Of a stretch of DNA of 64,000 bases, positions 1 to 64,000 are shown in pieces (within the stretch, counting starts at the first letter, position 1; every line of letters starts with the position of its first letter). The notes below the pieces were generated by a model. The model did no database searches. It saw nothing but the letters and a program-made list of their open reading frames with translations, and was not told the origin of the DNA. Both the position numbers and the translations under genes were made by a program. The stretch is taken from contig JASJEC010000019.1 of NCBI GenBank assembly GCA_030064845.1, forward strand, positions 9,537 to 73,536, in the 5' to 3' direction. Source of the DNA: Kiloniellales bacterium. GTDB taxonomy: Bacteria > Pseudomonadota > Alphaproteobacteria > Kiloniellales > JAKSDN01.

Positions 1-1019
1 AAGTGGTTGGTCGCGCCCAGGCCGTCCTTTAAGAAGAACCAGCGGGCGCCGATCAGCAGCTTGTTGAAGGGGTCTAGCCTGCCGTTCAGGGTGATCGGCT
101 GAGTGCAGCGGAATTGGAAGTAGACCTCCAGGTGATCCTGCAGGTTCTCGCCGACGCCGGGCAGCTCGTGGACGACCGGCACTCCGGCGGCACGCAGCAC
201 CTCTGCCGGCCCGACCCCCGAGAGCTGGAGGATCATCGGCGAGCCGATCGAGCCGGCCGAGAGGATCACCTCGTGTCTGGCCTTTACGACGACCGGCTGG
301 CCGCCCTGCTCGTACTCGACGCCCACGGCCTTGCGGCCCTCCAGGATCACGCGGCGTGTCAGCGCCTCGGTTGCGACCGCCAGGTTCGGCCGGCCGCGCG
401 CCGGCTTCAGGTAGGCGTTGGCGGTCGACCAGCGGCGGCCGTCCTTGACCGTCATGTGCATGGCGCCGAAGCCGTCCTGCTGCTGGCCGTTGTAGTCCTC
501 GGTCTCCAGGTAGCCGGCTTGCCGGCCGGCCTCGACGAAGGCGCGGTAGAGCGGGTTCCGCATCTCGTTGCCGTTGCAGGTGCCGAGCGGCCCTTCGGCC
601 CCGCGGTACTCGTCGCCGCCGCCGGTCCAGGTCTCGGCGCGGCGGAAGTAGGGCAGGCAGTCGCTGTAGCCCCAGCCCTCGGCGCCGCTGTCCTGCCATT
701 CCTCGAAGTCGCAGGCGTGGCCGCGCACGTAGACCATGCCGTTGATCGAGGACGAGCCGCCCAGCACCTTGCCGCGCGGGCAGTGCAGGCGCCGGCCGTC
801 AAGGAAGGGCTCGGGCTCTGACTCGAAGAACCAGTTGTAGCGCGGCATGTTCATGGGGATGGAGAGCGCCGAGGGCATCTGGATGAAGATCGAGCGGTCG
901 CTGCCGCCGGCCTCGAGCAGCAGCACCGTGACGTCGGGATCCTCGGTCAGGCGCGCGGCCAGCACGCAGCCGGCCGAACCGGCGCCCACGATGACGTAGT
1001 CGAATTCCTTGGCGTCCAT
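1..1019 (-). CDS. GMC-family FAD oxidoreductase (choline dehydrogenase-like), N-terminal ~340 aa; 3' end runs off the left edge
   Basis: Absent from the ORF track because there is no stop in the window. Reverse translation from the ATG (complement of 1017-1019) gives [39 protein letters not shown]...[18 protein letters not shown]...[18 protein letters not shown]. It has the GxGxxG FAD fold and the GMC signature, and is collinear by eye with E. coli BetA. Confidence 0.85.
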
Positions 1020-1129
1020 AGCCCTCTCCCCGCGGGTTCATCTTCGGCGGGCCCGAAGCGCTTGTCACGCCGAAAGCTGGTCATCGGTCGGAAGCGGCTT
1101 TAGCATCCGCACAAGAGGTGCGAACCCGG

Positions 1130-1222
1130 CACCATCACCCTTCGACAAGCTCAGGGTGAGGGCGGGGTGTTGCAAGAAAAGTCCCTCATCCTGAGCTCGT
1201 CGAAGGATGACCGTGATCAAGG
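1130..1222. repeat. Intergenic palindromic repeat, family A (ttcgacaagctcagg[g/a]tgaggg core)
   Basis: Arms cacccttcgacaagctcagggtgaggg / ccctcatcctgagctcgtcgaaggatga. Related copies lie at 31229-31323 and 58714-58826. Confidence 0.8.
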
Positions 1223-1260
1223 ATTCCAGTGTCCGTCTCCAAGAGGGCTAGACCTCACCC

Positions 1261-2211
1261 ATGACAGAGACCTCAGGATTAGACGCCCCCGGCACCTTCA
1301 TGGGCGTGCCCTTCTCGCGCGACCCGCGCGGCAGCAAGGCGGCGATCCTGGGCATGCCTTTCGATTGCGGCACCCACCCGACCCGGATCGGGGCGCGCCA
1401 GGGGCCGGCGGCGATCCGCGCACAGTCGGGGCTGGTGCGGCCGTTCCAGCCGCCGCACGCCGACTTCAACCCCCTGGACGCGCTGAACCTGGTCGACTGC
1501 GGCGACGTCGACGTGATCCCCAGCATGATCGAGCCCTCGTTCGAGCGCATCGAGGCGGCGGTCGCGCGCCTAGTCGAGGCGGAGGCCGTTCCGGTCACCA
1601 TGGGCGGCGACGGCTCGGTGACCTTGCCGCAGCTGCGCGCGCTGCACCGCAAGTATCCCGACCTGGTGGTGCTGCACATCGACGCCCACACCGACACCTA
1701 CCCCGGCGACGGCAACGCGGTGCAGGACCGCTACAACACCGCGACCACCTTCACCCGGGCGGCCGAGGAGGGCGTGGTCGACGCCGCCGGCTCGATCCAC
1801 GTCGGGCCGCGCGGCACGGTTTCGCTGGGCGGCGTGTTCGAGCACACGCGCGACCAGGGCTACGCCTTGATCGACGGCGCGGAGCTGACCCGCCGGGGCT
1901 TCGACCACGTAGGCGCCGAGCTGCGCGAGCGCTTCACGGGCAAGCCGGTCTACCTCTGCTTCGACATGGACTTCTTCGACCCGTCCTGCGCGCCGGGCGT
2001 CTGCACCCCGACCTGGGGCGGTGCGACGGCCCGGGAAGGGCTGGACTTCCTGCGCTCGCTCGGCGGCCTCGACTACGTCGCCTTCGACGTCAACACGGTG
2101 AGCCCGCCCCACGACGTCGGCGGCATGACGGCCTTCCTGGCCGGGACCGTGATGATCCAGTGCCTGGCGCTGGCCTGCCAGGCGCCGTCGCTTCGCCGCG
2201 CCGGTTCATGA
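1261..2211 (+). CDS. Ureohydrolase of the arginase/agmatinase family (agmatinase or guanidino-acid hydrolase)
   Basis: 316-aa ORF with arginase-fold metal motifs GGDGS, HIDAHTD and CFDMDFFDP. Confidence 0.85.
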   Translation: MTETSGLDAPGTFMGVPFSRDPRGSKAAILGMPFDCGTHPTRIGARQGPAAIRAQSGLVRPFQPPHADFNPLDALNLVDCGDVDVIPSMIEPSFERIEAAVARLVEAEAVPVTMGGDGSVTLPQLRALHRKYPDLVVLHIDAHTDTYPGDGNAVQDRYNTATTFTRAAEEGVVDAAGSIHVGPRGTVSLGGVFEHTRDQGYALIDGAELTRRGFDHVGAELRERFTGKPVYLCFDMDFFDPSCAPGVCTPTWGGATAREGLDFLRSLGGLDYVAFDVNTVSPPHDVGGMTAFLAGTVMIQCLALACQAPSLRRAGS

Positions 2212-2233
2212 ACGCGATAGAGGGGGAAAGCGC

Positions 2234-3010
2234 ATGACGGAAGAAAGCCGATCCAGGATCCCAGCGGGCCTCAGGGTCCTGGTCACGGCCGGCGCGGCCG
2301 GCATCGGCCGGGCGATCGCCGCCCGCTTCGCGCGCGAGGGTGCCCAGGTCACGGTCTGCGACATCGACGAGGCGGCGCTCGAGAACTTCCGCCAGGCGCA
2401 TCACGACTGCAGCGCCTGGCCCTGCGACGTGGCCGACGAGGGCCAGGTCGCGGCACTCTTGGAGAGCCTCGACGGCCTCGACGTGCTGGTCAACAACGCG
2501 GGCATCGCCGGGCCGACCGCCGGCGTCGGCGAGCTCGATCCCGCCGACTGGCGGCGCACCGTCGAGGTCAACCTGACCGGGCACTTCTATTGCACCCACT
2601 ACGCCATGCCCCTGCTGCGCGTCTCCGAGGCCGCCTCGATCATCTGCCTCTCCTCGGTCGCCGGCCGGCTCGGCTTTCCCTACCGCACGCCCTACGCGGC
2701 AACCAAGTGGGGCGTGGTCGGACTGGTCAAGAGCCTGGCGGTGGAGCTCGGGCCCGAGGGCATCAGGGTCAACGCCATTCTGCCCGGCGTGGTCGAGGGG
2801 CCGCGCATCGAGCGGGTCTTCGCCGCGCGCGCCGAGACGCTCGGCCGGCCGGTCGAGGAGGTCAAGCAGGAGAACCTCGCCAAGGTCTCGCTGCGCTCGA
2901 TGGTCTCGGCCGAGGACATCGCCGACATGGCGCACTTCCTCTGCACGCCGGCGGGACGCAACATCTCCGGTCAGGCGCTCAGCGTCTGCGGCAACGTCGA
3001 GGCGCTTTAG
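2234..3010 (+). CDS. Short-chain dehydrogenase/reductase (SDR)
   Basis: 258 aa. N-terminal VLVTAGAAGIGRAIA Rossmann motif, NNAG, and YAATKWG (YxxxK). Confidence 0.85.
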   Translation: MTEESRSRIPAGLRVLVTAGAAGIGRAIAARFAREGAQVTVCDIDEAALENFRQAHHDCSAWPCDVADEGQVAALLESLDGLDVLVNNAGIAGPTAGVGELDPADWRRTVEVNLTGHFYCTHYAMPLLRVSEAASIICLSSVAGRLGFPYRTPYAATKWGVVGLVKSLAVELGPEGIRVNAILPGVVEGPRIERVFAARAETLGRPVEEVKQENLAKVSLRSMVSAEDIADMAHFLCTPAGRNISGQALSVCGNVEAL

Positions 3011-3042
3011 GCGCGTACGGCCGGATGTCGTGCGCCTTCTTT

Positions 3043-3134
3043 CTGTCATGCCCGGACTTGATCCGGGCATCCAGCAAAGCCGGCACGTGACCTGCGGTCG
3101 CCCTGGATGGCCGGATCAAGTCCGGCCATGACAG
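3043..3134. repeat. Intergenic palindromic repeat, family B (gtcatgcccggacttgatccgggcatcc type)
   Basis: ctgtcatgcccggacttgatccgggcatccag ... ctggatggccggatcaagtccggccatgacag. A second copy lies at 59868-59962. Confidence 0.8.
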
Positions 3135-3292
3135 AGACATGGAGGGGTCGGTTGGTGCCGGCCCCTCTTCGAAGAGGGGAGCGTCCGACATCGCCTTTGC
3201 CGAAGGGTGCCGGCCAAGCAGGCCGACCCTATCCCACTCGCGCGCCCCGGCATTACTATGCTGCCTGCAAATTTAGACCCAGGACTCCTCCC

Positions 3293-4234
3293 ATGGTCGG
3301 CAAATCCGACGGCGCGCCCGCTTCGCTCAGTCCCCAGGCGAAAGCCTTCGTCCGGGAGAATCTCGCGAAGCCCGACCCGCCGCGGACCGCCGAGGGCATC
3401 GTCGCGCTGCGCGAGGAGACCCGGGCGGCCTACCGGGTCGGCTGCGAAGCCATGCGGGACCGCTACGTTGCTTCGGCCGAGGATGGCGAGATCGGCGGGG
3501 TCCGGGTGCAGGAGCTGCGGCCCAAGGCGCTGTCGCCCGAGGGCGAAGGGGCACTGCTCTACCTCTTCGGCGGCGGCTTCGTGCTGGGGAGCCCCTTCGA
3601 GGACCTTCGGATCAGCGCGCCGCTCGCCCACCACCTCGGCCGGCCGGTCTTCGCGCCGCACTACCGGCTCGCCCCCGAGCACCCCTTTCCCGCCGCGCTC
3701 GACGATGTCTGGGCGGTCTACCGGGCGCTCGTCGACCGCTTCGGGGCGGACAAGCTCGCGCTGGCCGGGGAGTCGGCCGGCGGCAACCTGGCGCTGGCCC
3801 TGCTGCAGCGCGCCCAGACCGAGGCGGCGCCGCTGCCGGCGGCCGCCGCGCTCTTGTCGCCGGCAGCGGATCTGGCCGGGGGCGGCGACAGTCTGGAGGT
3901 CAACGCCGAGCGCGACCCGACCCTGACGCCGGCGGCAGTCCGCGCCTGCACCGAGCTCTACACCGGCGGCCATCCGGCCGACGATCCACTGGTCTCGCCG
4001 CTGCGCGGCGCCTACGGCGCCGGCTTTCCGCCGACCCTGATCACCACGGGCACGCGCGACCTCTTCCTCAGCCAGGCCGTGCGCCTGCACCGGGTCCTGC
4101 GCCAGGCCGGCGCCGAGAGCCGGCTCAACGTCTGGGACGGCCTCTGGCACGTCTTCGAGTTCTATCCCGAGATCCCCGAGGCCGGGCAGTCGCTTGAGGA
4201 GATTGCGGCCTTTCTGAAGCGTTACCTCGACTAG
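3293..4234 (+). CDS. Alpha/beta-hydrolase, HSL-type esterase/lipase family
   Basis: Motifs LFGGGF (oxyanion HGGG-like) and GESAGGNLA (GxSxG). The start is moved to ATG 3293 because the upstream part of ORF 3107.. lies inside repeat B and is low-complexity. Confidence 0.8.
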   Translation: MVGKSDGAPASLSPQAKAFVRENLAKPDPPRTAEGIVALREETRAAYRVGCEAMRDRYVASAEDGEIGGVRVQELRPKALSPEGEGALLYLFGGGFVLGSPFEDLRISAPLAHHLGRPVFAPHYRLAPEHPFPAALDDVWAVYRALVDRFGADKLALAGESAGGNLALALLQRAQTEAAPLPAAAALLSPAADLAGGGDSLEVNAERDPTLTPAAVRACTELYTGGHPADDPLVSPLRGAYGAGFPPTLITTGTRDLFLSQAVRLHRVLRQAGAESRLNVWDGLWHVFEFYPEIPEAGQSLEEIAAFLKRYLD

Positions 4235-4812
4235 CTTTCCAGGCTGGCGACCAGGCGGTGGGCGGCCGCCCTCGCGTCCGAACGGAAGCCGCGCATGGAC
4301 CCAAGCGGGTTCAGGGAGTCGACGGTAAAGAAGATGCCGACGAGGCCGGCGGCGACCGCCTGGCACGCCCCGGGTTCGGCGGTGGGAAAGCAGCGGCCGA
4401 GTTCGGCCGCGATTCGTTCGACGAAGTCTTCGATCCAGGACCGCAGCTTGGGCGCGAGCTCGGGCCGGTGGGCGCTCGCCGCCACCAGAGCGTCGGCCAC
4501 GAGGACCGCCTGCGCGTCGGCGTAGGACTCGTCGAAGAGAAAGTCGATCAAGGCGGCCGCCCGTCCCTCGGCCGGCAGGGCGGCGAAGAGCTCGTCGCTG
4601 TCCTGGCTCGAGCGGTCCAGGAAGCGCGCGACGAGGGCGTCCAACAGGTCGTCGCGGTTGCCGATATAGTGCCGCAGGAGGCTGCGCCTGAGGCCGGCCT
4701 CCTCGGCGATCTTCTCCAGCGTCGAGCCTTCCACGCCGAAGCGCGCCACGCAGCGCTCGAAGGCGTCCAGGATCTCCTCGGTTCGCTCGGTCTTCACGCT
4801 CGGGCGCGGCAC
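4231..4812 (-). CDS. TetR-family transcriptional regulator
   Basis: 193 aa with a GTG start. N-terminal HTH ILDAFERCVARFGVEGSTLEKIAEEAGLRRSLLRHYIGNRDDLL. Confidence 0.85.
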   Translation of the reverse strand: MPRPSVKTERTEEILDAFERCVARFGVEGSTLEKIAEEAGLRRSLLRHYIGNRDDLLDALVARFLDRSSQDSDELFAALPAEGRAAALIDFLFDESYADAQAVLVADALVAASAHRPELAPKLRSWIEDFVERIAAELGRCFPTAEPGACQAVAAGLVGIFFTVDSLNPLGSMRGFRSDARAAAHRLVASLES

Positions 4813-4827
4813 CGCGGCCTCCGTTAG

Positions 4828-4876
4828 TTGTCAGACTTGACAATTTATCCTGGACAGATCAGATGTAAATTGTCAA
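4828..4876. promoter_or_regulatory. Candidate TetR operator(s) in the divergent intergenic region
   Basis: TTGTCAgactTGACAA (4828-4843). Perfect 11-bp inverted pair TTGACAATTTA (4837-4847) / TAAATTGTCAA (4866-4876). AT-rich in a GC-rich context. Confidence 0.5.
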
Positions 4877-4913
4877 TTTTGATTATCAACGTAACGGCGC
4901 AGGGAGCAGGGCC

Positions 4914-5771
4914 GTGGCCTACCTCGAACAGACCTTCAGCGAGTGGCAGCTCTATGCCTGGGACGAGCAGATCAACGACTGGTTCTTCCTGATCTTCCTC
5001 GCTTTTCTCGGGGTGGAGCTGCTGCGCCTCTTGTTCAAGCGGGCGCTGACCTGGAACATCCTCGGCGACACGGTGACCAACTTCGTCACGCTCACCGCCT
5101 TCATCGGGCTCTACTACATCCTTCTCGGCGCCTTCTACATCGGCATCTTCTACGTCTTTCACGAGTACCGGCTGTTCGACATCCCGATCACGCTCTGGTC
5201 GGTTCTGCTCTGCTTCCTGCTGGGGGACATGGCTTACTACTGGGAGCACCGCTTCTCCCACCGGGTGGGGCTCGCCTGGGCGAGCCACACGGTTCACCAC
5301 AGCTCGCCCTACTTCAATATCTCGGTGGCCTACCGCTTCGGGCCTTTGGACGGCTTGATCCCACTGCCTTTCCATCTTCCGCTGGTCCTGCTCGGCTTCC
5401 ACCCGGCGCTGGTCCTCTTCGCCGAATCCATGAACCTGCTCTACCAGACCGCGCTCCATACCGAGACGGTCCGCAAGCTGCCGCGGCCGATCGAGGCGGT
5501 CTTCAACACGCCCTCCCACCACCGGGTTCACCACGGCGCCAACCCGCAGTACATCGACAAGAACTTCGGTGGAATCCTGATCGTCTGGGACAGGCTCTTC
5601 GGCAGCTTCGCGGAAGAGAAGGAGAAGGTCGTCTACGGCCTGACCGAGCAGATCCGCTCGATCAACCCGCTGGTCGTCTTCTTTCACGGGTTCCAGCGCT
5701 TGGCGCGTCGGGCCTGGACCACCAAGGGCCTGGGCAACAAGCTCGCTTGCCTTGTCCGCCCTCCGGCCTAG
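4914..5771 (+). CDS. Fatty-acid hydroxylase / sterol desaturase superfamily membrane di-iron enzyme
   Basis: 285 aa with a GTG start after gggag. His boxes HRFSH, HTVHH and HHRVHH; several hydrophobic helices. Confidence 0.8.
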   Translation: MAYLEQTFSEWQLYAWDEQINDWFFLIFLAFLGVELLRLLFKRALTWNILGDTVTNFVTLTAFIGLYYILLGAFYIGIFYVFHEYRLFDIPITLWSVLLCFLLGDMAYYWEHRFSHRVGLAWASHTVHHSSPYFNISVAYRFGPLDGLIPLPFHLPLVLLGFHPALVLFAESMNLLYQTALHTETVRKLPRPIEAVFNTPSHHRVHHGANPQYIDKNFGGILIVWDRLFGSFAEEKEKVVYGLTEQIRSINPLVVFFHGFQRLARRAWTTKGLGNKLACLVRPPA

Positions 5772-6178
5772 CTTTTCGTCGCGACTCCAGACGCCAGGGC
5801 CTCGAGCGCGGCGAGCGCTTCCTCGGCGCGGTCCTCGGGCACGAAGAGGTGGTCGTGGTAGAAGCCGGCGACGGGATTGGCGCCGATCCCGGCTTCGGCG
5901 AGCCTGGCCGCCACGGCGGCGATGAAGCCGACCGCCTCGAGCGCCGAATGCACCTCGAGGGTGATCCTGCGGCAGGGAAACTCGTGGGCGAGCCCCGCTG
6001 CCTCGGCCGCTGCGCGGGTCACGATCAGCGTCGTGCCCTCCGATTCCTGGAACACGAGCAGCGGCGCCAGCGCGGCGGCGTCGTAGGCCGCGGCGGTGGT
6101 GGCGAAGACGTAGACCTCCGGATGCAGCCGCGGCCGCATGGCCGCGAGCAGCGTCTCCAGGCGCGTCTCACCCGACAT
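5768..6178 (-). CDS. ACT-domain (ACT_7/DUF2241-like) small-molecule-binding protein
   Basis: 136 aa, ...VYVFATT...LLVFQESEGTTLIV...RITLEVHSALEAVGFIAAVAARLAEAGIGANPVAGFYHDHLFVP. Its start overlaps the desaturase stop by 11 nt. Confidence 0.6.
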   Translation of the reverse strand: MSGETRLETLLAAMRPRLHPEVYVFATTAAAYDAAALAPLLVFQESEGTTLIVTRAAAEAAGLAHEFPCRRITLEVHSALEAVGFIAAVAARLAEAGIGANPVAGFYHDHLFVPEDRAEEALAALEALASGVATKS

Positions 6179-7163
6179 GGGCGGCCTCCGGACTGCCGCT
6201 GGGCGGCGGTGCCGACAGGGCCGCCTGGCCGTCGGCGGCCGCCGCGAGCGCCCGCTCCGTGGTCGGCGAAATGCCGGCCCTGGGCGGCAGCTCGCTGGGC
6301 AGCTTCACGTTCCAGGCCAGGCCCAGCAACTGCAGCACCTGGATGAAGCGCCACCCGAGGTCGATCTGGCCCGGATAGAGCCCGTGACGCGCGGAACTGG
6401 GAAAAGCGTGGTGGTTGTTGTGCCAAGCCTCGCCCATGGTCGGGATGGCGAGCCATGGAACGTTGTGCGCCTGGATCACCGCGTCATCGACGAGCCAGTC
6501 CTGGGGCCCGCGTGTATGGGCGAAGTATGAGATCATCCAATGCATGGTCGTGCAGGCGGAGACCCGCAGGCACACCCCCCAGACCACCCAGGACCAGCCG
6601 CCCAGCCAATAGAGCGCGAGAGCGATGGGGACTTGATGAAGCATCCAAGTTCTGTCGAGGAAAACGATGAAGCGGTCTCCCGCGATGTCGGGACCGGGGT
6701 CGAAGCCGGGCGGGTTCTTCAGTTTGATCCCGAAGTTGAGATAGAAGAACCCTTCGAGGAGAAACGGCTTGCCGTGGCGCAGAAACCAATGGCAGTTCGG
6801 CTGCCTCTGAGCCCAATCGCGGCTGTCGTGCAGCCGAATGGTCCATATCGGACCGCCCATGCCGACAAGCGTGCCGAGCCAGAGCAGGACGTACTCGAGC
6901 CATTTCGGGCATTCGAAGCTGCGGTGCACGAGGCGGCGGTGAAAACCAACCGAGTGACCGGCGCAGAGCGTGACCGCGCTGGTCACCAGGAAGACCCCCA
7001 AGGCACTCCACTCGAAGGTCAGCGGCGCGAGCACCACGGCGCACAGGAACATGAGGGTGTTCCAGATGGATCGCGGCCAATCCCAGACGACTTCCCCCTC
7101 GGTCGGGTCGGCCGTGTCGAGATCCGTCAGGGAATTGACTTTGTAGGCATCCTGCTCGGTCAT
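6168..7163 (-). CDS. Membrane acyl-CoA/acyl-lipid (delta-9-like) desaturase family protein with an atypical second His box
   Basis: 331 aa. HRRLVH (box 1), AHTRGPQDW and GEAWHNNHHAFPSSARHG (box 3). The position of box 2 (HRxHH) reads WTIRLHDSRDW. Confidence 0.8.
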   Translation of the reverse strand: MTEQDAYKVNSLTDLDTADPTEGEVVWDWPRSIWNTLMFLCAVVLAPLTFEWSALGVFLVTSAVTLCAGHSVGFHRRLVHRSFECPKWLEYVLLWLGTLVGMGGPIWTIRLHDSRDWAQRQPNCHWFLRHGKPFLLEGFFYLNFGIKLKNPPGFDPGPDIAGDRFIVFLDRTWMLHQVPIALALYWLGGWSWVVWGVCLRVSACTTMHWMISYFAHTRGPQDWLVDDAVIQAHNVPWLAIPTMGEAWHNNHHAFPSSARHGLYPGQIDLGWRFIQVLQLLGLAWNVKLPSELPPRAGISPTTERALAAAADGQAALSAPPPSGSPEAAHVG

Positions 7164-7693
7164 CGCGGGCGCTCCTTCCCGAAGTGTCGGTCCACAAAGC
7201 GGGCGGCGCGGCCGCCGACCCTCAGAACGCTCCTCAGGCGCTCAGGCGAGAGGCGGCTGGCCTGCGCGTCGATGGCGGCGAGGTCCTCCGCCAAGGCGAC
7301 GAGCTTGTCTACTTGCGCGCCGACCGGCTGGTGTTCTGGACCCGCTGCCGCCAGCTCGCTCCGGCAGCCGCGCAGCAGGTCGAGGGCCGGAGCCAGCTCG
7401 CGCCGCCGACGTTCCTCCAGGGCCCGCATCAAGACGTTCCAGGGGTCGCTCTCGGTGCGCCACTGCGCCGCGCCCGCGCGCTCGGCCAGGCCGAAGGCTT
7501 CGAGCCAGGCGAGGGCGTCGGCGAGCGTCGCTCCACCCAAGGCCAGCGCCTCGCGGAGCTCGGCTTCGGTTGCCGGACGCGCGACCAGATACAGATAGCC
7601 GTGAACACGGCAGGGCAGGGCCGGGTTACCCCAGCGGCCGCCGAGCTCGCCGAGGAAGTCGGCAAGGCGTAAGGCTGGCGCCGGAAGCGTCAC
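7160..7693 (-). CDS. Winged-helix regulator, GbsR/MarR-like (tentative)
   Basis: 177 aa with a GTG start in a GTGA overlap with the ArsR stop. The pattern WGNPALPCRVHGYLYLVARPATEAELREALALGGATLADALAWLEAFGLAER resembles the GbsR family HTH. Confidence 0.5.
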   Translation of the reverse strand: MTLPAPALRLADFLGELGGRWGNPALPCRVHGYLYLVARPATEAELREALALGGATLADALAWLEAFGLAERAGAAQWRTESDPWNVLMRALEERRRRELAPALDLLRGCRSELAAAGPEHQPVGAQVDKLVALAEDLAAIDAQASRLSPERLRSVLRVGGRAARFVDRHFGKERPR

Positions 7694-7995
7694 GCCTCCT
7701 CGTCCTTTCCTTTGCGTTTCGCCGTGATCCGCCGGGCATCGGGGCAGAAGGGGGTTAAGAAGCTATAAAGAGCATTCGCCAGGCTGTCCGCCGCCACGCT
7801 GTAGATGACGTACTGGCCCCGCTTCTGTTCGTGCACCAGCCCGGCCTCCTTGAGTACCGAGAGGTGCTTGGAGATCGAAGGCGTGGCCATGTCGAACTGA
7901 GCCGCGATCTCGCTGACGGTCATGGGGCCGCCGGAAAGGTGATTCAGGATCCGGCGGCGCGGCTCGGAGGAGAGGGCTTTGAAAGGGCTCGACAT
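7690..7995 (-). CDS. ArsR/SmtB-family transcriptional regulator
   Basis: ALSSEPRRRILNHLSGGPMTVSEIAAQFDMATPSISKHLSVLKEAGLV. ATG 7995 is preferred over 8031 because the palindromic AT-rich operator-like sequence lies at 8002-8038. Confidence 0.85.
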   Translation of the reverse strand: MSSPFKALSSEPRRRILNHLSGGPMTVSEIAAQFDMATPSISKHLSVLKEAGLVHEQKRGQYVIYSVAADSLANALYSFLTPFCPDARRITAKRKGKDEEA

Positions 7996-8001
7996 AGATA
8001 T

Positions 8002-8038
8002 TTTCCTAACAAGGAAAGTATCTAAATACAAGGAAACT
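8002..8038. promoter_or_regulatory. Candidate ArsR operator between arsR and phnA
   Basis: TTTCCTaacaAGGAAA (8002-8017), plus direct repeat aacaaggaaagt (8008-8019) / tacaaggaaact (8027-8038). Confidence 0.4.
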
Positions 8039-8276
8039 CTTTCTGCCTGTCAGGGATTTGAAAGGAGCGCGCCTCGGGCCTGCCGCCGCTCAGCAGCCGG
8101 CTACTCCGGTCCTTGCCTTCGGACGCCCGGCTTTGCTCCGTATCCGAGCTTTCGGCACGGCCAATGCCGAAACCGGCGAGATCGAGATTTCCCGAGATTC
8201 CGCTCTGCCACCATTGACAGGAGCGGCAAAAAGCCATTCATCAGGAGCGTGGCGACAGCGATCGAGCGAGGGGCAG

Positions 8277-9533
8277 ATGACGGACTACAGCGTGAGCATC
8301 TCCGTAAACGGCCGGGACTATCTTTGGCCGAAGCGGCCGACGGTTGTGGTCTGCATTGACGGCTGCGAGCGGGCCTATATCGACCGGGCGGTCGAAGCCG
8401 GCGCCATGCCCTGGACCGCGCGGATCTTGAGTGAAGGCAGCGACCTGCCGGCCGACTGCGTGGTGCCCTGCTTCACCAATCCCAACAACCTTTCGATCGT
8501 CACCGGGCAGCCGCCCTCGGTGCATGGAATCTGCGGCAACTTCTTCTACGATCCGGCCTCGGACACCGAGGTCATGATGAACGACCCCAAGCTGCTTCGG
8601 GCGGGGACCATCTTGGCGGCCTTCCAGGCGGCGGGGGCCTCGATTTGCGTGGTGACCGCCAAGGACAAGCTGCGCAAGCTGCTGGGCCACGGGCTCAGTT
8701 TCGGTCCCGATGGCGCGGTCTGCTTTTCCGCCGAGAAGTGCGACCAGACGACGCTGGCCGAACACGGCATCGAGGACGCCCGGGCCTTCCTGGATTGTCC
8801 GGTTCCCGAGGTCTATAGCGCAGACCTGAGCGAGGTGGTCTTCAAGGCCGGCGTGGCGCTGCTAAAGCAGAAGCGCTACGACATAGTCTACCTCTCGACC
8901 ACCGACTACATCCAGCACAAGCACGCCCCCGGCGATCCGGTCGCCAACGACTTCTACCGGATGATGGATTCCTACTGGGCCGAGCTCGATGCGCTCGGCG
9001 CCACCGTCGTGCTGACCGCCGACCACGGCATGACCCCGATGCACAATCCTGACGGCACGCCCCACGTGGTCTACCTGCAGACCATCCTGGACGAGATGCT
9101 GGGCGAGAACCGGGCGCGGGTCATCCTGCCGATCACCGATCCCTATGTCGTGCACCACGGCGCCCTCGGCGGTTTCGCCACCGCCTATATGCCCGAGGAG
9201 ACCGACCTCGCGGATCTCTGCGCCAAGCTGCGCGCGCTCGACGGGATCGAGTGGGTCGGCACCGGCGCCGAGGGTTGCGCCCGCTTCGAGCTGCCGGAAG
9301 ACCGTATGGGCGACATCATCGTGATTTCCGCGGCGACCACGGCCGTGGGTTCCAGCCCGGAGCGCCACGACCTTTCGTCCCTGAAGGAGCCGCTGCGCTC
9401 CCACGGCGGGCTCTCGACCCAGGCCGTGCCGATGATTTTGAACCGCAAACTGCGCGGCCTGGATGCCGGGCTTCAGGTGCGCAACTTCGACGCCTTCGAT
9501 CTCGGCCTGAACCGCGCTATCGTCGAGGGCTAG
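8277..9533 (+). CDS. phnA: Phosphonoacetate hydrolase (alkaline-phosphatase superfamily)
   Basis: From ATG 8277: [46 protein letters not shown]...[29 protein letters not shown]...[13 protein letters not shown]. Collinear by eye with the Sinorhizobium/Pseudomonas phosphonoacetate hydrolase. Confidence 0.8.
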
Positions 9534-9553
9534 GTAAGAGGGAAGACAGGGAA

Positions 9554-11011
9554 ATGAGCATCGCGGAAGCCGCCGCCGGGCCCCGCCACGAGCCGATGCG
9601 CATCGCCGGCCGCAAGGTCGAGGCCGAGGGCGTGATCGAGGTCAAGTACCCCTACACCGAGGAGGTGATCGGTACCGTGCCGGCGGGGACCGCCGAACAT
9701 GCGCGCCAAGCTCTGGAAGCCGCGGCCAGGTTCGAGCCGAAGCTGACCCGCTACGAGCGCCAGGAGATTCTGCTCAAGACCGCCGAGGCCCTGGTCGCGC
9801 GGCGGGACGAGATCTCCGACGTGATCACCCTGGAGCTGGGCATCTCCAAGCAGGACTCGCTCTATGAGGTCGGGCGGGCTTACGACGTCTTCTCGCTTTC
9901 GGCCCAACTCTGTATCCAGGACGATGGCGAGATCTTTTCCTGCGACATCACGCCCCACGGCAAGGCGCGCAAGATCTTCACCACGCGCGAGCCGCTCAGG
10001 GTGATCTCGGCGATCACGCCCTTCAACCACCCGCTCAACATGGTGGCGCACAAGATCGCGCCGGCCATCGCGACCAACAATTGCCTGGTATGCAAGCAGA
10101 CCGAGCTGACGCCCATGGCGGCCCTGATCCTGGCCGATGTCCTCTACGAGTCCGGTTTGCCGCCGGAGATGTACTCGGTCGTCACCGGCTGGCCGCAGGA
10201 CATCGGCGCGGAGATGATCACCAATCCACTGATCGACCTGATCACCTTCACCGGCAGCGTCCCGGTCGGCAAGATGATCGCCGAGACCGCCGGCTACAAG
10301 CGCACGGTGCTGGAGCTCGGCGGCAACGATCCACTGATCGTCCTCAACGACCTGAACGAGGATGATCTCGCCAAGGCCGCGGATCTTGCGATCGCCGGTG
10401 CGACCAAGAACTCCGGCCAGCGCTGCACCGCCGTCAAGCGCATCCTCTGCCAGGAGAGCATCGCTGACCGTTTCGTGCCGCTGCTGGAGGAGCGGGCCAA
10501 GAAGATCGTCTTCGGCGACCCGATGGACCCGAAAACCGCGCTTGGCACCGTGGTCGACGCCAAGGCCGCCGAGCTCTTCGAGAAGCGGGTCTATATGGCG
10601 GCCGATCGCGGCGCCGAGGTGCTCTACGACCCGGGCCGCCGGAGCGCGCTCTTGCCGCCCATCGTGGTCGACCGGGTGCCCCACGAGTCCGAGCTGGTCA
10701 TGGAAGAGACCTTCGGCCCGGTGATCCCGGTGATCCGCGTGCCCGACGAGGACGAGCAGGTCATGGCGATCTCCAACTCCACCGCCTTCGGCCTCTCCTC
10801 GGGTGTCTGCACCAACGATTTCAAGCGGATGCAGGCCTATATCCGTGGCCTCAAGGTCGGCACGGTCAACATCTGGGAAGTGCCCGGCTACCGGATCGAG
10901 ATGTCGCCATTTGGCGGCATCAAGGATTCGGGCCTCGGTTACAAGGAAGGCGTGATCGAGGCGATGAAGAGTTACACCAACGTCAAGACCTTCTCCTTGC
11001 CCTGGACCTAG
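9554..11011 (+). CDS. phnY: NAD(P)-dependent aldehyde dehydrogenase, phosphonoacetaldehyde dehydrogenase-like
   Basis: 485 aa from ATG 9554, 20 nt after the phnA stop. ALDH motifs [16 protein letters not shown] and GQRCTA. The assignment rests on gene context with phnA. Confidence 0.7.
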
Positions 11012-11243
11012 ATCCGAGCCTCGACGAAGGCCTGGAGGATACCAGCGCCAGCTCGCACGGAAGGTGTGTCGAAGATCGCCCTGGCGCGGGCCAATTGTTT
11101 GGCGCGGAACGAGTCGGCGGCCAATCGCGCCCTGATCCAGCGGAATGCCACGGTCTTTCTAAAACAGAGCCTTCGACCCCTGTCTTGACCGCCATCGCCG
11201 AGGCAGAAGTGATCTGGATCGAGGACAGGTCCGGACAGCGTAT

Positions 11244-12119
11244 TCAGGTGGCGGCCTCGAGCTTGTCCTGGGTGCGTGTCTCGAAGTCGCCGGCGTCGTG
11301 GCGTTCGTGGAGCTGCTCCTCGAGCGGTCCCGAGACCCGGTTGACCATGCGGCCGCGCTGCACCGCTGGGCGCTTGAGTATCTCCTCGGCCCAGCGCACC
11401 ACGTGGGTGTAGGAGGCCACCTCGAGGAACTCGCCGGCGTCGTAGACCTTGCCGCGCACCAGGCTGCCGTACCAGGGCCAGATCGCCATGTCGGCAATGG
11501 TGTAGTCCTGCCCCGCGATGAAGCGGCTCTCGGCCAGACGCCGGTCGAGCACGTCGAGCTGGCGCTTCGTCTCCATGGCGAAACGGTCGATCGGGTACTC
11601 CATGGGGTAGGGTGCGTACTTGTAGAAATGCCCGAAACCGCCGCCGAGATAGGGCGCCGAGCCCATCTGCCAGAACAGCCAGGAGAGACACTCGGCCCGC
11701 GCCGCCGGGTCGCTCGGCAGGAAGTGCCCGAACTTCTCGGCGAGATAGAGCAGGATCGCGCCCGACTCGAAGACCCGGATCGGCTTGGCGCCCGAGCGGT
11801 CGAGCAGCGCCGGGATCTTGGAGTTGGGGTTGATCTCGACGAAGCCGCTGCCGAATTGGTCGCCGTCGCCGATCCTGATCAGCCAGGCGTCGTACTCGGC
11901 GCCGCTCTCGCCCAGCGCCAGCAGCTCCTCCAGCAGGATCGTGACCTTCTGCCCGTTGGGCGTCGCCAGGGAGTAGAGCTGCAGCGGGTGCTTGCCGACC
12001 GGGAGTTCCTTCTCGTGGGTCGGCCCGGCGATCGGCCGGTTGATGCTCGACCAGGTGCCGCCGCTCTCGCCCTCCCATTTCCAGACTTTCGGGGGCTGGT
12101 ATCCGCTGGCGTCGTTCAT
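11244..12119 (-). CDS. yghU: Nu-class glutathione S-transferase YghU
   Basis: 291 aa, near-collinear by eye with E. coli YghU (...PTHEKELPVGKHPLQLYSLATPNGQKVTILLEELLALG...EYDAWLIRIGDGDQF...). Confidence 0.9.
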   Translation of the reverse strand: MNDASGYQPPKVWKWEGESGGTWSSINRPIAGPTHEKELPVGKHPLQLYSLATPNGQKVTILLEELLALGESGAEYDAWLIRIGDGDQFGSGFVEINPNSKIPALLDRSGAKPIRVFESGAILLYLAEKFGHFLPSDPAARAECLSWLFWQMGSAPYLGGGFGHFYKYAPYPMEYPIDRFAMETKRQLDVLDRRLAESRFIAGQDYTIADMAIWPWYGSLVRGKVYDAGEFLEVASYTHVVRWAEEILKRPAVQRGRMVNRVSGPLEEQLHERHDAGDFETRTQDKLEAAT

Positions 12120-12238
12120 GTCGCTCCTCCTCTGTCCCGGCGGCCGGATGCCTTTCGCTTAGGCCCATATGGGGCGCGGGCCGCCGGCTCCCAGGGCGCG
12201 GGCGGTAAAAAGTCTTGTGATCGCCAGGATCATTTCCC

Positions 12239-12313
12239 GCTAGAGCAGATCGCGATTGAATGGACTCGCCCGGGGCGATCCATTCAACTGCGTGAATCTG
12301 CTCTCACTCTAGC
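12239..12313. repeat. Intergenic palindromic repeat, family D (ctagagcag...gaatgga...tccattca...ctctag)
   Basis: gctagagcagatcgcgattgaatggactcgcccggggcgatccattcaactgcgtgaatctgctctcactctagc. A second copy lies at 52167-52232. Confidence 0.75.
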
Positions 12314-12315
12314 AT

Positions 12316-12381
12316 GTAGAGCGGATTCTCATGTTTGGGCGGAACCACGAACTGGTTCCGACCAAACATGATCCGCTCTAC
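12316..12381. repeat. 66-nt near-perfect hairpin element immediately upstream of acnX
   Basis: gtagagcggattctcatgtttgg-gcggaac-cacgaact-ggttccg-accaaacatgatccgctctac. The arms are complementary by inspection. Confidence 0.7.
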
Positions 12382-12417
12382 TCTGGGGCCGACAAGCATC
12401 CCGGGGAGGCCGCGCCC

Positions 12418-13647
12418 GTGAAACTGACCGACGAAGAAAAGGCGATGCGTGCCGGGTCGCTCGGCGCGGCCAAGCGCTGGGCGATCGACCATCAGATCAA
12501 GGTCGGCCGGATGTTCGACGCCGCCGACATGGTGCCGGTCAGCCAGGCCCACATGATGGCCGACCCCGAGGCCCTGGGCGAGGCCGGGGTGGATTTCCTC
12601 GAGGGCCTGGCCGGGCAGGGGGGCCGGGTCGCCGTCCCCATGATCACCGACCCGCGCGGCGTCGACCTGGACCACTACCGTCCGCTCGGGCAGACCGAGG
12701 CCATGGCCGATCTTGAGCGGCGCACGATCGCGGCCTGCACCGCGATGGGCATCCTCATGACCAACACCTGCATCAATTACCAGACCGTCATGCCGCCGGT
12801 CCGGGGCGACCACGTCGCGTACGGCGACACCGGCGTGGTGATCTACGCCAACTCGGCCTGCGGGGCGCGCTCGAACTTCGAGGGCGGGCCCTCGGCGCTG
12901 GCCGCCGGGCTGACCGGCCGCACGCCGCGCTACGGCCTGCACCTCGAGGAGAACCGCAGGGCGACCCGGCGGTTCCGGGTCGAGGTCCAGCCCCGGGACC
13001 TGACCGACTGGGGTCTGCTCGGCGCCCTGGCCGGCAAGACTGCCGGCTCCTATTGGGAAGTGCCGGTGATCGAGGGACTGGAGGCCGTGCCCACCTCGGA
13101 CCAGATGAAGCATCTGGGCGCGGCCATGGCGAGCTTCGGCTCCACGCCGCTGTTCCACCTGGCCGGCATCACGCCCGAGGCCGGGCGCCTGGAGGACGTC
13201 GGCGGCGGGGCCCTGACTCCCGAGCCCCTGACCGAGGAGATGATCGACGCGCTCCGCGCGCGCTTCGGCGCCGCCGGCGACAAGCCCGACGTGGTGGTCT
13301 TCGCCGCGCCGCAGCTCTCGCTCGTGGAGATGCAGCAGGTCGCCGAGCTCTGCCGGGGCCGCCGCATGGTGGTGCCGCTGATCGTCTGCACCGCGCCCCA
13401 GGTTTATCCCGACGCGGCCAGGATGGGGCTGGTCGAGACGATCGAGGCGGCCGGCGGCACGGTGCTTCAGGGCACCTGCTTCTACAACCAGTTCGCCCGC
13501 GAGATCGGCGAGGCCAAGGGCTGGAAGCGCCTGCTCTCCAATTCGGCCAAGATCGTCAACATCCTGGGCGGCTACGGCTATCAGCCGGCGCTGGCCAGCA
13601 TGGAGCGCTGTGTCGAGTCGGCGGTCGCCGGGGAGATCGTCGGATGA
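12418..13647 (+). CDS. Aconitase X large (catalytic) subunit, DUF521 (cis-3-hydroxy-L-proline dehydratase type)
   Basis: VKLTDEEKAMRAGSLGAAKRWAIDHQIKVG... is a typical AcnX N-terminus. GTG 12418 is preferred because the upstream ORF part (from 12331) lies inside the hairpin repeat. Confidence 0.75.
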   Translation: MKLTDEEKAMRAGSLGAAKRWAIDHQIKVGRMFDAADMVPVSQAHMMADPEALGEAGVDFLEGLAGQGGRVAVPMITDPRGVDLDHYRPLGQTEAMADLERRTIAACTAMGILMTNTCINYQTVMPPVRGDHVAYGDTGVVIYANSACGARSNFEGGPSALAAGLTGRTPRYGLHLEENRRATRRFRVEVQPRDLTDWGLLGALAGKTAGSYWEVPVIEGLEAVPTSDQMKHLGAAMASFGSTPLFHLAGITPEAGRLEDVGGGALTPEPLTEEMIDALRARFGAAGDKPDVVVFAAPQLSLVEMQQVAELCRGRRMVVPLIVCTAPQVYPDAARMGLVETIEAAGGTVLQGTCFYNQFAREIGEAKGWKRLLSNSAKIVNILGGYGYQPALASMERCVESAVAGEIVG

Positions 13648-14060
13648 TCGAGCTCAGGTGCCACGCCGGGATCGGCCCGCGCGTCGAGGGCGAGGCCCTG
13701 GTCGCCCAAGACAACTTCTCGGCCCGCTACGACCTCGACCGGATCAAGGGCGTCTTCTCGCGCCCGGAGCACGCCCTGGCCGGGCAGAGCTACAAGGACC
13801 GGATCCTGGTGTTCGACACGGCGAAGGGCGGCGTCGCCTCGGCCTGGATGCTGCACGAGATGAAGACGCGCGGCATCTGCCCCACGGCGATCCTGTTCAA
13901 CCGGGCGAACACGATCCTGGCCCAAGGCGCGGCACTGGCGGATCTCGCCCTCTGCGACCGCTTCGAGGCCGGCGATGTCACGGCACTGATCAGGACCGGC
14001 GACAATCTGGTTGTCGACCCGAGCGTCGGCCTGGTGACCATCACCAACCGCGGTTCATAG
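13644..14060 (+). CDS. Aconitase X small (swivel) subunit, DUF126
   Basis: 138 aa with an ATGA overlap with the large subunit. ...GEALVAQDNFSARYDLD...GQSYKDRILVFDTAKGGVASAWMLHEM.... Confidence 0.75.
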   Translation: MIELRCHAGIGPRVEGEALVAQDNFSARYDLDRIKGVFSRPEHALAGQSYKDRILVFDTAKGGVASAWMLHEMKTRGICPTAILFNRANTILAQGAALADLALCDRFEAGDVTALIRTGDNLVVDPSVGLVTITNRGS

Positions 14061-14071
14061 GTGGCAACGCC

Positions 14072-14737
14072 ATGGCCTGGGCCGAGTTCGCCCTCGCGTT
14101 CGCGGTCTTCTTCGCGAGTCATTCGTTCCCGGTCCGGGCGCCGGTCAAGCCCTGGCTCGTGGCCCGCCTCGGCGCCACCGGGTTCACCCTGCTCTATTCC
14201 GCCCTGTCCCTCGCGGTTCTGGCCTGGCTCATCCTGGCGGCCGGGCGGGCACCGTTTGTTCAGATCTGGCCCTGGGCGCCCTGGCAGTCACAGGTGACGG
14301 TGGCGCTCATGCTGCCCGCCTGCCTTCTGCTTGCCGCGTCGGTCGCCCGGCCGAACCCCTTTTCCTTCGGCGGCGGCGCCAGCGAGAAGTTCGACCCATC
14401 GCACCCGGGCGTGGTGCGCTGGACACGGCACCCCTTGCTGGCGGCTCTGGCGCTCTGGTCCGTCGCCCATATCGTGCCGAACGGCGACCTCGCCCACCTC
14501 CTGCTGTTTGGGAGTTTCGCGGCCTTCGCCGCCTTGGGGGGGCGCCTCGTGGACCGCCGGAAGCGCCGCGAGATGGGGGAGACGTGGCAGGACCTGCTAG
14601 TTCGCGTCGAACAGAGTCCCCTGATCGCCAAACCGGCGAGCCTCCGCGCCACCGGGATCCGGCTCGCGGCCGGCCTCGGCCTCTACTTCGGTCTCTTCCG
14701 GCTCCACCCGCTGATCCTGGGCGTCGAACCTCTCTGA
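14072..14737 (+). CDS. NnrU-family integral membrane protein
   Basis: 221 aa from ATG 14072. MAWAEFALAFAVFFASHSFPVR...RWTRHPLLAALALWSVAHIVPNGD is the NnrU signature. Confidence 0.75.
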   Translation: MAWAEFALAFAVFFASHSFPVRAPVKPWLVARLGATGFTLLYSALSLAVLAWLILAAGRAPFVQIWPWAPWQSQVTVALMLPACLLLAASVARPNPFSFGGGASEKFDPSHPGVVRWTRHPLLAALALWSVAHIVPNGDLAHLLLFGSFAAFAALGGRLVDRRKRREMGETWQDLLVRVEQSPLIAKPASLRATGIRLAAGLGLYFGLFRLHPLILGVEPL

Positions 14738-14752
14738 TACCTGGAACGCGGC

Positions 14753-15259
14753 TCAGACGCTGCTGAGGAGCAGGCTGGTCTCGCTGTTGGAGACCCCGTT
14801 GACGGCACGGACTTCCCTCAGGATGCGGTCGAAATCGCTCAGGCTGTCGGTCTGTATCTCGACCACCAGGTCCCAGTTCCCATTGGTCGTATGGATCTTC
14901 TGGAGTTCGGGAAAGCCGCGCAGCTTGCGGATCACCTCGGTGGTCGACTGGCCCGCGACCTCAATCATCATGATCGCCCGGATCTTCTCCGTCTCGTAGT
15001 CGTCGCGAACCCGAATGGTGAAGCCGAGGAGGGCGCCCGACGCCAGCAGGCGCTCGATCCGGTTCTGAACCGTCCCGCGGGACACGCCCAGAATGTCGGC
15101 CAGCTTCGACAGGGGCGCGCGCCCGTCCTTTCGCAGGACCGAGATCAGCTCCCGGTCGAGTCGGTCGAAGGCGTGCTTACTGCTGCTCTTGATCGCCAAA
15201 GACTCGCTTTCTGTCAGAACGCCAGCACGATCTATCAATTTCGATAGAATATCCAGCAT
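14753..15259 (-). CDS. Lrp/AsnC-family transcriptional regulator
   Basis: LDRELISVLRKDGRAPLSKLADILGVSRGTVQNRIERLLASGAL plus a C-terminal RAM/AsnC_trans_reg region. The start is set at the first Met preceding the HTH (15259). The gene is divergent from ocd. Confidence 0.85.
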   Translation of the reverse strand: MLDILSKLIDRAGVLTESESLAIKSSSKHAFDRLDRELISVLRKDGRAPLSKLADILGVSRGTVQNRIERLLASGALLGFTIRVRDDYETEKIRAIMMIEVAGQSTTEVIRKLRGFPELQKIHTTNGNWDLVVEIQTDSLSDFDRILREVRAVNGVSNSETSLLLSSV

Positions 15260-15347
15260 TTCTGCAGGGTTTTGCCATTTTGATTTACCCCCAGGCGCAA
15301 TATCTCTAAGGGCGTCGCTCCAAAGAAACGGAAAGGGCCTAGGCAGG

Positions 15348-16409
15348 ATGGCACTCGCAGAACGCAAAGCGCTCAACCTCGTCCCCTTCGTCAGCGTCGA
15401 TCACATGATGCGGATCGTGCTGCAGCTCGGGGTCGAGCCCATGCTCGCCGGGATTGCCGGCTATATCGAGCAGGATTTCCGGCGCTGGGAACTCTTCGAC
15501 AAGACGCCGCGCGTCGCCTCCCATTCCCACGACGGCGTGATCGAGTTGATGCCGACCAGCGACGGCGTCACCTACGGCTTCAAGTACGTCAACGGCCACC
15601 CAGGCAACATGCGCGACGGCCTGCAGACCGTGACCGCCTTCGGCGTATTGTCGGACGTCGCCACCGGCTATCCGTTGCTGCTGACCGAGATGACCATCCT
15701 CACCGCCCTGCGCACGGCGGCCATGTCGGCGCTCGCGGCGCGCTACCTGGCGCCGAGGGGATCCGAGTGCATGGCCCTGATCGGCAACGGCGCCCAATCG
15801 GAATTCCAGGCCCTGGCGTTCAAGACGATCCTGGGCACGAACAGGCTGCGGCTGTTCGATGTCGATCCGGCCGCGACCGACAAGTGCGTCGCGAACCTCG
15901 CCGGCAAGGGCTTCGAGCTCGTTCGCTGCGGCTCGGCGGAAGAGGCCGTGGAGGGCGCGCAGATCATCACCACAGCGACGGCCGACAAGCAGTACGCGAC
16001 CATCCTGACCGACAACCTGGTCGGGGCCGGCGTCCACATTAACGCGGTCGGCGGCGATTGCCCCGGAAAGACCGAGCTTCATCGCGACGTCCTGCTGCGT
16101 TCCGACATCTTCGTCGAGTACCCCCCGCAGACCCGGATCGAGGGCGAGATCCAGCAACTCGCCGACGACCACGAGGTGACCGAGCTCTGGCAGGTCATAG
16201 CCGGCAAGGCGCCTGGGCGTGTCAGCGCCGATCAGGTGACGCTGTTCGACAGCGTCGGCTTCGCGATCGAGGATTTCTCGGCGCTCCGCTTCCTGCACGA
16301 GCAGCTCGAGCGCGCCGGGCACTACCAGGATCTCGACATGATCGCCGACCCCGACGAGCCTCGCGACCTCTACGGCATGATCCAGCGCGCCGCGGTGGTG
16401 CACGCATGA
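15348..16409 (+). CDS. ocd: Ornithine cyclodeaminase
   Basis: 353 aa, collinear by eye with Pseudomonas putida OCD (FKYVNGHP..., LIGNGAQSEFQALAF, NAVGGDCPGKTELH, FVEYPPQTRIEGEIQQL). Confidence 0.9.
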   Translation: MALAERKALNLVPFVSVDHMMRIVLQLGVEPMLAGIAGYIEQDFRRWELFDKTPRVASHSHDGVIELMPTSDGVTYGFKYVNGHPGNMRDGLQTVTAFGVLSDVATGYPLLLTEMTILTALRTAAMSALAARYLAPRGSECMALIGNGAQSEFQALAFKTILGTNRLRLFDVDPAATDKCVANLAGKGFELVRCGSAEEAVEGAQIITTATADKQYATILTDNLVGAGVHINAVGGDCPGKTELHRDVLLRSDIFVEYPPQTRIEGEIQQLADDHEVTELWQVIAGKAPGRVSADQVTLFDSVGFAIEDFSALRFLHEQLERAGHYQDLDMIADPDEPRDLYGMIQRAAVVHA

Positions 16410-17344
16410 GCGCGACCATGATCCGCCGCAGCGTCCAGGCGCCCCCGGCCGTCATCATGATCCGGCCGCATCACTTCTCGCCGAACACGGAAACGGCGAG
16501 CGACAACGCCTTTCAGCGGGACACCGCCGGCCTGGCCCCGGACTCCATCGCCGTGACGGCCCGCGGCGAGGCCGACGGCGCCGCCGAGGCCCTGCGCGGC
16601 GCCGGTGTCACGACCCACGTCTTCGAGGACAAGGGCACCGAGACGCCGGACTCGGTCTTCCCGAACAACTGGTTCTCGACCCATCCGGGCGGCCACGTCG
16701 CGCTCTACCCGATGTACGCGCCGAACCGGCGCAGGGAACGGCGCGCGGACGTCATCGAGATGCTGAAGGCCGAATACCGGGTGCAGGACGTGATGGACTA
16801 CTCCGGGCTCGAGCCCGACGGCCTGTTTCTCGAGGGCACCGGCGCCATGGTGCTCGACCATATCGACCGCGTGGCCTACGCGGCGCGATCGAACCGCACC
16901 GATCCCATCGCCCTGGAGCGCTTCTGCTCCCACTTCAACTACGAGCCCATGGTGTTCGACGCCCGCGACGACACCGGTAGGGCGATCTACCACACCAATG
17001 TGCTGATGTGCATCGCGACGGATTTCGTCATGATCGGCCTCGACATGATCGTGGACCCCGCGCGGCGCGCCCATATCATCCAGCGCTTCGAAGAGTCCGG
17101 GCGCCGGGTGATTGCGCTCAGCGGCAGGCAGATCGCCGAGTTCGCGGGCAACGCGATCGAGCTTCAGGCACCCGAGGGCCGGGTCCTCGCCCTATCGAGC
17201 CGCGCCTTGCGGGCCCTGACGCCGCAGCAGGTTGCGGCGATCTCCGAGAGCGCCACGCCGCTGCCGCTCGACATCCCGACCATCGAGCTGGCCGGCGGAT
17301 CGGTGCGCTGCATGCTGGCGGGGGTCCACCTGTCCCGGCGATAG
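16406..17344 (+). CDS. ctlX: Arginine deiminase-related / citrulline utilization hydrolase CtlX-like (guanidino-group-modifying enzyme fold)
   Basis: 312 aa with an ATGA overlap with ocd. ...VFPNNWFSTHPGG..., LFLEGTGAMVLD, HTNVLM, C-terminal GGSVRCMLA (catalytic Cys motif). Confidence 0.7.
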   Translation: MSATMIRRSVQAPPAVIMIRPHHFSPNTETASDNAFQRDTAGLAPDSIAVTARGEADGAAEALRGAGVTTHVFEDKGTETPDSVFPNNWFSTHPGGHVALYPMYAPNRRRERRADVIEMLKAEYRVQDVMDYSGLEPDGLFLEGTGAMVLDHIDRVAYAARSNRTDPIALERFCSHFNYEPMVFDARDDTGRAIYHTNVLMCIATDFVMIGLDMIVDPARRAHIIQRFEESGRRVIALSGRQIAEFAGNAIELQAPEGRVLALSSRALRALTPQQVAAISESATPLPLDIPTIELAGGSVRCMLAGVHLSRR

Positions 17345-17423
17345 GGATTTGCGTTTGAAGGGGGCTGCTCGGTCCCGGCGTGATTTGCTACTTTCGTCGA
17401 AACATGCCGAATGGAGGTCCCAG

Positions 17424-20400
17424 ATGATGCGTCCCGCGCCCGATCTCGACACCATTCGCACCGCCATGCGCGCGGATTACCTGCCCGACGAGGCCGCCGT
17501 GGTGCGTCGTCTGGCCGCCGAGAGCGGCCTCGGCGCCGGGGCCCGCGCCGCCATCGCGGCCAAGGCGGCGGAGCTGATCCGCCGGGTGCGCGAGACCACC
17601 AATCCGGGACTGATGGAGAGCTTCCTGGCCGAGTACGGCCTCTCCACCAAGGAGGGCGTGGCGCTGATGTGCCTCGCCGAGGCGCTGCTCAGGGTGCCCG
17701 ACGCGGAGACCATCGACGCGCTGATCGAGGACAAGATCGCGCCGTCCGACTGGGGCAAGCATCTCGGCCACTCCGCCTCGCCGCTGGTCAACGCCTCGAC
17801 CTGGGCGCTGATGCTGACCGGCAAGGTCCTGGCCGAGCCCGAGGGCCTGACGGCCGCGCTGCGCGGCGCCGTCAAGCGGCTCGGCGAGCCGGTGATCCGC
17901 ACCGCCGTCGGGCAGGCCATGCGCGAGCTGGGCCGCAACTTCGTGCTCGGCCGCACCATCGAGGAGGCGCAGGAGAACGCGGCGCCCTACGTGGCGAAGG
18001 GCTACACCTATTCCTACGACATGCTGGGCGAGGCGGCGCGGACCGAGGCCGACGCGCGGCACTACCACCTGGCCTATTCCGACGCGATCACCGCCCTGGC
18101 GGGGAGCTGTACCTCCGACGACATCCGCGAGAACCCGGGGATCTCGGTCAAGCTCTCGGCCCTGCACGCGCGCTACGAGTTCGGCCAGCGCGACCGCGTG
18201 ATGGCCGAGCTGACGGCGCGGACCCGCTCGCTGGCGCTGCTGGCCAAGTCGGCGAACATGGGCTTCAACATCGACGCCGAGGAGGCCGACCGGCTCGACC
18301 TCTCGCTCGACGTCATCGAGGCCGTGCTCTCGGACCCCTCGCTCAGCGGCTGGGACGGCTTCGGCGTGGTCGTGCAGGCCTATGGGCCCCGGGCCGGCCA
18401 CGTCATCGACTGGCTCTACGCTCTGGCGACCCGCCTCGACCGCAAGATCATGGTGCGCCTGGTGAAGGGCGCCTACTGGGACACCGAGATCAAGCGCGCG
18501 CAGGTGATGGGCCTGAAGGGCTTTCCGGTCTTCACCCGCAAGGTCTCGACCGACGTCAGCTACATCGCCAGCGCCGAGAAGCTGCTGGCCATGACCGACC
18601 GGATCTACCCGCAGTTCGCCACCCACAACGCCCATACCGTGAGCGCGGTGCTGGAGATGGCCGCCTCCAAGGTCAAGGGCAACAAGGCCGCCTTCGAGTT
18701 CCAGCGCCTGCACGGCATGGGCGAGACCCTGCATGCCGTCGTGCTCGAGGAGGAGAGCACCCGCTGCCGCATCTACGCCCCGGTCGGCGCCCACCGGGAC
18801 CTGCTGGCCTATCTGGTGCGGCGTCTCCTGGAGAACGGCGCCAACTCCTCCTTTGTCAACCAGATCGTCGACGAGAGCATCGCGCCGGAGGCGATCGCCC
18901 AGGATCCCTTCGACGCCGTGGCGGCCCTGGGGGACGGGATCGCCAATCCGGGCATCCGCCCGCCGGCCGCTCTCTTCGGCGCCGGCCGGGTCAACGCCAA
19001 GGGCTGGGACATCACCGACCCCGAGGAGGTCGCGGCGCTCGACGCCGCCCGCGCGCCCTTCCGCGACCACACCTGGCAGGCCGGGCCGATGATCGCCGGG
19101 CCGGTCGCCGGCGCGACCCCGCGCAATCTCGCGAACCCCGCCCAGCCCGCCGAGCTGGTCGGCCGGGTTACCGAGGCGAGCGCGGCGGATGTGGAGACCG
19201 CGCTTGCCGCCGCGCCGCAAGGCTTCGCCGACTGGTCTGCGCGCCCCGCCGGCGAGCGGGCCGCCGTGCTGCGCAAGGTCGCCGATCTCTACGAGGCCCA
19301 TGCGCCGGAGTTCTTCGCCCTGGCCGCCCGCGAGGCGGGCAAGTCGCTGCTGGACGGCGTGGCCGAAGTGCGCGAGGCGGTCGACTTCCTGCGCTTCTAC
19401 GCGGCTGAAGCCGAGCGGCTCGAGGGCCAGGACGGGCCGCGCGGCCCGATCGTCTGCATCAGCCCGTGGAACTTTCCCCTGGCGATCTTCACCGGCCAGA
19501 TCTCGGCGGCGCTCGCGGCCGGCAACGCGGTGATCGCCAAGCCGGCCGAGCAGACACCGTTGATCGCGGCCCGCGCGGTGGGGTTGATGCACGAAGCCGG
19601 CGTGCCCAAGGCGGCGATCCAGCTTCTGCCGGGTGACGGCCCCGCCGTCGGCGCGCCGCTGACCTCCGATCCGCGGGTGGCCGGGGTCTGCTTCACCGGC
19701 TCGACCGAGGTGGCGCAGATCATCAACCGCTCCATGGCGGAAAATCTCGATCCCCGCGCGCCGCTGATCGCCGAGACCGGCGGCCTCAACGCGATGATCG
19801 TCGACTCGACCGCTCTGCCGGAGCAGGCGGTGCGCGACATCATCGCCTCCAGCTTCCAGAGCGCGGGACAGCGCTGCTCGGCGCTGCGCATGCTCTATGT
19901 CCAGGAGGACGTCGCCGACCGGGTGCTGACCATGCTCTACGGCGCTATGGACGAGCTCCGCCTCGGCGACCCCTGGGAGCTCTCCACCGACGTCGGCCCG
20001 GTGATCGACGCCGAAGCCCGCGCCGGCATCGAGAGGCACATCGCGGTGCAGGCGGCCGAAGGCCGGGTGGCGAAGCAGCTGAAGGTCCCGGCCGGGGGTC
20101 TCTTCGTGCCGCCCACCGTGATCCGGCTGAACGGAATCGAGGAGCTGGAGCAGGAGATCTTCGGCCCCGTCCTGCACGTCGCCACCTTCGACGCCGAGGA
20201 GGTCGACGCCGTGATCGACGCCGTCAATGCGCGCGGATACGGCCTGACCTTCGGGCTCCATACCCGGATCGACGACCGCGTGCAGCACATCGTCGAGCGC
20301 GTGCGCTGCGGCAACATCTACGTCAACCGCAACCAAATCGGCGCCGTGGTCGGCTCGCAGCCCTTCGGCGGCGAGGGGCTCTCGGGCACCGGACCGAAGG

Positions 20401-20981
20401 CGGGCGGGCCGAGCTACGTGCGGCGCTTCCTCGCGGTCCCCGAGGCTGATGGTGCCGAGGCGTCAGGCGCGGCCGTGGGCGCGGCGGCGGCCCAGGCCGC
20501 CCTCGACGGGTTGACGGTGCCGGACTGGACCGCGGAGCCGGAATCCCTGCCGGGCCCGACCGGCGAGTCGAACCGCCTGGCCGAGCATCCGCGCGGCAAG
20601 GTGCTCTGCCTCGGGCCCACGGCGGCGGCGGCCCGGACCCAGGCCGAGGCGGCCCTGAAGGCGGGCAACGCCGCCCTGATGGTGGCGCCCGGCGCGTCGG
20701 CCTCGGAACTCGAGGCGGACGGCGCGGCGGCGGCCCTGGACGGGGTGCTCGAGCCCGCCGCGCTGGCCGGGCTGGCCGGGTGCGACGCCGTGGCCAGCCA
20801 GGCCGGCGTCGCCACGCTCCGCGCGCTGCGCCGGGCGCTGGCGGCGCGCAAGGGCCCGCTGGTTCCGCTCGTCACCGAGCCCGGCCGGCCCGAGTGGTTC
20901 AGCCTGGAGCGGCACGTCTGCGTCGACACCACGGCGGCGGGCGGCAACGCCTCGCTGCTGGCCGAGGCGGGCGCGGCGTAG
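17424..20981 (+). CDS. putA: Bifunctional proline dehydrogenase / L-glutamate-gamma-semialdehyde dehydrogenase PutA
   Basis: 1185 aa from ATG 17424. PRODH barrel (VRLVKGAYWDTE, FATHNAH), ALDH domain (ISPWNFPLAI, ETGGLNAMIVD, GQRCSALR) and a C-terminal domain. Confidence 0.92.
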   Translation: MMRPAPDLDTIRTAMRADYLPDEAAVVRRLAAESGLGAGARAAIAAKAAELIRRVRETTNPGLMESFLAEYGLSTKEGVALMCLAEALLRVPDAETIDALIEDKIAPSDWGKHLGHSASPLVNASTWALMLTGKVLAEPEGLTAALRGAVKRLGEPVIRTAVGQAMRELGRNFVLGRTIEEAQENAAPYVAKGYTYSYDMLGEAARTEADARHYHLAYSDAITALAGSCTSDDIRENPGISVKLSALHARYEFGQRDRVMAELTARTRSLALLAKSANMGFNIDAEEADRLDLSLDVIEAVLSDPSLSGWDGFGVVVQAYGPRAGHVIDWLYALATRLDRKIMVRLVKGAYWDTEIKRAQVMGLKGFPVFTRKVSTDVSYIASAEKLLAMTDRIYPQFATHNAHTVSAVLEMAASKVKGNKAAFEFQRLHGMGETLHAVVLEEESTRCRIYAPVGAHRDLLAYLVRRLLENGANSSFVNQIVDESIAPEAIAQDPFDAVAALGDGIANPGIRPPAALFGAGRVNAKGWDITDPEEVAALDAARAPFRDHTWQAGPMIAGPVAGATPRNLANPAQPAELVGRVTEASAADVETALAAAPQGFADWSARPAGERAAVLRKVADLYEAHAPEFFALAAREAGKSLLDGVAEVREAVDFLRFYAAEAERLEGQDGPRGPIVCISPWNFPLAIFTGQISAALAAGNAVIAKPAEQTPLIAARAVGLMHEAGVPKAAIQLLPGDGPAVGAPLTSDPRVAGVCFTGSTEVAQIINRSMAENLDPRAPLIAETGGLNAMIVDSTALPEQAVRDIIASSFQSAGQRCSALRMLYVQEDVADRVLTMLYGAMDELRLGDPWELSTDVGPVIDAEARAGIERHIAVQAAEGRVAKQLKVPAGGLFVPPTVIRLNGIEELEQEIFGPVLHVATFDAEEVDAVIDAVNARGYGLTFGLHTRIDDRVQHIVERVRCGNIYVNRNQIGAVVGSQPFGGEGLSGTGPKAGGPSYVRRFLAVPEADGAEASGAAVGAAAAQAALDGLTVPDWTAEPESLPGPTGESNRLAEHPRGKVLCLGPTAAAARTQAEAALKAGNAALMVAPGASASELEADGAAAALDGVLEPAALAGLAGCDAVASQAGVATLRALRRALAARKGPLVPLVTEPGRPEWFSLERHVCVDTTAAGGNASLLAEAGAA

Positions 20982-21015
20982 AGCTGGAGCGTCAGGTCGG
21001 GTGGGGCCGAAGCGC

Positions 21016-21903
21016 TCACTCGGCGACAGGGCCGTCGTAGTAGGGCAGCTTGTCGATCCGCGGTTCGTAGCGGCCGGCCGCCTGTAGTTCGGCGATGTGC
21101 CGGGTGATGTCCTCCAGGGTGGCGAACCAAACCTCTTTCGTCCGCAGGGTCTGCTCGATCCAGGAGTCGACCAGGCGCCAGCGTGCGAGGCGGCCGGTCA
21201 GGAAGGGGTGGAGGATCAGCATGAAGAAGCCGCCGAACTCGTACTGGGCCTCGAACTCCTCCCAGAAGGCCTGAAGGCCCCTGCTCGGCGCGCGCACCGG
21301 CATCAGGTAGCCAATCTCCTCGTAGTGGGCGAAGGGCGGCCAGTCGTCCTCGCCCCAATGCACGGGAATCTCCCAGAGCTGGCCTCGATCGGTCTTGAGG
21401 AGATAGGGGACGTCGTCCGCCATCATGGAGGATTCATAGGCGAAGTCGTGCTCGATCAGCAGGTCGACGACCTCGGGCGTTATGTCGTAGACCGGCGCCC
21501 GGTAACCGCGCGGCAGGCTTCCGCAGATGTTCTTGTGGGCCTGGAGCGCGCGCTCGAACCACTCGCGCTGCTTTTCGGCGCCCATGCTGGTTGGGTTCTC
21601 GTGAAGATAGCCGTGATGGCCGATCTCGTGGCCGTCCTTCAGAATCGCTTCCACGGTCTCGGGGTATTGCTCCAGGCACCAGCCCGGAATGAAGAAGGAC
21701 TGCTTGAGGCCGTACTTGCGGTAGGTCTCGAGAATGCGCGGGACGCCGACGGTCGGACCGTACTTTCCCATGGAAATCGGATAGAGGCGTCGATGGGAAT
21801 CCTCGGGCTTGGCGATGTGAATGAGGCTGTCCGCGTCCATGTCGAAGGTGATGGCGCAGGCGCAGCGCGCGCCGTTCGGCCAGGGGATTGGGTTGGCGAT
21901 CAT
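21016..21903 (-). CDS. Polysaccharide deacetylase (NodB-fold) family protein, PuuE-like
   Basis: 295 aa. ...CAITFDMDADS..., GHEIGHHGYLHE; ATGA overlap with the ABC ATPase. Confidence 0.75.
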   Translation of the reverse strand: MIANPIPWPNGARCACAITFDMDADSLIHIAKPEDSHRRLYPISMGKYGPTVGVPRILETYRKYGLKQSFFIPGWCLEQYPETVEAILKDGHEIGHHGYLHENPTSMGAEKQREWFERALQAHKNICGSLPRGYRAPVYDITPEVVDLLIEHDFAYESSMMADDVPYLLKTDRGQLWEIPVHWGEDDWPPFAHYEEIGYLMPVRAPSRGLQAFWEEFEAQYEFGGFFMLILHPFLTGRLARWRLVDSWIEQTLRTKEVWFATLEDITRHIAELQAAGRYEPRIDKLPYYDGPVAE

Positions 21904-23009
21904 GACGTGCCCTTTCGCTTCGACTCGCCGGTCAGAAGGTGAGTGCTGGCGGCTGGCCAGGAGAGATAGAGCTCGCGCGCCGACTTGAGGTCGATGTTGG
22001 CCAGGTCGCGTTCCTGAAGTTGCGTCTTGAACTCGGTGCCATCCGCGCTTTCCAGGAACAGGGTGACGACGGACCCGATGAATTCCTCCGAAATCAGAGT
22101 GACCGGGACGCAGTTGCCGTCTGCCGGCCGATCCTGGGACAGGTGCACGAGATCGGCGGCAATGACGAAACTTATCTCGTCTCCCAGCGCAATGGTGTTT
22201 TCGACGCCGACCTGAACCTTGAGGTCGCCCGCCGGCGTTGCCACCACGGCTTCGCTCGCTTCGAGCCGCTCGATCTTGCCGGTGAGGATGTTGTTGCTTC
22301 CAACGAACTCGGCCACGAAACGGTTGGCAGGCGCCCGGTAGATGTCCCGCGGCGTGCCGATCTGGGCGATCTCGCCGTCGCTCATGATGACGACGCGGTC
22401 GGCCATGGCGAAGGCCTCGGATTGGGAATGGGTCACATAGACGAAGGTGATGCCGAGCTCGCGCTGCAGGCGGGTCAGGACCCCCTGCATGCGCACCACC
22501 AGGTGAGCGTCAAGGGCCGAGAGGGGCTCGTCGAGAAGAAGGATCCTAGGCTCGGTCACGAGGGCGCGGGCCAGGGCGACGCGCTGGCGCTGGCCGCCTG
22601 AAAGCTGCAGGACGTCGCGTTCAGCGAACTCGCCGATGCCGAGACGTTCCAGCCAGTCCTGGGCCTTCTTGCGCCGCGGCTCCGCCGCCATGCCGCGCAT
22701 CTTCAGGCCGAACTCGACGTTCTCCCGGGCATTGAGAAAGGGAAAGAGCGCGAGGCTCTGCCAGACCATGGGCGTGTCGCGCTCGTGGGGCTTGACGGAA
22801 AGAAGCGATTGGCCGTCCAGGCGGATATCGCCCTTCGAGGGCTGCTCGAGCCCGGCCAGCATGCGCAGCGTCGTGGTCTTGCCGCAGCCCGAAGGGCCCA
22901 TCAGGGCTAGAAACTCGCCACTCTGGATTTCCAGGTTCAGGCGTTTGACCGCCACGAAGTTGTCGAAACGCTTAACGACATCCTCAAATACGACAAGCGC
23001 GCGGCTCAT
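21900..23009 (-). CDS. ABC transporter ATP-binding protein (PotA/spermidine-putrescine type with C-terminal TOBE-like domain)
   Basis: GPSGCGKTT (Walker A), LSGGQRQRVALARAL, LLLDEPLSALD. Confidence 0.9.
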   Translation of the reverse strand: MSRALVVFEDVVKRFDNFVAVKRLNLEIQSGEFLALMGPSGCGKTTTLRMLAGLEQPSKGDIRLDGQSLLSVKPHERDTPMVWQSLALFPFLNARENVEFGLKMRGMAAEPRRKKAQDWLERLGIGEFAERDVLQLSGGQRQRVALARALVTEPRILLLDEPLSALDAHLVVRMQGVLTRLQRELGITFVYVTHSQSEAFAMADRVVIMSDGEIAQIGTPRDIYRAPANRFVAEFVGSNNILTGKIERLEASEAVVATPAGDLKVQVGVENTIALGDEISFVIAADLVHLSQDRPADGNCVPVTLISEEFIGSVVTLFLESADGTEFKTQLQERDLANIDLKSARELYLSWPAASTHLLTGESKRKGTS

Positions 23010-23314
23010 CTAGTACCCACTTTCAGGATTGAGTGCATCGTCTGATTGCCGAGGCGCCCGTCCGGCTAGGGGGGCGTAGGCCCGGCGCTGCGCGCGGCGC
23101 GAAAGCGATGCCGAAGCATCGGTGAGCGCCGCTGACGACGCCGGGCGGGCGCCTCGGCAACTTTCCGGGCGCGTTATCAAGACTTTCGGCCCCGTTGAGA
23201 CCAATGGGGGTCGCGCGGCCCTTTTGATGACCTGCATCACGGCGGACCACGCTCCTAACCGAAAGTCTTGATAACTCGTCATACGAAACACTCAATCCTG
23301 AAAGTGGGTACTAG
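23010..23314. mobile_element. MITE-like non-coding insertion, 305 bp including flanking CTAG. Perfect 26-bp terminal inverted repeats and two long internal hairpins.
   Basis: ctagtacccactttcaggattgagtg (23010-23035) is the exact reverse complement of 23289-23314. Internal stems: 23046-23066/23140-23160 (21 bp, one G-U) and 23173-23189/23259-23275 (17/17). The element sits between the permease stop TAG and the ATPase ATG. Confidence 0.75.
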
Positions 23315-24108
23315 GCTCCCTGCCGGCCTTCCCGGGTCATGATCAGGATCTGAGCCATCACCACCAGGGTGATCGAGGTGATGAAGACCAGGGTGCCGAT
23401 CGCATTGACCTGTGGATCGATGTTACCGGTGACGATCTCCAGAATGATCACCGGCACGGTCTTGTTGAGACCCGACACGAACCAGGCGACGGCGAACTCG
23501 TCGAAGGAGACCGCCGCGGTCAGGCAGAGCGCAGAGGCGATGGCCGGCCGGGTGAAGGGTATCACGACCTGGCGCATCGCCCGCCACTCGCTGGCGCCCA
23601 GGTTCCAGGCGGCCGCCTCGAGGTTGCGGTCCATCTGCTGCAGGCGCAGGCGGATGATCGCCATGGCGAAGGGCGCGCAGAGCACGGTGTGGGCGATCAC
23701 GATGGACCAGATCTGGCCCGAGGCCCCGATCCGCGAGAACCAGGCGAGCATGGCCAGCGCCAGGATGATCAGGGGTATGGTCGGCGGCAGCAGGGCGAGC
23801 GCCAGATAGGCGCCCTTGAAGCGGAAGCCGTAGCGGTAGTCGGTGTAGGCGGTGCAGAAGCCGATGAGCGTCGCGAGGCAAGCGGTACAAAGCGAGACGA
23901 TGGCGCTGGTGCGCACTGCGTCCCAGACGTCGGGATCGGTGAAGATCGCCTCGTACCACTGGAGCGAAAAGCTGCCCAGGGGAATGGTCGGGAAGCGCTG
24001 TGAATTGAAGGAGAAGATCACGCTGGCGATGATCGGCGCGAAGACGAAGACGAAGATCAGCACCAGGTAGGCGCGGAGGAACCAGCGGATTCCGCGATCC
24101 AACGTCAT
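23311..24108 (-). CDS. ABC transporter permease (PotC-like)
   Basis: 265 aa from the Met at 24108 (ATGA overlap with the upstream permease). Multi-TM protein with an EAA-like loop ...NLGASEWRAMRQVVIPFTRPAI. Confidence 0.85.
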   Translation of the reverse strand: MTLDRGIRWFLRAYLVLIFVFVFAPIIASVIFSFNSQRFPTIPLGSFSLQWYEAIFTDPDVWDAVRTSAIVSLCTACLATLIGFCTAYTDYRYGFRFKGAYLALALLPPTIPLIILALAMLAWFSRIGASGQIWSIVIAHTVLCAPFAMAIIRLRLQQMDRNLEAAAWNLGASEWRAMRQVVIPFTRPAIASALCLTAAVSFDEFAVAWFVSGLNKTVPVIILEIVTGNIDPQVNAIGTLVFITSITLVVMAQILIMTREGRQGA

Positions 24109-24980
24109 CTGACCGGCTTCCGGTAGGCCAGGGCGACGGCGGTGAAGGCGACGGTGAGCAGGGTGATCATCATCATGATGGCGACCACGGCGGCGCGTGG
24201 CCACTGCTGGCCGGATTTGGTCGTATCGATGATCAGGATCGGCAGTGTCGGGGGTTTCGAGCCGCCGAGGTAGTAGGGACTGACGAAGTCGCCGAAGGAA
24301 AGAATGAAGCAGAAGACCGCACCGATGATCAGACCCACCTTGGCGAGCGGCACGATCACCGTAAAAACCGTGCGCAGCCGCCCGCAGCCCAGATTGTGCG
24401 CCGCTTCGATCAGGCTGCGGTCGACGTTGGCCAGCGAGAGGGTCTGCAGGATGACGACGAGCGGCAGGGTCAGCGTCATGTAGCCGACGATGGTGCCGAA
24501 CTTGGTGTTCAGCATGGTGTAGGGGCCGAGCCCGATGTAGCCCAGGATCGCGTTGATCACGCCGGACTCGGCGAGGATCACGTACCAGGAAAAGGTCCGC
24601 ACCAGATAGCTGGTGAAGAAGGGCACGATCAGGCAGAAGATCGCCCAGCGCCGGACCGCGGGCGAGACCTTGAAGGACAGGGCATAGGCGGCCGGAAAGG
24701 CGAGGACCGTGACGACGAGGGTCGACAGCATCGCGAGGCCGAAGGTCAGCAGGTAGCTGTCCCAGAAGTAGTTCCGGCCGAGCATCTTGGTCCAGTTGAC
24801 GAACTCGAAGGCCTCGACCATGCGGTAGTTCTTCACCAGGAAGAACGACATGGCGATCATGAAGAGCAATGGACCGACGAAGAAGGCCAACTGCCAGACG
24901 ATGATCGGCAGGCGCCAGGTCAGGGCATAGCGGTCGAACCGGCGGACAAACTTCCGAGATTCTTGCGGCGCGTCAGCCAT
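24105..24980 (-). CDS. ABC transporter permease (PotB-like)
   Basis: 291 aa, six hydrophobic segments, EAAHNLGCGRLRTVFTVIVPLAK motif. Confidence 0.85.
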   Translation of the reverse strand: MADAPQESRKFVRRFDRYALTWRLPIIVWQLAFFVGPLLFMIAMSFFLVKNYRMVEAFEFVNWTKMLGRNYFWDSYLLTFGLAMLSTLVVTVLAFPAAYALSFKVSPAVRRWAIFCLIVPFFTSYLVRTFSWYVILAESGVINAILGYIGLGPYTMLNTKFGTIVGYMTLTLPLVVILQTLSLANVDRSLIEAAHNLGCGRLRTVFTVIVPLAKVGLIIGAVFCFILSFGDFVSPYYLGGSKPPTLPILIIDTTKSGQQWPRAAVVAIMMMITLLTVAFTAVALAYRKPVR

Positions 24981-25095
24981 TCCACTTCCTTGATCGCGCC
25001 TCGCGGCAACACGTGGTCATCCCCCTCGAGGACAAGCCAAAGAACGGCCGGCGCGATCCGCTTCTGGGGTTGCGCCGGCCGTAACCGGGTCTGAT

Positions 25096-26247
25096 CTAGG
25101 CGTTCTTGTACTCAGACCAGAAGTCGTTCCAGTCTTCCAGGCTCTGCTGCACCGGAATGTTGCGGTAGTGGATGCGGCCTTCCTTGATCAGGGTGATCGG
25201 ATTGTTGGGCGCGCCCTCGATCTGCCCGGTGCGTTTGGCCTCAGCGAGGTTGGCCTCCTGCAGGGCTTTCTGGCCCTTTCTTGTGATGCAGAAACCCGGG
25301 TAGGCCACCATCTGGGCCGAGCGCACCTGGCCACGGGGGCTCAGCATGTACTGGATGAACTTCTTGCAGACCTCCGCCTTCTCCGAACCCTTGCCGATGG
25401 AATAGGACTCGGTCCATTGGATGCCGCCTTCCTTCGGCACGACGGAGGCGACCGGCGCGCCGTCCTTCTCGAGCACGCCGGTGATCCAGTCGCCGATGCC
25501 GCACATGGCCAGCATCTCGCCGTTCTTCAGCGAGTTGAAGGTGCCGCCATAGTCGAAATAGCCGCCGACCTGGGGCCGCAGGCTCAGGGTCGTCTCCTGC
25601 ACCTTGGACCAGGCCGCGTCGTCCAGATCCCACAGCTTGGCGCCGTTGCCGTTGTAGAGGCTCATCATGCCGAGCGATGGAAGGTGCCAGTCGAAGTGGC
25701 CGACCTTGCCCTTCAGTTCCGGCTTCCAGAAGCAGGCGTAGCTCTCCGCTTCCTCGGCGGTGACGGCGTTCTTGTTGTAGGAGACGCCGAGGTGGCCGAA
25801 GCGCACCATGACGGAGAAGAGCTTGTCGCCGTCCCAGTGCCCGGGGAAGCGCTTGAAGTCTTCGTAGAGCATGTCGTCGAAATCGTAGTCGCCCGGGTCC
25901 ATCTGCTCGATGTAGCCGGCGGCATTGAGCTGCTGTACGAATTCCGCGTCCGACAGGATGATGTCATAGGTGCCCGGCGGTGACTGCGCGATCAAGGCCA
26001 GCATGTTGTCGCCGCCGGCATAGTACTTCGGCTTGAACTTGACGTTGTTCTCGGCCTCGAACTCCTCGACCATGTCCGGCTCGCCGTGGCCATACCAGGC
26101 CAGCATGTTGATCTCGGTCGCCTGCGCTTTCGCGCGCTTGACGAAGGGCATGGCCAGACCGGCGGCGGCGCCGACCGCGACTCCGCCGTACTTCAGCACT
26201 TCCCGCCTGGTCGGCTGCGCCAGTTTCGAGCTCTTTGGATTTCTCAT
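25096..26247 (-). CDS. ABC transporter periplasmic substrate-binding protein (PotD/PotF-like) with a Tat-type signal
   Basis: 383 aa. N-terminal PTRREVLKYGGVAVGAAAGLAMPFVKRAKA; first gene of the operon. Confidence 0.85.
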   Translation of the reverse strand: MRNPKSSKLAQPTRREVLKYGGVAVGAAAGLAMPFVKRAKAQATEINMLAWYGHGEPDMVEEFEAENNVKFKPKYYAGGDNMLALIAQSPPGTYDIILSDAEFVQQLNAAGYIEQMDPGDYDFDDMLYEDFKRFPGHWDGDKLFSVMVRFGHLGVSYNKNAVTAEEAESYACFWKPELKGKVGHFDWHLPSLGMMSLYNGNGAKLWDLDDAAWSKVQETTLSLRPQVGGYFDYGGTFNSLKNGEMLAMCGIGDWITGVLEKDGAPVASVVPKEGGIQWTESYSIGKGSEKAEVCKKFIQYMLSPRGQVRSAQMVAYPGFCITRKGQKALQEANLAEAKRTGQIEGAPNNPITLIKEGRIHYRNIPVQQSLEDWNDFWSEYKNA

Positions 26248-26390
26248 TGTACCTGTCTCCCCGTCGTTCTCCTTGGGGTGCCTTTCCGCTCGGCCGCCCG
26301 GGCCGATCTTAACGACGGTGCTGACCGGGTAGAAGACTTAAAGCGATCCGCGGGTCGCGCCGCCCGTTCAAGGCCGCCGCCGTCGACAAC

Positions 26391-27200
26391 ATGAATTTTT
26401 GCTCGATCGGGAATCCGACTATTCTTGTGCCTGTCATGGACCGTGCAAGCTTTCATCGACACTTCGATACCCCCGGGCCGGTGGTCTTCCCGGTCATCCA
26501 TGTGCTGGACACGGCGCAGACGGAGAGAAATCTCCGCATCGTCGCGGAGGCGGGCGCGGCCGGGGCCTTCCTGATCAACCACGACTTTCCGGTCGAACCC
26601 TTCCTGCCGATCCTTCGCCGGGTGAGAGCAGACTTTCCGACACTCTGGATGGGGGTGAATTTCCTCGCCGTGACCGGGCGCGACGCCTTTCCGATTCTCG
26701 GTGCTCTTCAGAGAGAGGGTGCGCGCTTCGATGCCTACTGGGCCGACGATGCCTGCATCGACGAGCGGGGCTTCCATTCCGATCAGCCAGAGGCGGAAGC
26801 GATCTCGGCGGCCCGCGAGAGTTCCGGTTGGGAGGGTCTATATTTCGGCGGAACAGCCTTCAAGAAGCAGCGGCCGGTTGCTCCCAAGGATTACGTCAAG
26901 GCGGCGAGGCGGGCGGCGGAATGGATGGACGTCGTGACCACCTCCGGCATGGCAACCGGAGTGGAAGCCGACCTGGACAAGATCGCGGCCTTTCGGTCCG
27001 GACTCGGGCCGCACGCTCTGGCCCTGGCCTCGGGTGTAACGCCGGAGAACGCCCAGTACTATTGCCTCGCGGTCGACTGTTTCCTGGTGGCAACGGGAAT
27101 CAACCACGAAGATGATTTCTACAACATCGATCCGGTGCGTCTGGCGGATCTGATGACTCTCTGCCGTACGCTTGGCAATACTGATTGGGGAGGCCTATGA
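26391..27200 (+). CDS. BtpA/SgcQ-like TIM-barrel protein (tentative)
   Basis: 269 aa. Alternating beta/alpha pattern (PVIHV..., GAFLINHDF...), C-terminal LALASGVTPENAQYY...DCFLVATGI phosphate-binding-like motif. The start is uncertain (26391 or 26436). Confidence 0.5.
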   Translation: MNFCSIGNPTILVPVMDRASFHRHFDTPGPVVFPVIHVLDTAQTERNLRIVAEAGAAGAFLINHDFPVEPFLPILRRVRADFPTLWMGVNFLAVTGRDAFPILGALQREGARFDAYWADDACIDERGFHSDQPEAEAISAARESSGWEGLYFGGTAFKKQRPVAPKDYVKAARRAAEWMDVVTTSGMATGVEADLDKIAAFRSGLGPHALALASGVTPENAQYYCLAVDCFLVATGINHEDDFYNIDPVRLADLMTLCRTLGNTDWGGL

Positions 27201-27832
27201 CCAAAGCGAGTCTCGAACGCGGCCCGAGAGACGACCGCTGGTATCTGCGGATCATGTCGCCCAACACCAAGGGGCCGAAGTTCGCCTGGCTCGATCCGAC
27301 CTCGATCTACATCAACGGCGCGGCCTTCCACGATCTGCTGGACGATCTTCAAGCCGATCTGCAGGGCGCGGAGGTCGATGTCGTGGCCGGCCTGGATGCC
27401 ATGGGCTTCGTGCTTGCCGCAGCCCTGGCGACCCGCCTGGGCGTGGGCATGCTGCCGATCCGCAAGGCCGGCAAGCTCTGCGTCGATACCGACAAGGCGA
27501 CCTTCACCAACTATTCGGGCCGGACCCAGGACATGGAGATGCGCCTGCCGGCCTTCGCGCCTGGCACGAAGGTCCTCCTGGTCGACCAGTGGATCGAAAC
27601 CGGCGGGACCATGCAGGGCGCGATTCAGTTGGTCACGGCGCAAGGAGGAATCGTCGCCGGCCTGGTCGCGATCGCCATCGAGGAGAACGAGACGACCAAT
27701 GCCTTTCGCGAGGACTATCTCTGTGTGTCGGCGGTGGTGCCTGGCTCATTCTGGCAGGTGGAGTGCAACGGCCAAACCCTGAGCTCCTTCGGCAGCTACA
27801 AACCGGAGATGGCTTTTCCGGCCCGCCGTTGA
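27197..27832 (+). CDS. Type I phosphoribosyltransferase, adenine-PRT-like with an N-terminal extension
   Basis: ATGA overlap with the previous gene. Alignable by eye to E. coli Apt (VVAGLDAMGFVLAAALATRLGVGMLPIRKAGKL...). The PRPP loop is VLLVDQWIETGGT. Confidence 0.75.
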   Translation: MTKASLERGPRDDRWYLRIMSPNTKGPKFAWLDPTSIYINGAAFHDLLDDLQADLQGAEVDVVAGLDAMGFVLAAALATRLGVGMLPIRKAGKLCVDTDKATFTNYSGRTQDMEMRLPAFAPGTKVLLVDQWIETGGTMQGAIQLVTAQGGIVAGLVAIAIEENETTNAFREDYLCVSAVVPGSFWQVECNGQTLSSFGSYKPEMAFPARR

Positions 27833-27856
27833 GCCTCCCGGCTGGCGTCTCTACCC

Positions 27857-28921
27857 GTGCCGCGGACGGCGTTCCGTGGTAGCTTGCGGCTTGGATGGAA
27901 CCTCCGAGCGAACCCCGTGTCTTACAGTCTGGATCGCAGAATTTCCGTCGCGCCCATGATGGACTGGACGGACCGCCACGACCGCTTCTTCCTGCGGCTG
28001 ATCTCGCGGCGCGCCCTGCTCTATACCGAGATGATCCCGGTCGGCGCGATCCTGCACGGCGACCGGGAGCGGTTCCTCGGCTTCGACCCGGCCGAGCGGC
28101 CCCTGGCGCTGCAGGTCGGCGGCGCGGCGCCGGCGGACCTCGCGGTCGCCGCCGAGCAGGCCGAGGCCTATGGTTACGACGAGGTTAACCTCAACGTCGG
28201 CTGCCCGAGCGACCGGGTCCAGAACGCCCGCTTCGGCGCCTGCCTCATGGCCGAGCCGGCGCTCGTCGCGCGCTGCGTCGCGGCCATGGGCCGCGCCTCG
28301 AGCCTGCCGGTCACGGTGAAGACCCGGATCGGCATCGACGACCGGGACTCCTACGACGAGCTCAAGGCCTTCGTCGCGGCGGTCGCCGAGGCCGGCTGCC
28401 GCAGCTTCACGATCCACGCCCGCAAGGCCTGGCTCTCCGGCCTCAGCCCGAAGCAGAACCGCGAGATCCCTCCGCTGGACTACGAGCGAGTCTATCGCCT
28501 GAAGGCGGACTTCCCGGCGCTGGAGATCGTGATCAATGGCGGCATCCTCGACTTGGAGGCCGCCGAGGCCCACCTCGCCCGGGGGGTCGACGGCGTGATG
28601 ATCGGCCGCGCGGCCTACCAGAACCCCTACGTCCTGGCCGAGGTCGACCGGCGCTTTTTTGGCGATTCTGCGGCGCCGCCGAGCCGGGCGGCGGTGGTCC
28701 GCTCCCTGGTGTCCTACGCCGAGGCGGCGGGGCGGCGGGGCGTGCCGGTCAAGTCGATCACCAGGCATATCCTGGGACTGTTCAACGGCCTGCCCGGGGC
28801 CCGCCAGTGGCGCCGCCACCTGAGCGAGGCGGCCCACAAGCCTGGCGCCGGCCCCGAGGTGATGCTGGAGGCGCTCGCCCAGGTCGAGGCACGGCTACAG
28901 GCCCGCGGTCTCGCCGCGTAG
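27857..28921 (+). CDS. dusA: tRNA-dihydrouridine(20/20a) synthase DusA
   Basis: RISVAPMMDWTDRHDRFFLRLISRRALLYTEM..., NLNVGCPSDRV, TVKTRIG. The start is uncertain (27857 or GTG 27917). Confidence 0.88.
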   Translation: MPRTAFRGSLRLGWNLRANPVSYSLDRRISVAPMMDWTDRHDRFFLRLISRRALLYTEMIPVGAILHGDRERFLGFDPAERPLALQVGGAAPADLAVAAEQAEAYGYDEVNLNVGCPSDRVQNARFGACLMAEPALVARCVAAMGRASSLPVTVKTRIGIDDRDSYDELKAFVAAVAEAGCRSFTIHARKAWLSGLSPKQNREIPPLDYERVYRLKADFPALEIVINGGILDLEAAEAHLARGVDGVMIGRAAYQNPYVLAEVDRRFFGDSAAPPSRAAVVRSLVSYAEAAGRRGVPVKSITRHILGLFNGLPGARQWRRHLSEAAHKPGAGPEVMLEALAQVEARLQARGLAA

Positions 28922-29081
28922 GAGGCCCGACGCCCCCACCCCGAGGGCGCTTGGTTCGCCGTCCAGCCGGGGCTTTTCAAGGCCGGCGGCTCACGGCATC
29001 TTTATCTCCCGTGCGGTGAACGGCGGGGCGGCCGGCCCCACCTAGACGATCCTGAGCATAGGCTTCGAAGGAGGAGGCACC

Positions 29082-29840
29082 ATGCGGACGGCGGAGGCGA
29101 TCGAGCGGGTCGCGATCCAGTCGGACGTCGACCTGGCAGGCCTGCCGGGCGAGCAGCTCGAGGCCATGGCCGAGGCCGGGCGCGAACTGGTCGAGATCCA
29201 CCGAATCCTGGCCAAGACCGGCGACAACGTGGTCGGCGAGCTACTGCGCGACCAGGGGACCTTCTATGAATGGGACCATTATCCTAAAGGCGACGTCTAT
29301 GACAACGAGACCCACGGCCAGTACTACTACCATGCGCACCCTTTCGCCGACCGCTTCGAGAAGGAACACGGCCACTTCCACACCTTCATCCGGCCCAAGG
29401 GCATGCCCGAGGGGATCGAGCCGGCCAAGGTGCCCGAGTACAAGAAGCCCAAGGACCCGAACGACGCGCTCTGTCACCTGATCGCCGTTTCGATGGACAA
29501 GATGGGCTTCCCGTTCCGGCTGTTCACGGTCAATCGCTGGGTGACCGGCGAGGTCTGGTACGAGGCCGAGGACGTCGCCCGCCTGCTCGACCACTTCGAG
29601 ATCGACCACGCCCGCCCGTCCTGGCCGGTCAACCGCTGGATCACCGCGGTTCTCCGGCTCATGAAGCCGCAGATCGTCGAGCTGGTCCAGCGGCGCGACC
29701 GGACCGTGGCCGACTGGCGCGCGCGGAACCCCGGCGCCAATGTCTTCGAGGACCGGGACCTGGAGGTGACCTCCTACCTCGATTTCTCGATCGAGGAGCA
29801 GATCCGGGCGGTCGGCCAGGCGATGATCGGCCGCGGCTGA
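29082..29840 (+). CDS. Conserved hypothetical protein with a His-rich putative metal site
   Basis: 252 aa with a strong SD (gaaggaggaggcaccATG). Segment WDHYPKGDVYDNETHGQYYYHAHPFADRFEKEHGHFHTF. Confidence 0.7.
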   Translation: MRTAEAIERVAIQSDVDLAGLPGEQLEAMAEAGRELVEIHRILAKTGDNVVGELLRDQGTFYEWDHYPKGDVYDNETHGQYYYHAHPFADRFEKEHGHFHTFIRPKGMPEGIEPAKVPEYKKPKDPNDALCHLIAVSMDKMGFPFRLFTVNRWVTGEVWYEAEDVARLLDHFEIDHARPSWPVNRWITAVLRLMKPQIVELVQRRDRTVADWRARNPGANVFEDRDLEVTSYLDFSIEEQIRAVGQAMIGRG

Positions 29841-30059
29841 AGGTTCTTCCGGGGCCTGGCCGGGCCCCCTCCCAACGGCCGGAAGCGCCCTAATCTCCCT
29901 GCGCTAGACCCTTTCGAGGGGCCCGGAGGGCACGAATGTCAGGGTGCGTTAAACAAGGCTTAGCCACTTAACGTTACACTAACCGCGTTCAACCGCATTG
30001 GTCCTGGGGCGGGCGGTTCGGGCCGCCTCGACGCCCCGCCGGCCTGACGCAAGGACGAC

Positions 30060-31175
30060 ATGAGCAAGACACTTTCCAAGGCCGACGTCGAGCGGCTGAT
30101 CAACGATCCGACGGCCGATGCGCGCGCCGAGACGGCGGCCAAGGTGGCGCACGAGTTCGGCGCCAAGAGCTTGTCCAAGAACGAGCGCAAGCTGGCCGAG
30201 GAGATCTTCCGGGTCCTGGTCAAGGACGCCGAGGTCCGGGTGCGCGAGGCGCTCTCTGTCGGGCTCAAGCACTCGGACGACCTGCCGCACGACGTGGCGC
30301 TGACCCTGGCCAAGGACGTCGAGCAGGTCAGCCTGCCGATCCTGCGCTTCTCGGAGGTGCTGCGTGACGAGGACCTCATCGAGATCATCCGCGAAGCGGC
30401 GCCGGCCAAGCAGCAGACCATCGCCCAGCGCGACCGCGTCGCGCCCGGTGTCGCCGACGCGCTGATCGACAGCGAGAACGACGTCGCCGTGGCCCACCTG
30501 GTCGCCAACCAGGGGGCGGAGCTCGACGACGAGGCGATCGGCCGTGTGCTTGACCGCTACGAGAGCAGCGAGGCGGTCGCCGACTCGCTGGTCCGCCGGC
30601 CGAACCTCTCGGCGGCGATCTCCGAGCGCCTGGTGTCGGCGCTCAGCAGCCGTCTGGAGTCCTTCCTGGTCGAGCAGCACGACCTGGCGGCCGATACCGC
30701 CAGCAGCCTGATCCTTCAGGTGCGCGAGCGCGCCACGGTCAGTCTCTTGAGCGACGGCTCGAGCGACGAGGAGCTCGAGCGCCTGGTCGAGCAGCTCCAT
30801 GTCAACGGCCGGCTGACCCCGACGCTGGTGCTGCGCGCGCTCTGCATGGGCGACATCGCCTTCTTCGAGGTCGCGCTGGCTCGCCTGGCCGGCGTACCGG
30901 TCCAGAACGCCCGGATCCTGATCCACGACAAGGGCACCCTGGGCCTGGAATCGATCTACCTGCGCGCCGGCCTGCCCGAGCGGCTCTTCGCCGCGGTGCG
31001 CGCCGGCATCGAGGTGGTCGAGGAGACCGACTACGACGGTGGCGAGAACGACCGCAACCGCTATATCGAGCGGATGCTGGAGCGCATCCTGACCCAGTGC
31101 GAGGACCCGAGCGAGCGCCTGTCGGATGACGACATCGAGTTCCTCATGTCCAAGCTGCAACAGCTCGCCGCCTGA
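30060..31175 (+). CDS. DUF2336-domain protein
   Basis: 371 aa of HEAT-like helical repeats (VRVREALSVGLKHSDDLPHDVALTLAKD...), as in alphaproteobacterial DUF2336 proteins. Confidence 0.7.
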   Translation: MSKTLSKADVERLINDPTADARAETAAKVAHEFGAKSLSKNERKLAEEIFRVLVKDAEVRVREALSVGLKHSDDLPHDVALTLAKDVEQVSLPILRFSEVLRDEDLIEIIREAAPAKQQTIAQRDRVAPGVADALIDSENDVAVAHLVANQGAELDDEAIGRVLDRYESSEAVADSLVRRPNLSAAISERLVSALSSRLESFLVEQHDLAADTASSLILQVRERATVSLLSDGSSDEELERLVEQLHVNGRLTPTLVLRALCMGDIAFFEVALARLAGVPVQNARILIHDKGTLGLESIYLRAGLPERLFAAVRAGIEVVEETDYDGGENDRNRYIERMLERILTQCEDPSERLSDDDIEFLMSKLQQLAA

Positions 31176-31228
31176 CCTCCTGGCTGATTTCGCCACCGGA
31201 TCAAGCAGGCTTCTGAAAACCTCTCAGT

Positions 31229-31323
31229 CCTTGATCACCGTCATCCTTCGACAAGCTCAGGATGAGGGTATCTGCTCGTAAATGGATCGCCCTCACCCTG
31301 AGCTTGTCGAAGGGTGACGGTGC
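31229..31323. repeat. Intergenic palindromic repeat, family A
   Basis: ccttgatcaccgtcatccttcgacaagctcaggatgaggg ... ccctcaccctgagcttgtcgaagggtgacggtg. Confidence 0.8.
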
Positions 31324-31432
31324 CAACTCAGTGCCCTTCCCACAGCCTGCTGCCGCTTGACGGAACCGCCGCGCCCTGCTGTAGATCGCGGCCGTTGAAC
31401 GCCTTCCGTCGAGCCGCCTTTATGAGGGTCCC

Positions 31433-32398
31433 ATGAGCGAGAAACCGGTTGTCCTGGTTGGGCGCAAGCTGCCGCCTGCGGTCGAGGCGCGTCTGGCACG
31501 GGACTACCAGGCGCGTCTGAACGAGAGCGACCGGCTCTATACCAGCGAAGAGCTTCTGGCCCTGGCCGAGGGCGCCGACGCCATCCTGCCGTGCCACACC
31601 GAGCGCTTCCCGCCCGAGGTCCTGGGCCGCCTGCCGGAAAGCGTCAGGATCATCGCCAACATGTCGGTCGGGGTCGACCACGTCGACCTCGGCGCCGCGG
31701 CCGGCCACGGCATCGTGGTGACCAACACGCCCGATGTGCTGTCGGACGCGACCGCGGAGATCGCCATGCTGCTGATGCTGGGCGCGGCACGGCGGGCGAG
31801 CGAAGGCGAGCGCCTGATCCGCGCCGGGCAGTGGCGCGACTGGAGCCCGGCCTTCATGGTCGGCACCCAGGTGACCGGCAAGCGCTTCGGGGTGATCGGC
31901 ATGGGCCGGGTCGGTCAGGTGACCGCCCGGCGCGCCCGGGGTTTCGACATGGCGGTCCACTACCACAACCGCCGGCGCCTCGACCCGGCGGCCGAGGCCG
32001 GCGCGGTGTTCCACGAGACCGTCGAGGACCTGATTGCGGCGAGCGACGTGCTCTCGCTGCACTGCCCCAACACGCCGGAGACCGAGGGGCTGCTGAACGC
32101 CGAGCGCCTCGCCCTGCTGCCCGAGGACGCGATCGTGGTGAACACGGCGCGGGGCGCGATCGTCGACGACCCGGCGCTGATCGCGGCGCTCCGGTCGGGC
32201 AGGGTGGCGGCGGCCGGCCTCGACGTCTTCAACGGCGAGCCGGCGCTCGACCCCGCCTACCGCGAGCTGGACAACACCTTCCTGCTGCCGCACATCGGCA
32301 GCGCCACCCGCGAGACCCGGGACGCCATGGGCTTCCGCGCCTGCGACAACCTCGACGCCTTCTTCGCCGGCCGCGCGCCGGGCGACCGCGTCGCCTAA
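31433..32398 (+). CDS. D-isomer-specific 2-hydroxyacid dehydrogenase (glyoxylate/hydroxypyruvate reductase-like)
   Basis: 321 aa. GVIGMGRVGQ NAD motif, VNTARG, catalytic-His region LLPHIGSAT. Confidence 0.85.
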   Translation: MSEKPVVLVGRKLPPAVEARLARDYQARLNESDRLYTSEELLALAEGADAILPCHTERFPPEVLGRLPESVRIIANMSVGVDHVDLGAAAGHGIVVTNTPDVLSDATAEIAMLLMLGAARRASEGERLIRAGQWRDWSPAFMVGTQVTGKRFGVIGMGRVGQVTARRARGFDMAVHYHNRRRLDPAAEAGAVFHETVEDLIAASDVLSLHCPNTPETEGLLNAERLALLPEDAIVVNTARGAIVDDPALIAALRSGRVAAAGLDVFNGEPALDPAYRELDNTFLLPHIGSATRETRDAMGFRACDNLDAFFAGRAPGDRVA

Positions 32399-32401
32399 CA
32401 C

Positions 32402-32444
32402 CACCCTCACCCTGACCCTTCTCAAGGGAGAGGGATCGGGGCGG
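32402..32444. repeat. Short palindromic repeat, family C-like (ccctcaccc...gagaggg)
   Basis: caccctcaccctgacccttctcaagggagagggatcggggcgg, directly after the stop codon. Confidence 0.55.
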
Positions 32445-32757
32445 CGCGAGCCATCAAGAGCATCCATTCGGTCGAGTTGAGTGCGGCTGGTTCGCGGCGG
32501 CGGCCCTTGGGAGCTGTCACAAAAGTCACTTGCGAAGGGCCTGGAAATAGCCGAGAGTCCCGACGCGTCCAGGGGGAGGCGCGAACAGGAAGTGAACAGG
32601 AGGCAGCTTGGGCGCCCAGGCGCCCACGCCGGCCGATAACAAGAAGATAAGCTTCGCCGGCGGACCAACGACACCAAGAACTTTGGCACTCTGATCGGAC
32701 TCCCGGCGCCGCGGCCGACGGCCCCGCCGGGTAAAATCGCCTTAGGGAGGTACAGCA

Positions 32758-33912
32758 ATGGTTATGACGAAAGTCACGAAACGCAACTCGACGCTCGCCG
32801 AGGAGAACAAGGGCAAGGCGGCGACCCGCCGGAAGTTCCTGACCGGCGCGGGCGTCGCCGCGGCCGGCGCGGCGACCATGGTCGCGGCGCCCAACGTCGC
32901 GACCGCGGCACCGACGGTGCTCAAGGTCCAGGCGGCCTGGGGCGGCGGCATCTTTCTCGAGAACGCGAAGAGCTATGTCGACCGCGTGAACTCCATGGCC
33001 GGCAAGGACCTGAAGATCGACCTTCTGTCGGTCAACTCCGTGGTCAAGACCAGCCAGATGCAGGATGCCGTGCACCGCGGCGTCCTCGACGGCGCCCACT
33101 ACGTGCCCGCGTACTGGTATTCCAAGTCGCCGGCGGCGTCCCTGTTCGGCACCGGCCCCTGCTTCGGCTGGTCGGCGCAGGAGCTGCTCGGCTGGATCCA
33201 CTACGGCGGCGGCATGGACCTCTTCAACGAGTTGATGGGGACCCTCGGCCTGAACCTGGTCAGCTTCTTCAACAGCCCGATGCCGGCGCAGCCGCTCGGG
33301 TGGTTCAAGGAAGAGATCAAGGACGCTTCCCAGATGAAGGGCCTGAAGTACCGCACGGTCGGCCTGGCGGCGGACGTGCTGAACGAGATGGGCATGTCGG
33401 TCGTGCAGCTGCCGGGCGGCGAAATTCAGCCGGCGATGAAGAGCGGCCTGATCGATGCCGCCGAGTTCAACAACCCGACCTCGGACAGCGACTTCGGCAT
33501 GCAGGACGTGTCCAAGCACTACCACTTGGCCAGCTTCCACCAGTCCCAGGAGTGCTTCGAGGTCACCTTCAACAGGAAGAAGTACGATTCCTTGTCGAAG
33601 GAGCACCAGGCCATTCTGAAGTACGCTTCCGAGGCCGAGAACTCGAACTTCTACTGGCACAACACCCTTCGCTACGCGGATGACCTGGTGAAGCTGAAGG
33701 AGAAGCACGGCGTGAATGTCTACCGCACGCCGGACTCGGTCATGGCCGATCAGCTGAAGGGGTGGGACATCGTCGTCGAGCGTATCTCGTCGCAGGATCC
33801 CTTCTTCGCCAAGGTGGTCAAGTCGCAGAAAGAATACGCCAAGAAGGTGATGAACTACCTGCTGCTGAACCAGCCGGACTACGCCCTCGCCTACAAGCAC
33901 CACTTCGGCTGA
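32758..33912 (+). CDS. TRAP transporter substrate-binding protein (DctP-type) with a Tat signal
   Basis: 384 aa, SD agggagg. ATRRKFLTGAGVAAAGAATMVAAPNVATA; followed by dctQ/dctM. Confidence 0.85.
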   Translation: MVMTKVTKRNSTLAEENKGKAATRRKFLTGAGVAAAGAATMVAAPNVATAAPTVLKVQAAWGGGIFLENAKSYVDRVNSMAGKDLKIDLLSVNSVVKTSQMQDAVHRGVLDGAHYVPAYWYSKSPAASLFGTGPCFGWSAQELLGWIHYGGGMDLFNELMGTLGLNLVSFFNSPMPAQPLGWFKEEIKDASQMKGLKYRTVGLAADVLNEMGMSVVQLPGGEIQPAMKSGLIDAAEFNNPTSDSDFGMQDVSKHYHLASFHQSQECFEVTFNRKKYDSLSKEHQAILKYASEAENSNFYWHNTLRYADDLVKLKEKHGVNVYRTPDSVMADQLKGWDIVVERISSQDPFFAKVVKSQKEYAKKVMNYLLLNQPDYALAYKHHFG

Positions 33913-34025
33913 ACCGATCCGTACCTTTTGCAAGACCGTTACGCAAAATCGTGCAGTCATAGAGGGACAGCCGAGGGGCTGTCCCTCTCATAACTTGAAG
34001 AGACTGCAAGGGTGGGGGACTAGCC

Positions 34026-34601
34026 GTGGTTTCCTTTATTCACGCGATTGAACAGCTCAGTATCTGGGTTGGGCGCGCCTTCGGCTGGTGCATCCTGATC
34101 CTGACGCTTTCAGTCGTCTATGAAGTCTTTATGCGCTACGTGCTCAACGCGCCCACCGTGTGGGTTTTCGACATGATGGTGCAGATGTACGGCGCGCTCT
34201 TCCTCATGGCCGGGCCCTACGCTCTCGCCCAGGACACCCACGTGCGGGCCGACGTGGTCTACCGCTTCCTGTCGGTCCGCTGGCAGGGCCGTGTCGACCT
34301 GCTTCTCTACATCGTCTTCTTCTTCCCGGGCATGCTGGCCCTGGTCTGGTTCGGTTGGGAAATCGCCATGGACTCCTGGCGTTACAAGGAAGTCAGCTGG
34401 AACAGCCCGGCGCGCATCCAGATCTATTTCTTCAAGACCCTGATCCCGCTGGCCGGCGGACTGTTCATCATTCAGGGCATCGCGGAATGCATGCGGTGCT
34501 ATCTGGCGATCAAGACCAACAAGTGGCTGCCGCGGCTGGAGGACGCAAAGGAAACGGAAGACATCCTGCAGGCTCAGGCCGCTGAGCTCGAAAAAAGGTA
34601 A
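34026..34601 (+). CDS. TRAP transporter small permease (DctQ)
   Basis: 191 aa with a GTG start and four TM segments. Typical position between P and M. Confidence 0.8.
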   Translation: MVSFIHAIEQLSIWVGRAFGWCILILTLSVVYEVFMRYVLNAPTVWVFDMMVQMYGALFLMAGPYALAQDTHVRADVVYRFLSVRWQGRVDLLLYIVFFFPGMLALVWFGWEIAMDSWRYKEVSWNSPARIQIYFFKTLIPLAGGLFIIQGIAECMRCYLAIKTNKWLPRLEDAKETEDILQAQAAELEKR

Positions 34602-34645
34602 CCCCATTTCATGACGCCAAGACGTGACACGGAGCAGGCCGCAGG

Positions 34646-36013
34646 ATGACCAATCCCGAAGTCGCAATCCTGATGCTGACCCTCTTTATCATCATGATAC
34701 TGTTTGGGTTTCCGGTCGCCTTCACGCTGCTCGCCATGGGCGTCGGCTTCGGCTACTACGCCTACTATCAGCCCGGCTCCTTCGAGTCGCTCGGCGATAT
34801 CTTCAATAACAACATCTTCTACCTGCTGAACCAGAACACCTACTCGGTGATGGAGAACGACACCCTTGTCGCGATCCCGCTGTTCCTCTTCATGGGGTAC
34901 GTGGTCGAGCGCGCCAACATCGTCACCAAGCTTTTCTATGCGCTGCAAATGGCGGCCCGCAATCTGCCCGGTTCCATGGCCATCGCCGCCTTGATCACCT
35001 GCGCGGTGTTTTCGACCGCCAGCGGCATCGTTGGCGCGGTGGTGACGCTGATGGGACTCCTGGCGTTTCCGGCGATGGCCAAGGCCCAATACGAGAAGAG
35101 CTTCGCCTCGGGCGTGATCTGTGCCGGCGGGACGCTCGGCATCCTGATCCCGCCCTCGATTATGCTGATCGTCTACGCGGCAATCGCGGAGCTCTCGCCT
35201 CTGCGGCTCTATGCCGCGGCCGTGCTCCCGGGGTTTCTGCTGGCCGGCTGCTACATCGTCTACGTCATCATCCGCGTCGGGTTCAATCCGTCGATCGCGC
35301 CGAAACCGCGCGAGGAGGATATTCCACCGAGGCGCGTCGTCTACCTCGAGCTTCTGACCTCCTTCGTCCCCTTGACCGCCCTCATCATGCTGGTGCTCGG
35401 CTCCATTCTGGGCGGCCTCGCGACACCGGCGGAGGCCGCCGCGATGGGCGCCTTCGGCGGGCTGGTGCTGGCGGCGCTCTATCGCTCGCTCAACTGGGAG
35501 ATGCTCAAGGCCTCGGTCTACCTGACGGCGAAGGCGACGGCGATGGTCTGCTGGCTCTTCGTCGGATCCTGGACCTTCGCGTCGGTCTTCTCCTACCTGG
35601 GCGGTCACGAGATCATCGAGCACTTCGTCCTCGGGCTGAACCTCGAGCCCTGGCAGTTCCTGGTCATGGTCCAGGTGATCATCTTCCTCCTGGGCTGGCC
35701 CCTGGAGTGGTCGGAGATCCTGATCATCTTCGTGCCGATCTTCCTGCCCATGCTGCCCGCATTCGACGTGAACCCCTATTTCTTCGCCATGCTCGTGGCG
35801 CTCAACCTTCAGACCTCGTTCCTGACTCCGCCCATGGCCATGTCCGCCTATTACCTGAAGGGGGTCGTGGGAAGAGGGATCGAGTTGGCGCAGATCTTCA
35901 AGGGCATCATGCCCTATCTGGGCATCGTCATCTTCATCATGGTCATGATGTACCAGTTCCCGGGGATCGCGCTGTGGCTGCCGGATGTCCTGTTCGGCAA
36001 GTACATTCCGTGA
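34646..36013 (+). CDS. TRAP transporter large permease (DctM)
   Basis: 455 aa, polytopic, with DctM-type sequence (…LFLFMGYVVERANI…, …GGTLGILIPPSI…). Confidence 0.88.
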   Translation: MTNPEVAILMLTLFIIMILFGFPVAFTLLAMGVGFGYYAYYQPGSFESLGDIFNNNIFYLLNQNTYSVMENDTLVAIPLFLFMGYVVERANIVTKLFYALQMAARNLPGSMAIAALITCAVFSTASGIVGAVVTLMGLLAFPAMAKAQYEKSFASGVICAGGTLGILIPPSIMLIVYAAIAELSPLRLYAAAVLPGFLLAGCYIVYVIIRVGFNPSIAPKPREEDIPPRRVVYLELLTSFVPLTALIMLVLGSILGGLATPAEAAAMGAFGGLVLAALYRSLNWEMLKASVYLTAKATAMVCWLFVGSWTFASVFSYLGGHEIIEHFVLGLNLEPWQFLVMVQVIIFLLGWPLEWSEILIIFVPIFLPMLPAFDVNPYFFAMLVALNLQTSFLTPPMAMSAYYLKGVVGRGIELAQIFKGIMPYLGIVIFIMVMMYQFPGIALWLPDVLFGKYIP

Positions 36014-36046
36014 GCAGGGATACGGGCTTGAGGAAGCGAGAACGCG

Positions 36047-36244
36047 ATGTCGCCTGAAACCATTGAGAAGATTTCCGGACTGATCGGCTCGTTCATGATC
36101 GCCGGCTTCGTGCTCGGTCTGGCGGAGAGCATTTCTTCCGGCGCCGCCGGTTTCTGGGGCGGCTTCCCCTTCTGGGTCATCTGCATCGCTGTCCTGGGGC
36201 TGGTGTTCTACGACTTCTGGGAGTCCTGCTTCCGCAAGAAGTAG
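36047..36244 (+). CDS. Small two-TM membrane protein in the TRAP-amidase operon
   Basis: 65 aa with two hydrophobic helices (LIGSFMIAGFVLGLAE / FPFWVICIAVLGLVFY). It sits 33 nt after dctM and 24 nt before the amidase, with a gagga upstream. Confidence 0.55.
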   Translation: MSPETIEKISGLIGSFMIAGFVLGLAESISSGAAGFWGGFPFWVICIAVLGLVFYDFWESCFRKK

Positions 36245-36268
36245 GGACCTGTCTGCAGCTTTGATGTC

Positions 36269-37630
36269 ATGACGTTGAACCAGCTCCCCGCCGCCGAGGC
36301 GATCCGCAGGATAGGAAACGGCGAGATCACGTCCGAGGAACTGGTGCGGGCGTGCCTCGACCGGATCGACCAGGTCGACGGCGAGATTGGCGCCTGGGCC
36401 CATCTCGACGCCGACTACGCCCTCGCGCAGGCGCGCGCCGCCGACGAGGCCCGCGCAGGCGGCGCCCCGACCGGCCCGCTGCACGGCCTCCCGGTCGCGG
36501 TCAAGGACATCATCGATACCGCGGACATGCCGACGGAGAACGGCAGCCCGATCCACGCCGGCCGCCAGCCGCGCCGGGACGCCACCGTGGTCGCCAGGCT
36601 GCGCGCGGCCGGGGCGGTCATTCTGGGCAAGACCGTGACCACCGAGTTCGCGGTCTACAGTCCGGGCAAGACCGCCAATCCCCACGATCCGACGCGGACG
36701 CCGGGCGGCTCGTCCAGCGGTTCGGCGGCGGCGGTCGCCAGCGCCATGGCGCCGGCCGCGCTGGGCAGCCAGACCAACGGCTCGGTCATCCGGCCCGCCT
36801 CGTTCTGCGGCGTCTTCGGCTACAAGCCGACCCACGGCCTGATCTCGCGGCGGGGCGTGCTGAAGCTCTCGCGCCCGCTCGACACCCTGGGGGTCTTCAC
36901 CCGGGACCTGGGCGATCTCGCCCTGCTGGGCGAGGTGCTGATGGGCTACGACCCGGAGGATCCGGACACCCGGCCCCGCGCGGCGCCGCACCTGCGGGAA
37001 GTCTCGAGCCAGGAGCCGCCGGTCACGCCGGACCTGGTCTTCGTCAAGTCTCCGGTTTGGGACCAGGCCAGCCCCGACTGCCGCGAAGCCTTCGGCGAGC
37101 TGACCGAGGCGCTGGGCGAGGACATCGACGCCTTCGACCTGCCGGCGCCCTTCGAGGATGCCATCGAGCGGCACAAGACGGTCATGCTGCCGGACATCGC
37201 CAAGAACCTGGGCGCGGCCTACGACGCCGAGAAAGCGCAGATGAGCGAGACCCTGCACGGCATGATCGAAGAGGGCCGGACGGTCACGGCGGTCGACTAC
37301 AACCGGGCGCTCGACCACGCCGAGGCGCTCAACGCCGGGCTCGACCAGGTCTTCGACCGCTACGACGCGATCGTCACCCCGGCGGCGCCCGGCGAGGCGC
37401 CCGAGGGCCTGGACGCGACCGGCAGTCCGGCGTTCTGCAGCCTCTGGACCTATCTCGGCGTGCCGGCGCTCTCGCTGCCCTTGCTCCGCGGCGCCAACGG
37501 CTTGCCGATCGGCGTCCAGCTGATCGGCCCGCGCGGCGACGACGCCCGCCTGCTGCGCACCGCGCGCTGGCTGATCGCGCGCCTCGCGGACGGAGCCGGG
37601 GACAAGGCGCCGGACGGCGCGGCCGACTAG
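36269..37630 (+). CDS. Amidase-signature (AS) family amidase
   Basis: 453 aa with GGSSSGSAAAVA and the KD...S-cisS-K context of GatA-like amidases. Confidence 0.88.
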   Translation: MTLNQLPAAEAIRRIGNGEITSEELVRACLDRIDQVDGEIGAWAHLDADYALAQARAADEARAGGAPTGPLHGLPVAVKDIIDTADMPTENGSPIHAGRQPRRDATVVARLRAAGAVILGKTVTTEFAVYSPGKTANPHDPTRTPGGSSSGSAAAVASAMAPAALGSQTNGSVIRPASFCGVFGYKPTHGLISRRGVLKLSRPLDTLGVFTRDLGDLALLGEVLMGYDPEDPDTRPRAAPHLREVSSQEPPVTPDLVFVKSPVWDQASPDCREAFGELTEALGEDIDAFDLPAPFEDAIERHKTVMLPDIAKNLGAAYDAEKAQMSETLHGMIEEGRTVTAVDYNRALDHAEALNAGLDQVFDRYDAIVTPAAPGEAPEGLDATGSPAFCSLWTYLGVPALSLPLLRGANGLPIGVQLIGPRGDDARLLRTARWLIARLADGAGDKAPDGAAD

Positions 37631-37669
37631 CCCCCGTCGCGTGCGAGCATCCGGAGACCGGGGCCGGCC

Positions 37670-37951
37670 GTGGATCAGATCAGTCTTCCCCTGCTGCTCC
37701 TCGTCGTCGCCCTAATCGCTATGGGCATCTATGTGCGGCGGCGCTTCGGCAACCTCTATGAGAGGTTCTCCGAAGTGGTGGAGCGGGCCACGGGCCGCTC
37801 GATGAGGTCCATCGTTCAGGGCCTCGCGATCCTAACGCTGATCCTCTGGGCGGTCGTCTACCTGACCTTCGGCGGCGACCAGAAGGAGGGTCTGGAGGCG
37901 ATCTTCCAGGAGTTCCTGCCCGATTCGAAGGACCAGGCGCGGGAACCGTAA
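37670..37951 (+). CDS. Hypothetical small membrane protein
   Basis: 93 aa, GTG start, two hydrophobic segments. No recognisable family. Confidence 0.4.
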   Translation: MDQISLPLLLLVVALIAMGIYVRRRFGNLYERFSEVVERATGRSMRSIVQGLAILTLILWAVVYLTFGGDQKEGLEAIFQEFLPDSKDQAREP

Positions 37952-37961
37952 AGGAACGGAC

Positions 37962-39443
37962 TCAGGACTGGCAGGCCGGCTGGCCCGGAAGCGGATCGGG
38001 CATCGGCTCTTCCCGTCCGTCCATGGCACCTAGGAAGTTCTGGAACCCTTTTGAGCTGTGCACCAGCTCATAGGCGACCTTGCGCAGGCCGTCGACGGTG
38101 TCCTTATCGAGGGCCAGGGTGGTCGGAATGTTCTTGAAGCAGTGCCGTTGTCCGGGATCGTCAATGTGCTCGAAGTCGATCAGGACCGGGCCGAATATCT
38201 CGGCGTCCCAGCCCAGACTTCTGACCGCGCGGATCTGCTCATTCACCACGCTGGTGGCGACGTCGATGGAGTCGAGCGTGATGGTATCGATAGCGCCGTT
38301 TATCGCACTGGCGATCAGCTCGACCAGATTCGGGCCCTTGGCCGACCTGTCCAAATCGTTGTCCGGCTCCGAGGCTGCGTTGATGCTCAAGACCAGGATC
38401 TTCTTGACCTCCTTACGGTCGAGCTTCGCCAGCAGGCTCCACGAAGGGTCGAGGGAGCGTAGGGACTGGAGCGGCGACCTCAGGCCCAGATTGTCGACCG
38501 CGCCGCCGTCGGAGAGGTGGACGTAGTAGGTCGCACCGGGGTCGTCCTTTTCGCGGTAGGACCGCGCGACCCGCGCCAGCTTGTAGCGCTGGCGATTGCG
38601 GTCTAGGTCGCCGCGGTCGCCCGTGGCCTCGCCCAGCGCCAAGGCGACCCAGCGCGGCTCCTGGCAATTGGTATCTTCGTAGTTCACCAGGCGGATCGCA
38701 CCGAAGACACCGTGAACCGCGGAAGAGGCCATGACAGCACGGGACAGCGGGAAGTCATCCAGGTTCGAGCAGATCAGGTCGAAATTCTCCTGGGTGAACT
38801 CGAAGCGGACTCCCTTGGTGGTGTCGTTGGCGTTGACGATGACGAAGGGCCTGCCATTGGGCACCAGGTCGCCGAAGGTGCCGCGATCGAAGAGTTCCTC
38901 GTCGTAGAGCTCGGCCGCCAGGTCGCTGCGGTTGTAGGTCGGCGACATCAGCTTGAACCAGTTCACCGGATTGAAGAGCGCGCGTTCGACGATCGCCCCC
39001 TGAATGTCGCGGTAGAGGAAGCGATCGGTGAAATAGAGGTCCGGATCGGAGCCGTCACCGAACATCTCCTGCCTGAAGAGGCCGTAATAGGCGGCGGTAT
39101 AGCTGCCGCCGGAGTTGGATGAGATGACGTCCACCTCCTGCAGCAGGCTGCGGCGCTCGCCGTTCACCTCGATCGTCGTTCTGCGCAGCTTCTCGAGCAC
39201 CCCATAGGAGAGCGCCGCGGCGCGGGTGCCGCCGCCGGAGAAGGTCAGGATCACGAAGACCTCCTCCGAGTTGCCCGTGGTGTAGGGCGTCAGCTTGTCG
39301 TAACGGTAGCCGGCGTCGGGCTGGCCCGCCGGAAAGGGCGGATTCTCCTCGAAATGGGCACAGGCGGCGAGCGTGAAGCCCAGCGCCAAGGCGAGCGAGA
39401 CTCGCGACTTCCGCCCCGGCCGCTTCCTTTGCTGCCGGGCCAT
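37962..39443 (-). CDS. Patatin-like phospholipase lipoprotein
   Basis: 493 aa. Lipobox LALGFTLAAC, oxyanion FSGGGTRAA, GxSxG-type SNSGGS, catalytic LSDGGAVDNLG. Confidence 0.85.
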   Translation of the reverse strand: MARQQRKRPGRKSRVSLALALGFTLAACAHFEENPPFPAGQPDAGYRYDKLTPYTTGNSEEVFVILTFSGGGTRAAALSYGVLEKLRRTTIEVNGERRSLLQEVDVISSNSGGSYTAAYYGLFRQEMFGDGSDPDLYFTDRFLYRDIQGAIVERALFNPVNWFKLMSPTYNRSDLAAELYDEELFDRGTFGDLVPNGRPFVIVNANDTTKGVRFEFTQENFDLICSNLDDFPLSRAVMASSAVHGVFGAIRLVNYEDTNCQEPRWVALALGEATGDRGDLDRNRQRYKLARVARSYREKDDPGATYYVHLSDGGAVDNLGLRSPLQSLRSLDPSWSLLAKLDRKEVKKILVLSINAASEPDNDLDRSAKGPNLVELIASAINGAIDTITLDSIDVATSVVNEQIRAVRSLGWDAEIFGPVLIDFEHIDDPGQRHCFKNIPTTLALDKDTVDGLRKVAYELVHSSKGFQNFLGAMDGREEPMPDPLPGQPACQS

Positions 39444-39694
39444 TAACCGTCCGCCTTGGCGACGATGGCCTCGACCCTGGCCTTTGGAACGAAGGTGACG
39501 ACGCAGGGCTCGTCTGCTGTCGTGTTCTCCACGGGCAAGACCTGCGTCGGCGGCGTGTAGTTGGCGTCTCCGGTCAGCGAGAATTCGTGGGTGCCGGTCT
39601 GCACCAGGAAACGCTCGTTGGTTTTGGCCGTCTCCCGACCGTTGACCACGACCCCGCGGCGGCGCGGATAGATCACGATCACGAATTCAACCAT
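39443..39694 (-). CDS. Small PEGA-like beta-sandwich protein (tentative)
   Basis: 83 aa from the Met at 39694. VIVIYPRRRGVVVNGRETAKTNERFLVQTGTHEFSL resembles the PEGA motif. TAATG overlap with the patatin start. Confidence 0.5.
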   Translation of the reverse strand: MVEFVIVIYPRRRGVVVNGRETAKTNERFLVQTGTHEFSLTGDANYTPPTQVLPVENTTADEPCVVTFVPKARVEAIVAKADG

Positions 39695-39881
39695 GCTCAC
39701 CCCCCGAATGCTGCTCCCCCTCCTGGGCGATCCCGCCATGTTATCACCCGTAGCGGCGCGGCGCTGTGGCTTTCGCCACAAACCTGCCTGGGCCGGCCGA
39801 TCCCGGGAGCTGAGCAGGCCCGATTGGGCGCGTTGGCGCCGTTGCCAAAGGCCCTGGGAGGCGCTATAACCCCCGCCGCGT

Positions 39882-39958
39882 CGGGGAGTAGCTCAGCCTG
39901 GTAGAGCACTACGTTCGGGACGTAGGGGCCGGAGGTTCGAATCCTCTCTCCCCGACCA
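39882..39958 (+). tRNA. tRNA-Pro (anticodon CGG)
   Basis: 77-nt cloverleaf folded by hand. Acceptor cggggag/ctccccg, D arm gctc-agcctggta-gagc, anticodon arm ctacg-ttCGGga-cgtag, T arm ggagg-ttcgaat-cctct, encoded CCA. Confidence 0.92.
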
Positions 39959-40054
39959 CGAAATCAAGAGCATCGTGATTTCGGCGCGCCGCGCCAGGTC
40001 GGGACCGGCGGGGGCTGTGCCGCGTTGCGGGTCACGCAAGGGAGTGCGGCGGAG

Positions 40055-41122
40055 ATGGCGGAGCAGGCGAGACTGGATATCGGCGATTTCCTGCCCGACT
40101 TCCAGCTGACCAACCAGCGAGGCGGCGGGACCGGGCTACTCGCCACGGCGCTCGGCAAATCCCTGGTCGTGCTGTTCTTCGCCGACGACGGGACCCCAGA
40201 TACCGAGCGGCTGCTGCAGGGCTTCGTGGACGTGCAGCCGCGGCTCGGGCCGCACATCCACCTGATCGCGGTCAACGGTGCCGCACCCGAGAGCAACGCC
40301 GCCAACCCGGTCTATACGGGCCTGCCGTTCCCAATCCTGGGCGACCCGGACGGGGCGGTCCACCGCGCCTGCGGTATCGCGCCAGCACCCGAAGGCGCGG
40401 CGGCGCCCGGGGCCTACGCCCTGGTGACCGCCGACGCCAACCGCCGGGTCGTCAAGATCGACCGGGGGGCGGGCGGTGCGCCGGCCGCCGAGCTGGTTGC
40501 CCGTTTCGAGACCGAGCCCCAGCCCGCCCCGCGCGAGGTCGGCCCGAGCGCGCCGGTCCTCATCGTGCCCCGGGTCTTCGACCAGGAGTACTGCCGCCGC
40601 CTGATCGCGCTCTGGGAGACCGGCGGCAATGCGCCCAGCGGGGTGTTCCGCGCCGACTACCGGGAGTCCGGCGGGCTGCTCGACCCCAAGATGAAGGCGC
40701 GACGGGACCATATCGTCACCGACCCGGCGATCAACGAGGAGATCGGCGGCCTGATCGGCCGGCGGGTGGTGCCAGAGATCCTCAAGGCTTTCAGCTTCAA
40801 GGTGAACTACGTCAAGGAGTTCAAGATCGCCTGCTACGACGCGACCGAAAGCGGCTTCTTCCGGCCGCACCGGGACAACGTCAAGCCGATCGGGACCGGG
40901 CGGCGCTTCGCCATGAGCCTCAATCTCAACACCGGCGACTACGAGGGCGGCTACCTGCGCTTCCCCGAGTACGGGCCGCACCTCTACCGGCCGGCCGCGG
41001 GCGACGCGGTTGTCTTCGCCTGCCCGCTGCTCCACGAGGCGACGCCGGTCACCGCCGGCCGGCGCTTCGTGCTGCTCACCTTCTTCTACGGCCCCGAGGG
41101 CGAGGAGCAGGGCGACGCCTGA
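40055..41122 (+). CDS. Fusion protein: N-terminal redoxin/AhpC-TSA-like fold without Cys, plus a C-terminal 2OG-Fe(II) oxygenase (prolyl-4-hydroxylase-like)
   Basis: 355 aa from ATG 40055. N-terminal [12 protein letters not shown]...[16 protein letters not shown] (no Cys at the CP position). C-terminal FRPHRDN (HxD) ...[19 protein letters not shown] (H...R). Confidence 0.75.
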
Positions 41123-41213
41123 CCCTCCCGCGGCGGCGATCCGCGACCTTGATCGCTTCAGGGGGATGTGGAGAATACCCCCAAGCAACCATGGAATCGG
41201 AGGGGAGGCACTC

Positions 41214-41453
41214 ATGAAGCACGTGAAGATCCTGGCGGGTCTGGCTGTGCTCGGCATGCTGGCGGGCTGCTCGAGCCCGCAGGACCGGGCCGCGAAGGCG
41301 CAGGAGCGGTCCTACGAGGCGATCGAGAAAGCGGCCCAGGAGCGTCTCGAGCTGGTCGACAAGTACCAGGACTGCGTGAAGGAGGCCGCCGGCGACAACG
41401 AGAAGATCGAGGCCTGCGACTCCTACCTGAAGGCCGCCGAAGCCCTGAGGTAG
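41214..41453 (+). CDS. Small lipoprotein
   Basis: 79 aa, MKHVKILAGLAVLGMLAGC lipobox, charged helical remainder. Confidence 0.65.
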   Translation: MKHVKILAGLAVLGMLAGCSSPQDRAAKAQERSYEAIEKAAQERLELVDKYQDCVKEAAGDNEKIEACDSYLKAAEALR

Positions 41454-41792
41454 CGCGGCCGCGTTCCGGCCGCCGCGGCTCGCTCGGGCGCGTGCCTTCG
41501 CCGTTGGGCGAAGGGGCCGTTCCGAGCCGCAGGCGGCCCGCCTGCCGCCCCGTGACGGACGCTGCCAGGCCCCATTCTCTATCCGGGCCTCGCCGCGGCG
41601 CTGCGGTCTGTTGAGCCGTAGCAAAACTACAAATTAAATCTAATTTTATTTTGCCTAGCGTCTTCAGGCGGGGCGGATGCTTCACGAATTCTCAAGACCG
41701 CTCAAATAGTCTCTCAGATGAGGTCGCAGGGTTAGGACGAGGTGACGGCGCAATACATGGCCGGTGGCGCCGGCCGTGGAGAGGCGGAACGC

Positions 41793-42452
41793 ATGGAAAT
41801 GCCGAATAGCCGGGAGGTTATCCTCTTCGCGCATTCTTCGAGCAAGCAGCTCTACTCCGCCGTGCTGCCGATTCCCCAGCAGCGCAGCCATTCGGACCTG
41901 ATCCGGGCGCTCCTGGCCGAGGCCCAGGCAGACGGCGCCAACCTGAGCGGCGCGGATCTGGCCAAGCAGGACCTCTCGAACCTCGATCTCTCCGGCCTCA
42001 AGATGAACGCCAGCCAGTTCGACTCGGCCGACCTCGGCGGCGCCAAGCTGGCGGGCGCCCTGCTCAAGAAGGCGAGCTTCGAAGGCGCCAAGCTGGCTGG
42101 CGCCGACCTGAGCGGGGCGGACCTTCGCCACACCCGTCTCGCCGGCGTCGACCTCCAGGGCACCAACTTGGCGGGCGCCGACCTGCGCCACGCCAATCTG
42201 GACGGCGCGGACCTGCGCGGCGCGGTTCTGCGCGGCGCCAAGCTCGAGAACGCCACGATGCGCCAGGCCAACCTCGAGGGCGCCGATCTCCGCGAGGCGA
42301 TCTTCACCTATTGCGTCGCCAACGGGGTGAACTTCACCGGCGTCCAGTTCGACGGGATCGAGTTCTACATGGCCGACTTACTCGAGACGACCGGCATGCC
42401 TGAGGAGGTGCGCGCCCACGCGCTGCGCATGCGATGCGAGTTCGGAGAGTGA
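41793..42452 (+). CDS. Pentapeptide-repeat protein
   Basis: Tandem A(D/N)LxG-type pentapeptides (ANLSGADLAKQDLSNLDLSGLKMN...). Start chosen at ATG 41793 after ggagaggcggaacgc; the ORF is open from 41742. Confidence 0.85.
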   Translation: MEMPNSREVILFAHSSSKQLYSAVLPIPQQRSHSDLIRALLAEAQADGANLSGADLAKQDLSNLDLSGLKMNASQFDSADLGGAKLAGALLKKASFEGAKLAGADLSGADLRHTRLAGVDLQGTNLAGADLRHANLDGADLRGAVLRGAKLENATMRQANLEGADLREAIFTYCVANGVNFTGVQFDGIEFYMADLLETTGMPEEVRAHALRMRCEFGE

Positions 42453-42477
42453 CCGGCGATCAGACGGGAGAGGCGGA

Positions 42478-42627
42478 ATGCTGAGAGGACTGAGCGGATT
42501 TTTCCAGGATATGAGAGCGCTCAACGAGTGGCTGGGCGTGTTCCAAGAGAAGCACAGCCTGTCATACACGCTGTTTCTCGGCGTCGTTGCCGCTCTGCCC
42601 GTGCTGGTGTACCGGCAAATCGAATAG
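42478..42627 (+). CDS. 49-aa candidate membrane peptide downstream of the pentapeptide-repeat gene
   Basis: Below the track cutoff. gggagaggcggaATG then MLRGLSGFFQDMRALNEWLGVFQEKHSLSYTLFLGVVAALPVLVYRQIE*. One C-terminal TM helix, followed by a terminator-like hairpin. Confidence 0.4.
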   Translation: MLRGLSGFFQDMRALNEWLGVFQEKHSLSYTLFLGVVAALPVLVYRQIE

Positions 42628-42632
42628 GCCGT

Positions 42633-42666
42633 CCCCCTTTCCCCGTGGGAGAGGGGCGTTGTTTTG
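42633..42666 (+). terminator. Rho-independent terminator-like hairpin
   Basis: cccctttc-cccgtgg-gagagggg (8-bp stem including one G-U), followed by cgttgtttt. Confidence 0.5.
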
Positions 42667-42706
42667 CCCTCATTATTTTTCCGGCGGTGGGGCCGCCCGC
42701 GCGTGC

Positions 42707-43570
42707 CTACTCCGCGGCCGTGGCCACGGCGCCGTACTCAGCGATGTAGGCGGCGGCCGTGGGGTCGATCGCCTTGCTCGGATCGGCCATGCTGGCCGGG
42801 TCCACCCAGAAGTGGGTCGCGACCATGCGGTGGCCGGCGACCACGCCGTGGGGGATCTTTCGGGTGTCGCAGAGCCATAGGTCGCCCTGCTCGAAGGCGG
42901 CCTCGTGGGTTGGGATCGCGTCGCCCTGGCGCCCTACGTGGCTATTGATCTCGCGGCAGAAACGGTCGTCGGTCAGGCCTGCAAGCGCGCTCCAGTCCAG
43001 TTCCGCGTGATCCCGCCGCACGATGGTGTCCAGGCGATCGGCGACCCGCCAGACACGCGGCGCGACGTCGAGGTTCAGGAACAGGCGGACGTAGTGCAAG
43101 GCACCATGGCCGCCGTAGGAGTCGAGGTGGACAGGGTGGACGCCCAGGTCGGTGGGCAGGAAGCGCCAGGAATACTGCTTCTTGAGGACCCGGTAGCCGG
43201 GGAAGATCTCGTGGCAGAGGGACGAGAGGCCCTCGTTGACCCGCTGAATCTCGGCGCGCACCCGCAGGTACTTGGCGAGGTTCAAGCCGAAGGCGCCGAG
43301 AATTGCGCGTCGGCTCTCGGTCCGCCAAGGCCAGGGATAGAGCAGCCGTCGGTAGCTCAGCTTGCGCAGCGCCTCGGAGTCGGGCAGCTCGAAGCTGTTC
43401 AGCAAGGCGTAGTCGACGCGCAGGGGATGGTTCTTGAAGACGATCAGCTTGCCGTCCTCGAAAGAGGAGAGCACCAGGTCGCGGGTCTCGGCGGAGAGCC
43501 GGGGGCCCGGGCCCCAGTCGACCTCGACGACGTAGTCGTCGACGGCGGGATTGAGCGTGATTTTAGCCAT
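42707..43570 (-). CDS. Hypothetical protein, possibly a Kdo-hydroxylase-like Fe(II)/2OG dioxygenase (tentative)
   Basis: 287 aa. Candidate HxD (HPVHLDSYGG) and a distal His (IPHGVVAGHRMVATHF). The family assignment is from memory only. Confidence 0.35.
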   Translation of the reverse strand: MAKITLNPAVDDYVVEVDWGPGPRLSAETRDLVLSSFEDGKLIVFKNHPLRVDYALLNSFELPDSEALRKLSYRRLLYPWPWRTESRRAILGAFGLNLAKYLRVRAEIQRVNEGLSSLCHEIFPGYRVLKKQYSWRFLPTDLGVHPVHLDSYGGHGALHYVRLFLNLDVAPRVWRVADRLDTIVRRDHAELDWSALAGLTDDRFCREINSHVGRQGDAIPTHEAAFEQGDLWLCDTRKIPHGVVAGHRMVATHFWVDPASMADPSKAIDPTAAAYIAEYGAVATAAE

Positions 43571-43794
43571 GGCGAGATTGTCCGAAGCGAAAGGTGCGTG
43601 CCCGGTGGCGCGGCGACCGCGGTTGGAGTCGTGCGCCTACCCGATCTGGCGGCGGGAGAATATCGGTTTTGCCGCCCCCGTTCCAGTGCCGCGGGGCGAT
43701 TTGCTTCGGCTGGCAACTGCTCTAAGAATGGTGATGAGACATAGGGGGCGCCGGCGGGACCGGTCCAGGCATCAAGGGAAGGCGGGATCCAAGC

Positions 43795-44145
43795 ATGCGA
43801 GGGCGATACCGGATGCCGACGGCGCGGCCACTTCTTGCCGCCGCGCTCCTGCTGACGGTCGCCTGTGATGGTGTCTCCTTCGGCAGGGACCCGCTCGCCC
43901 AACTGCCGCCGCGCGAGCGCCAGCTCTGCCGCGACGCGGTCAACGACGCCCTGGCGAGCAAGAACGTCGGCAAGGATTGGATCGAGAGCATCCGTTTCCG
44001 CGAGGTGCGTGGCACGACGCGGGGCCGGGGCCGACTCGTCGGCTTCGAGGCCTGGGTCCGGCCGAAGGAGGGCGGCGGCGCCATCGTGGTCGAGCTCTCT
44101 GTAGCCTGCCAGGTAACCAGCATCTGGGCCCGCGGCCTGCGCTGA
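43795..44145 (+). CDS. Hypothetical lipoprotein
   Basis: 116 aa, RPLLAAALLLTVAC lipobox. Confidence 0.55.
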   Translation: MRGRYRMPTARPLLAAALLLTVACDGVSFGRDPLAQLPPRERQLCRDAVNDALASKNVGKDWIESIRFREVRGTTRGRGRLVGFEAWVRPKEGGGAIVVELSVACQVTSIWARGLR

Positions 44146-44173
44146 TTGAGAGCGGCCTTGGCTCTAAACCAAG

Positions 44174-44250
44174 ATACCCTCACCTGCGCGAAGCGTCCGG
44201 GCCACGCCTGCTCTTCTGCTGGGAAAGGGTCAGGGTGAGGGCGCGTTGTT
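44174..44250. repeat. Intergenic palindromic repeat, family C (ccctcacc...gggtgagggcg[c]gttgtt)
   Basis: ataccctcacctgcgcgaagcgtccgggccacgcc...gggaaagggtcagggtgagggcgcgttgtt, just 3' of the asmA-like stop. Confidence 0.75.
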
Positions 44251-44276
44251 TCTCCCGAGCCACGGGCCCCCGGGGA

Positions 44277-47200
44277 TCATTCAGGCAGGTCTTCCGGGGC
44301 GCGGGTGATCTCGCGGATCTGGAGGCAGGCGTTGTCGGCGTCGCGGCCGTCATCGCTCACCAGGGTGAAGAGCGAGCCGAGCAGGTTGATCGGGCTGACC
44401 AGGATCTGGCCGATCGCCCGCTTGGCGCCGCTCCGCTTGCTGACGATGACCGAGGGGCCCGTCATGGGCCCCTCGATCTCGAAGGGCGTGACGATTGCGA
44501 TCAGGCGGCGGCGCTTGGGGCGCGGGCTGACGTCGATGTCCAGGTTCTCGTCGCCGAAATCCATGTCGCCGGTTCCCTCGGCGCGGACGTTCCGGGTGTC
44601 GAGCATGAGGTTGACGTCGTCTGCCGTGCCGTCGTCGATCTCGAAGCGCACGACCAGGCAGTTCAGCTCGGAATAGCCCCGGCGCGCCGAACGCGAGAAC
44701 AGCCAGCGGACCGGGTTGGTCACGGTCAGGTCGAGGAGGCCGGTCTGCACGTGGCCCTCGGCTACGGCGAGGTTGACGGTGCCGTCGAGCGACGAAGCCA
44801 GCGCATGGGGCGACTCCCCCGAGCCCTGCACCTCGACGATCATGTCGAGCTCGCCGTCAAGGGGCACCTCGCCCTCGATCTGTGCCAGGAAGTCGCCGAT
44901 GTCCAGGTCGTCGGCCACGACGCGGATGCGCATTTCCGGCGGCGCGCGGCGCGCGTCGACGCCCAGGCGAATATCGACGCTGCCGCCGATGAACCTGAAG
45001 ACCAGGGGGTCGACCGTCAGCAGGCCGTCGACCACCTCGATGCGCGCCCGGGCCTGATCGACGTCGAAATGGAGGCCGTCGATCTCGTCCAGTTCGATGT
45101 CGAGGTCCAGGTCGTAGTCCCGGATGACGCCGAGTTCGAAGGGTTCCTCGTCGAACAGCCGGGGGTCCCCCGGCGCCAGAGGCTTCTCCTCGTCGTCTGC
45201 CGCCGGCGGCTGGCCGAAGTCGGCCAGGTAGACGATCGGCGACCAGAGTCGCGCCTTCAGGACCGGGCGATCGCCGAGGTGGTTGCCCTCGAGCGTGCCG
45301 GTGATCTCGGTCTTGCCCACCCGGAGCAAGCCGTCGGCCTCGAAGAACTCGTCGCTGCCCGCGATCTGGCCTTCGAAGGCGAGGCTGCCGACGCCGGCGA
45401 CCTCGTGCCCGAGGGCGCGCGCCAGCGCTGGGACGTCGGGCACCTCGAGCGCGGCCTCCAGGCGGAGCCGGTCGTAGCGCGGCATGTCGTCGAAGATCCC
45501 CTCGCCGGTCAGGGTGAGCAGGTCTGTGCCGGTCACCGCCACCTCCAGGGCGTCGATGCCCAGGGTGCCGTCCTGGTCCGACAGACCGAAGCGGCCCTCG
45601 ACGCTGCCGAGCGCCGGCGCCCCCGCCGGCATTTTCAGCTCCAGCAGCATAGCCGCCGGCAGCGCGAAGTCGCCGCTCAGCGATACATCCTTCCGGCCGA
45701 GCAGGTCGCCGATCCGTCCGGCGGCCCGCGCCACCGGCTCGTCCGCGGGCCCTACCGAGAGCTCCAGGGCGCTCAGGCCGAGGCGCCCGTCCGGGTCGCT
45801 CAGGGTCGCCCGGGCCCGCAGCTCGCCGATCTCCGGCGGGTCGAGCTCGGGCAGGCCGAGCTCGGGGATTTGCAGCAGGCGCGCGCTTTCGGGCGCCCGG
45901 GCCTCGAGCGCGAAGGCCAGGCCGGCCGTGGCGTAGGCAGGCAGGAGCGACAGCCGCTCGATCCCACCCGTCGCGCGCACGGCCAGGTCCGCCGGGCCTT
46001 TTGCCTCGAAGGAGGCGTCGCTCAGGCTGAGCGCGGCCGGCACGCCCTGCAGGTCGAAGCGCCCCTCGATACCGGTGATCTCGGGCAGGTCGGGCGGTAG
46101 CAGCGGCGCCAGGACACGGCTCGACGCGGCGGCGACGCGGACCGCTAGGGCGAGGTCTTCGACCGGTGCCTCGGCGCCGGGCCGTGGCGCCGCCAGGCTG
46201 CCGGCCGCCTCGAGCCACAGGGCCTCCCGCGCGCCGAGCGTCACGCGCAGGTCATCGAGGCGAAAGGCGCCGGCCGCATGGGTGAGCCGGGCCTCGGCCG
46301 CGACCGGGGCGAGCCGCGCCACGAGGGCGTCGAGCTCGGCCTTGCCCGGGAAGGCGGGCCGCCGGACGCCCGCGCCCAGGAGGTGGGCCAGCAGGTCGCG
46401 CGAGGGCCGGCGGTCGACCGGCAGCGCGTGTTCGGCTTGGTAGGCGGCGATCGCGGCGCGGGTGCGCGGCCCCATGAGCCCGTCCGGGGGACCGGGATCG
46501 AAGCCGGCGTCGCGCAGTGCCTGCTGGACCGCCAGGACGAGGTCCCGGCCCGAGACCTCGAGACGCGCGGGGTCGATCTCGGGCGCTGGCGGCTGCCGGG
46601 TGGGATCGAGAAGCAGCTCGACCAGCGGCGCGCTCCGGTCGAGCGCGGCGGAGACCTTGAGGTCGGGCTCGAAGGCGAGGCCGTCGTCCGCGTGCCGGGC
46701 GAGCGGTCCCGAGGCCTCCAGCCGCAGGGACTCGAAGGCGGGCGCCTCGACCGTGAGCGCGGTGAGCAGGATGCGGTCGTCCGCCGGTTCGAGCGCGGCG
46801 GTGACATCGACGGCGCCGAGCTCGGGCAGCCGGGTGTCCAGCGCCTGCTCGAAGGGGGCGGGGTCGGCGAGGCTGAGCGCGAGAGCGGCCGTCAGCGCGC
46901 TCGGGACCGGCCCGCCGTCGTCGAAGGCCAGCGCCAGCCGGCCCTCGGCCGTGAGCGCCGCCGCGCCGTCGTGCACGAAGCGAAGCGCCAAGTCCTCGAC
47001 CGCGGGCGCGGCGAGCCGGCCGGCGACCCGCCCGGTCAGCTCGAGCTCCTCGGTCTCGGCCAGAAGCCGGCGCAGCATCTCGGGCGGGGCGGGCAGCAGG
47101 TTGAGCGCCGCCGGGCCCAGTGCGGCATCGACGCTGAAGTCCAGGCCCTCGCCCGCCGTGAGGTCGGCGAGCGATCCCTCGGCGCGGAGAAACTGTCCCG

Positions 47201-48095
47201 AGGTCTCCAGGATCTCGACCCGCAGGTCCTCGAGCGCGAGCGCGGTCAGGGCGCCGGTCACCCTGGTCCGGGCCGTGGCGCGGCCGTCCGGCGCGTCCCC
47301 GAGCGCGAGGTCCGCGGCGGTCCTTGAGATCGAGGGCGCCTCGAGGCTGAGCGCCAGGTCGAAGCCTTCGCCCTGCGGCAGGTCCAGAACGGATCCCTCC
47401 AGCGCGCCCGAGAGACCGGCGAAATCGAGCGAAAGCGTGACCGGAAAGGGCGTCTCGGGGTCGAGGGCCTGCTCGACCGAGCCGAAGCGGCCGTCGAGCC
47501 GGAACGGCGTGCCGTCGATATCGCCTTCGCCCGTGCCAATGAACCCGGCGCCGGCCGGGTCCCGCTGACGTGTCAGCTGCGCGATCCGGAAGCCCGACTC
47601 CCGGCCGCTCTCCTTGTCCCGGTAAGTGGCCGTGACGTTCCGGATCGAGATCTGCTCCATGACCGGGATGAAGGGCTCCTCGGTCGGAACGATGATATCC
47701 CAGTTCCCTGTGCCGTCGGGCCGGCGCTCCAGCGCCAGGGTCACGTCGTGGAGGACCAGTCGGGGAAGCTGCACGATCCCCCAGAGAAGGGGCCCGAGCG
47801 CGAGCTGGACCTCGGCCCGCCCGACCCGCGCCAGCTCGGGCTTCTCGGCCCAGGGCGCGTTCTCGATCCAGACGTCGGTGACGGCCAGGGTCGGTTCCCA
47901 GCCTGGTTCGACCGTGAAGGAACCGTCGACCGTGACCTGGCGCTCGACCCTGTCCTCGATCAGCTGCCGGACCGCCCAGCGGAAGAGGTCGTCGCCTGCG
48001 GTCGCGTAGGCCAGGACGAGGCTCGCCACCGCCAGCAGGAGGAGGCCGGCGCTCCAGGTCAGGATCTTCTTCGCAAGGCGCATGGATCCGCCCAT
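44277..48095 (-). CDS. Giant AsmA-family outer-membrane biogenesis/lipid-transport-like protein with an embedded peptidoglycan-binding (PG_binding_1-like) module
   Basis: 1272 aa. N-terminal anchor ILTWSAGLLLLAVASLVLAY plus an AsmA-like start. Mid-protein LVLAVQQALRDAGFDPGPPDGLMGPRTRAAIAAYQAEHALPVD (about nt 46377-46553). AsmA_2-like C-terminus. Confidence 0.8.
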   Translation of the reverse strand: MGGSMRLAKKILTWSAGLLLLAVASLVLAYATAGDDLFRWAVRQLIEDRVERQVTVDGSFTVEPGWEPTLAVTDVWIENAPWAEKPELARVGRAEVQLALGPLLWGIVQLPRLVLHDVTLALERRPDGTGNWDIIVPTEEPFIPVMEQISIRNVTATYRDKESGRESGFRIAQLTRQRDPAGAGFIGTGEGDIDGTPFRLDGRFGSVEQALDPETPFPVTLSLDFAGLSGALEGSVLDLPQGEGFDLALSLEAPSISRTAADLALGDAPDGRATARTRVTGALTALALEDLRVEILETSGQFLRAEGSLADLTAGEGLDFSVDAALGPAALNLLPAPPEMLRRLLAETEELELTGRVAGRLAAPAVEDLALRFVHDGAAALTAEGRLALAFDDGGPVPSALTAALALSLADPAPFEQALDTRLPELGAVDVTAALEPADDRILLTALTVEAPAFESLRLEASGPLARHADDGLAFEPDLKVSAALDRSAPLVELLLDPTRQPPAPEIDPARLEVSGRDLVLAVQQALRDAGFDPGPPDGLMGPRTRAAIAAYQAEHALPVDRRPSRDLLAHLLGAGVRRPAFPGKAELDALVARLAPVAAEARLTHAAGAFRLDDLRVTLGAREALWLEAAGSLAAPRPGAEAPVEDLALAVRVAAASSRVLAPLLPPDLPEITGIEGRFDLQGVPAALSLSDASFEAKGPADLAVRATGGIERLSLLPAYATAGLAFALEARAPESARLLQIPELGLPELDPPEIGELRARATLSDPDGRLGLSALELSVGPADEPVARAAGRIGDLLGRKDVSLSGDFALPAAMLLELKMPAGAPALGSVEGRFGLSDQDGTLGIDALEVAVTGTDLLTLTGEGIFDDMPRYDRLRLEAALEVPDVPALARALGHEVAGVGSLAFEGQIAGSDEFFEADGLLRVGKTEITGTLEGNHLGDRPVLKARLWSPIVYLADFGQPPAADDEEKPLAPGDPRLFDEEPFELGVIRDYDLDLDIELDEIDGLHFDVDQARARIEVVDGLLTVDPLVFRFIGGSVDIRLGVDARRAPPEMRIRVVADDLDIGDFLAQIEGEVPLDGELDMIVEVQGSGESPHALASSLDGTVNLAVAEGHVQTGLLDLTVTNPVRWLFSRSARRGYSELNCLVVRFEIDDGTADDVNLMLDTRNVRAEGTGDMDFGDENLDIDVSPRPKRRRLIAIVTPFEIEGPMTGPSVIVSKRSGAKRAIGQILVSPINLLGSLFTLVSDDGRDADNACLQIREITRAPEDLPE

Positions 48096-48201
48096 CTGCC
48101 GCTCCGCCCGCCTCGCGGGCCGATAACCCAGTCTGTTGGATAGTAGACCCTATGCCGCACCTGTCGACGGATGACGGGGATCAAGGGCCTACTGGAAACC
48201 A

Positions 48202-48258
48202 ATCGCCCTCACCCCGACCCTCTCCCGCGGGAAAGGGACAGGGTGAGGGCGTGTTGTT
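48202..48258. repeat. Intergenic palindromic repeat, family C
   Basis: atcgccctcaccccgaccctctcccgcgggaaagggacagggtgagggcgtgttgtt, between the mscS-like stop and the asmA-like start. Confidence 0.75.
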
Positions 48259-48284
48259 CCCCAGTTGAGCGTCGATTCGCGCGG

Positions 48285-50903
48285 TTACTCCTGCTCGGGC
48301 GAGGCCGACTGCTTCTTGCGCTTCTCTTCCTCGTCTTCCCTTGCTTCTTCTTCGAACGGTTCCGGCTCGGCCGCGAGCGGCTCCGCCGAAAGGGTTTCCG
48401 CGCTTTCCGCGTCTTCCCAGTCGGCGGAGAGCCGCTCGGGCGAACCGCGCGGCGGGTAGTCGAGCGTGTCCTCGAGCGCGTCGATTCTCTCGGGCGCGAG
48501 CCGGGGGAAGGGGAATTGGCCGGACCGGCGCCAGGATTTCACTTCCTGGACGACCTCGCGGCCCAGCTCCTGGTCCAGCCCGCCGTCGCGGCCCATGTAG
48601 AGGGTCTGTGAGGGGAAGGCGAAGCTGGAGCCTGACTCGGCGACGATATCGCTGATCCGAAGCAGAACGTCTTCGCGAATGGCGAAGTACTCGTTCCATT
48701 CGCGCGTCAGGGCGTAGACCCGGATCTCGATGTCGAGCGAGGAGTCGCCATAGCCCGCGAAACGCACGCGGACCGTGTCGCCGTCGATCTTGGGATGGGC
48801 GTGGAACATCTCGCGCATCTTGACCAGGGCGTAGCGGAGCTGATCGGGGTCGGTCTCGTAGCGCAGCCCGATCTTCGAGCCGATCAGCATGCGGTCGCAG
48901 CGCGCCCAGTTTATGATCTCCATGTCGGCGAACTTGGCGTTGGGCACCGAGATCAGGGTACGGTCGAGGGCCCGGATCTGGGTCGAGCGCAGTCCGATCG
49001 TCTCGACCGTCCCGGTCTGGCCGCCAAAGGAGCAGAAGTCGCCGACGCGCACCGGCTTGTCGAAGTAGAGAATCAGGCCGCCGATCAGATTCTCCAGCGT
49101 CGGCCGGACGGCGAGCGCGACCGCGAGGCCGCCGACGCCGAGGCCGGCCAGCAGCGGGACGATGTCCGCGCCCAGCCCCTGCAGGCCGTCGAGCAGGATC
49201 CAGACGCCGATCACGGTGCCCAAAAGGCGCGCCAGGATCCGCAGCAGGCTGGCGTCGACGCCGCCTTCGCTGACCCAGGGCGTGGCGATGATCGTCTCGA
49301 TCACGGCTTTGAGGAGATTCCAGACCGCCCAGGCCAGCATGGCGAAGATCACGATCTGGCCGATCGCCACGACGGTCGCCAGGACGTCGCCCGTGATGTT
49401 GAGGCCCTGGTCGATGAAGTCGCCCACCGCCTCCACGATCGCCGCGATGACGAGGGGGACGAGCACCATGCTCCACTCTCTCAGGGGCGGCGGGCGTCTC
49501 GCCGCGTATCCCTTGACGAGGCGATAAACCAGAAAGGCCGCCGCGGCCAAGACCGGCAAGCAGAGAAAGAGGGCGAGCCACTGCCAGAGTGTCTGCTCGC
49601 CATGGAGGGCCATCATCCAATCCGGCAGGGCGCCGATCCAGGCGCTGAGGGGGTCGGCGCCGGGTATCAGGTATCCCGGCGTCGTGATGTAGAACTCGTA
49701 GAACCCGGGGGACAGACCGGGCGAGAGATAGTTGTCCGTGACCCCCTGAAATCCCGTAGGGCGATAGGGCAGGTCGCGAACGTCCGTGTAGTAGTCGCGA
49801 ATACGGCGAAGCGTATCCGCGCTGAAAAGGAAGCGCCCCTGGTTCTCTCCTTCGACGACCTCCACGATATCGATCTGCGTGTAGGGGAATCGCCAGCGGA
49901 GCGGGCCGGGCGTTCGCGCGAAAAACCCGCTTGCGCCCCCGCGCGCCGCAGCGACCATCTGTTCGTTCGGAACGGTATCGATCGGCGGTGGGTGCATGCG
50001 GTCGATGATCTCTTTCAGCTTCAGAACGGTTTCGAGGCTGAAATCTTCACGGAGGGCCTCCGGCACCATGCTCAGGTCGAGCGTGTTCGCGGCGCGCTGC
50101 AGGAGGCCGCTGGCCCGTGACTCAATCGCCCGCGCTTCCTCACGGGTTATCTCCGGCGGAGTCGCGTTCAGCTTGGCGTGCGCTTCCATAACCAGGGTGT
50201 AGGCCCGGTTCACGCTATCCAAGAAGCCTTCAAGCGTGGCTCTCGGGCTCGAGGTGTCGGTCGCCTTAAGGCGGTCCCTCAGTTCACTGTCCCGTGCAAC
50301 AACGCTCTCGTGCCAATTGCGGAACTCCTCGTAAATGCCGGCTGGCGCTCCCGGCTTCAACGGCAGGTGTCTGGCGTTCCTGTAGAGCCGCGCCACCCGT
50401 TCCACGGTGTTGGCAGAGAAGAGAAACTCGCCCGCCCGTACGCCCTCTTCGACCCGGGCGATCGTGATCCTGGTGCCGGGAAGGGTCCACTGTGTGACGG
50501 CGCCCTCGGCAACCTCGGCGGTGCCTGGGATCTCCTCGTCGGGCGGTATTGCGACGCGTCCCAGAACCTCAGACAGCAGCAAAACGCGTTGCGTCTGCAC
50601 CGACCAAGCGTGGCCGTTGGGCGTGGCGCTGAAATCGAGAGCCTCCATCGCGCGCAGCCAAGCCCGGTGGTACAAGGCACCCTGTTCATCCTGGCGCCAG
50701 CCCTCGATGACGGTGCTCGCGTCCTGGAGAAAGCTCCGCAGGGTGTCGCGTGGGCTTACCGTATTGGCCGGCCTCAGAGGTTCCGGATCATAAAAGCCGT
50801 CTCTGTACTGCGCGGCGGCCGACGACGCGTAGGCGGCCGATCCGAGCAAGAGCAGTCCGAGCAGGACCGGCAAGGCGCGACGCCATGGCGACCGCCGGTT
50901 CAT
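48285..50903 (-). CDS. Mechanosensitive ion channel family protein (MscS-domain, large periplasmic N-terminal domain)
   Basis: 872 aa with a signal peptide. LIGGLILYFDKPVRVGDFCSFGGQTGTVETIGLRSTQIRALDRTLISVPN is the MscS beta-domain signature. Confidence 0.88.
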   Translation of the reverse strand: MNRRSPWRRALPVLLGLLLLGSAAYASSAAAQYRDGFYDPEPLRPANTVSPRDTLRSFLQDASTVIEGWRQDEQGALYHRAWLRAMEALDFSATPNGHAWSVQTQRVLLLSEVLGRVAIPPDEEIPGTAEVAEGAVTQWTLPGTRITIARVEEGVRAGEFLFSANTVERVARLYRNARHLPLKPGAPAGIYEEFRNWHESVVARDSELRDRLKATDTSSPRATLEGFLDSVNRAYTLVMEAHAKLNATPPEITREEARAIESRASGLLQRAANTLDLSMVPEALREDFSLETVLKLKEIIDRMHPPPIDTVPNEQMVAAARGGASGFFARTPGPLRWRFPYTQIDIVEVVEGENQGRFLFSADTLRRIRDYYTDVRDLPYRPTGFQGVTDNYLSPGLSPGFYEFYITTPGYLIPGADPLSAWIGALPDWMMALHGEQTLWQWLALFLCLPVLAAAAFLVYRLVKGYAARRPPPLREWSMVLVPLVIAAIVEAVGDFIDQGLNITGDVLATVVAIGQIVIFAMLAWAVWNLLKAVIETIIATPWVSEGGVDASLLRILARLLGTVIGVWILLDGLQGLGADIVPLLAGLGVGGLAVALAVRPTLENLIGGLILYFDKPVRVGDFCSFGGQTGTVETIGLRSTQIRALDRTLISVPNAKFADMEIINWARCDRMLIGSKIGLRYETDPDQLRYALVKMREMFHAHPKIDGDTVRVRFAGYGDSSLDIEIRVYALTREWNEYFAIREDVLLRISDIVAESGSSFAFPSQTLYMGRDGGLDQELGREVVQEVKSWRRSGQFPFPRLAPERIDALEDTLDYPPRGSPERLSADWEDAESAETLSAEPLAAEPEPFEEEAREDEEEKRKKQSASPEQE

Positions 50904-51007
50904 GACCCTCCACCCTGAATTTCACCCAAACTCTGCTCCTGCCTCTGTTTCGGATCGGGTCGCGCGGGCGCCGAGCGCCTCGAACCGGCGACGGGGCCGG
51001 GCGGCCC

Positions 51008-51589
51008 TCATGGCGCCTGGGCGGCCTTTTCGACCGAGAAGGCTTCGCCGAACAGGGCCCGGACGCGGCCGCTCCCGTCGAGGCGGAACCGCAGCAGGCC
51101 CGTATCGGCCGCCTCTTGCGGGCTGAGTGTGCCGGCGAGCAGGGCAACGACGGTGTCGTAGGAGGTCACCGCCACCGGCGTGCCGTCCCGAGGGGCGTCG
51201 GCGTGCACCTGGACGCCGAAGGCTTGTGCGCCGCCGATCTCGGTGACCCGATAGTCCGTCCACAATTGCTGGCCGGCGAGGATCAGGTAGAAATCGGTCA
51301 TTGCGGCCTCGGGCGCGAGTTCGAGACGGCCGCCCAGGTCCCGCATCGCCCCTGTCGCCCGCGCCAGACCGAACAGTCCGCGCTCGAGCCGGCTGTCCGC
51401 CAGCCGCCCCTCGGAACGGGCCCGCGCCGTCGCCGCCGCCACCTCCAGCGACCCCGGATAGGTCGGTTCGAAGAACGACCCCACGCCGGTCTGGTGGAAG
51501 GTGCATGCCAGACCCGGCGCCGCGGGAAACGCCAGGAAGATCAGGGCCGCGGCGAGGGTCGGGATCACCTTCGAGGACATGGATTTCAC
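51008..51589 (-). CDS. Hypothetical secreted protein
   Basis: 193 aa with N-terminal signal-like VIPTLAAALIFLAFPAAPGLAC. No family recognised. Confidence 0.55.
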   Translation of the reverse strand: MKSMSSKVIPTLAAALIFLAFPAAPGLACTFHQTGVGSFFEPTYPGSLEVAAATARARSEGRLADSRLERGLFGLARATGAMRDLGGRLELAPEAAMTDFYLILAGQQLWTDYRVTEIGGAQAFGVQVHADAPRDGTPVAVTSYDTVVALLAGTLSPQEAADTGLLRFRLDGSGRVRALFGEAFSVEKAAQAP

Positions 51590-51600
51590 TCGATCGGGCT

Positions 51601-52107
51601 CTAGGCGGCCGGGCTGTCTTTCTTCGCCGCGTCCAGAGCCGCCTGGAGCTTTTCCTGCTTGTCGTGGGTCAGCGAGGTCTGGAGCACGACGCCGCCGGTG
51701 CCTTCGAGCTCTTCCAGCACCTTGTCCGGGGTCACCTTGCGCACCAGCACGAAGAGCGCCGAGCTGCCGTTGTTGAAGCCGCTCGCGATTTCCCGCATGA
51801 AGTTATCGTTGATGCCGACGTCGGAGAGCGCCCCGCTGATGGCGCCCGCCGAGGCGCCGGCCGCCATGCCGAGCAGGGGGTTGAGGAAAAGAATCCCGAT
51901 CAGCGTGCCCCAGAACCCGCCGGAGATGGCGCCCGAGGCGGTCAGGTTGTGGATCTGGTTCAGTTTGACCTTGCCGTTCTCGTCCTTGCTGGCGACGACG
52001 GCGTCTTCCAGGTCGATCAGGTACTCCCGCTGCAGCTTGAGCAGCTTCAGGCGCACTTCCTCCGCCTTATGCACATCGTCGTACTCGATAACCACAAGCT
52101 CCGCCAT
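51601..52107 (-). CDS. DUF1269-family membrane protein
   Basis: 168 aa. MAELVVIEYDD..., Gly-zipper segment ASGAISGGFWGTLIGILFLNPLLGMAAGASAGAISGAL. Confidence 0.7.
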   Translation of the reverse strand: MAELVVIEYDDVHKAEEVRLKLLKLQREYLIDLEDAVVASKDENGKVKLNQIHNLTASGAISGGFWGTLIGILFLNPLLGMAAGASAGAISGALSDVGINDNFMREIASGFNNGSSALFVLVRKVTPDKVLEELEGTGGVVLQTSLTHDKQEKLQAALDAAKKDSPAA

Positions 52108-52166
52108 GGACCTCTCCCTTCGCGTCTCGCCGCTCCCGCCCCCGTCGGCGCCCAGCTCTACGGACC

Positions 52167-52232
52167 CTAGAGCAGAACGCGGTCAAATGGAATCGCTGTG
52201 GGCGATCCATTCATCGCGTGAAACGGCTCTAG
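52167..52232. repeat. Intergenic palindromic repeat, family D
   Basis: ctagagcagaacgcggtcaaatggaatcgctgtgggcgatccattcatcgcgtgaaacggctctag. It overlaps the carbonic anhydrase stop codon. Confidence 0.75.
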
Positions 52233-52966
52233 ACGAAGGTCACGCGGCCCGCGCGCACGTCGTACATGGCGCCCGCCAGTCCGATGGCGCCGCTGTCCGC
52301 CATGTCCCGCAGGATGGCGCTGCGCTCGCGGATCCGCGCCAGGGTCAGGGTCACGTTCTTGCTGGCGACCGCCTGGACGAAGGCTGGGTTCTTGGACGAG
52401 CGGTCGGCGTCGAAGCCTTCGACCGCCGCCACCGCCGGCTTGATGTTGGCCAGGGTCTTGGTCAGGTTGCCCAGCACGACGTCGTCGCAGGCGCCCTTGA
52501 CCGCACCGCACTCGGTGTGGCCGAGCACCACGACCAGCTTGGCCCCGGCAGCCGCGCAGGCGAACTCGAGGCTGCCCAGCAGGTCGTCGTTGATGAAGTT
52601 GCCGGCGATCCGCGCGCTGAAGATATCGCCGATGCCCTGGTCGAAGATCAGTTCGTTGGGCGCCCGGGAATCGATGCAGCCGACCACCGCGGCGAAGGGA
52701 AACTGGCCTTCGCCGGTCGCCCGGACCTGGGCCAGGTAGTCGCGCTTCAGCATCTGGCCCTTGGCGAAGCGGGCGTTGCCGTCCTTCAGCTTCTGGAGCG
52801 CCTTCTGCGGCGTCATGGCCGCCTGGCTCTCCCTGGTCTGGGTCATGGCCTCGTGGTGCCCGGCGCGCGCGGCGCCCAGGCCCAGGCCCGTAGCCGCGCC
52901 GGCCGCGAAGAGCGAAACGCCGGCCTGCCTCAGGAAATGCCTGCGGCCGTCATCCTTCGTCGTCAT
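52229..52966 (-). CDS. Beta-class carbonic anhydrase with a Tat signal peptide
   Basis: From the Met at 52966: MTTKDDGRRHFLRQAGVSLFAAGAATGLGLGAARA; CIDSR..., VLGHTECGAV zinc-ligand motifs. Confidence 0.88.
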   Translation of the reverse strand: MTTKDDGRRHFLRQAGVSLFAAGAATGLGLGAARAGHHEAMTQTRESQAAMTPQKALQKLKDGNARFAKGQMLKRDYLAQVRATGEGQFPFAAVVGCIDSRAPNELIFDQGIGDIFSARIAGNFINDDLLGSLEFACAAAGAKLVVVLGHTECGAVKGACDDVVLGNLTKTLANIKPAVAAVEGFDADRSSKNPAFVQAVASKNVTLTLARIRERSAILRDMADSGAIGLAGAMYDVRAGRVTFV

Positions 52967-53158
52967 TATGGTCCTTTCCCTTCCCTGGTTGTATCCCGCC
53001 GAAGCATAGACACGCTTCGCGATCATACTAGACGCTCCGCGGCCAGTGGGACCATACCGGAGGCGGTCACTGCTCGAGAGAGGCTATAGTGAGAACACAA
53101 ACCGGAGTGTTTCTAGAACCTCAGGGCGATCCAATCAAAACGATAAGGAGCAAGGGGT

Positions 53159-53578
53159 ATGGCAAAAGCGATTCTGGAGACCGCGCGGAGCTTTTTCGAA
53201 GTCTGTGAGAGCGGCAGGGGCTGGGAGGCTTGCAAGCCCTACTGCCGGGAGGACGCGACCTTCTCGGCCCAGGCCGATGCCCTGGCCGATGTGACCACCT
53301 TGGAGGCCTACGCCGATTGGATGAAGGGCCTGCTCTCGATCCTGCCGGACGGCCACTACGAGCTGAAGTCTTTCGCGGTGGATGCTGAACGGGATTCGGT
53401 CTGCGCCTTCGCTGTGTTCCACGGCACCCACACGGGTGACGGCGGTCCGGTACCGCCGACAGGCAAGAAGGCCGCGGCCGACTACGTGTACAACATGGAC
53501 TTCGAGGACGGCCGGATCGTCCACATGACGAAAATCTGGAACGACGGCCATACCCTGCGCGACCTGGGCTGGACGTGA
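53159..53578 (+). CDS. SnoaL-like / NTF2-fold protein
   Basis: 139 aa. The pattern ...ARSFFEVCESG..., ...DFEDGRIVHMTKIWND is typical of SnoaL_2-like proteins. Confidence 0.6.
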   Translation: MAKAILETARSFFEVCESGRGWEACKPYCREDATFSAQADALADVTTLEAYADWMKGLLSILPDGHYELKSFAVDAERDSVCAFAVFHGTHTGDGGPVPPTGKKAAADYVYNMDFEDGRIVHMTKIWNDGHTLRDLGWT

Positions 53579-53849
53579 ACGGCGACAGACGGACTCCGGC
53601 TGGGGCCAAGGGTGTTGGTCTCGAGGACCAACTAGGTGGAGACACTCGTGCAGGCCGCGGCCGATAGGTTCCGCGTCCGATCGGCGCCCGGCCGCGGAAG
53701 TCGACAAGGTTGAGCCAGGTTCGCCGATGTTGCTCCCGCGACGCCCGCCCGTTAGCTATGCTTACGAAATCCGTTAGTCTTTGTCGCTTTTCGTTATAAG
53801 CGGTTACGGATATCTTATTTCCCTGATCTCCAAAATCGGGACTTAACGT

Positions 53850-54578
53850 GTGTCGGCTCCGGGCAGGCAAATCGACGTAGCGGTCTGGCGTGGCGACGCG
53901 AAGGGCGGGCGTTTCCAGTCCTTCTCGGTGCCGCGCTACGACAGTCAGACCGTGCTCGACGTGGTCGCCTGGATCCAGCAGGAGGCCGACCCGAGCCTCA
54001 GCTACCGCTTCGCCTGCCGGGTCGGCATGTGCGGCTCCTGCGCCATGACGGTGAACGGCCGGCCGCGCTGGACCTGCCGGACCCACGTCGAGAAGGTGCT
54101 CGACGGCGGCCGAATCCAGATCGCCCCCCTGCGCAATCTGCCGGTGATCAAGGACCTCGCGGCCGACATGGACCCCTTCTTCGAGAAGTGGGTGGCGGCC
54201 GAGGGGGTGTTCCACCCGACCGCGGGACGCGGCGACGCGGTGCCGGCGATCAGCCCGGAAGCGGCCGAACGCGCCGAGGCCGACGCCGGGATCGAGTGCA
54301 TCAACTGCGCGATCTGCTACGCCGCCTGCGACACGGTGGCGGGCAACCCGGCGTTCCTGGGCCCGGCCGCGCTGAACCGGGCCTGGACCCTGGTCAACGA
54401 CGCCAAGGACGGCGCCCGCCAGGAGATCCTCGACGCGGTCGGCGGCCGCGGCGGCTGCCACAACTGTCACTCTATGGGCAGTTGCGCCAACGCCTGCCCC
54501 AACGGCCTCAATCCCATGACCGCGATCGCCGGCCTTAAGCGCGCGACGGTGAAGTCCTTCTGGCGCGGAGGGCGCTGA
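53850..54578 (+). CDS. Succinate dehydrogenase/fumarate reductase-type iron-sulfur subunit (SdhB-like)
   Basis: 242 aa with a GTG start. CRVGMCGSC...C (2Fe-2S), CINCAICYAAC, CHNCHSMGSCANACPNGLNP. Confidence 0.88.
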   Translation: MSAPGRQIDVAVWRGDAKGGRFQSFSVPRYDSQTVLDVVAWIQQEADPSLSYRFACRVGMCGSCAMTVNGRPRWTCRTHVEKVLDGGRIQIAPLRNLPVIKDLAADMDPFFEKWVAAEGVFHPTAGRGDAVPAISPEAAERAEADAGIECINCAICYAACDTVAGNPAFLGPAALNRAWTLVNDAKDGARQEILDAVGGRGGCHNCHSMGSCANACPNGLNPMTAIAGLKRATVKSFWRGGR

Positions 54579-54579
54579 G

Positions 54580-54921
54580 ATGCTCGACCTCCGGCTCTAC
54601 CTGCTGCAGCGGCTCTCGGCCCTGGTCATGGCGCCGCTCGTCATCGGTCACATCGCGGTCATGATCTACGCCGTCCAGGGCGGGCTGAGCGCGGCCGAGA
54701 TTCTCGGGCGGACCCAGGGCTCGCTCGGCTGGGCCCTGTTCTACGGCACCTTCGTGCTCGCCGTGTCGGTCCACGGCGCGATCGGGCTCCGGGTGATCGC
54801 CCACGAGTGGCTCGGCATCAAGGGTCTGCCCCTCAACGCTCTAGCCTGGACCGTCTTCCTCGGCCTCCTCGTCCTGGGCGCCCGGGCCGTCTGGGCCGTG
54901 ACCACGGGAGGGGCCCCGTGA
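54580..54921 (+). CDS. Complex-II membrane anchor subunit (SdhD-like)
   Basis: 113 aa, three hydrophobic helices, LLQRLSALVMAPLVIGH. Confidence 0.7.
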   Translation: MLDLRLYLLQRLSALVMAPLVIGHIAVMIYAVQGGLSAAEILGRTQGSLGWALFYGTFVLAVSVHGAIGLRVIAHEWLGIKGLPLNALAWTVFLGLLVLGARAVWAVTTGGAP

Positions 54922-55271
54922 CCCGATACGTGATCCGGCCGCACCGCCGGCACCCGCTCTGGGCCGCCTTCATTCTGCACCGCGTGTCGGGCCTGCTCCT
55001 GGCGCTCTTCCTGCCGCTGCATTTCTGGGTGCTGGCGCTGGCGCTGAACGACCCGGCGGCCCTCGACGGCTTCCTCGCCTGGAGCGAGCGCCCCGCGGTG
55101 AAGGCCGCCGAGTTTGGGCTGGTCTTCCTGCTCGCGGCGCACTTCTTCGGCGGGCTGCGGCTGCTGGCTCTGGAGCTGCTGCCCTGGACGGCGCGGCAGA
55201 AGACCCTGGCGGCCGGCGCGGTCGGACTCTCGGTGCTGGTGTCCGGCACCTTCCTGCTGCAGGCTGTCTGA
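54918..55271 (+). CDS. Complex-II cytochrome b-type anchor subunit (SdhC-like)
   Basis: 117 aa from GTG 54918 (GTGA overlap). AAFILHRVSGLLLALFLPLH resembles the E. coli SdhC SILHRVSG motif. Three helices. Confidence 0.7.
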   Translation: MTRYVIRPHRRHPLWAAFILHRVSGLLLALFLPLHFWVLALALNDPAALDGFLAWSERPAVKAAEFGLVFLLAAHFFGGLRLLALELLPWTARQKTLAAGAVGLSVLVSGTFLLQAV

Positions 55272-55273
55272 CC

Positions 55274-57061
55274 ATGGCGACGAAAGGCGACCTGGAGCGG
55301 CACGACACCGACATCCTGATCATCGGGACCGGCGGCGCCGGGCTTTTCGGCGCGCTGCACGCCCAGCAGGCCGCGCCCGAGGCCAGGATCACCCTCGCGG
55401 TCAAGGGCCTGATCGGCAAGTGCGGCTGTACGCGTATGGTCCAGGGCGGCTACAACGTCGCGCTCGGCCCCGGCGATTCGGTCGAGCGGCATTTCATGGA
55501 CACCATCATCGGCGGCAAGTGGCTGCCTGACCAGGACATGGCCTGGCGGCTCTGCGAGCAGGCGGTGGTCCGCGTGCGCGAGCTGGAGAACGAGATCGGC
55601 TGCTTCTTCGACCGCCACGCCGACGGCAGCCTGCACCACAAGGCCTTCGCCGGGCAGACCGCCGACCGCACGGTGCACAAGGGCGATCTGACCGGCATCG
55701 AGATCATCAACCGGCTGATGGAGCAGGTGCTCGCCCGCCCGGTCGAGAAGCTGCAGGAGCATCGGGCGATCGGCCTGGTGCCGACCCGGGACGGCGCCGC
55801 CTTGGCCGGCGTGCTCTTCATCGACATGCGTACGGGCCGCTTCCGCCTGGTGCGCGCCAAGGCGGTGCTCATGGCCACGGGCGGCGGGCCGACCATGTAC
55901 AAGTACCACACGCCCTCGGGCGACAAGGCGATGGACGGGCTCGCCATGGCGCTGCGCGCGGGCCTGCCGCTGCGCGACATGGAGATGGTGCAGTTCCACC
56001 CGACCGGGCTTCTGGCCGGCGACCACTCCAAGATGACCGGGACCGTGCTGGAGGAAGGCCTGCGCGGGGCTGGCGGCCACCTGCTCAACGCCGCCGGCGA
56101 GCGCTTCCTCTTCGCGTACGACCCCAAGGGCGAGCGCGCGACCCGCGACGTGGTCAGCCGGGCGATCTACGACGAGATGCGCCGCAACAACGATCCGGAC
56201 CAGGTCGGCGTGTTCATCTCCATGGCGCATCTGGGGCCGGAAAACGTCGCCCGGAAGTTCAAGGGCATGGTCAAGCGCTGCGCCGACTGCGGCTTCGACC
56301 TGGCGGGCGGCCGGGTCGAGGTGGTCCCGACCGCCCACTACCTGATGGGCGGCGTCGTGGTCGACCCGGACACCCGCACGGCACTGGAGGGGCTCTACGT
56401 CGCCGGCGAGGACTCGGGCGGCGCGCACGGCTCCAACCGCCTGGGCGGCAACGGGGTTGCGAACTCGACCGTCTACGGCGGGATCGCCGGCGAAACCATG
56501 GGCGCCGACATCCGGCGCGTCGGCGCCCTGCGCGACCCGGACGAAGAGGTCCTGGCGGCAGAGATCGCGCGGGCGAGCGCGCCTTTCGGCAAGCCGGCGG
56601 GCTCGCTCCGGCCGCTGCGCCGCGCCCTGCTGGACGCCATGTGGGACCACGTCGGCGTGGTGCGCTCGGCGGCGGGGCTGGAGCGGGGGCTCGCGCAGAT
56701 CGCGGGCATCGCGGACGAGCTCGGCGAGACCGGGGTCGCGGACGACAACCGGGCCTTCAACCTGACCTGGCACGACTGGCTGAACTTGGCCTCGCTGGCC
56801 GAGACCTCCGCGGTCATCGCCCGGGCGGCCCTGGCGCGGGAGAACTCGCGCGGCGCGCACCACCGCGAGGACTTCCCCGAGGAGGGCGATCTCGAGGCCA
56901 GCTACTTCACCGTGGCGCGGCAGGCGGGCGACGCGCTCTCGGTGACCCGCGAGCCGGTCAAGTTCACCATCGTCCGGCCGGGCGAGACCGTTCTGCCCGA
57001 GGGCGAGCCGGAAACCCTGGTGGCGGAGCCGCCGCAACGAGAGAGGGAGTCCGCGGCATGA
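55274..57061 (+). CDS. Succinate dehydrogenase/fumarate reductase-type flavoprotein subunit (SdhA/FrdA-like), Cys at the FAD-His position
   Basis: 595 aa. DILIIGTGGAGLFGAL, MVQFHPTGL, RATRDVVSRAI, HYLMGGV, GAHGSNRLGGN, ENSRGAHHRED. The segment aligned to RSHTxxAQGG reads KCGCTRMVQGG. Confidence 0.88.
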   Translation: MATKGDLERHDTDILIIGTGGAGLFGALHAQQAAPEARITLAVKGLIGKCGCTRMVQGGYNVALGPGDSVERHFMDTIIGGKWLPDQDMAWRLCEQAVVRVRELENEIGCFFDRHADGSLHHKAFAGQTADRTVHKGDLTGIEIINRLMEQVLARPVEKLQEHRAIGLVPTRDGAALAGVLFIDMRTGRFRLVRAKAVLMATGGGPTMYKYHTPSGDKAMDGLAMALRAGLPLRDMEMVQFHPTGLLAGDHSKMTGTVLEEGLRGAGGHLLNAAGERFLFAYDPKGERATRDVVSRAIYDEMRRNNDPDQVGVFISMAHLGPENVARKFKGMVKRCADCGFDLAGGRVEVVPTAHYLMGGVVVDPDTRTALEGLYVAGEDSGGAHGSNRLGGNGVANSTVYGGIAGETMGADIRRVGALRDPDEEVLAAEIARASAPFGKPAGSLRPLRRALLDAMWDHVGVVRSAAGLERGLAQIAGIADELGETGVADDNRAFNLTWHDWLNLASLAETSAVIARAALARENSRGAHHREDFPEEGDLEASYFTVARQAGDALSVTREPVKFTIVRPGETVLPEGEPETLVAEPPQRERESAA

Positions 57062-58014
57062 TCCCCCTGGACCTGATCCAGTCGACCGCCGAGAGGCTGA
57101 TGGCGAAGGCGGCGATCGAGATCCCGGAAGACTACCTGGCGGGCCTAAAGCAGGCGGCCCGCGAGGAGGACGGCGATCTCTCCGCCTTCGTGCTCCAGGC
57201 CATGCTGGAGAACTACGAGGCCGCCAAGGAGGACCGCCGGGCTATGTGCGGCGATACCGGCTGCCCGCGCTGGTACGTCAAGATGGGCAACGAGGCGCGG
57301 ATCGAGGGCGGCCCCGTGGCGCTGGAGCAGGCTCTGCGCCGGGCGACGGCGAAGGCGACCAGCGACGTGCCGCTGCGCCCGAACCGGGTGCACCCGCTGT
57401 GGCGCACCGACCACGACAACAACGTCGGTATCCAGGCGCCGGAGATCGAGTACGCCTTCGAGCCCGAGGGCGACTGGATCGACCTGATCACGGTGCACAA
57501 GGGCGGCCTCTTCGGCACCGACTACCGCATGCTCTTCCCTTCGGACGGGATCGAGGGCATCAAGCGCTTTTATCTCGACAGCCTGGTCGCCTTCGGCAAG
57601 CGGGGCCTGGCCTGCCAGCCGGCGATCATCGGCATCGGCCTGGGCGGATCGAAGGACGCCTGCATGGTGCTCGGCAAGCGGGCCGCCTGCCTGCGCGTGG
57701 TCGGCGACCGCAACCCGGACCCGAAGATTGCCGAGCTCGAGCTGGCCTTCAAGGAGCTCGGAAACTCCATCGGCATGGGCGCCATGGGCTTCGTCGGCAA
57801 GTCCATGGTGGTCGACTGCCACATCGAGGTCGGCTACTGCCACACCGGCGGCATGCAGATGAGCGTGCACGCCTTCTGCCTGTCGTCGCGCCGGGCGGTC
57901 GCGCGGCTCTGGTCCGACGGCCGGGTCGAGGAGCGCACCGACCCCGAGTGGTTCACCCCTTACCAGCGGCGCGAGACGGTCGACTGGCCGGCCGTCCCGT
58001 TGGCGGCGGAGTAG
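57058..58014 (+). CDS. Fe-S type hydro-lyase alpha subunit (class I fumarase N-terminal / L-tartrate dehydratase TtdA-like)
   Basis: 318 aa with an ATGA overlap with the flavoprotein gene. ...RAMCGDTGCPRWYVKMG..., GIGLGGSKD..., HTGGMQMSVHAFCLSSRRA. Confidence 0.8.
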   Translation: MIPLDLIQSTAERLMAKAAIEIPEDYLAGLKQAAREEDGDLSAFVLQAMLENYEAAKEDRRAMCGDTGCPRWYVKMGNEARIEGGPVALEQALRRATAKATSDVPLRPNRVHPLWRTDHDNNVGIQAPEIEYAFEPEGDWIDLITVHKGGLFGTDYRMLFPSDGIEGIKRFYLDSLVAFGKRGLACQPAIIGIGLGGSKDACMVLGKRAACLRVVGDRNPDPKIAELELAFKELGNSIGMGAMGFVGKSMVVDCHIEVGYCHTGGMQMSVHAFCLSSRRAVARLWSDGRVEERTDPEWFTPYQRRETVDWPAVPLAAE

Positions 58015-58019
58015 GCCTC

Positions 58020-58691
58020 ATGCCCGGTCCGAAACGCATCCGACTCAGCACGACCCCCACGCGGGAGGCGCTCAAGGCGCTCAAGCTCGGCGACATCGTG
58101 CACCTGGACGGGGTGCTCTACACCGGCCGGGAGGGCGTCTACAAGCGCGCCATCGAGGAGGGCCACCCGCTGCCCATGAACCTGCCGGCGGAGAGCGCCG
58201 CCAACTTCCACTGCGCGCCGGCGGCGGCCCAGCGCGAGGACGGCAGCTTCGACATGGGCGCGGTCACGGCGACGGCGAGTTTCCGCTTCTCCAAGTGGAT
58301 CGCCGAGTGGTTCCGCCTGTCGGGCGCCAAGCTGATCATCGGCAAGGGCGGCATGAGCCCGGAGGACTACCGGACCAAGTTCGTGCCCAACGGCGCGCTC
58401 TACCTGACCACGGTCGGCTACGGCACCGGCGCGCTGCTCGGCCGCGGGATCAAGTCGGTCAAGGGGCTGCACTGGCGCGAGGAGCTGGGCCTCGCCCAGG
58501 CCATGTGGGTGATGGAGGCCGAGAACATGGGGCCCTTCCTGGTCGCCTCGGACATGGAGGGCAACTGCCTCTTCGAGCGCGAGAACGCCAAGATCGCCGC
58601 CGGCCTGGAGAAGGCCTACGAGGGCACGCGCCCGGCCGTCCTGAAGCGCTTCGGCGAAACCGACGACCGGACCGACGAGCTGATCGGCTAG
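58020..58691 (+). CDS. Fe-S type hydro-lyase beta subunit (class I fumarase C-terminal / TtdB-like)
   Basis: 223 aa. LKLGDIVHLDGVLYTGREGVYKR..., KLIIGKGGMS..., LYLTTVGYGTGALLG, EAENMGPFLVASDMEGN. Confidence 0.8.
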   Translation: MPGPKRIRLSTTPTREALKALKLGDIVHLDGVLYTGREGVYKRAIEEGHPLPMNLPAESAANFHCAPAAAQREDGSFDMGAVTATASFRFSKWIAEWFRLSGAKLIIGKGGMSPEDYRTKFVPNGALYLTTVGYGTGALLGRGIKSVKGLHWREELGLAQAMWVMEAENMGPFLVASDMEGNCLFERENAKIAAGLEKAYEGTRPAVLKRFGETDDRTDELIG

Positions 58692-58713
58692 TGGACGGTT
58701 GCAAGGTTTCGAG

Positions 58714-58826
58714 CCCTTGATCGACGTCATCCTTCGACAAGCTCAGGATGAGGGTAGGTAACTGAACCATTTCGCCCTCACCCGCGCGAAGCGCCGGGCT
58801 ACGCCCCTTGTCGAAGGGTGATGGTG
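58714..58826. repeat. Intergenic palindromic repeat, family A with a family-C-like module in the right arm
   Basis: cccttgatcgacgtcatccttcgacaagctcaggatgaggg...ccctcacccgcgcgaagcgccgggctacgccccttgtcgaagggtgatggtg. Confidence 0.75.
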
Positions 58827-58860
58827 GCGGTTAGCGCTTACTTGGCAGCCGCTAGATCGG

Positions 58861-59763
58861 TTAGCGCGCCGGCGGATCGCCGTCGAAGCGGCCTATCTCC
58901 GCCGCTTTCAGCAGATGGTTCAGGAGGCGGTCCAGCACCGGGAGCTTGACGCTGTCGGAACGGGCGAGCAGTCCCAGCACCCGCGGTTCCGGTCCCGGGG
59001 AAAGCGCGATCCGCTTGAGGGGCAGGGAATTCGGCGCGGCCACGGCCTGCCTGGGAACAATGGAGACCCCAAGGTTGGCGTGGACCAGGCTGGAAATGAT
59101 GCCGAGGTCGGAGATTTCCATGCTCTCCGTCACCTCGATGCCTCGTGCCTGCAGCCAGGCCTCGATCTGGGCGCCGACCACGGCCTGACGCGAAAAGCGG
59201 ATATAGGGGTTGCTCCGCAGGAGTTCGGCGGGATCGTCGCTCGCCGCCTCTCGGGCGGCCAGCAGCTCGAAGGCCTCGCGCGCGACCTCGCGCCACTCGT
59301 GGCGGCGCGGCAGGGGCGCCATGCGCGTGACCAGCGCCGCGTCCAAAGCGCCGCGCTCGACCTGCGCCGCCAGCTCCGTGGTCAGCCCCGGCACGACGCG
59401 AACGTGGAGCTCGGCGTGCTCCTTCTTCAGCATGGCGAGCGCGAAGGGCACCATCCCGGTCAAGGTGGTCGGCACCGCGCCGAGGTTGAGCTCGCCCCGG
59501 AAGCCGGCCTCGCCAGAAACCGAGGCGAGAATACCGTCGTAGGCCGCGACGATCTCGCGCGCGCGGGCGACCAGGGCCTTGCCGAGCGGCGTCAGCTCGG
59601 GCGCCCGGCGGCTCCGGTCGAAGAGCGCGACCTGCCACTCCTCCTCGAGCGCCTTCATCTGCTGGCTGACTGCGGCGTGGGTGACGTGGACCGCCTCGGC
59701 GGCGGCGGTGAAGGTGCCCTGATCGGCGACCGCGATCAGGGTCCGGAGATTGCGGATCGACAT
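58861..59763 (-). CDS. LysR-family transcriptional regulator
   Basis: 300 aa. MSIRNLRTLIAVADQGTFTAAAEAVHVTHAAVSQQMKALEEEW HTH plus a LysR substrate-binding domain. Confidence 0.88.
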   Translation of the reverse strand: MSIRNLRTLIAVADQGTFTAAAEAVHVTHAAVSQQMKALEEEWQVALFDRSRRAPELTPLGKALVARAREIVAAYDGILASVSGEAGFRGELNLGAVPTTLTGMVPFALAMLKKEHAELHVRVVPGLTTELAAQVERGALDAALVTRMAPLPRRHEWREVAREAFELLAAREAASDDPAELLRSNPYIRFSRQAVVGAQIEAWLQARGIEVTESMEISDLGIISSLVHANLGVSIVPRQAVAAPNSLPLKRIALSPGPEPRVLGLLARSDSVKLPVLDRLLNHLLKAAEIGRFDGDPPAR

Positions 59764-59867
59764 TCCGGTCTTGTAAGCGAAACCTTCAATTCACTCAAAC
59801 AACAGCCGCTTTCGTAAATCCAGACTTACGCTGGACCTCAGCCCCGCCCCGACCGATCCCCCTTTTT

Positions 59868-59962
59868 CTCGTCATGGCCGGACTTGATCCGGCCATCCAG
59901 GAAGACCGAGGCCGTCGTGCCCCTGGCCCTGGATGCCCGGATCAAGTCCGGGCATGACGATC
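59868..59962. repeat. Intergenic palindromic repeat, family B
   Basis: ctcgtcatggccggacttgatccggccatccag...ctggatgcccggatcaagtccgggcatgacgatc. Confidence 0.8.
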
Positions 59963-59979
59963 AAGGGGTTGCGCGACTT

Positions 59980-60744
59980 CTAGATCGCAATCGAGAAGCC
60001 GCCGTCGATCGGGATCGCCGTGCCGGTGATGAAGTCCGAGGCGGGGCTGGCCAGGAAGACCGCCAGGCCGGCCATGTCCTCGATCGTGCCCCAGCGCCCC
60101 GCCGGGGTGCGGGCCAGGACCTTCTCGTTGAGACCCTGCACCTCTCTGCGGGCGTTGCGGGTCAGGTCGGTGTCGATCCAGCCGGGCAGGAAGCAGTTTA
60201 CCTGGATGTTGTCCGGCGCCCATGCGGTGGCGAGTGAGCGGGTCAGCTGCATGATGCCGCCCTTGGAGGCGCCGTAGGGTGAGCCCCAGGGCGAGCCGAA
60301 CAGCGAAAGCATGGAGCCGTTGTTGAGCACCTTGCCGCCGCCGGCCGCCTTCAACGCCGGGTAGCACGCCTTGGCGCAGAGGAAGGCGCTGGTCAAGTTG
60401 GTATCCAGGACCAGATGCCAGTCCTCTTCCGAGAGTTCCTCCGGCCGCTTGCGGACGTTGGTGCCGGCGTTGTTGACCAGGATGTGGAGCCCGTCGAACT
60501 CGGCCGTGACCGCCTCGACCGTCGCGGCGACCGCGTCGGCGTCGCGCACGTCGGCCTCGAAGGCGGCCGCTCGGGCGCCCAGGGTGGCGAGGGCCTCGAC
60601 CGCCGCCGCGTTCTTGGCCGCGTTGCGCCCGACCACGGCGACGGCCGCGCCGGCCTCGGCCAGGCCGCGCGCCATGCCGAGGCCGATGCCGCCGTTGCCC
60701 CCGGTCACGACCGCCACCTTGCCGGATAGATCGAAGAGTTGCAT
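59980..60744 (-). CDS. SDR-family oxidoreductase
   Basis: 254 aa. KVAVVTGGNGGIGLGMA, NNAG, YGASKGG. Confidence 0.85.
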   Translation of the reverse strand: MQLFDLSGKVAVVTGGNGGIGLGMARGLAEAGAAVAVVGRNAAKNAAAVEALATLGARAAAFEADVRDADAVAATVEAVTAEFDGLHILVNNAGTNVRKRPEELSEEDWHLVLDTNLTSAFLCAKACYPALKAAGGGKVLNNGSMLSLFGSPWGSPYGASKGGIMQLTRSLATAWAPDNIQVNCFLPGWIDTDLTRNARREVQGLNEKVLARTPAGRWGTIEDMAGLAVFLASPASDFITGTAIPIDGGFSIAI

Positions 60745-61000
60745 GGATCCTTGCCCCCGAATTTGCGATCACATGAGGCTAGTGCAGGAGCGGCTCGAAG
60801 GGAAACGCCTCGATGCGCGCGGTATTCAGGAGAAGGACCGCTTCGGCCTGCCGGTATATGGCTCTAGCCGGTCCATAACACTGTTGAAGACGAGCGGATT
60901 CGCGCGCTGAAATGCCATGCCGGGTGGTTGCACCGGCGGGTTGGCTCGAAATCCGCCGTTAGGCGTTGGTTGCCTTCGAGGGTCGAGACGAGAGAGAAGC

Positions 61001-62104
61001 ATGAAGCGCATGGTCTTCGCCGCCGTCGTGGCCGGCGCCTTCGCCGGCGTCTTCCTCGCGCAGGACCGATGGGGCGCGGGCGACCTCCGGGCCCAGGCGC
61101 CGCGGGGCGGACCGCCGCCGGAGGCCTTCGCTGCCTGCGACGGCGCGGTCCAAGGCGAGGCCTGCACGATGCGCACGCCCCGGGGCAGCCTCGACGGCGC
61201 CTGCCGGGTCACGCCTGGTGAGGGGCGCCTCGCCTGCGTGCCCGAGGGCGGGCCGCCGCAGCGGGGCGGCGGCGAACGGCGGCTGAGAGTCCATACCGTG
61301 GTCCAGTCCGAGGGCGATCCGGCGCTCTACCCGGCGACCGCCTGGCCCCAGGGCCGCAGCCGGGCCAACGTCACCGTCGAAGGCGGGTGGCGGGTCATCC
61401 GGGCCAACGGCATCCCGAACCACCAGACCGGCGTCTTTCCCAATTCCGGCAACCCGAACCGCATTGCGGAGCAGTCGACCCTGGTGCGCCTGCCGCTCGA
61501 TCCCGAGATCGCGTCGCGTCCCCTGGTCGTCGGCCCTGGACCCTTCGGGTGGGCCATGAACGGCGTTCCCTTCGAGCCGGTCGCCGCCGAGTACTACCTC
61601 GGCCGCCCCTCGACCGGTTGGCGCTACGAGGCGCTGTCCGGCGCGGTTCCCCTCGGGCTCGACGCCAACCACGCCCACGTGCAGCCGAGCGGCGCCTACC
61701 ACTACCACGGACTCCCGACGCTGCTGCTCGAGGCCTTCGATGTTCCCTCCGACAGGCATTCGCCCTTGATCGGCTGGGCCGCCGACGGTTTCCCGATCTA
61801 CGCGCTCGCCGGCCATGCCGACCCGAGCGATGCGGGCTCGCCTGTGATCGAGATGACCTCGAGCTATCGCCGAAAGGTCGGCCGGCGCCCGAGCGGCGGG
61901 GACAATCCTGGCGGCTACTACGACGGCACCTTCGTCACCGACTACGAATTCCGCGTCGGCAGCGGCACGCTGGACCAATGCAACGGCCGGACCACGGTGA
62001 CGCCCGAGTTCCCGGAAGGGACCTACGCCTATTTCCTGACCCAGGACTGGCCGGTCATCCCGCGCTGCTTCCGCGCCCCGCCGGTTTCCGGGTTCCGTCG
62101 CTGA
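61001..62104 (+). CDS. YHYH-domain secreted protein with a Cys-containing N-terminal region
   Basis: 367 aa from ATG 61001. Signal MKRMVFAAVVAGAFAGVFLA; NGIPNH, GAYHYHGLP, ADGFPIY motifs. Confidence 0.75.
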   Translation: MKRMVFAAVVAGAFAGVFLAQDRWGAGDLRAQAPRGGPPPEAFAACDGAVQGEACTMRTPRGSLDGACRVTPGEGRLACVPEGGPPQRGGGERRLRVHTVVQSEGDPALYPATAWPQGRSRANVTVEGGWRVIRANGIPNHQTGVFPNSGNPNRIAEQSTLVRLPLDPEIASRPLVVGPGPFGWAMNGVPFEPVAAEYYLGRPSTGWRYEALSGAVPLGLDANHAHVQPSGAYHYHGLPTLLLEAFDVPSDRHSPLIGWAADGFPIYALAGHADPSDAGSPVIEMTSSYRRKVGRRPSGGDNPGGYYDGTFVTDYEFRVGSGTLDQCNGRTTVTPEFPEGTYAYFLTQDWPVIPRCFRAPPVSGFRR

Positions 62105-62452
62105 CTAATCGGTCAAATAGGCCTTCAGAAGGGTCGCGCTGTTCCGTTCCTCGTCGCGCGCGGCGTAGACGAAGGTAACCGGGCCTTCGGCGCAGAGCGC
62201 CCGCAGCGCGGCGACGGCGTCCGGGTTGGCGTCGAGCTCTGCCCGGTAGCGCTGCTGGAATTCCGGCCAGAGCTCCGGCCGGTGACCGTACCAGCGGCGC
62301 AGTTCGGGGCTGGGGGCGATCTCCTTGGTCCAATGGTCGATAGCCGCCTTTTGCTTGGTCAGTCCGCGCGGCCAGAGCCGCTCGACCAGGATGCGGATCC
62401 CGTCTCCGGGGTCGGGCGGCTCGTAGGCGCGCTTCAGGGCGATGGTGCTCAA
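62105..62452 (-). CDS. DUF488 (YeaO-like) protein
   Basis: 115 aa. KRAYEPPDPGDGIRILVERLWPRGLTK...EIAPSPELRRWYGH is collinear by eye with E. coli YeaO. Confidence 0.8.
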   Translation of the reverse strand: MSTIALKRAYEPPDPGDGIRILVERLWPRGLTKQKAAIDHWTKEIAPSPELRRWYGHRPELWPEFQQRYRAELDANPDAVAALRALCAEGPVTFVYAARDEERNSATLLKAYLTD

Positions 62453-62501
62453 GGGGCTGGCTCCGCTTGCGGCGGCCGGTGGGGCTGACCAGATTCAGGC
62501 C

Positions 62502-62870
62502 ATGGCCAAGACCAGAGTCTACTACAACTCGGCCTGCCCGGTCTGCGACGCCGGGATCCGCTTGCAGCGGCGCTCGCTGTCGGGTCGCGAGGCTGAGGTC
62601 GAATGGATCGACGTCCACGCCGACAACGCGGCCGCGGCCGAGGTCGGCGGGGATCTGGAGTTCGTGCGCGAGCGTCTCCACGTGGTCGACGGCGCCGGCA
62701 GGCTCAGGGTCGGCGCCGAGGCCTTCGTAGCGCTCTGGCGCCTCACGCCGGGGCAGGGCTGGCTGGCGCGGGTCGGCGCCCTGCCCCTGGTCCGCACGCT
62801 GTTCCGCTGGGCCTACAACGCCTTCGCCGCCGAGCTCTACCGCTGGAACCGGGCCCGGCGGCGCTGGTAG
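62502..62870 (+). CDS. DCC-family thiol-disulfide oxidoreductase (DUF393)
   Basis: 122 aa from the Met at 62502. VYYNSACPVCDAGI CxxC motif; C-terminal ...YNAFAAELYRWNR. Confidence 0.75.
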   Translation: MAKTRVYYNSACPVCDAGIRLQRRSLSGREAEVEWIDVHADNAAAAEVGGDLEFVRERLHVVDGAGRLRVGAEAFVALWRLTPGQGWLARVGALPLVRTLFRWAYNAFAAELYRWNRARRRW

Positions 62871-62905
62871 CCGGCAAGACCGCTATCCCCGCCGCTTGCG
62901 TGACT

Positions 62906-63847
62906 TCAGTGAAAGAAGGAAGCGGGGCAGCTCTCCTCGATGACCCGTTGCTGACGCGATGACAGGGCTGTCAGCATGTCGGTCTCGATGATCTCCTCCA
63001 AGAGACGGACCGAAACGCGGAACCGTGGCAGATAGCTGCGGTTGCTCGCGCCGTCCTTGAGCGGGCTGTGGTTGAGGTTCGGGAGCAGATAGGCATTGGC
63101 CCTTTGGCGTGCCGGATCGTAGATGATCTTGAACAGCCCGGCGGGAACGGCCACCCCGGCCTCGCAGCGCACCGTGGCGTCGTCATCGTTCGCGTCGCAG
63201 ATCGACTGCTTCGCCGGGGCCGGAAGCCGGATCTCCGCGCCACAAGGGTTGCTCGTGGCAGGTAGCAGGATCTCGTCGCCGCTGGCTGGCTGATAGACCG
63301 GGCCGCTGATCACATAAATCACGCCGCGCGAACGAGCCACATCTCGGACCAAGCCTTCGAGACCGGACCACACACCGCTGTTGAAGCCGGCCCCGATCTG
63401 CGGCAAGGCGTTGGAGTAGACGAAGGTGCCCTTCATCATATCGAGGTCGAAGTTGTAGTCCTCCGAGGCCGCCTGATGGCCCCGCGCAAAGCTGCTGTTT
63501 GTGTAGTCCTGATTCCTCGCGCGGCGGTCCCTGGGCGCCGCTCTTTCCTGCACGAAGCTTTTCTTGGGCCGGTGATTGTCGCCGCTGACCTGCTCGGCCG
63601 TCATCCTTTGCAGCACCCAGTCGGGGGTCTTGGTCGTGTTGTTGTGGAGGGTGAGAAATCCGTCGTGGCAGACATGAACGAAGTCGCCTTCGCCGAAGTC
63701 CTTCTCAATGCCGGGCAGCCCGATCTCTTCCCAGAGTTCTCGGCAGGTCTCCGGGTCGGTCACCTCCTGGGCCCCGGCCGAGCCGAGCAGGGCAGCTGCA
63801 AGGATCGGAACGGCCGAACAGATCGCCAATTGAGTCTTTCGGAACAC
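62906..63847 (-). CDS. Secreted DNA/RNA non-specific endonuclease (Serratia nuclease / NUC1 family)
   Basis: 313 aa with a GTG start after ggag. Signal LAICSAVPILAAALLGSAGA; FARGHQAAS (DRGH-type) and SNALPQ (metal Asn) motifs. Confidence 0.82.
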   Translation of the reverse strand: MFRKTQLAICSAVPILAAALLGSAGAQEVTDPETCRELWEEIGLPGIEKDFGEGDFVHVCHDGFLTLHNNTTKTPDWVLQRMTAEQVSGDNHRPKKSFVQERAAPRDRRARNQDYTNSSFARGHQAASEDYNFDLDMMKGTFVYSNALPQIGAGFNSGVWSGLEGLVRDVARSRGVIYVISGPVYQPASGDEILLPATSNPCGAEIRLPAPAKQSICDANDDDATVRCEAGVAVPAGLFKIIYDPARQRANAYLLPNLNHSPLKDGASNRSYLPRFRVSVRLLEEIIETDMLTALSSRQQRVIEESCPASFFH

Positions 63848-63865
63848 GGCTCGCCTACTCCATGC

Positions 63866-64000
63866 CTAACCCGGCTGTTGCGGAGCGTCTGGCTTCTTGT
63901 CGCCCTGCTTGCCCTTGTCCTTTTGACTGCCGACCGCCTTGGACACCACGAAGCTGCCGCCGCTGATGCCCAGGAGACCGAGCACGTTTGTCGGGATCTC
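63866..64000 (-). CDS. 3' end of an unidentified gene running off the right edge
   Basis: The reverse frame is open to the window edge: ...EIPTNVLGLLGISGGSFVVSKAVGSQKDKGKQGDKKPDAPQQPG*. The stop is at 63866-63868, 18 nt upstream of the nuclease start. Confidence 0.4.
   Translation of the reverse strand, partial: EIPTNVLGLLGISGGSFVVSKAVGSQKDKGKQGDKKPDAPQQPG

What the first reader, a model, noticed from the sequence alone, without database searches (positions are those of the whole stretch)
23010..23314. 305-bp perfectly TIR-bounded, multi-hairpin element inserted exactly between a stop and a start codon of an ABC importer operon
Seen in sequence:
- 23010-23035 (ctagtacccactttcaggattgagtg) is the exact reverse complement of 23289-23314 (26/26).
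- Both ends begin and end with CTAG.
- The right CTAG supplies the permease stop codon (TAG, complement of 23311-23313). The left CTAG abuts the ATPase ATG (complement of 23007-23009).
- Removing the element and one CTAG restores ...GGA GCC TAG ATG AGC..., a stop immediately followed by a start.
- Inside are two further long stems, 23046-23066/23140-23160 (21 bp, one G-U) and 23173-23189/23259-23275 (17/17), plus a gatgc-cgaa-gcatc hairpin. The transcript could therefore fold as a three-way junction rather than the single hairpin of a typical MITE.
- No credible ORF is present.

Established knowledge: 4-bp CTAG target duplications are typical of IS5-group elements and derived MITEs.

Inference: this is a non-autonomous mobile element, possibly two nested ones. 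It is co-transcribed within the operon and separates the ATPase from its formerly adjacent upstream gene. It could be an RNase III or processing site, an internal attenuator, or an exapted structured RNA.
Basis: partly seen in the sequence, partly recalled or inferred. Interest (0 to 1): 0.6.

Follow-up and report, generated by a model that had tools for sequence, protein, structure and literature searches.

The report
New TA-targeting MITE inside transporter operon
The 305-bp segment is one copy of a previously undescribed small non-coding jumping element (a MITE) of uncultured marine Kiloniellales bacteria; it lands on TA in rare YTAR sites, which here are mostly stop codons, so it sits neatly between genes, and all readable copies point the same way as the neighbouring genes.

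Summary
Window 23010-23314 has 26/26 perfect terminal inverted repeats (36 nt at 92%) and two internal long hairpins, and it lies between the permease stop and the ATPase start.

The mobile-element reading is supported. I found 8-10 insertion sites in Kiloniellales MAGs and metagenomes. At least three copies are in the window's own lineage. Three sites have empty counterparts.

- The duplicated target is TA inside YTAR. This is the IS630/Tc1-mariner pattern, not a 4-bp CTAG duplication of IS5 type.
- The element is one unit, not two nested ones. All copies share the same two-hairpin layout.

No parent transposase, Rfam family, plasmid match or paper was found.

Stem pairing is kept by changes on both sides of 10 pairs. 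Both strands fold equally well, so this does not show an RNA function.

Two points are unexpected. All 7-8 readable sites carry the element in the same orientation as the flanking genes. Only that strand has a reading frame open from one repeat to the other.

Any effect on expression (translational re-coupling or RNase III processing) is inference.

Verdict: a new family of a known kind, of moderate interest.

The parts
23013..23311 (-). Element proper under the TA-duplication model: 5'-GTACCCAC...GTGGGTAC-3', 299 bp. The sense orientation is the window - strand, the same as the operon.
   Evidence: empty versus filled liv-like site.
23011..23012 (.). Left copy of the duplicated target TA. The flanking base C23010 belongs to the host.
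23312..23313 (.). Right copy of the duplicated target TA. With element base C23311 it forms the permease stop TAG on the - strand.
23013..23045 (.). Terminal inverted repeat, left arm. It is the 3' arm in the sense RNA. It carries the outward-facing SD-like AAAGUGGGU 5 nt before the ATPase AUG.
   Evidence: anti-SD duplex -10.1 kcal/mol.
23279..23311 (.). Terminal inverted repeat, right arm. It is the 5' arm in the sense RNA. Counting the flanking TA, it has stop codons in all three frames within 36 nt.
23046..23160 (.). Internal hairpin module A: 77% GC, 21-bp stem, with the inner hairpin gatgc-cgaa-gcatc at 23107-23120. It includes a segment of about 21 nt that is absent from most copies.
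23170..23278 (.). Internal hairpin module B: 58% GC, 20-bp stem. It includes a 15-nt mini-hairpin shared only with the UPF0262 copy.
23010..23291 (-). Through-ORF of the sense strand (GTG start, 93 codons). It ends at the terminal TAG directly before the ATPase ATG. It is open in all copies but not conserved as a protein.
23311..24204 (-). ABC permease (BPD_transp_1). Its stop codon overlaps the element end.
21900..23009 (-). ABC ATPase (ABC_tran, PotA-like). Its start codon abuts the element.
24105..26247 (-). Upstream operon genes: a second permease (24105-24980) and the solute-binding protein (25096-26247).
   Evidence: Synteny with L034/L036/L037.

Best explanation
Window 23013-23311 is one copy of a non-autonomous DNA transposon (MITE) family of uncultured Kiloniellales.

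Shown:
- It has about 33-nt terminal inverted repeats.
- It is flanked by TA in every copy, within a YTAR context.
- It has no conserved coding capacity.
- It occurs at many unrelated sites.
- It is absent from the matching sites of relatives.

Inferred:
- It is moved in trans by a cut-and-paste DDE transposase that inserts at TA and duplicates it, as the IS630/Tc1-mariner group does.
- In a 67.6% GC genome, TA and especially CTAG are rare and concentrated in TAG/TAA stop codons. Target choice plus selection against gene disruption therefore puts copies on stop codons and in stop/start junctions of operons.
- The insertion is tolerated because each end supplies stop codons in all three frames and an outward SD-like sequence. 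The long terminal stem also brings the upstream stop and the downstream start back together in the transcript.
For: Copies:
- One full copy is in a Kiloniellales MAG (L001).
- Four full and five partial copies are in metagenome contigs.
- Further copies are in the window's own MAG lineage, at UPF0262->LMWPc and inside a glyoxalase gene.
- Contigs of six sister assemblies break inside the element, as expected for a repeat.

Empty sites:
- Orthologous ABC operons at 82-86% ATPase identity have an ATGA permease/ATPase overlap and no element.
- The glyoxalase gene is intact in L046/L047.
- Eight contigs read gagggtcTGAgcgATG where three read gagggtcTA[GTACCC...GGGTAC]TAagcgATG, and all encode the identical downstream protein.

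TA rather than CTAG duplication:
- The liv-like and glyoxalase sites read TTAG...CTAG, and L011 ends in CTAA.

Target rarity:
- CTAG occurs 37 times against 192 expected in the window, and 8 of those lie at putative stops.

Conservation:
- Mean pairwise difference is 0.067 in the TIRs, 0.081 in paired interior columns and 0.181 in unpaired interior columns.
- Ten pairs show changes on both sides, reached by 0 of 500 shuffles.

Other:
- No Rfam family matches.
- No promoter or terminator match is present.
Against: - No autonomous element with these TIRs was found in the window, in 73 loci, in PLSDB or in the exact-match scans. Assignment to IS630/Tc1-mariner rests only on the TA/YTAR signature.
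- The sampled empty liv-like alleles read TGA, not TAA. A TA-bearing pre-insertion allele is inferred, one transition away.
- At the glyoxalase site the flanks are 1 nt short of the in-frame ortholog.
- Copies within one lineage differ by about 20%. Recent activity is shown only by the presence/absence polymorphism.
- A uniform orientation at 7-8 of 7-8 sites is not expected for a passively tolerated element with symmetric ends.
Confidence: 0.85

Rival explanations
1. The element is retained at operon junctions because its transcript is functional in one orientation. The terminal stem loops out about 300 nt. A ribosome stopping at the upstream UAG, at the base of the 5' arm, melts the stem base and exposes the SD-like sequence and the AUG. 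Alternatively, ribosomes restart at GUG24/AUG33 and translate the through-ORF to the terminal UAG next to the AUG. Either route re-couples translation of the downstream gene. This is compatible with MITE origin; it is a rival only to 'passive passenger'.
For: - All 7-8 sites whose neighbours could be read carry the sense orientation. The two-sided binomial P is about 0.008-0.016.
- Four sites have a start codon 0-8 nt after the element: the window, the liv-like site, UPF0262/LMWPc and L007.
- Only the sense strand has a frame open from TIR to TIR, and this holds in all 7 copies despite 1-nt indels.
- The TIR end pairs with the anti-SD at -10.1 kcal/mol, against -7.3 to -12.3 for the native sites of the orthologs.
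Against: - There are no expression data.
- ORF retention is only marginal under a permutation of substitutions (P about 0.05).
- Sense and antisense RNAs fold equally well (-156.6 versus -167.9 kcal/mol consensus).
- Some copies are not at junctions: L002 lies 148 nt after def, and one copy disrupts a gene.
- The sample is small and the sites come from related genomes.
Confidence: 0.2
2. It is an IS5-group-derived MITE that duplicates the 4-bp target CTAG.
For: - Four of six fully flanked sites read CTAG on both sides.
- The IS5 group prefers YTAR-type targets (my own knowledge, not checked here).
- An empty site cannot by itself distinguish a 2-bp from a 4-bp duplication.
Against: - Two independent sites read TTAG...CTAG.
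- The base next to the element is G/C at every end, apart from one mutated end in L021. The outer base varies: C or T on the left, G or A on the right. The inner base therefore behaves as part of the element and the outer base as flank.
Confidence: 0.1
3. The long perfect terminal duplex is an RNase III substrate that cuts the operon mRNA between permease and ATPase, as in Neisseria Correia elements, and so changes the relative stability of the two halves.
For: - The perfect RNA duplex is 26-33 bp.
- There is a precedent for MITE-borne RNase III sites (PMC10969869; PMC2229807).
- There is no internal promoter or terminator, so the element is presumably co-transcribed.
Against: - No transcript-end data exist.
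- It does not explain the orientation bias, because the terminal stem is symmetric.
Confidence: 0.25
4. It is a vertically inherited, single-copy regulatory RNA of this operon, or two nested elements, or a small protein gene.
For: - The fold is very stable.
- Stems covary.
- ORFs are open.
Against: - It is multi-copy at unrelated loci and absent from orthologous operons.
- All copies share the same two-module layout and neither module occurs alone.
- ORFs are frameshifted between copies and have no homologue.
Confidence: 0.02

Closest known systems
IS630/Tc1-mariner-derived bacterial MITEs (e.g. RUP of Streptococcus pneumoniae, attributed to IS630-Spn1)
   Same: - TA on both sides and a preference for TA inside CTAG-like sites.
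- TIRs of 24-30 nt, which suffice in cis.
- No transposase gene.
- The transcript folds into a long stem (PMC2170065; PMC2229807).
   Different: - The TIR sequence matches nothing found here, and no parent IS was identified.
- At about 270-305 bp it is much larger than RUP (107 bp).
- The interior holds two separate conserved hairpins, giving a three-way junction rather than one hairpin.
Correia/NEMIS elements of Neisseria
   Same: - About 24-26-nt TIRs and TA at the termini.
- Frequently co-transcribed with neighbouring genes.
- The terminal duplex is a candidate RNase III site (PMC2229807; PMC10969869).
   Different: - Unrelated sequence and host.
- No conserved IHF site. The near-match TATCAAGACTTTC is not kept in other copies.
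- Twice the size.
Chunjie MITE of Geobacter uraniireducens
   Same: [quoted passage not shown]
- A very stable predicted RNA fold (PMC3184786; PMC10969869).
   Different: Chunjie has 21-bp TIRs, 9-bp direct repeats and is A+T rich. The present family has TA flanks and is 62% GC.
ERIC elements in Yersinia
   Same: They are co-transcribed with flanking genes, and their effect on mRNA stability depends on orientation (PMC2229807, citing De Gregorio 2005). This is the nearest precedent for an orientation effect.
   Different: No sequence similarity, a different size and a different host. Here the orientation bias is a distribution pattern, not a measured effect.

Membership tests
MITE (non-autonomous TIR transposon) | Terminal inverted repeats | tested here: met
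   26/26 perfect, 36 nt at 92%. The TIRs are conserved in all copies.
MITE (non-autonomous TIR transposon) | Small size and no transposase gene | tested here: met
   269-305 bp. ORFs are frameshifted between copies and no homologous protein exists.
MITE (non-autonomous TIR transposon) | Multiple copies at unrelated sites | tested here: met
   8-10 distinct flanking contexts. At least 3 are in the window's own lineage.
MITE (non-autonomous TIR transposon) | Target-site duplication and empty sites | tested here: met
   TA on both sides in all copies. Empty versus filled alleles have identical flanks. There are two further empty sites.
MITE (non-autonomous TIR transposon) | Autonomous partner with matching TIRs | tested here: not met
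   None was found in the window, the loci, PLSDB or the exact-match scans. Whole genomes could not be searched.
IS630/Tc1-mariner-mobilised element | Insertion at TA with TA duplication | tested here: met
   TA is the only perfect direct repeat at the TTAG...CTAG sites. The empty-site length fits. A mutated 4-bp duplication is not strictly excluded.
IS630/Tc1-mariner-mobilised element | TIRs bound by an IS630-family transposase | not testable with these tools
   No transposase candidate was recovered.
IS5-group MITE with 4-bp CTAG duplication | Identical 4-bp repeat on both sides | tested here: not met
   TTAG versus CTAG at the liv-like and glyoxalase sites. A CTAA end occurs in L011.
Any Rfam RNA family | Covariance-model match | tested here: not met
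   The only hit was a chance-level MtlS match: 19.8 bits against a gathering score of 80, E = 0.92.
Intrinsic terminator / attenuator | GC-rich hairpin followed by a U run | tested here: not met
   No terminator-like site lies in 23010-23314. The 3' arm is followed by AUGAGCC.

The most novel reading that the evidence does not exclude
The family is 'operon-compatible by design'. The symmetric ends supply stops in all frames and an outward Shine-Dalgarno-like sequence. The terminal stem re-juxtaposes the upstream stop and the downstream start. Only the sense strand keeps a TIR-to-TIR open frame, so ribosomes can be relayed across 300 nt. Together these would explain why surviving copies all point with transcription and sit in stop/start junctions. 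This would be a MITE that preserves translational coupling.
Probability: 0.2. Interest if true: 0.6.

Novelty: new member of a known kind. Interest (0 to 1): 0.35.

Why it matters
- It adds a well-delimited MITE family, with clean empty and filled alleles, to a poorly studied order known mainly from metagenomes.
- It explains a striking feature, an insertion exactly between a stop and a start. The cause is a simple interaction of TA/YTAR target choice with the rarity of such sites in a GC-rich genome.
- It breaks contigs and produced at least one chimeric MAG contig, which is of practical use to people assembling these genomes.
- If the orientation bias and the through-ORF hold up in a whole-genome census, the family would be a tractable case of how a mobile element can sit inside an operon without uncoupling the genes.

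Tried and rejected
- Rfam scan at E <= 1: only a chance MtlS hit.
- BLAST of the element and of the TIR against 72,556 plasmids: nothing, apart from one chance 28-nt hit at E = 8.
- Full-text search for the TIR sequence and for assembly names: nothing relevant.
- Search of 5.8 billion proteins with the element's ORF peptides, to find copies called as genes: nothing.
- The 18 other metagenome or viral hits to the 18-mer (L003, L005, L008-10, L012, L013, L015-20, L022, L025-31) are chance or coding matches with no further similarity.
- Strand asymmetry of folding: none, the antisense folds slightly better.
- Promoter or terminator in the element: none.
- 'No TSD, TA belongs to the element': rejected by the liv-like empty site, because the predicted length would be 2 nt too short.
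- Nested-element idea: rejected.
- The 15-nt and roughly 21-nt extra segments of the window copy are small hairpins that come and go. L064 and L004 differ in one of them at the same insertion site.
- IHF-like motif in module B: not conserved.
- The 18-nt match at window 45777-45794 lies in GC-rich sequence and was taken as chance.
It was reached through cluster ids instead.

Full report
**1. The observation**

The region reads as described.
- 23010-23035 is the exact reverse complement of 23289-23314. There are two matches in the window and none in 100 shuffles. The inverted repeat extends to 36 nt at 92%.
- The two inner stems and the small gatgc-cgaa-gcatc hairpin are present.
- As RNA the 305 nt fold to -194.5 kcal/mol. 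Shuffles give -115.6 +/- 5.5, so z = -14.3.
- On the - strand, an ABC permease ORF (23311..24204, BPD_transp_1) stops in the right CTAG. An ABC ATPase ORF (21900..23009) starts at the base adjoining the left CTAG.
- Upstream lie a second permease and a solute-binding protein. Downstream lies a polysaccharide deacetylase.
- The element has no promoter-like or terminator-like site and no Rfam match.
- It is single-copy within the 64-kb window.

**2. It is a repeated, mobile element**

Exact-match scans with part of the terminal repeat returned the following.
- One Kiloniellales MAG, with a complete 270-bp copy.
- 28 metagenome stretches.
  - Ten of these carry true copies: four full (L002, L004, L021, L006) and five cut by contig ends (L007, L011, L014, L023, L024).
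  - L004 and L021 are one locus. L024 is the window's own locus.
  - The other 18 hits are chance matches.

The window belongs to an uncultured Kiloniellales lineage (names). That lineage holds at least three copies.
- The ATPase junction copy is complete in L042. Contigs L033, L040, L041, L043 and L044 end inside it.
- A 284-bp copy lies between a UPF0262 gene and a low-molecular-weight phosphatase gene (L055, L056, L061).
- A 270-bp copy interrupts a glyoxalase/VOC gene (L006, L048-L053).

Contig JARPNO010002295.1 (L032/L054) joins the UPF0262 copy to the ATPase copy. It is best read as an assembly chimera across the repeat.

**3. Empty sites**

(a) ABC operon. Orthologous operons at 82-86% ATPase identity keep the gene order. 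Their permease and ATPase overlap by ATGA and they have no element.

(b) Glyoxalase gene. It is intact in L046 and L047 (...RGPENQPYGLRDF...). In the window's lineage it is split after RG and before DQPYGLRDF.

(c) Liv-like permease pair. Eight contigs (L065-L072) read gagggtcTGAgcgATG. L064, L073 and L004 read gagggtcTA[GTACCC...GGGTAC]TAagcgATG. All encode the identical downstream protein P0256. This shows a presence/absence polymorphism among very close relatives.

**4. What is duplicated**
- Every end reads YTAG-TACCC. The base next to TACCC is constant apart from one mutated end in L021. The outer base varies: C or T on one side, G or A on the other.
- Two independent sites read TTAG...CTAG.
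- The empty liv-like site has exactly the length expected if one TA (or one 4-mer) is present once. It is 2 nt longer than expected if the TAs belonged to the element.
- TA is therefore the only perfect direct repeat. The element proper is GTACCCAC...GTGGGTAC, and the target is YTAR.
- This is the signature of IS630/Tc1-mariner elements: TA duplication, with IS630 preferring TA within CTAG (PMC2170065). It is not an IS5-type 4-bp duplication.

Two caveats apply.
- The sampled empty alleles read TGA, so a TAA allele one transition away is inferred.
- At the glyoxalase site the flanks are 1 nt short of the in-frame ortholog. This is unexplained.

No autonomous partner was found.

**5. Why it sits exactly between stop and start**
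- The window is 67.6% GC.
- CTAG occurs 37 times against 192 expected from composition. At least 8 of these lie at putative stop codons.
- A TA/YTAR-seeking element therefore often hits stop codons, and insertions within genes are mostly removed by selection.
- The flanking TA forms part of a stop codon of a neighbouring gene in the window, L001 (both convergent genes), UPF0262, the liv-like site and L011.
- A start codon follows the element by 0, 3, 8 and 2 nt in the window, the liv-like site, UPF0262/LMWPc and L007.

**6. Architecture and conservation**
- All copies share one layout: TIR, hairpin module B, linker, hairpin module A, TIR in the sense orientation. It is one element, not two nested ones.
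- Length differences come from two small hairpins of 15 and about 21 nt. One of them differs between L004 and L064 at the same insertion site.
- Mean pairwise difference is 0.067 in the TIRs, 0.081 in paired interior columns and 0.181 in unpaired interior columns.
- Ten of 96 consensus pairs have changes on both sides. None of 500 shuffles reaches this, and slid controls give 0-2. Three of the ten are in the TIRs of the UPF0262 copy.
- Both strands fold about equally well: consensus -156.6 kcal/mol sense and -167.9 kcal/mol antisense.
- TIR arms must match one transposase, and hairpin-templated repair can perfect palindromes at the DNA level (my own knowledge, not tested). This covariation therefore does not demonstrate an RNA function.

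**7. Two unexpected features**

First, orientation.
- At every site where neighbouring genes could be assigned, the element has the same orientation relative to transcription.
- These sites are:
  - the window;
  - UPF0262->LMWPc;
  - the liv-like pair;
  - def->SRPBCC;
  - the glyoxalase gene;
  - AA-permease (L014);
  - FGGY (L007, possibly the other half of L014);
  - the CCG-domain gene (L011).
- L001 lies between convergent genes and L023 is unreadable.
- Seven or eight of seven or eight gives a two-sided P of about 0.016-0.008. The sample is small and the genomes are related.

Second, the reading frame.
- On the sense strand a frame starting at GUG24/AUG33, just inside the 5' repeat, stays open to the stop codons of the 3' repeat. 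This holds in all seven copies despite 1-nt indels.
- Most antisense frames carry internal stops.
- A permutation of the observed substitutions gives P of about 0.05 for this retention, so it is only suggestive.
- The peptides are not conserved.

**8. Mechanistic reading (inference)**
- Each end supplies stops in all three frames within 36 nt.
- Each end also has an outward AAAGUGGGU that pairs with the anti-SD at -10.1 kcal/mol. The native sites of the orthologs give -7.3 to -12.3.
- In the transcript, the 26-33-bp terminal stem places the upstream UAG and the downstream AUG at its base.
- A terminating ribosome should open roughly the first ten pairs (general knowledge of ribosome footprints). 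That would expose the SD-like sequence and the AUG.
- Alternatively, translation of the through-ORF ends at the UAG that abuts the AUG.
- Either route could preserve coupling. The through-ORF route would also explain the orientation bias.
- RNase III cleavage of the stem, as in Correia elements (PMC2229807; PMC10969869), is an equally plausible fate.
- None of this is tested here.

**9. Comparison and verdict**
- The element meets the definition of a MITE except for a known autonomous partner.
- Its closest mechanistic relatives are TA-duplicating IS630-type MITEs such as RUP.
- Correia, Chunjie (a MITE inside an operon; PMC3184786) and ERIC (orientation-dependent effect; PMC2229807) are functional analogues, not relatives.
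- It is a new family of a known kind.
The IS5/CTAG-duplication and nesting details are not.

Noticed in passing
window 3035-3142 and 59869-59960: Two copies of another palindromic repeat of about 90-110 bp. The arms are like TCATGCCCGGACTTGATCCGGGCATCCAGG, 33-40 nt at 88-94% complementary. This is a second small-repeat family in the genome.
   Followed up: no
window 31236-31322; also L048 11628-11703: A third palindromic repeat family. The arms are CACCGTCATCCTTCGACAAGCTCAGGATGAGGG / CCCTCACCCTGAGCTTGTCGAAGGGTGACGGTG, 33 nt at 94%. A related copy lies in a sister contig.
   Followed up: partly
window 20096-31247 versus L042: Identity to a sister MAG contig changes at the element. It is 99.81% on the permease side (15 mismatches in 7933 nt) and 97.39% on the ATPase side (76 in 2914). 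The repeat marks either a recombination boundary or a strain switch in assembly.
   Followed up: partly
L032/L054 (GCA_029979825.1 contig JARPNO010002295.1), locus 2696-3000: The contig joins hisG-hisD-UPF0262 to the ATPase gene through a hybrid element. Sister assemblies have UPF0262-element-LMWPc instead. This is probably a misassembly across the repeat.
   Followed up: yes
L006 3294-3563; L048 10275-10543: One copy interrupts a glyoxalase/VOC gene. Its first TIR stop is mutated (TGA to TGG), so gene callers annotate a 176-aa fusion protein with an 85-residue element-encoded tail (P0176). The flanks are 1 nt short of the in-frame ortholog.
   Followed up: partly
L048 10654-11734 versus L053 889-922: About 1.08 kb carrying a 202-codon ORF with no Pfam family lies between the glyoxalase and SDR genes in most contigs but not in L053 or L046. 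It is an unexplained indel. No TIRs were seen.
   Followed up: partly
whole window: CTAG is five-fold under-represented (37 observed, 192 expected). TA is two-fold under-represented (841 against 1683).
   Followed up: yes
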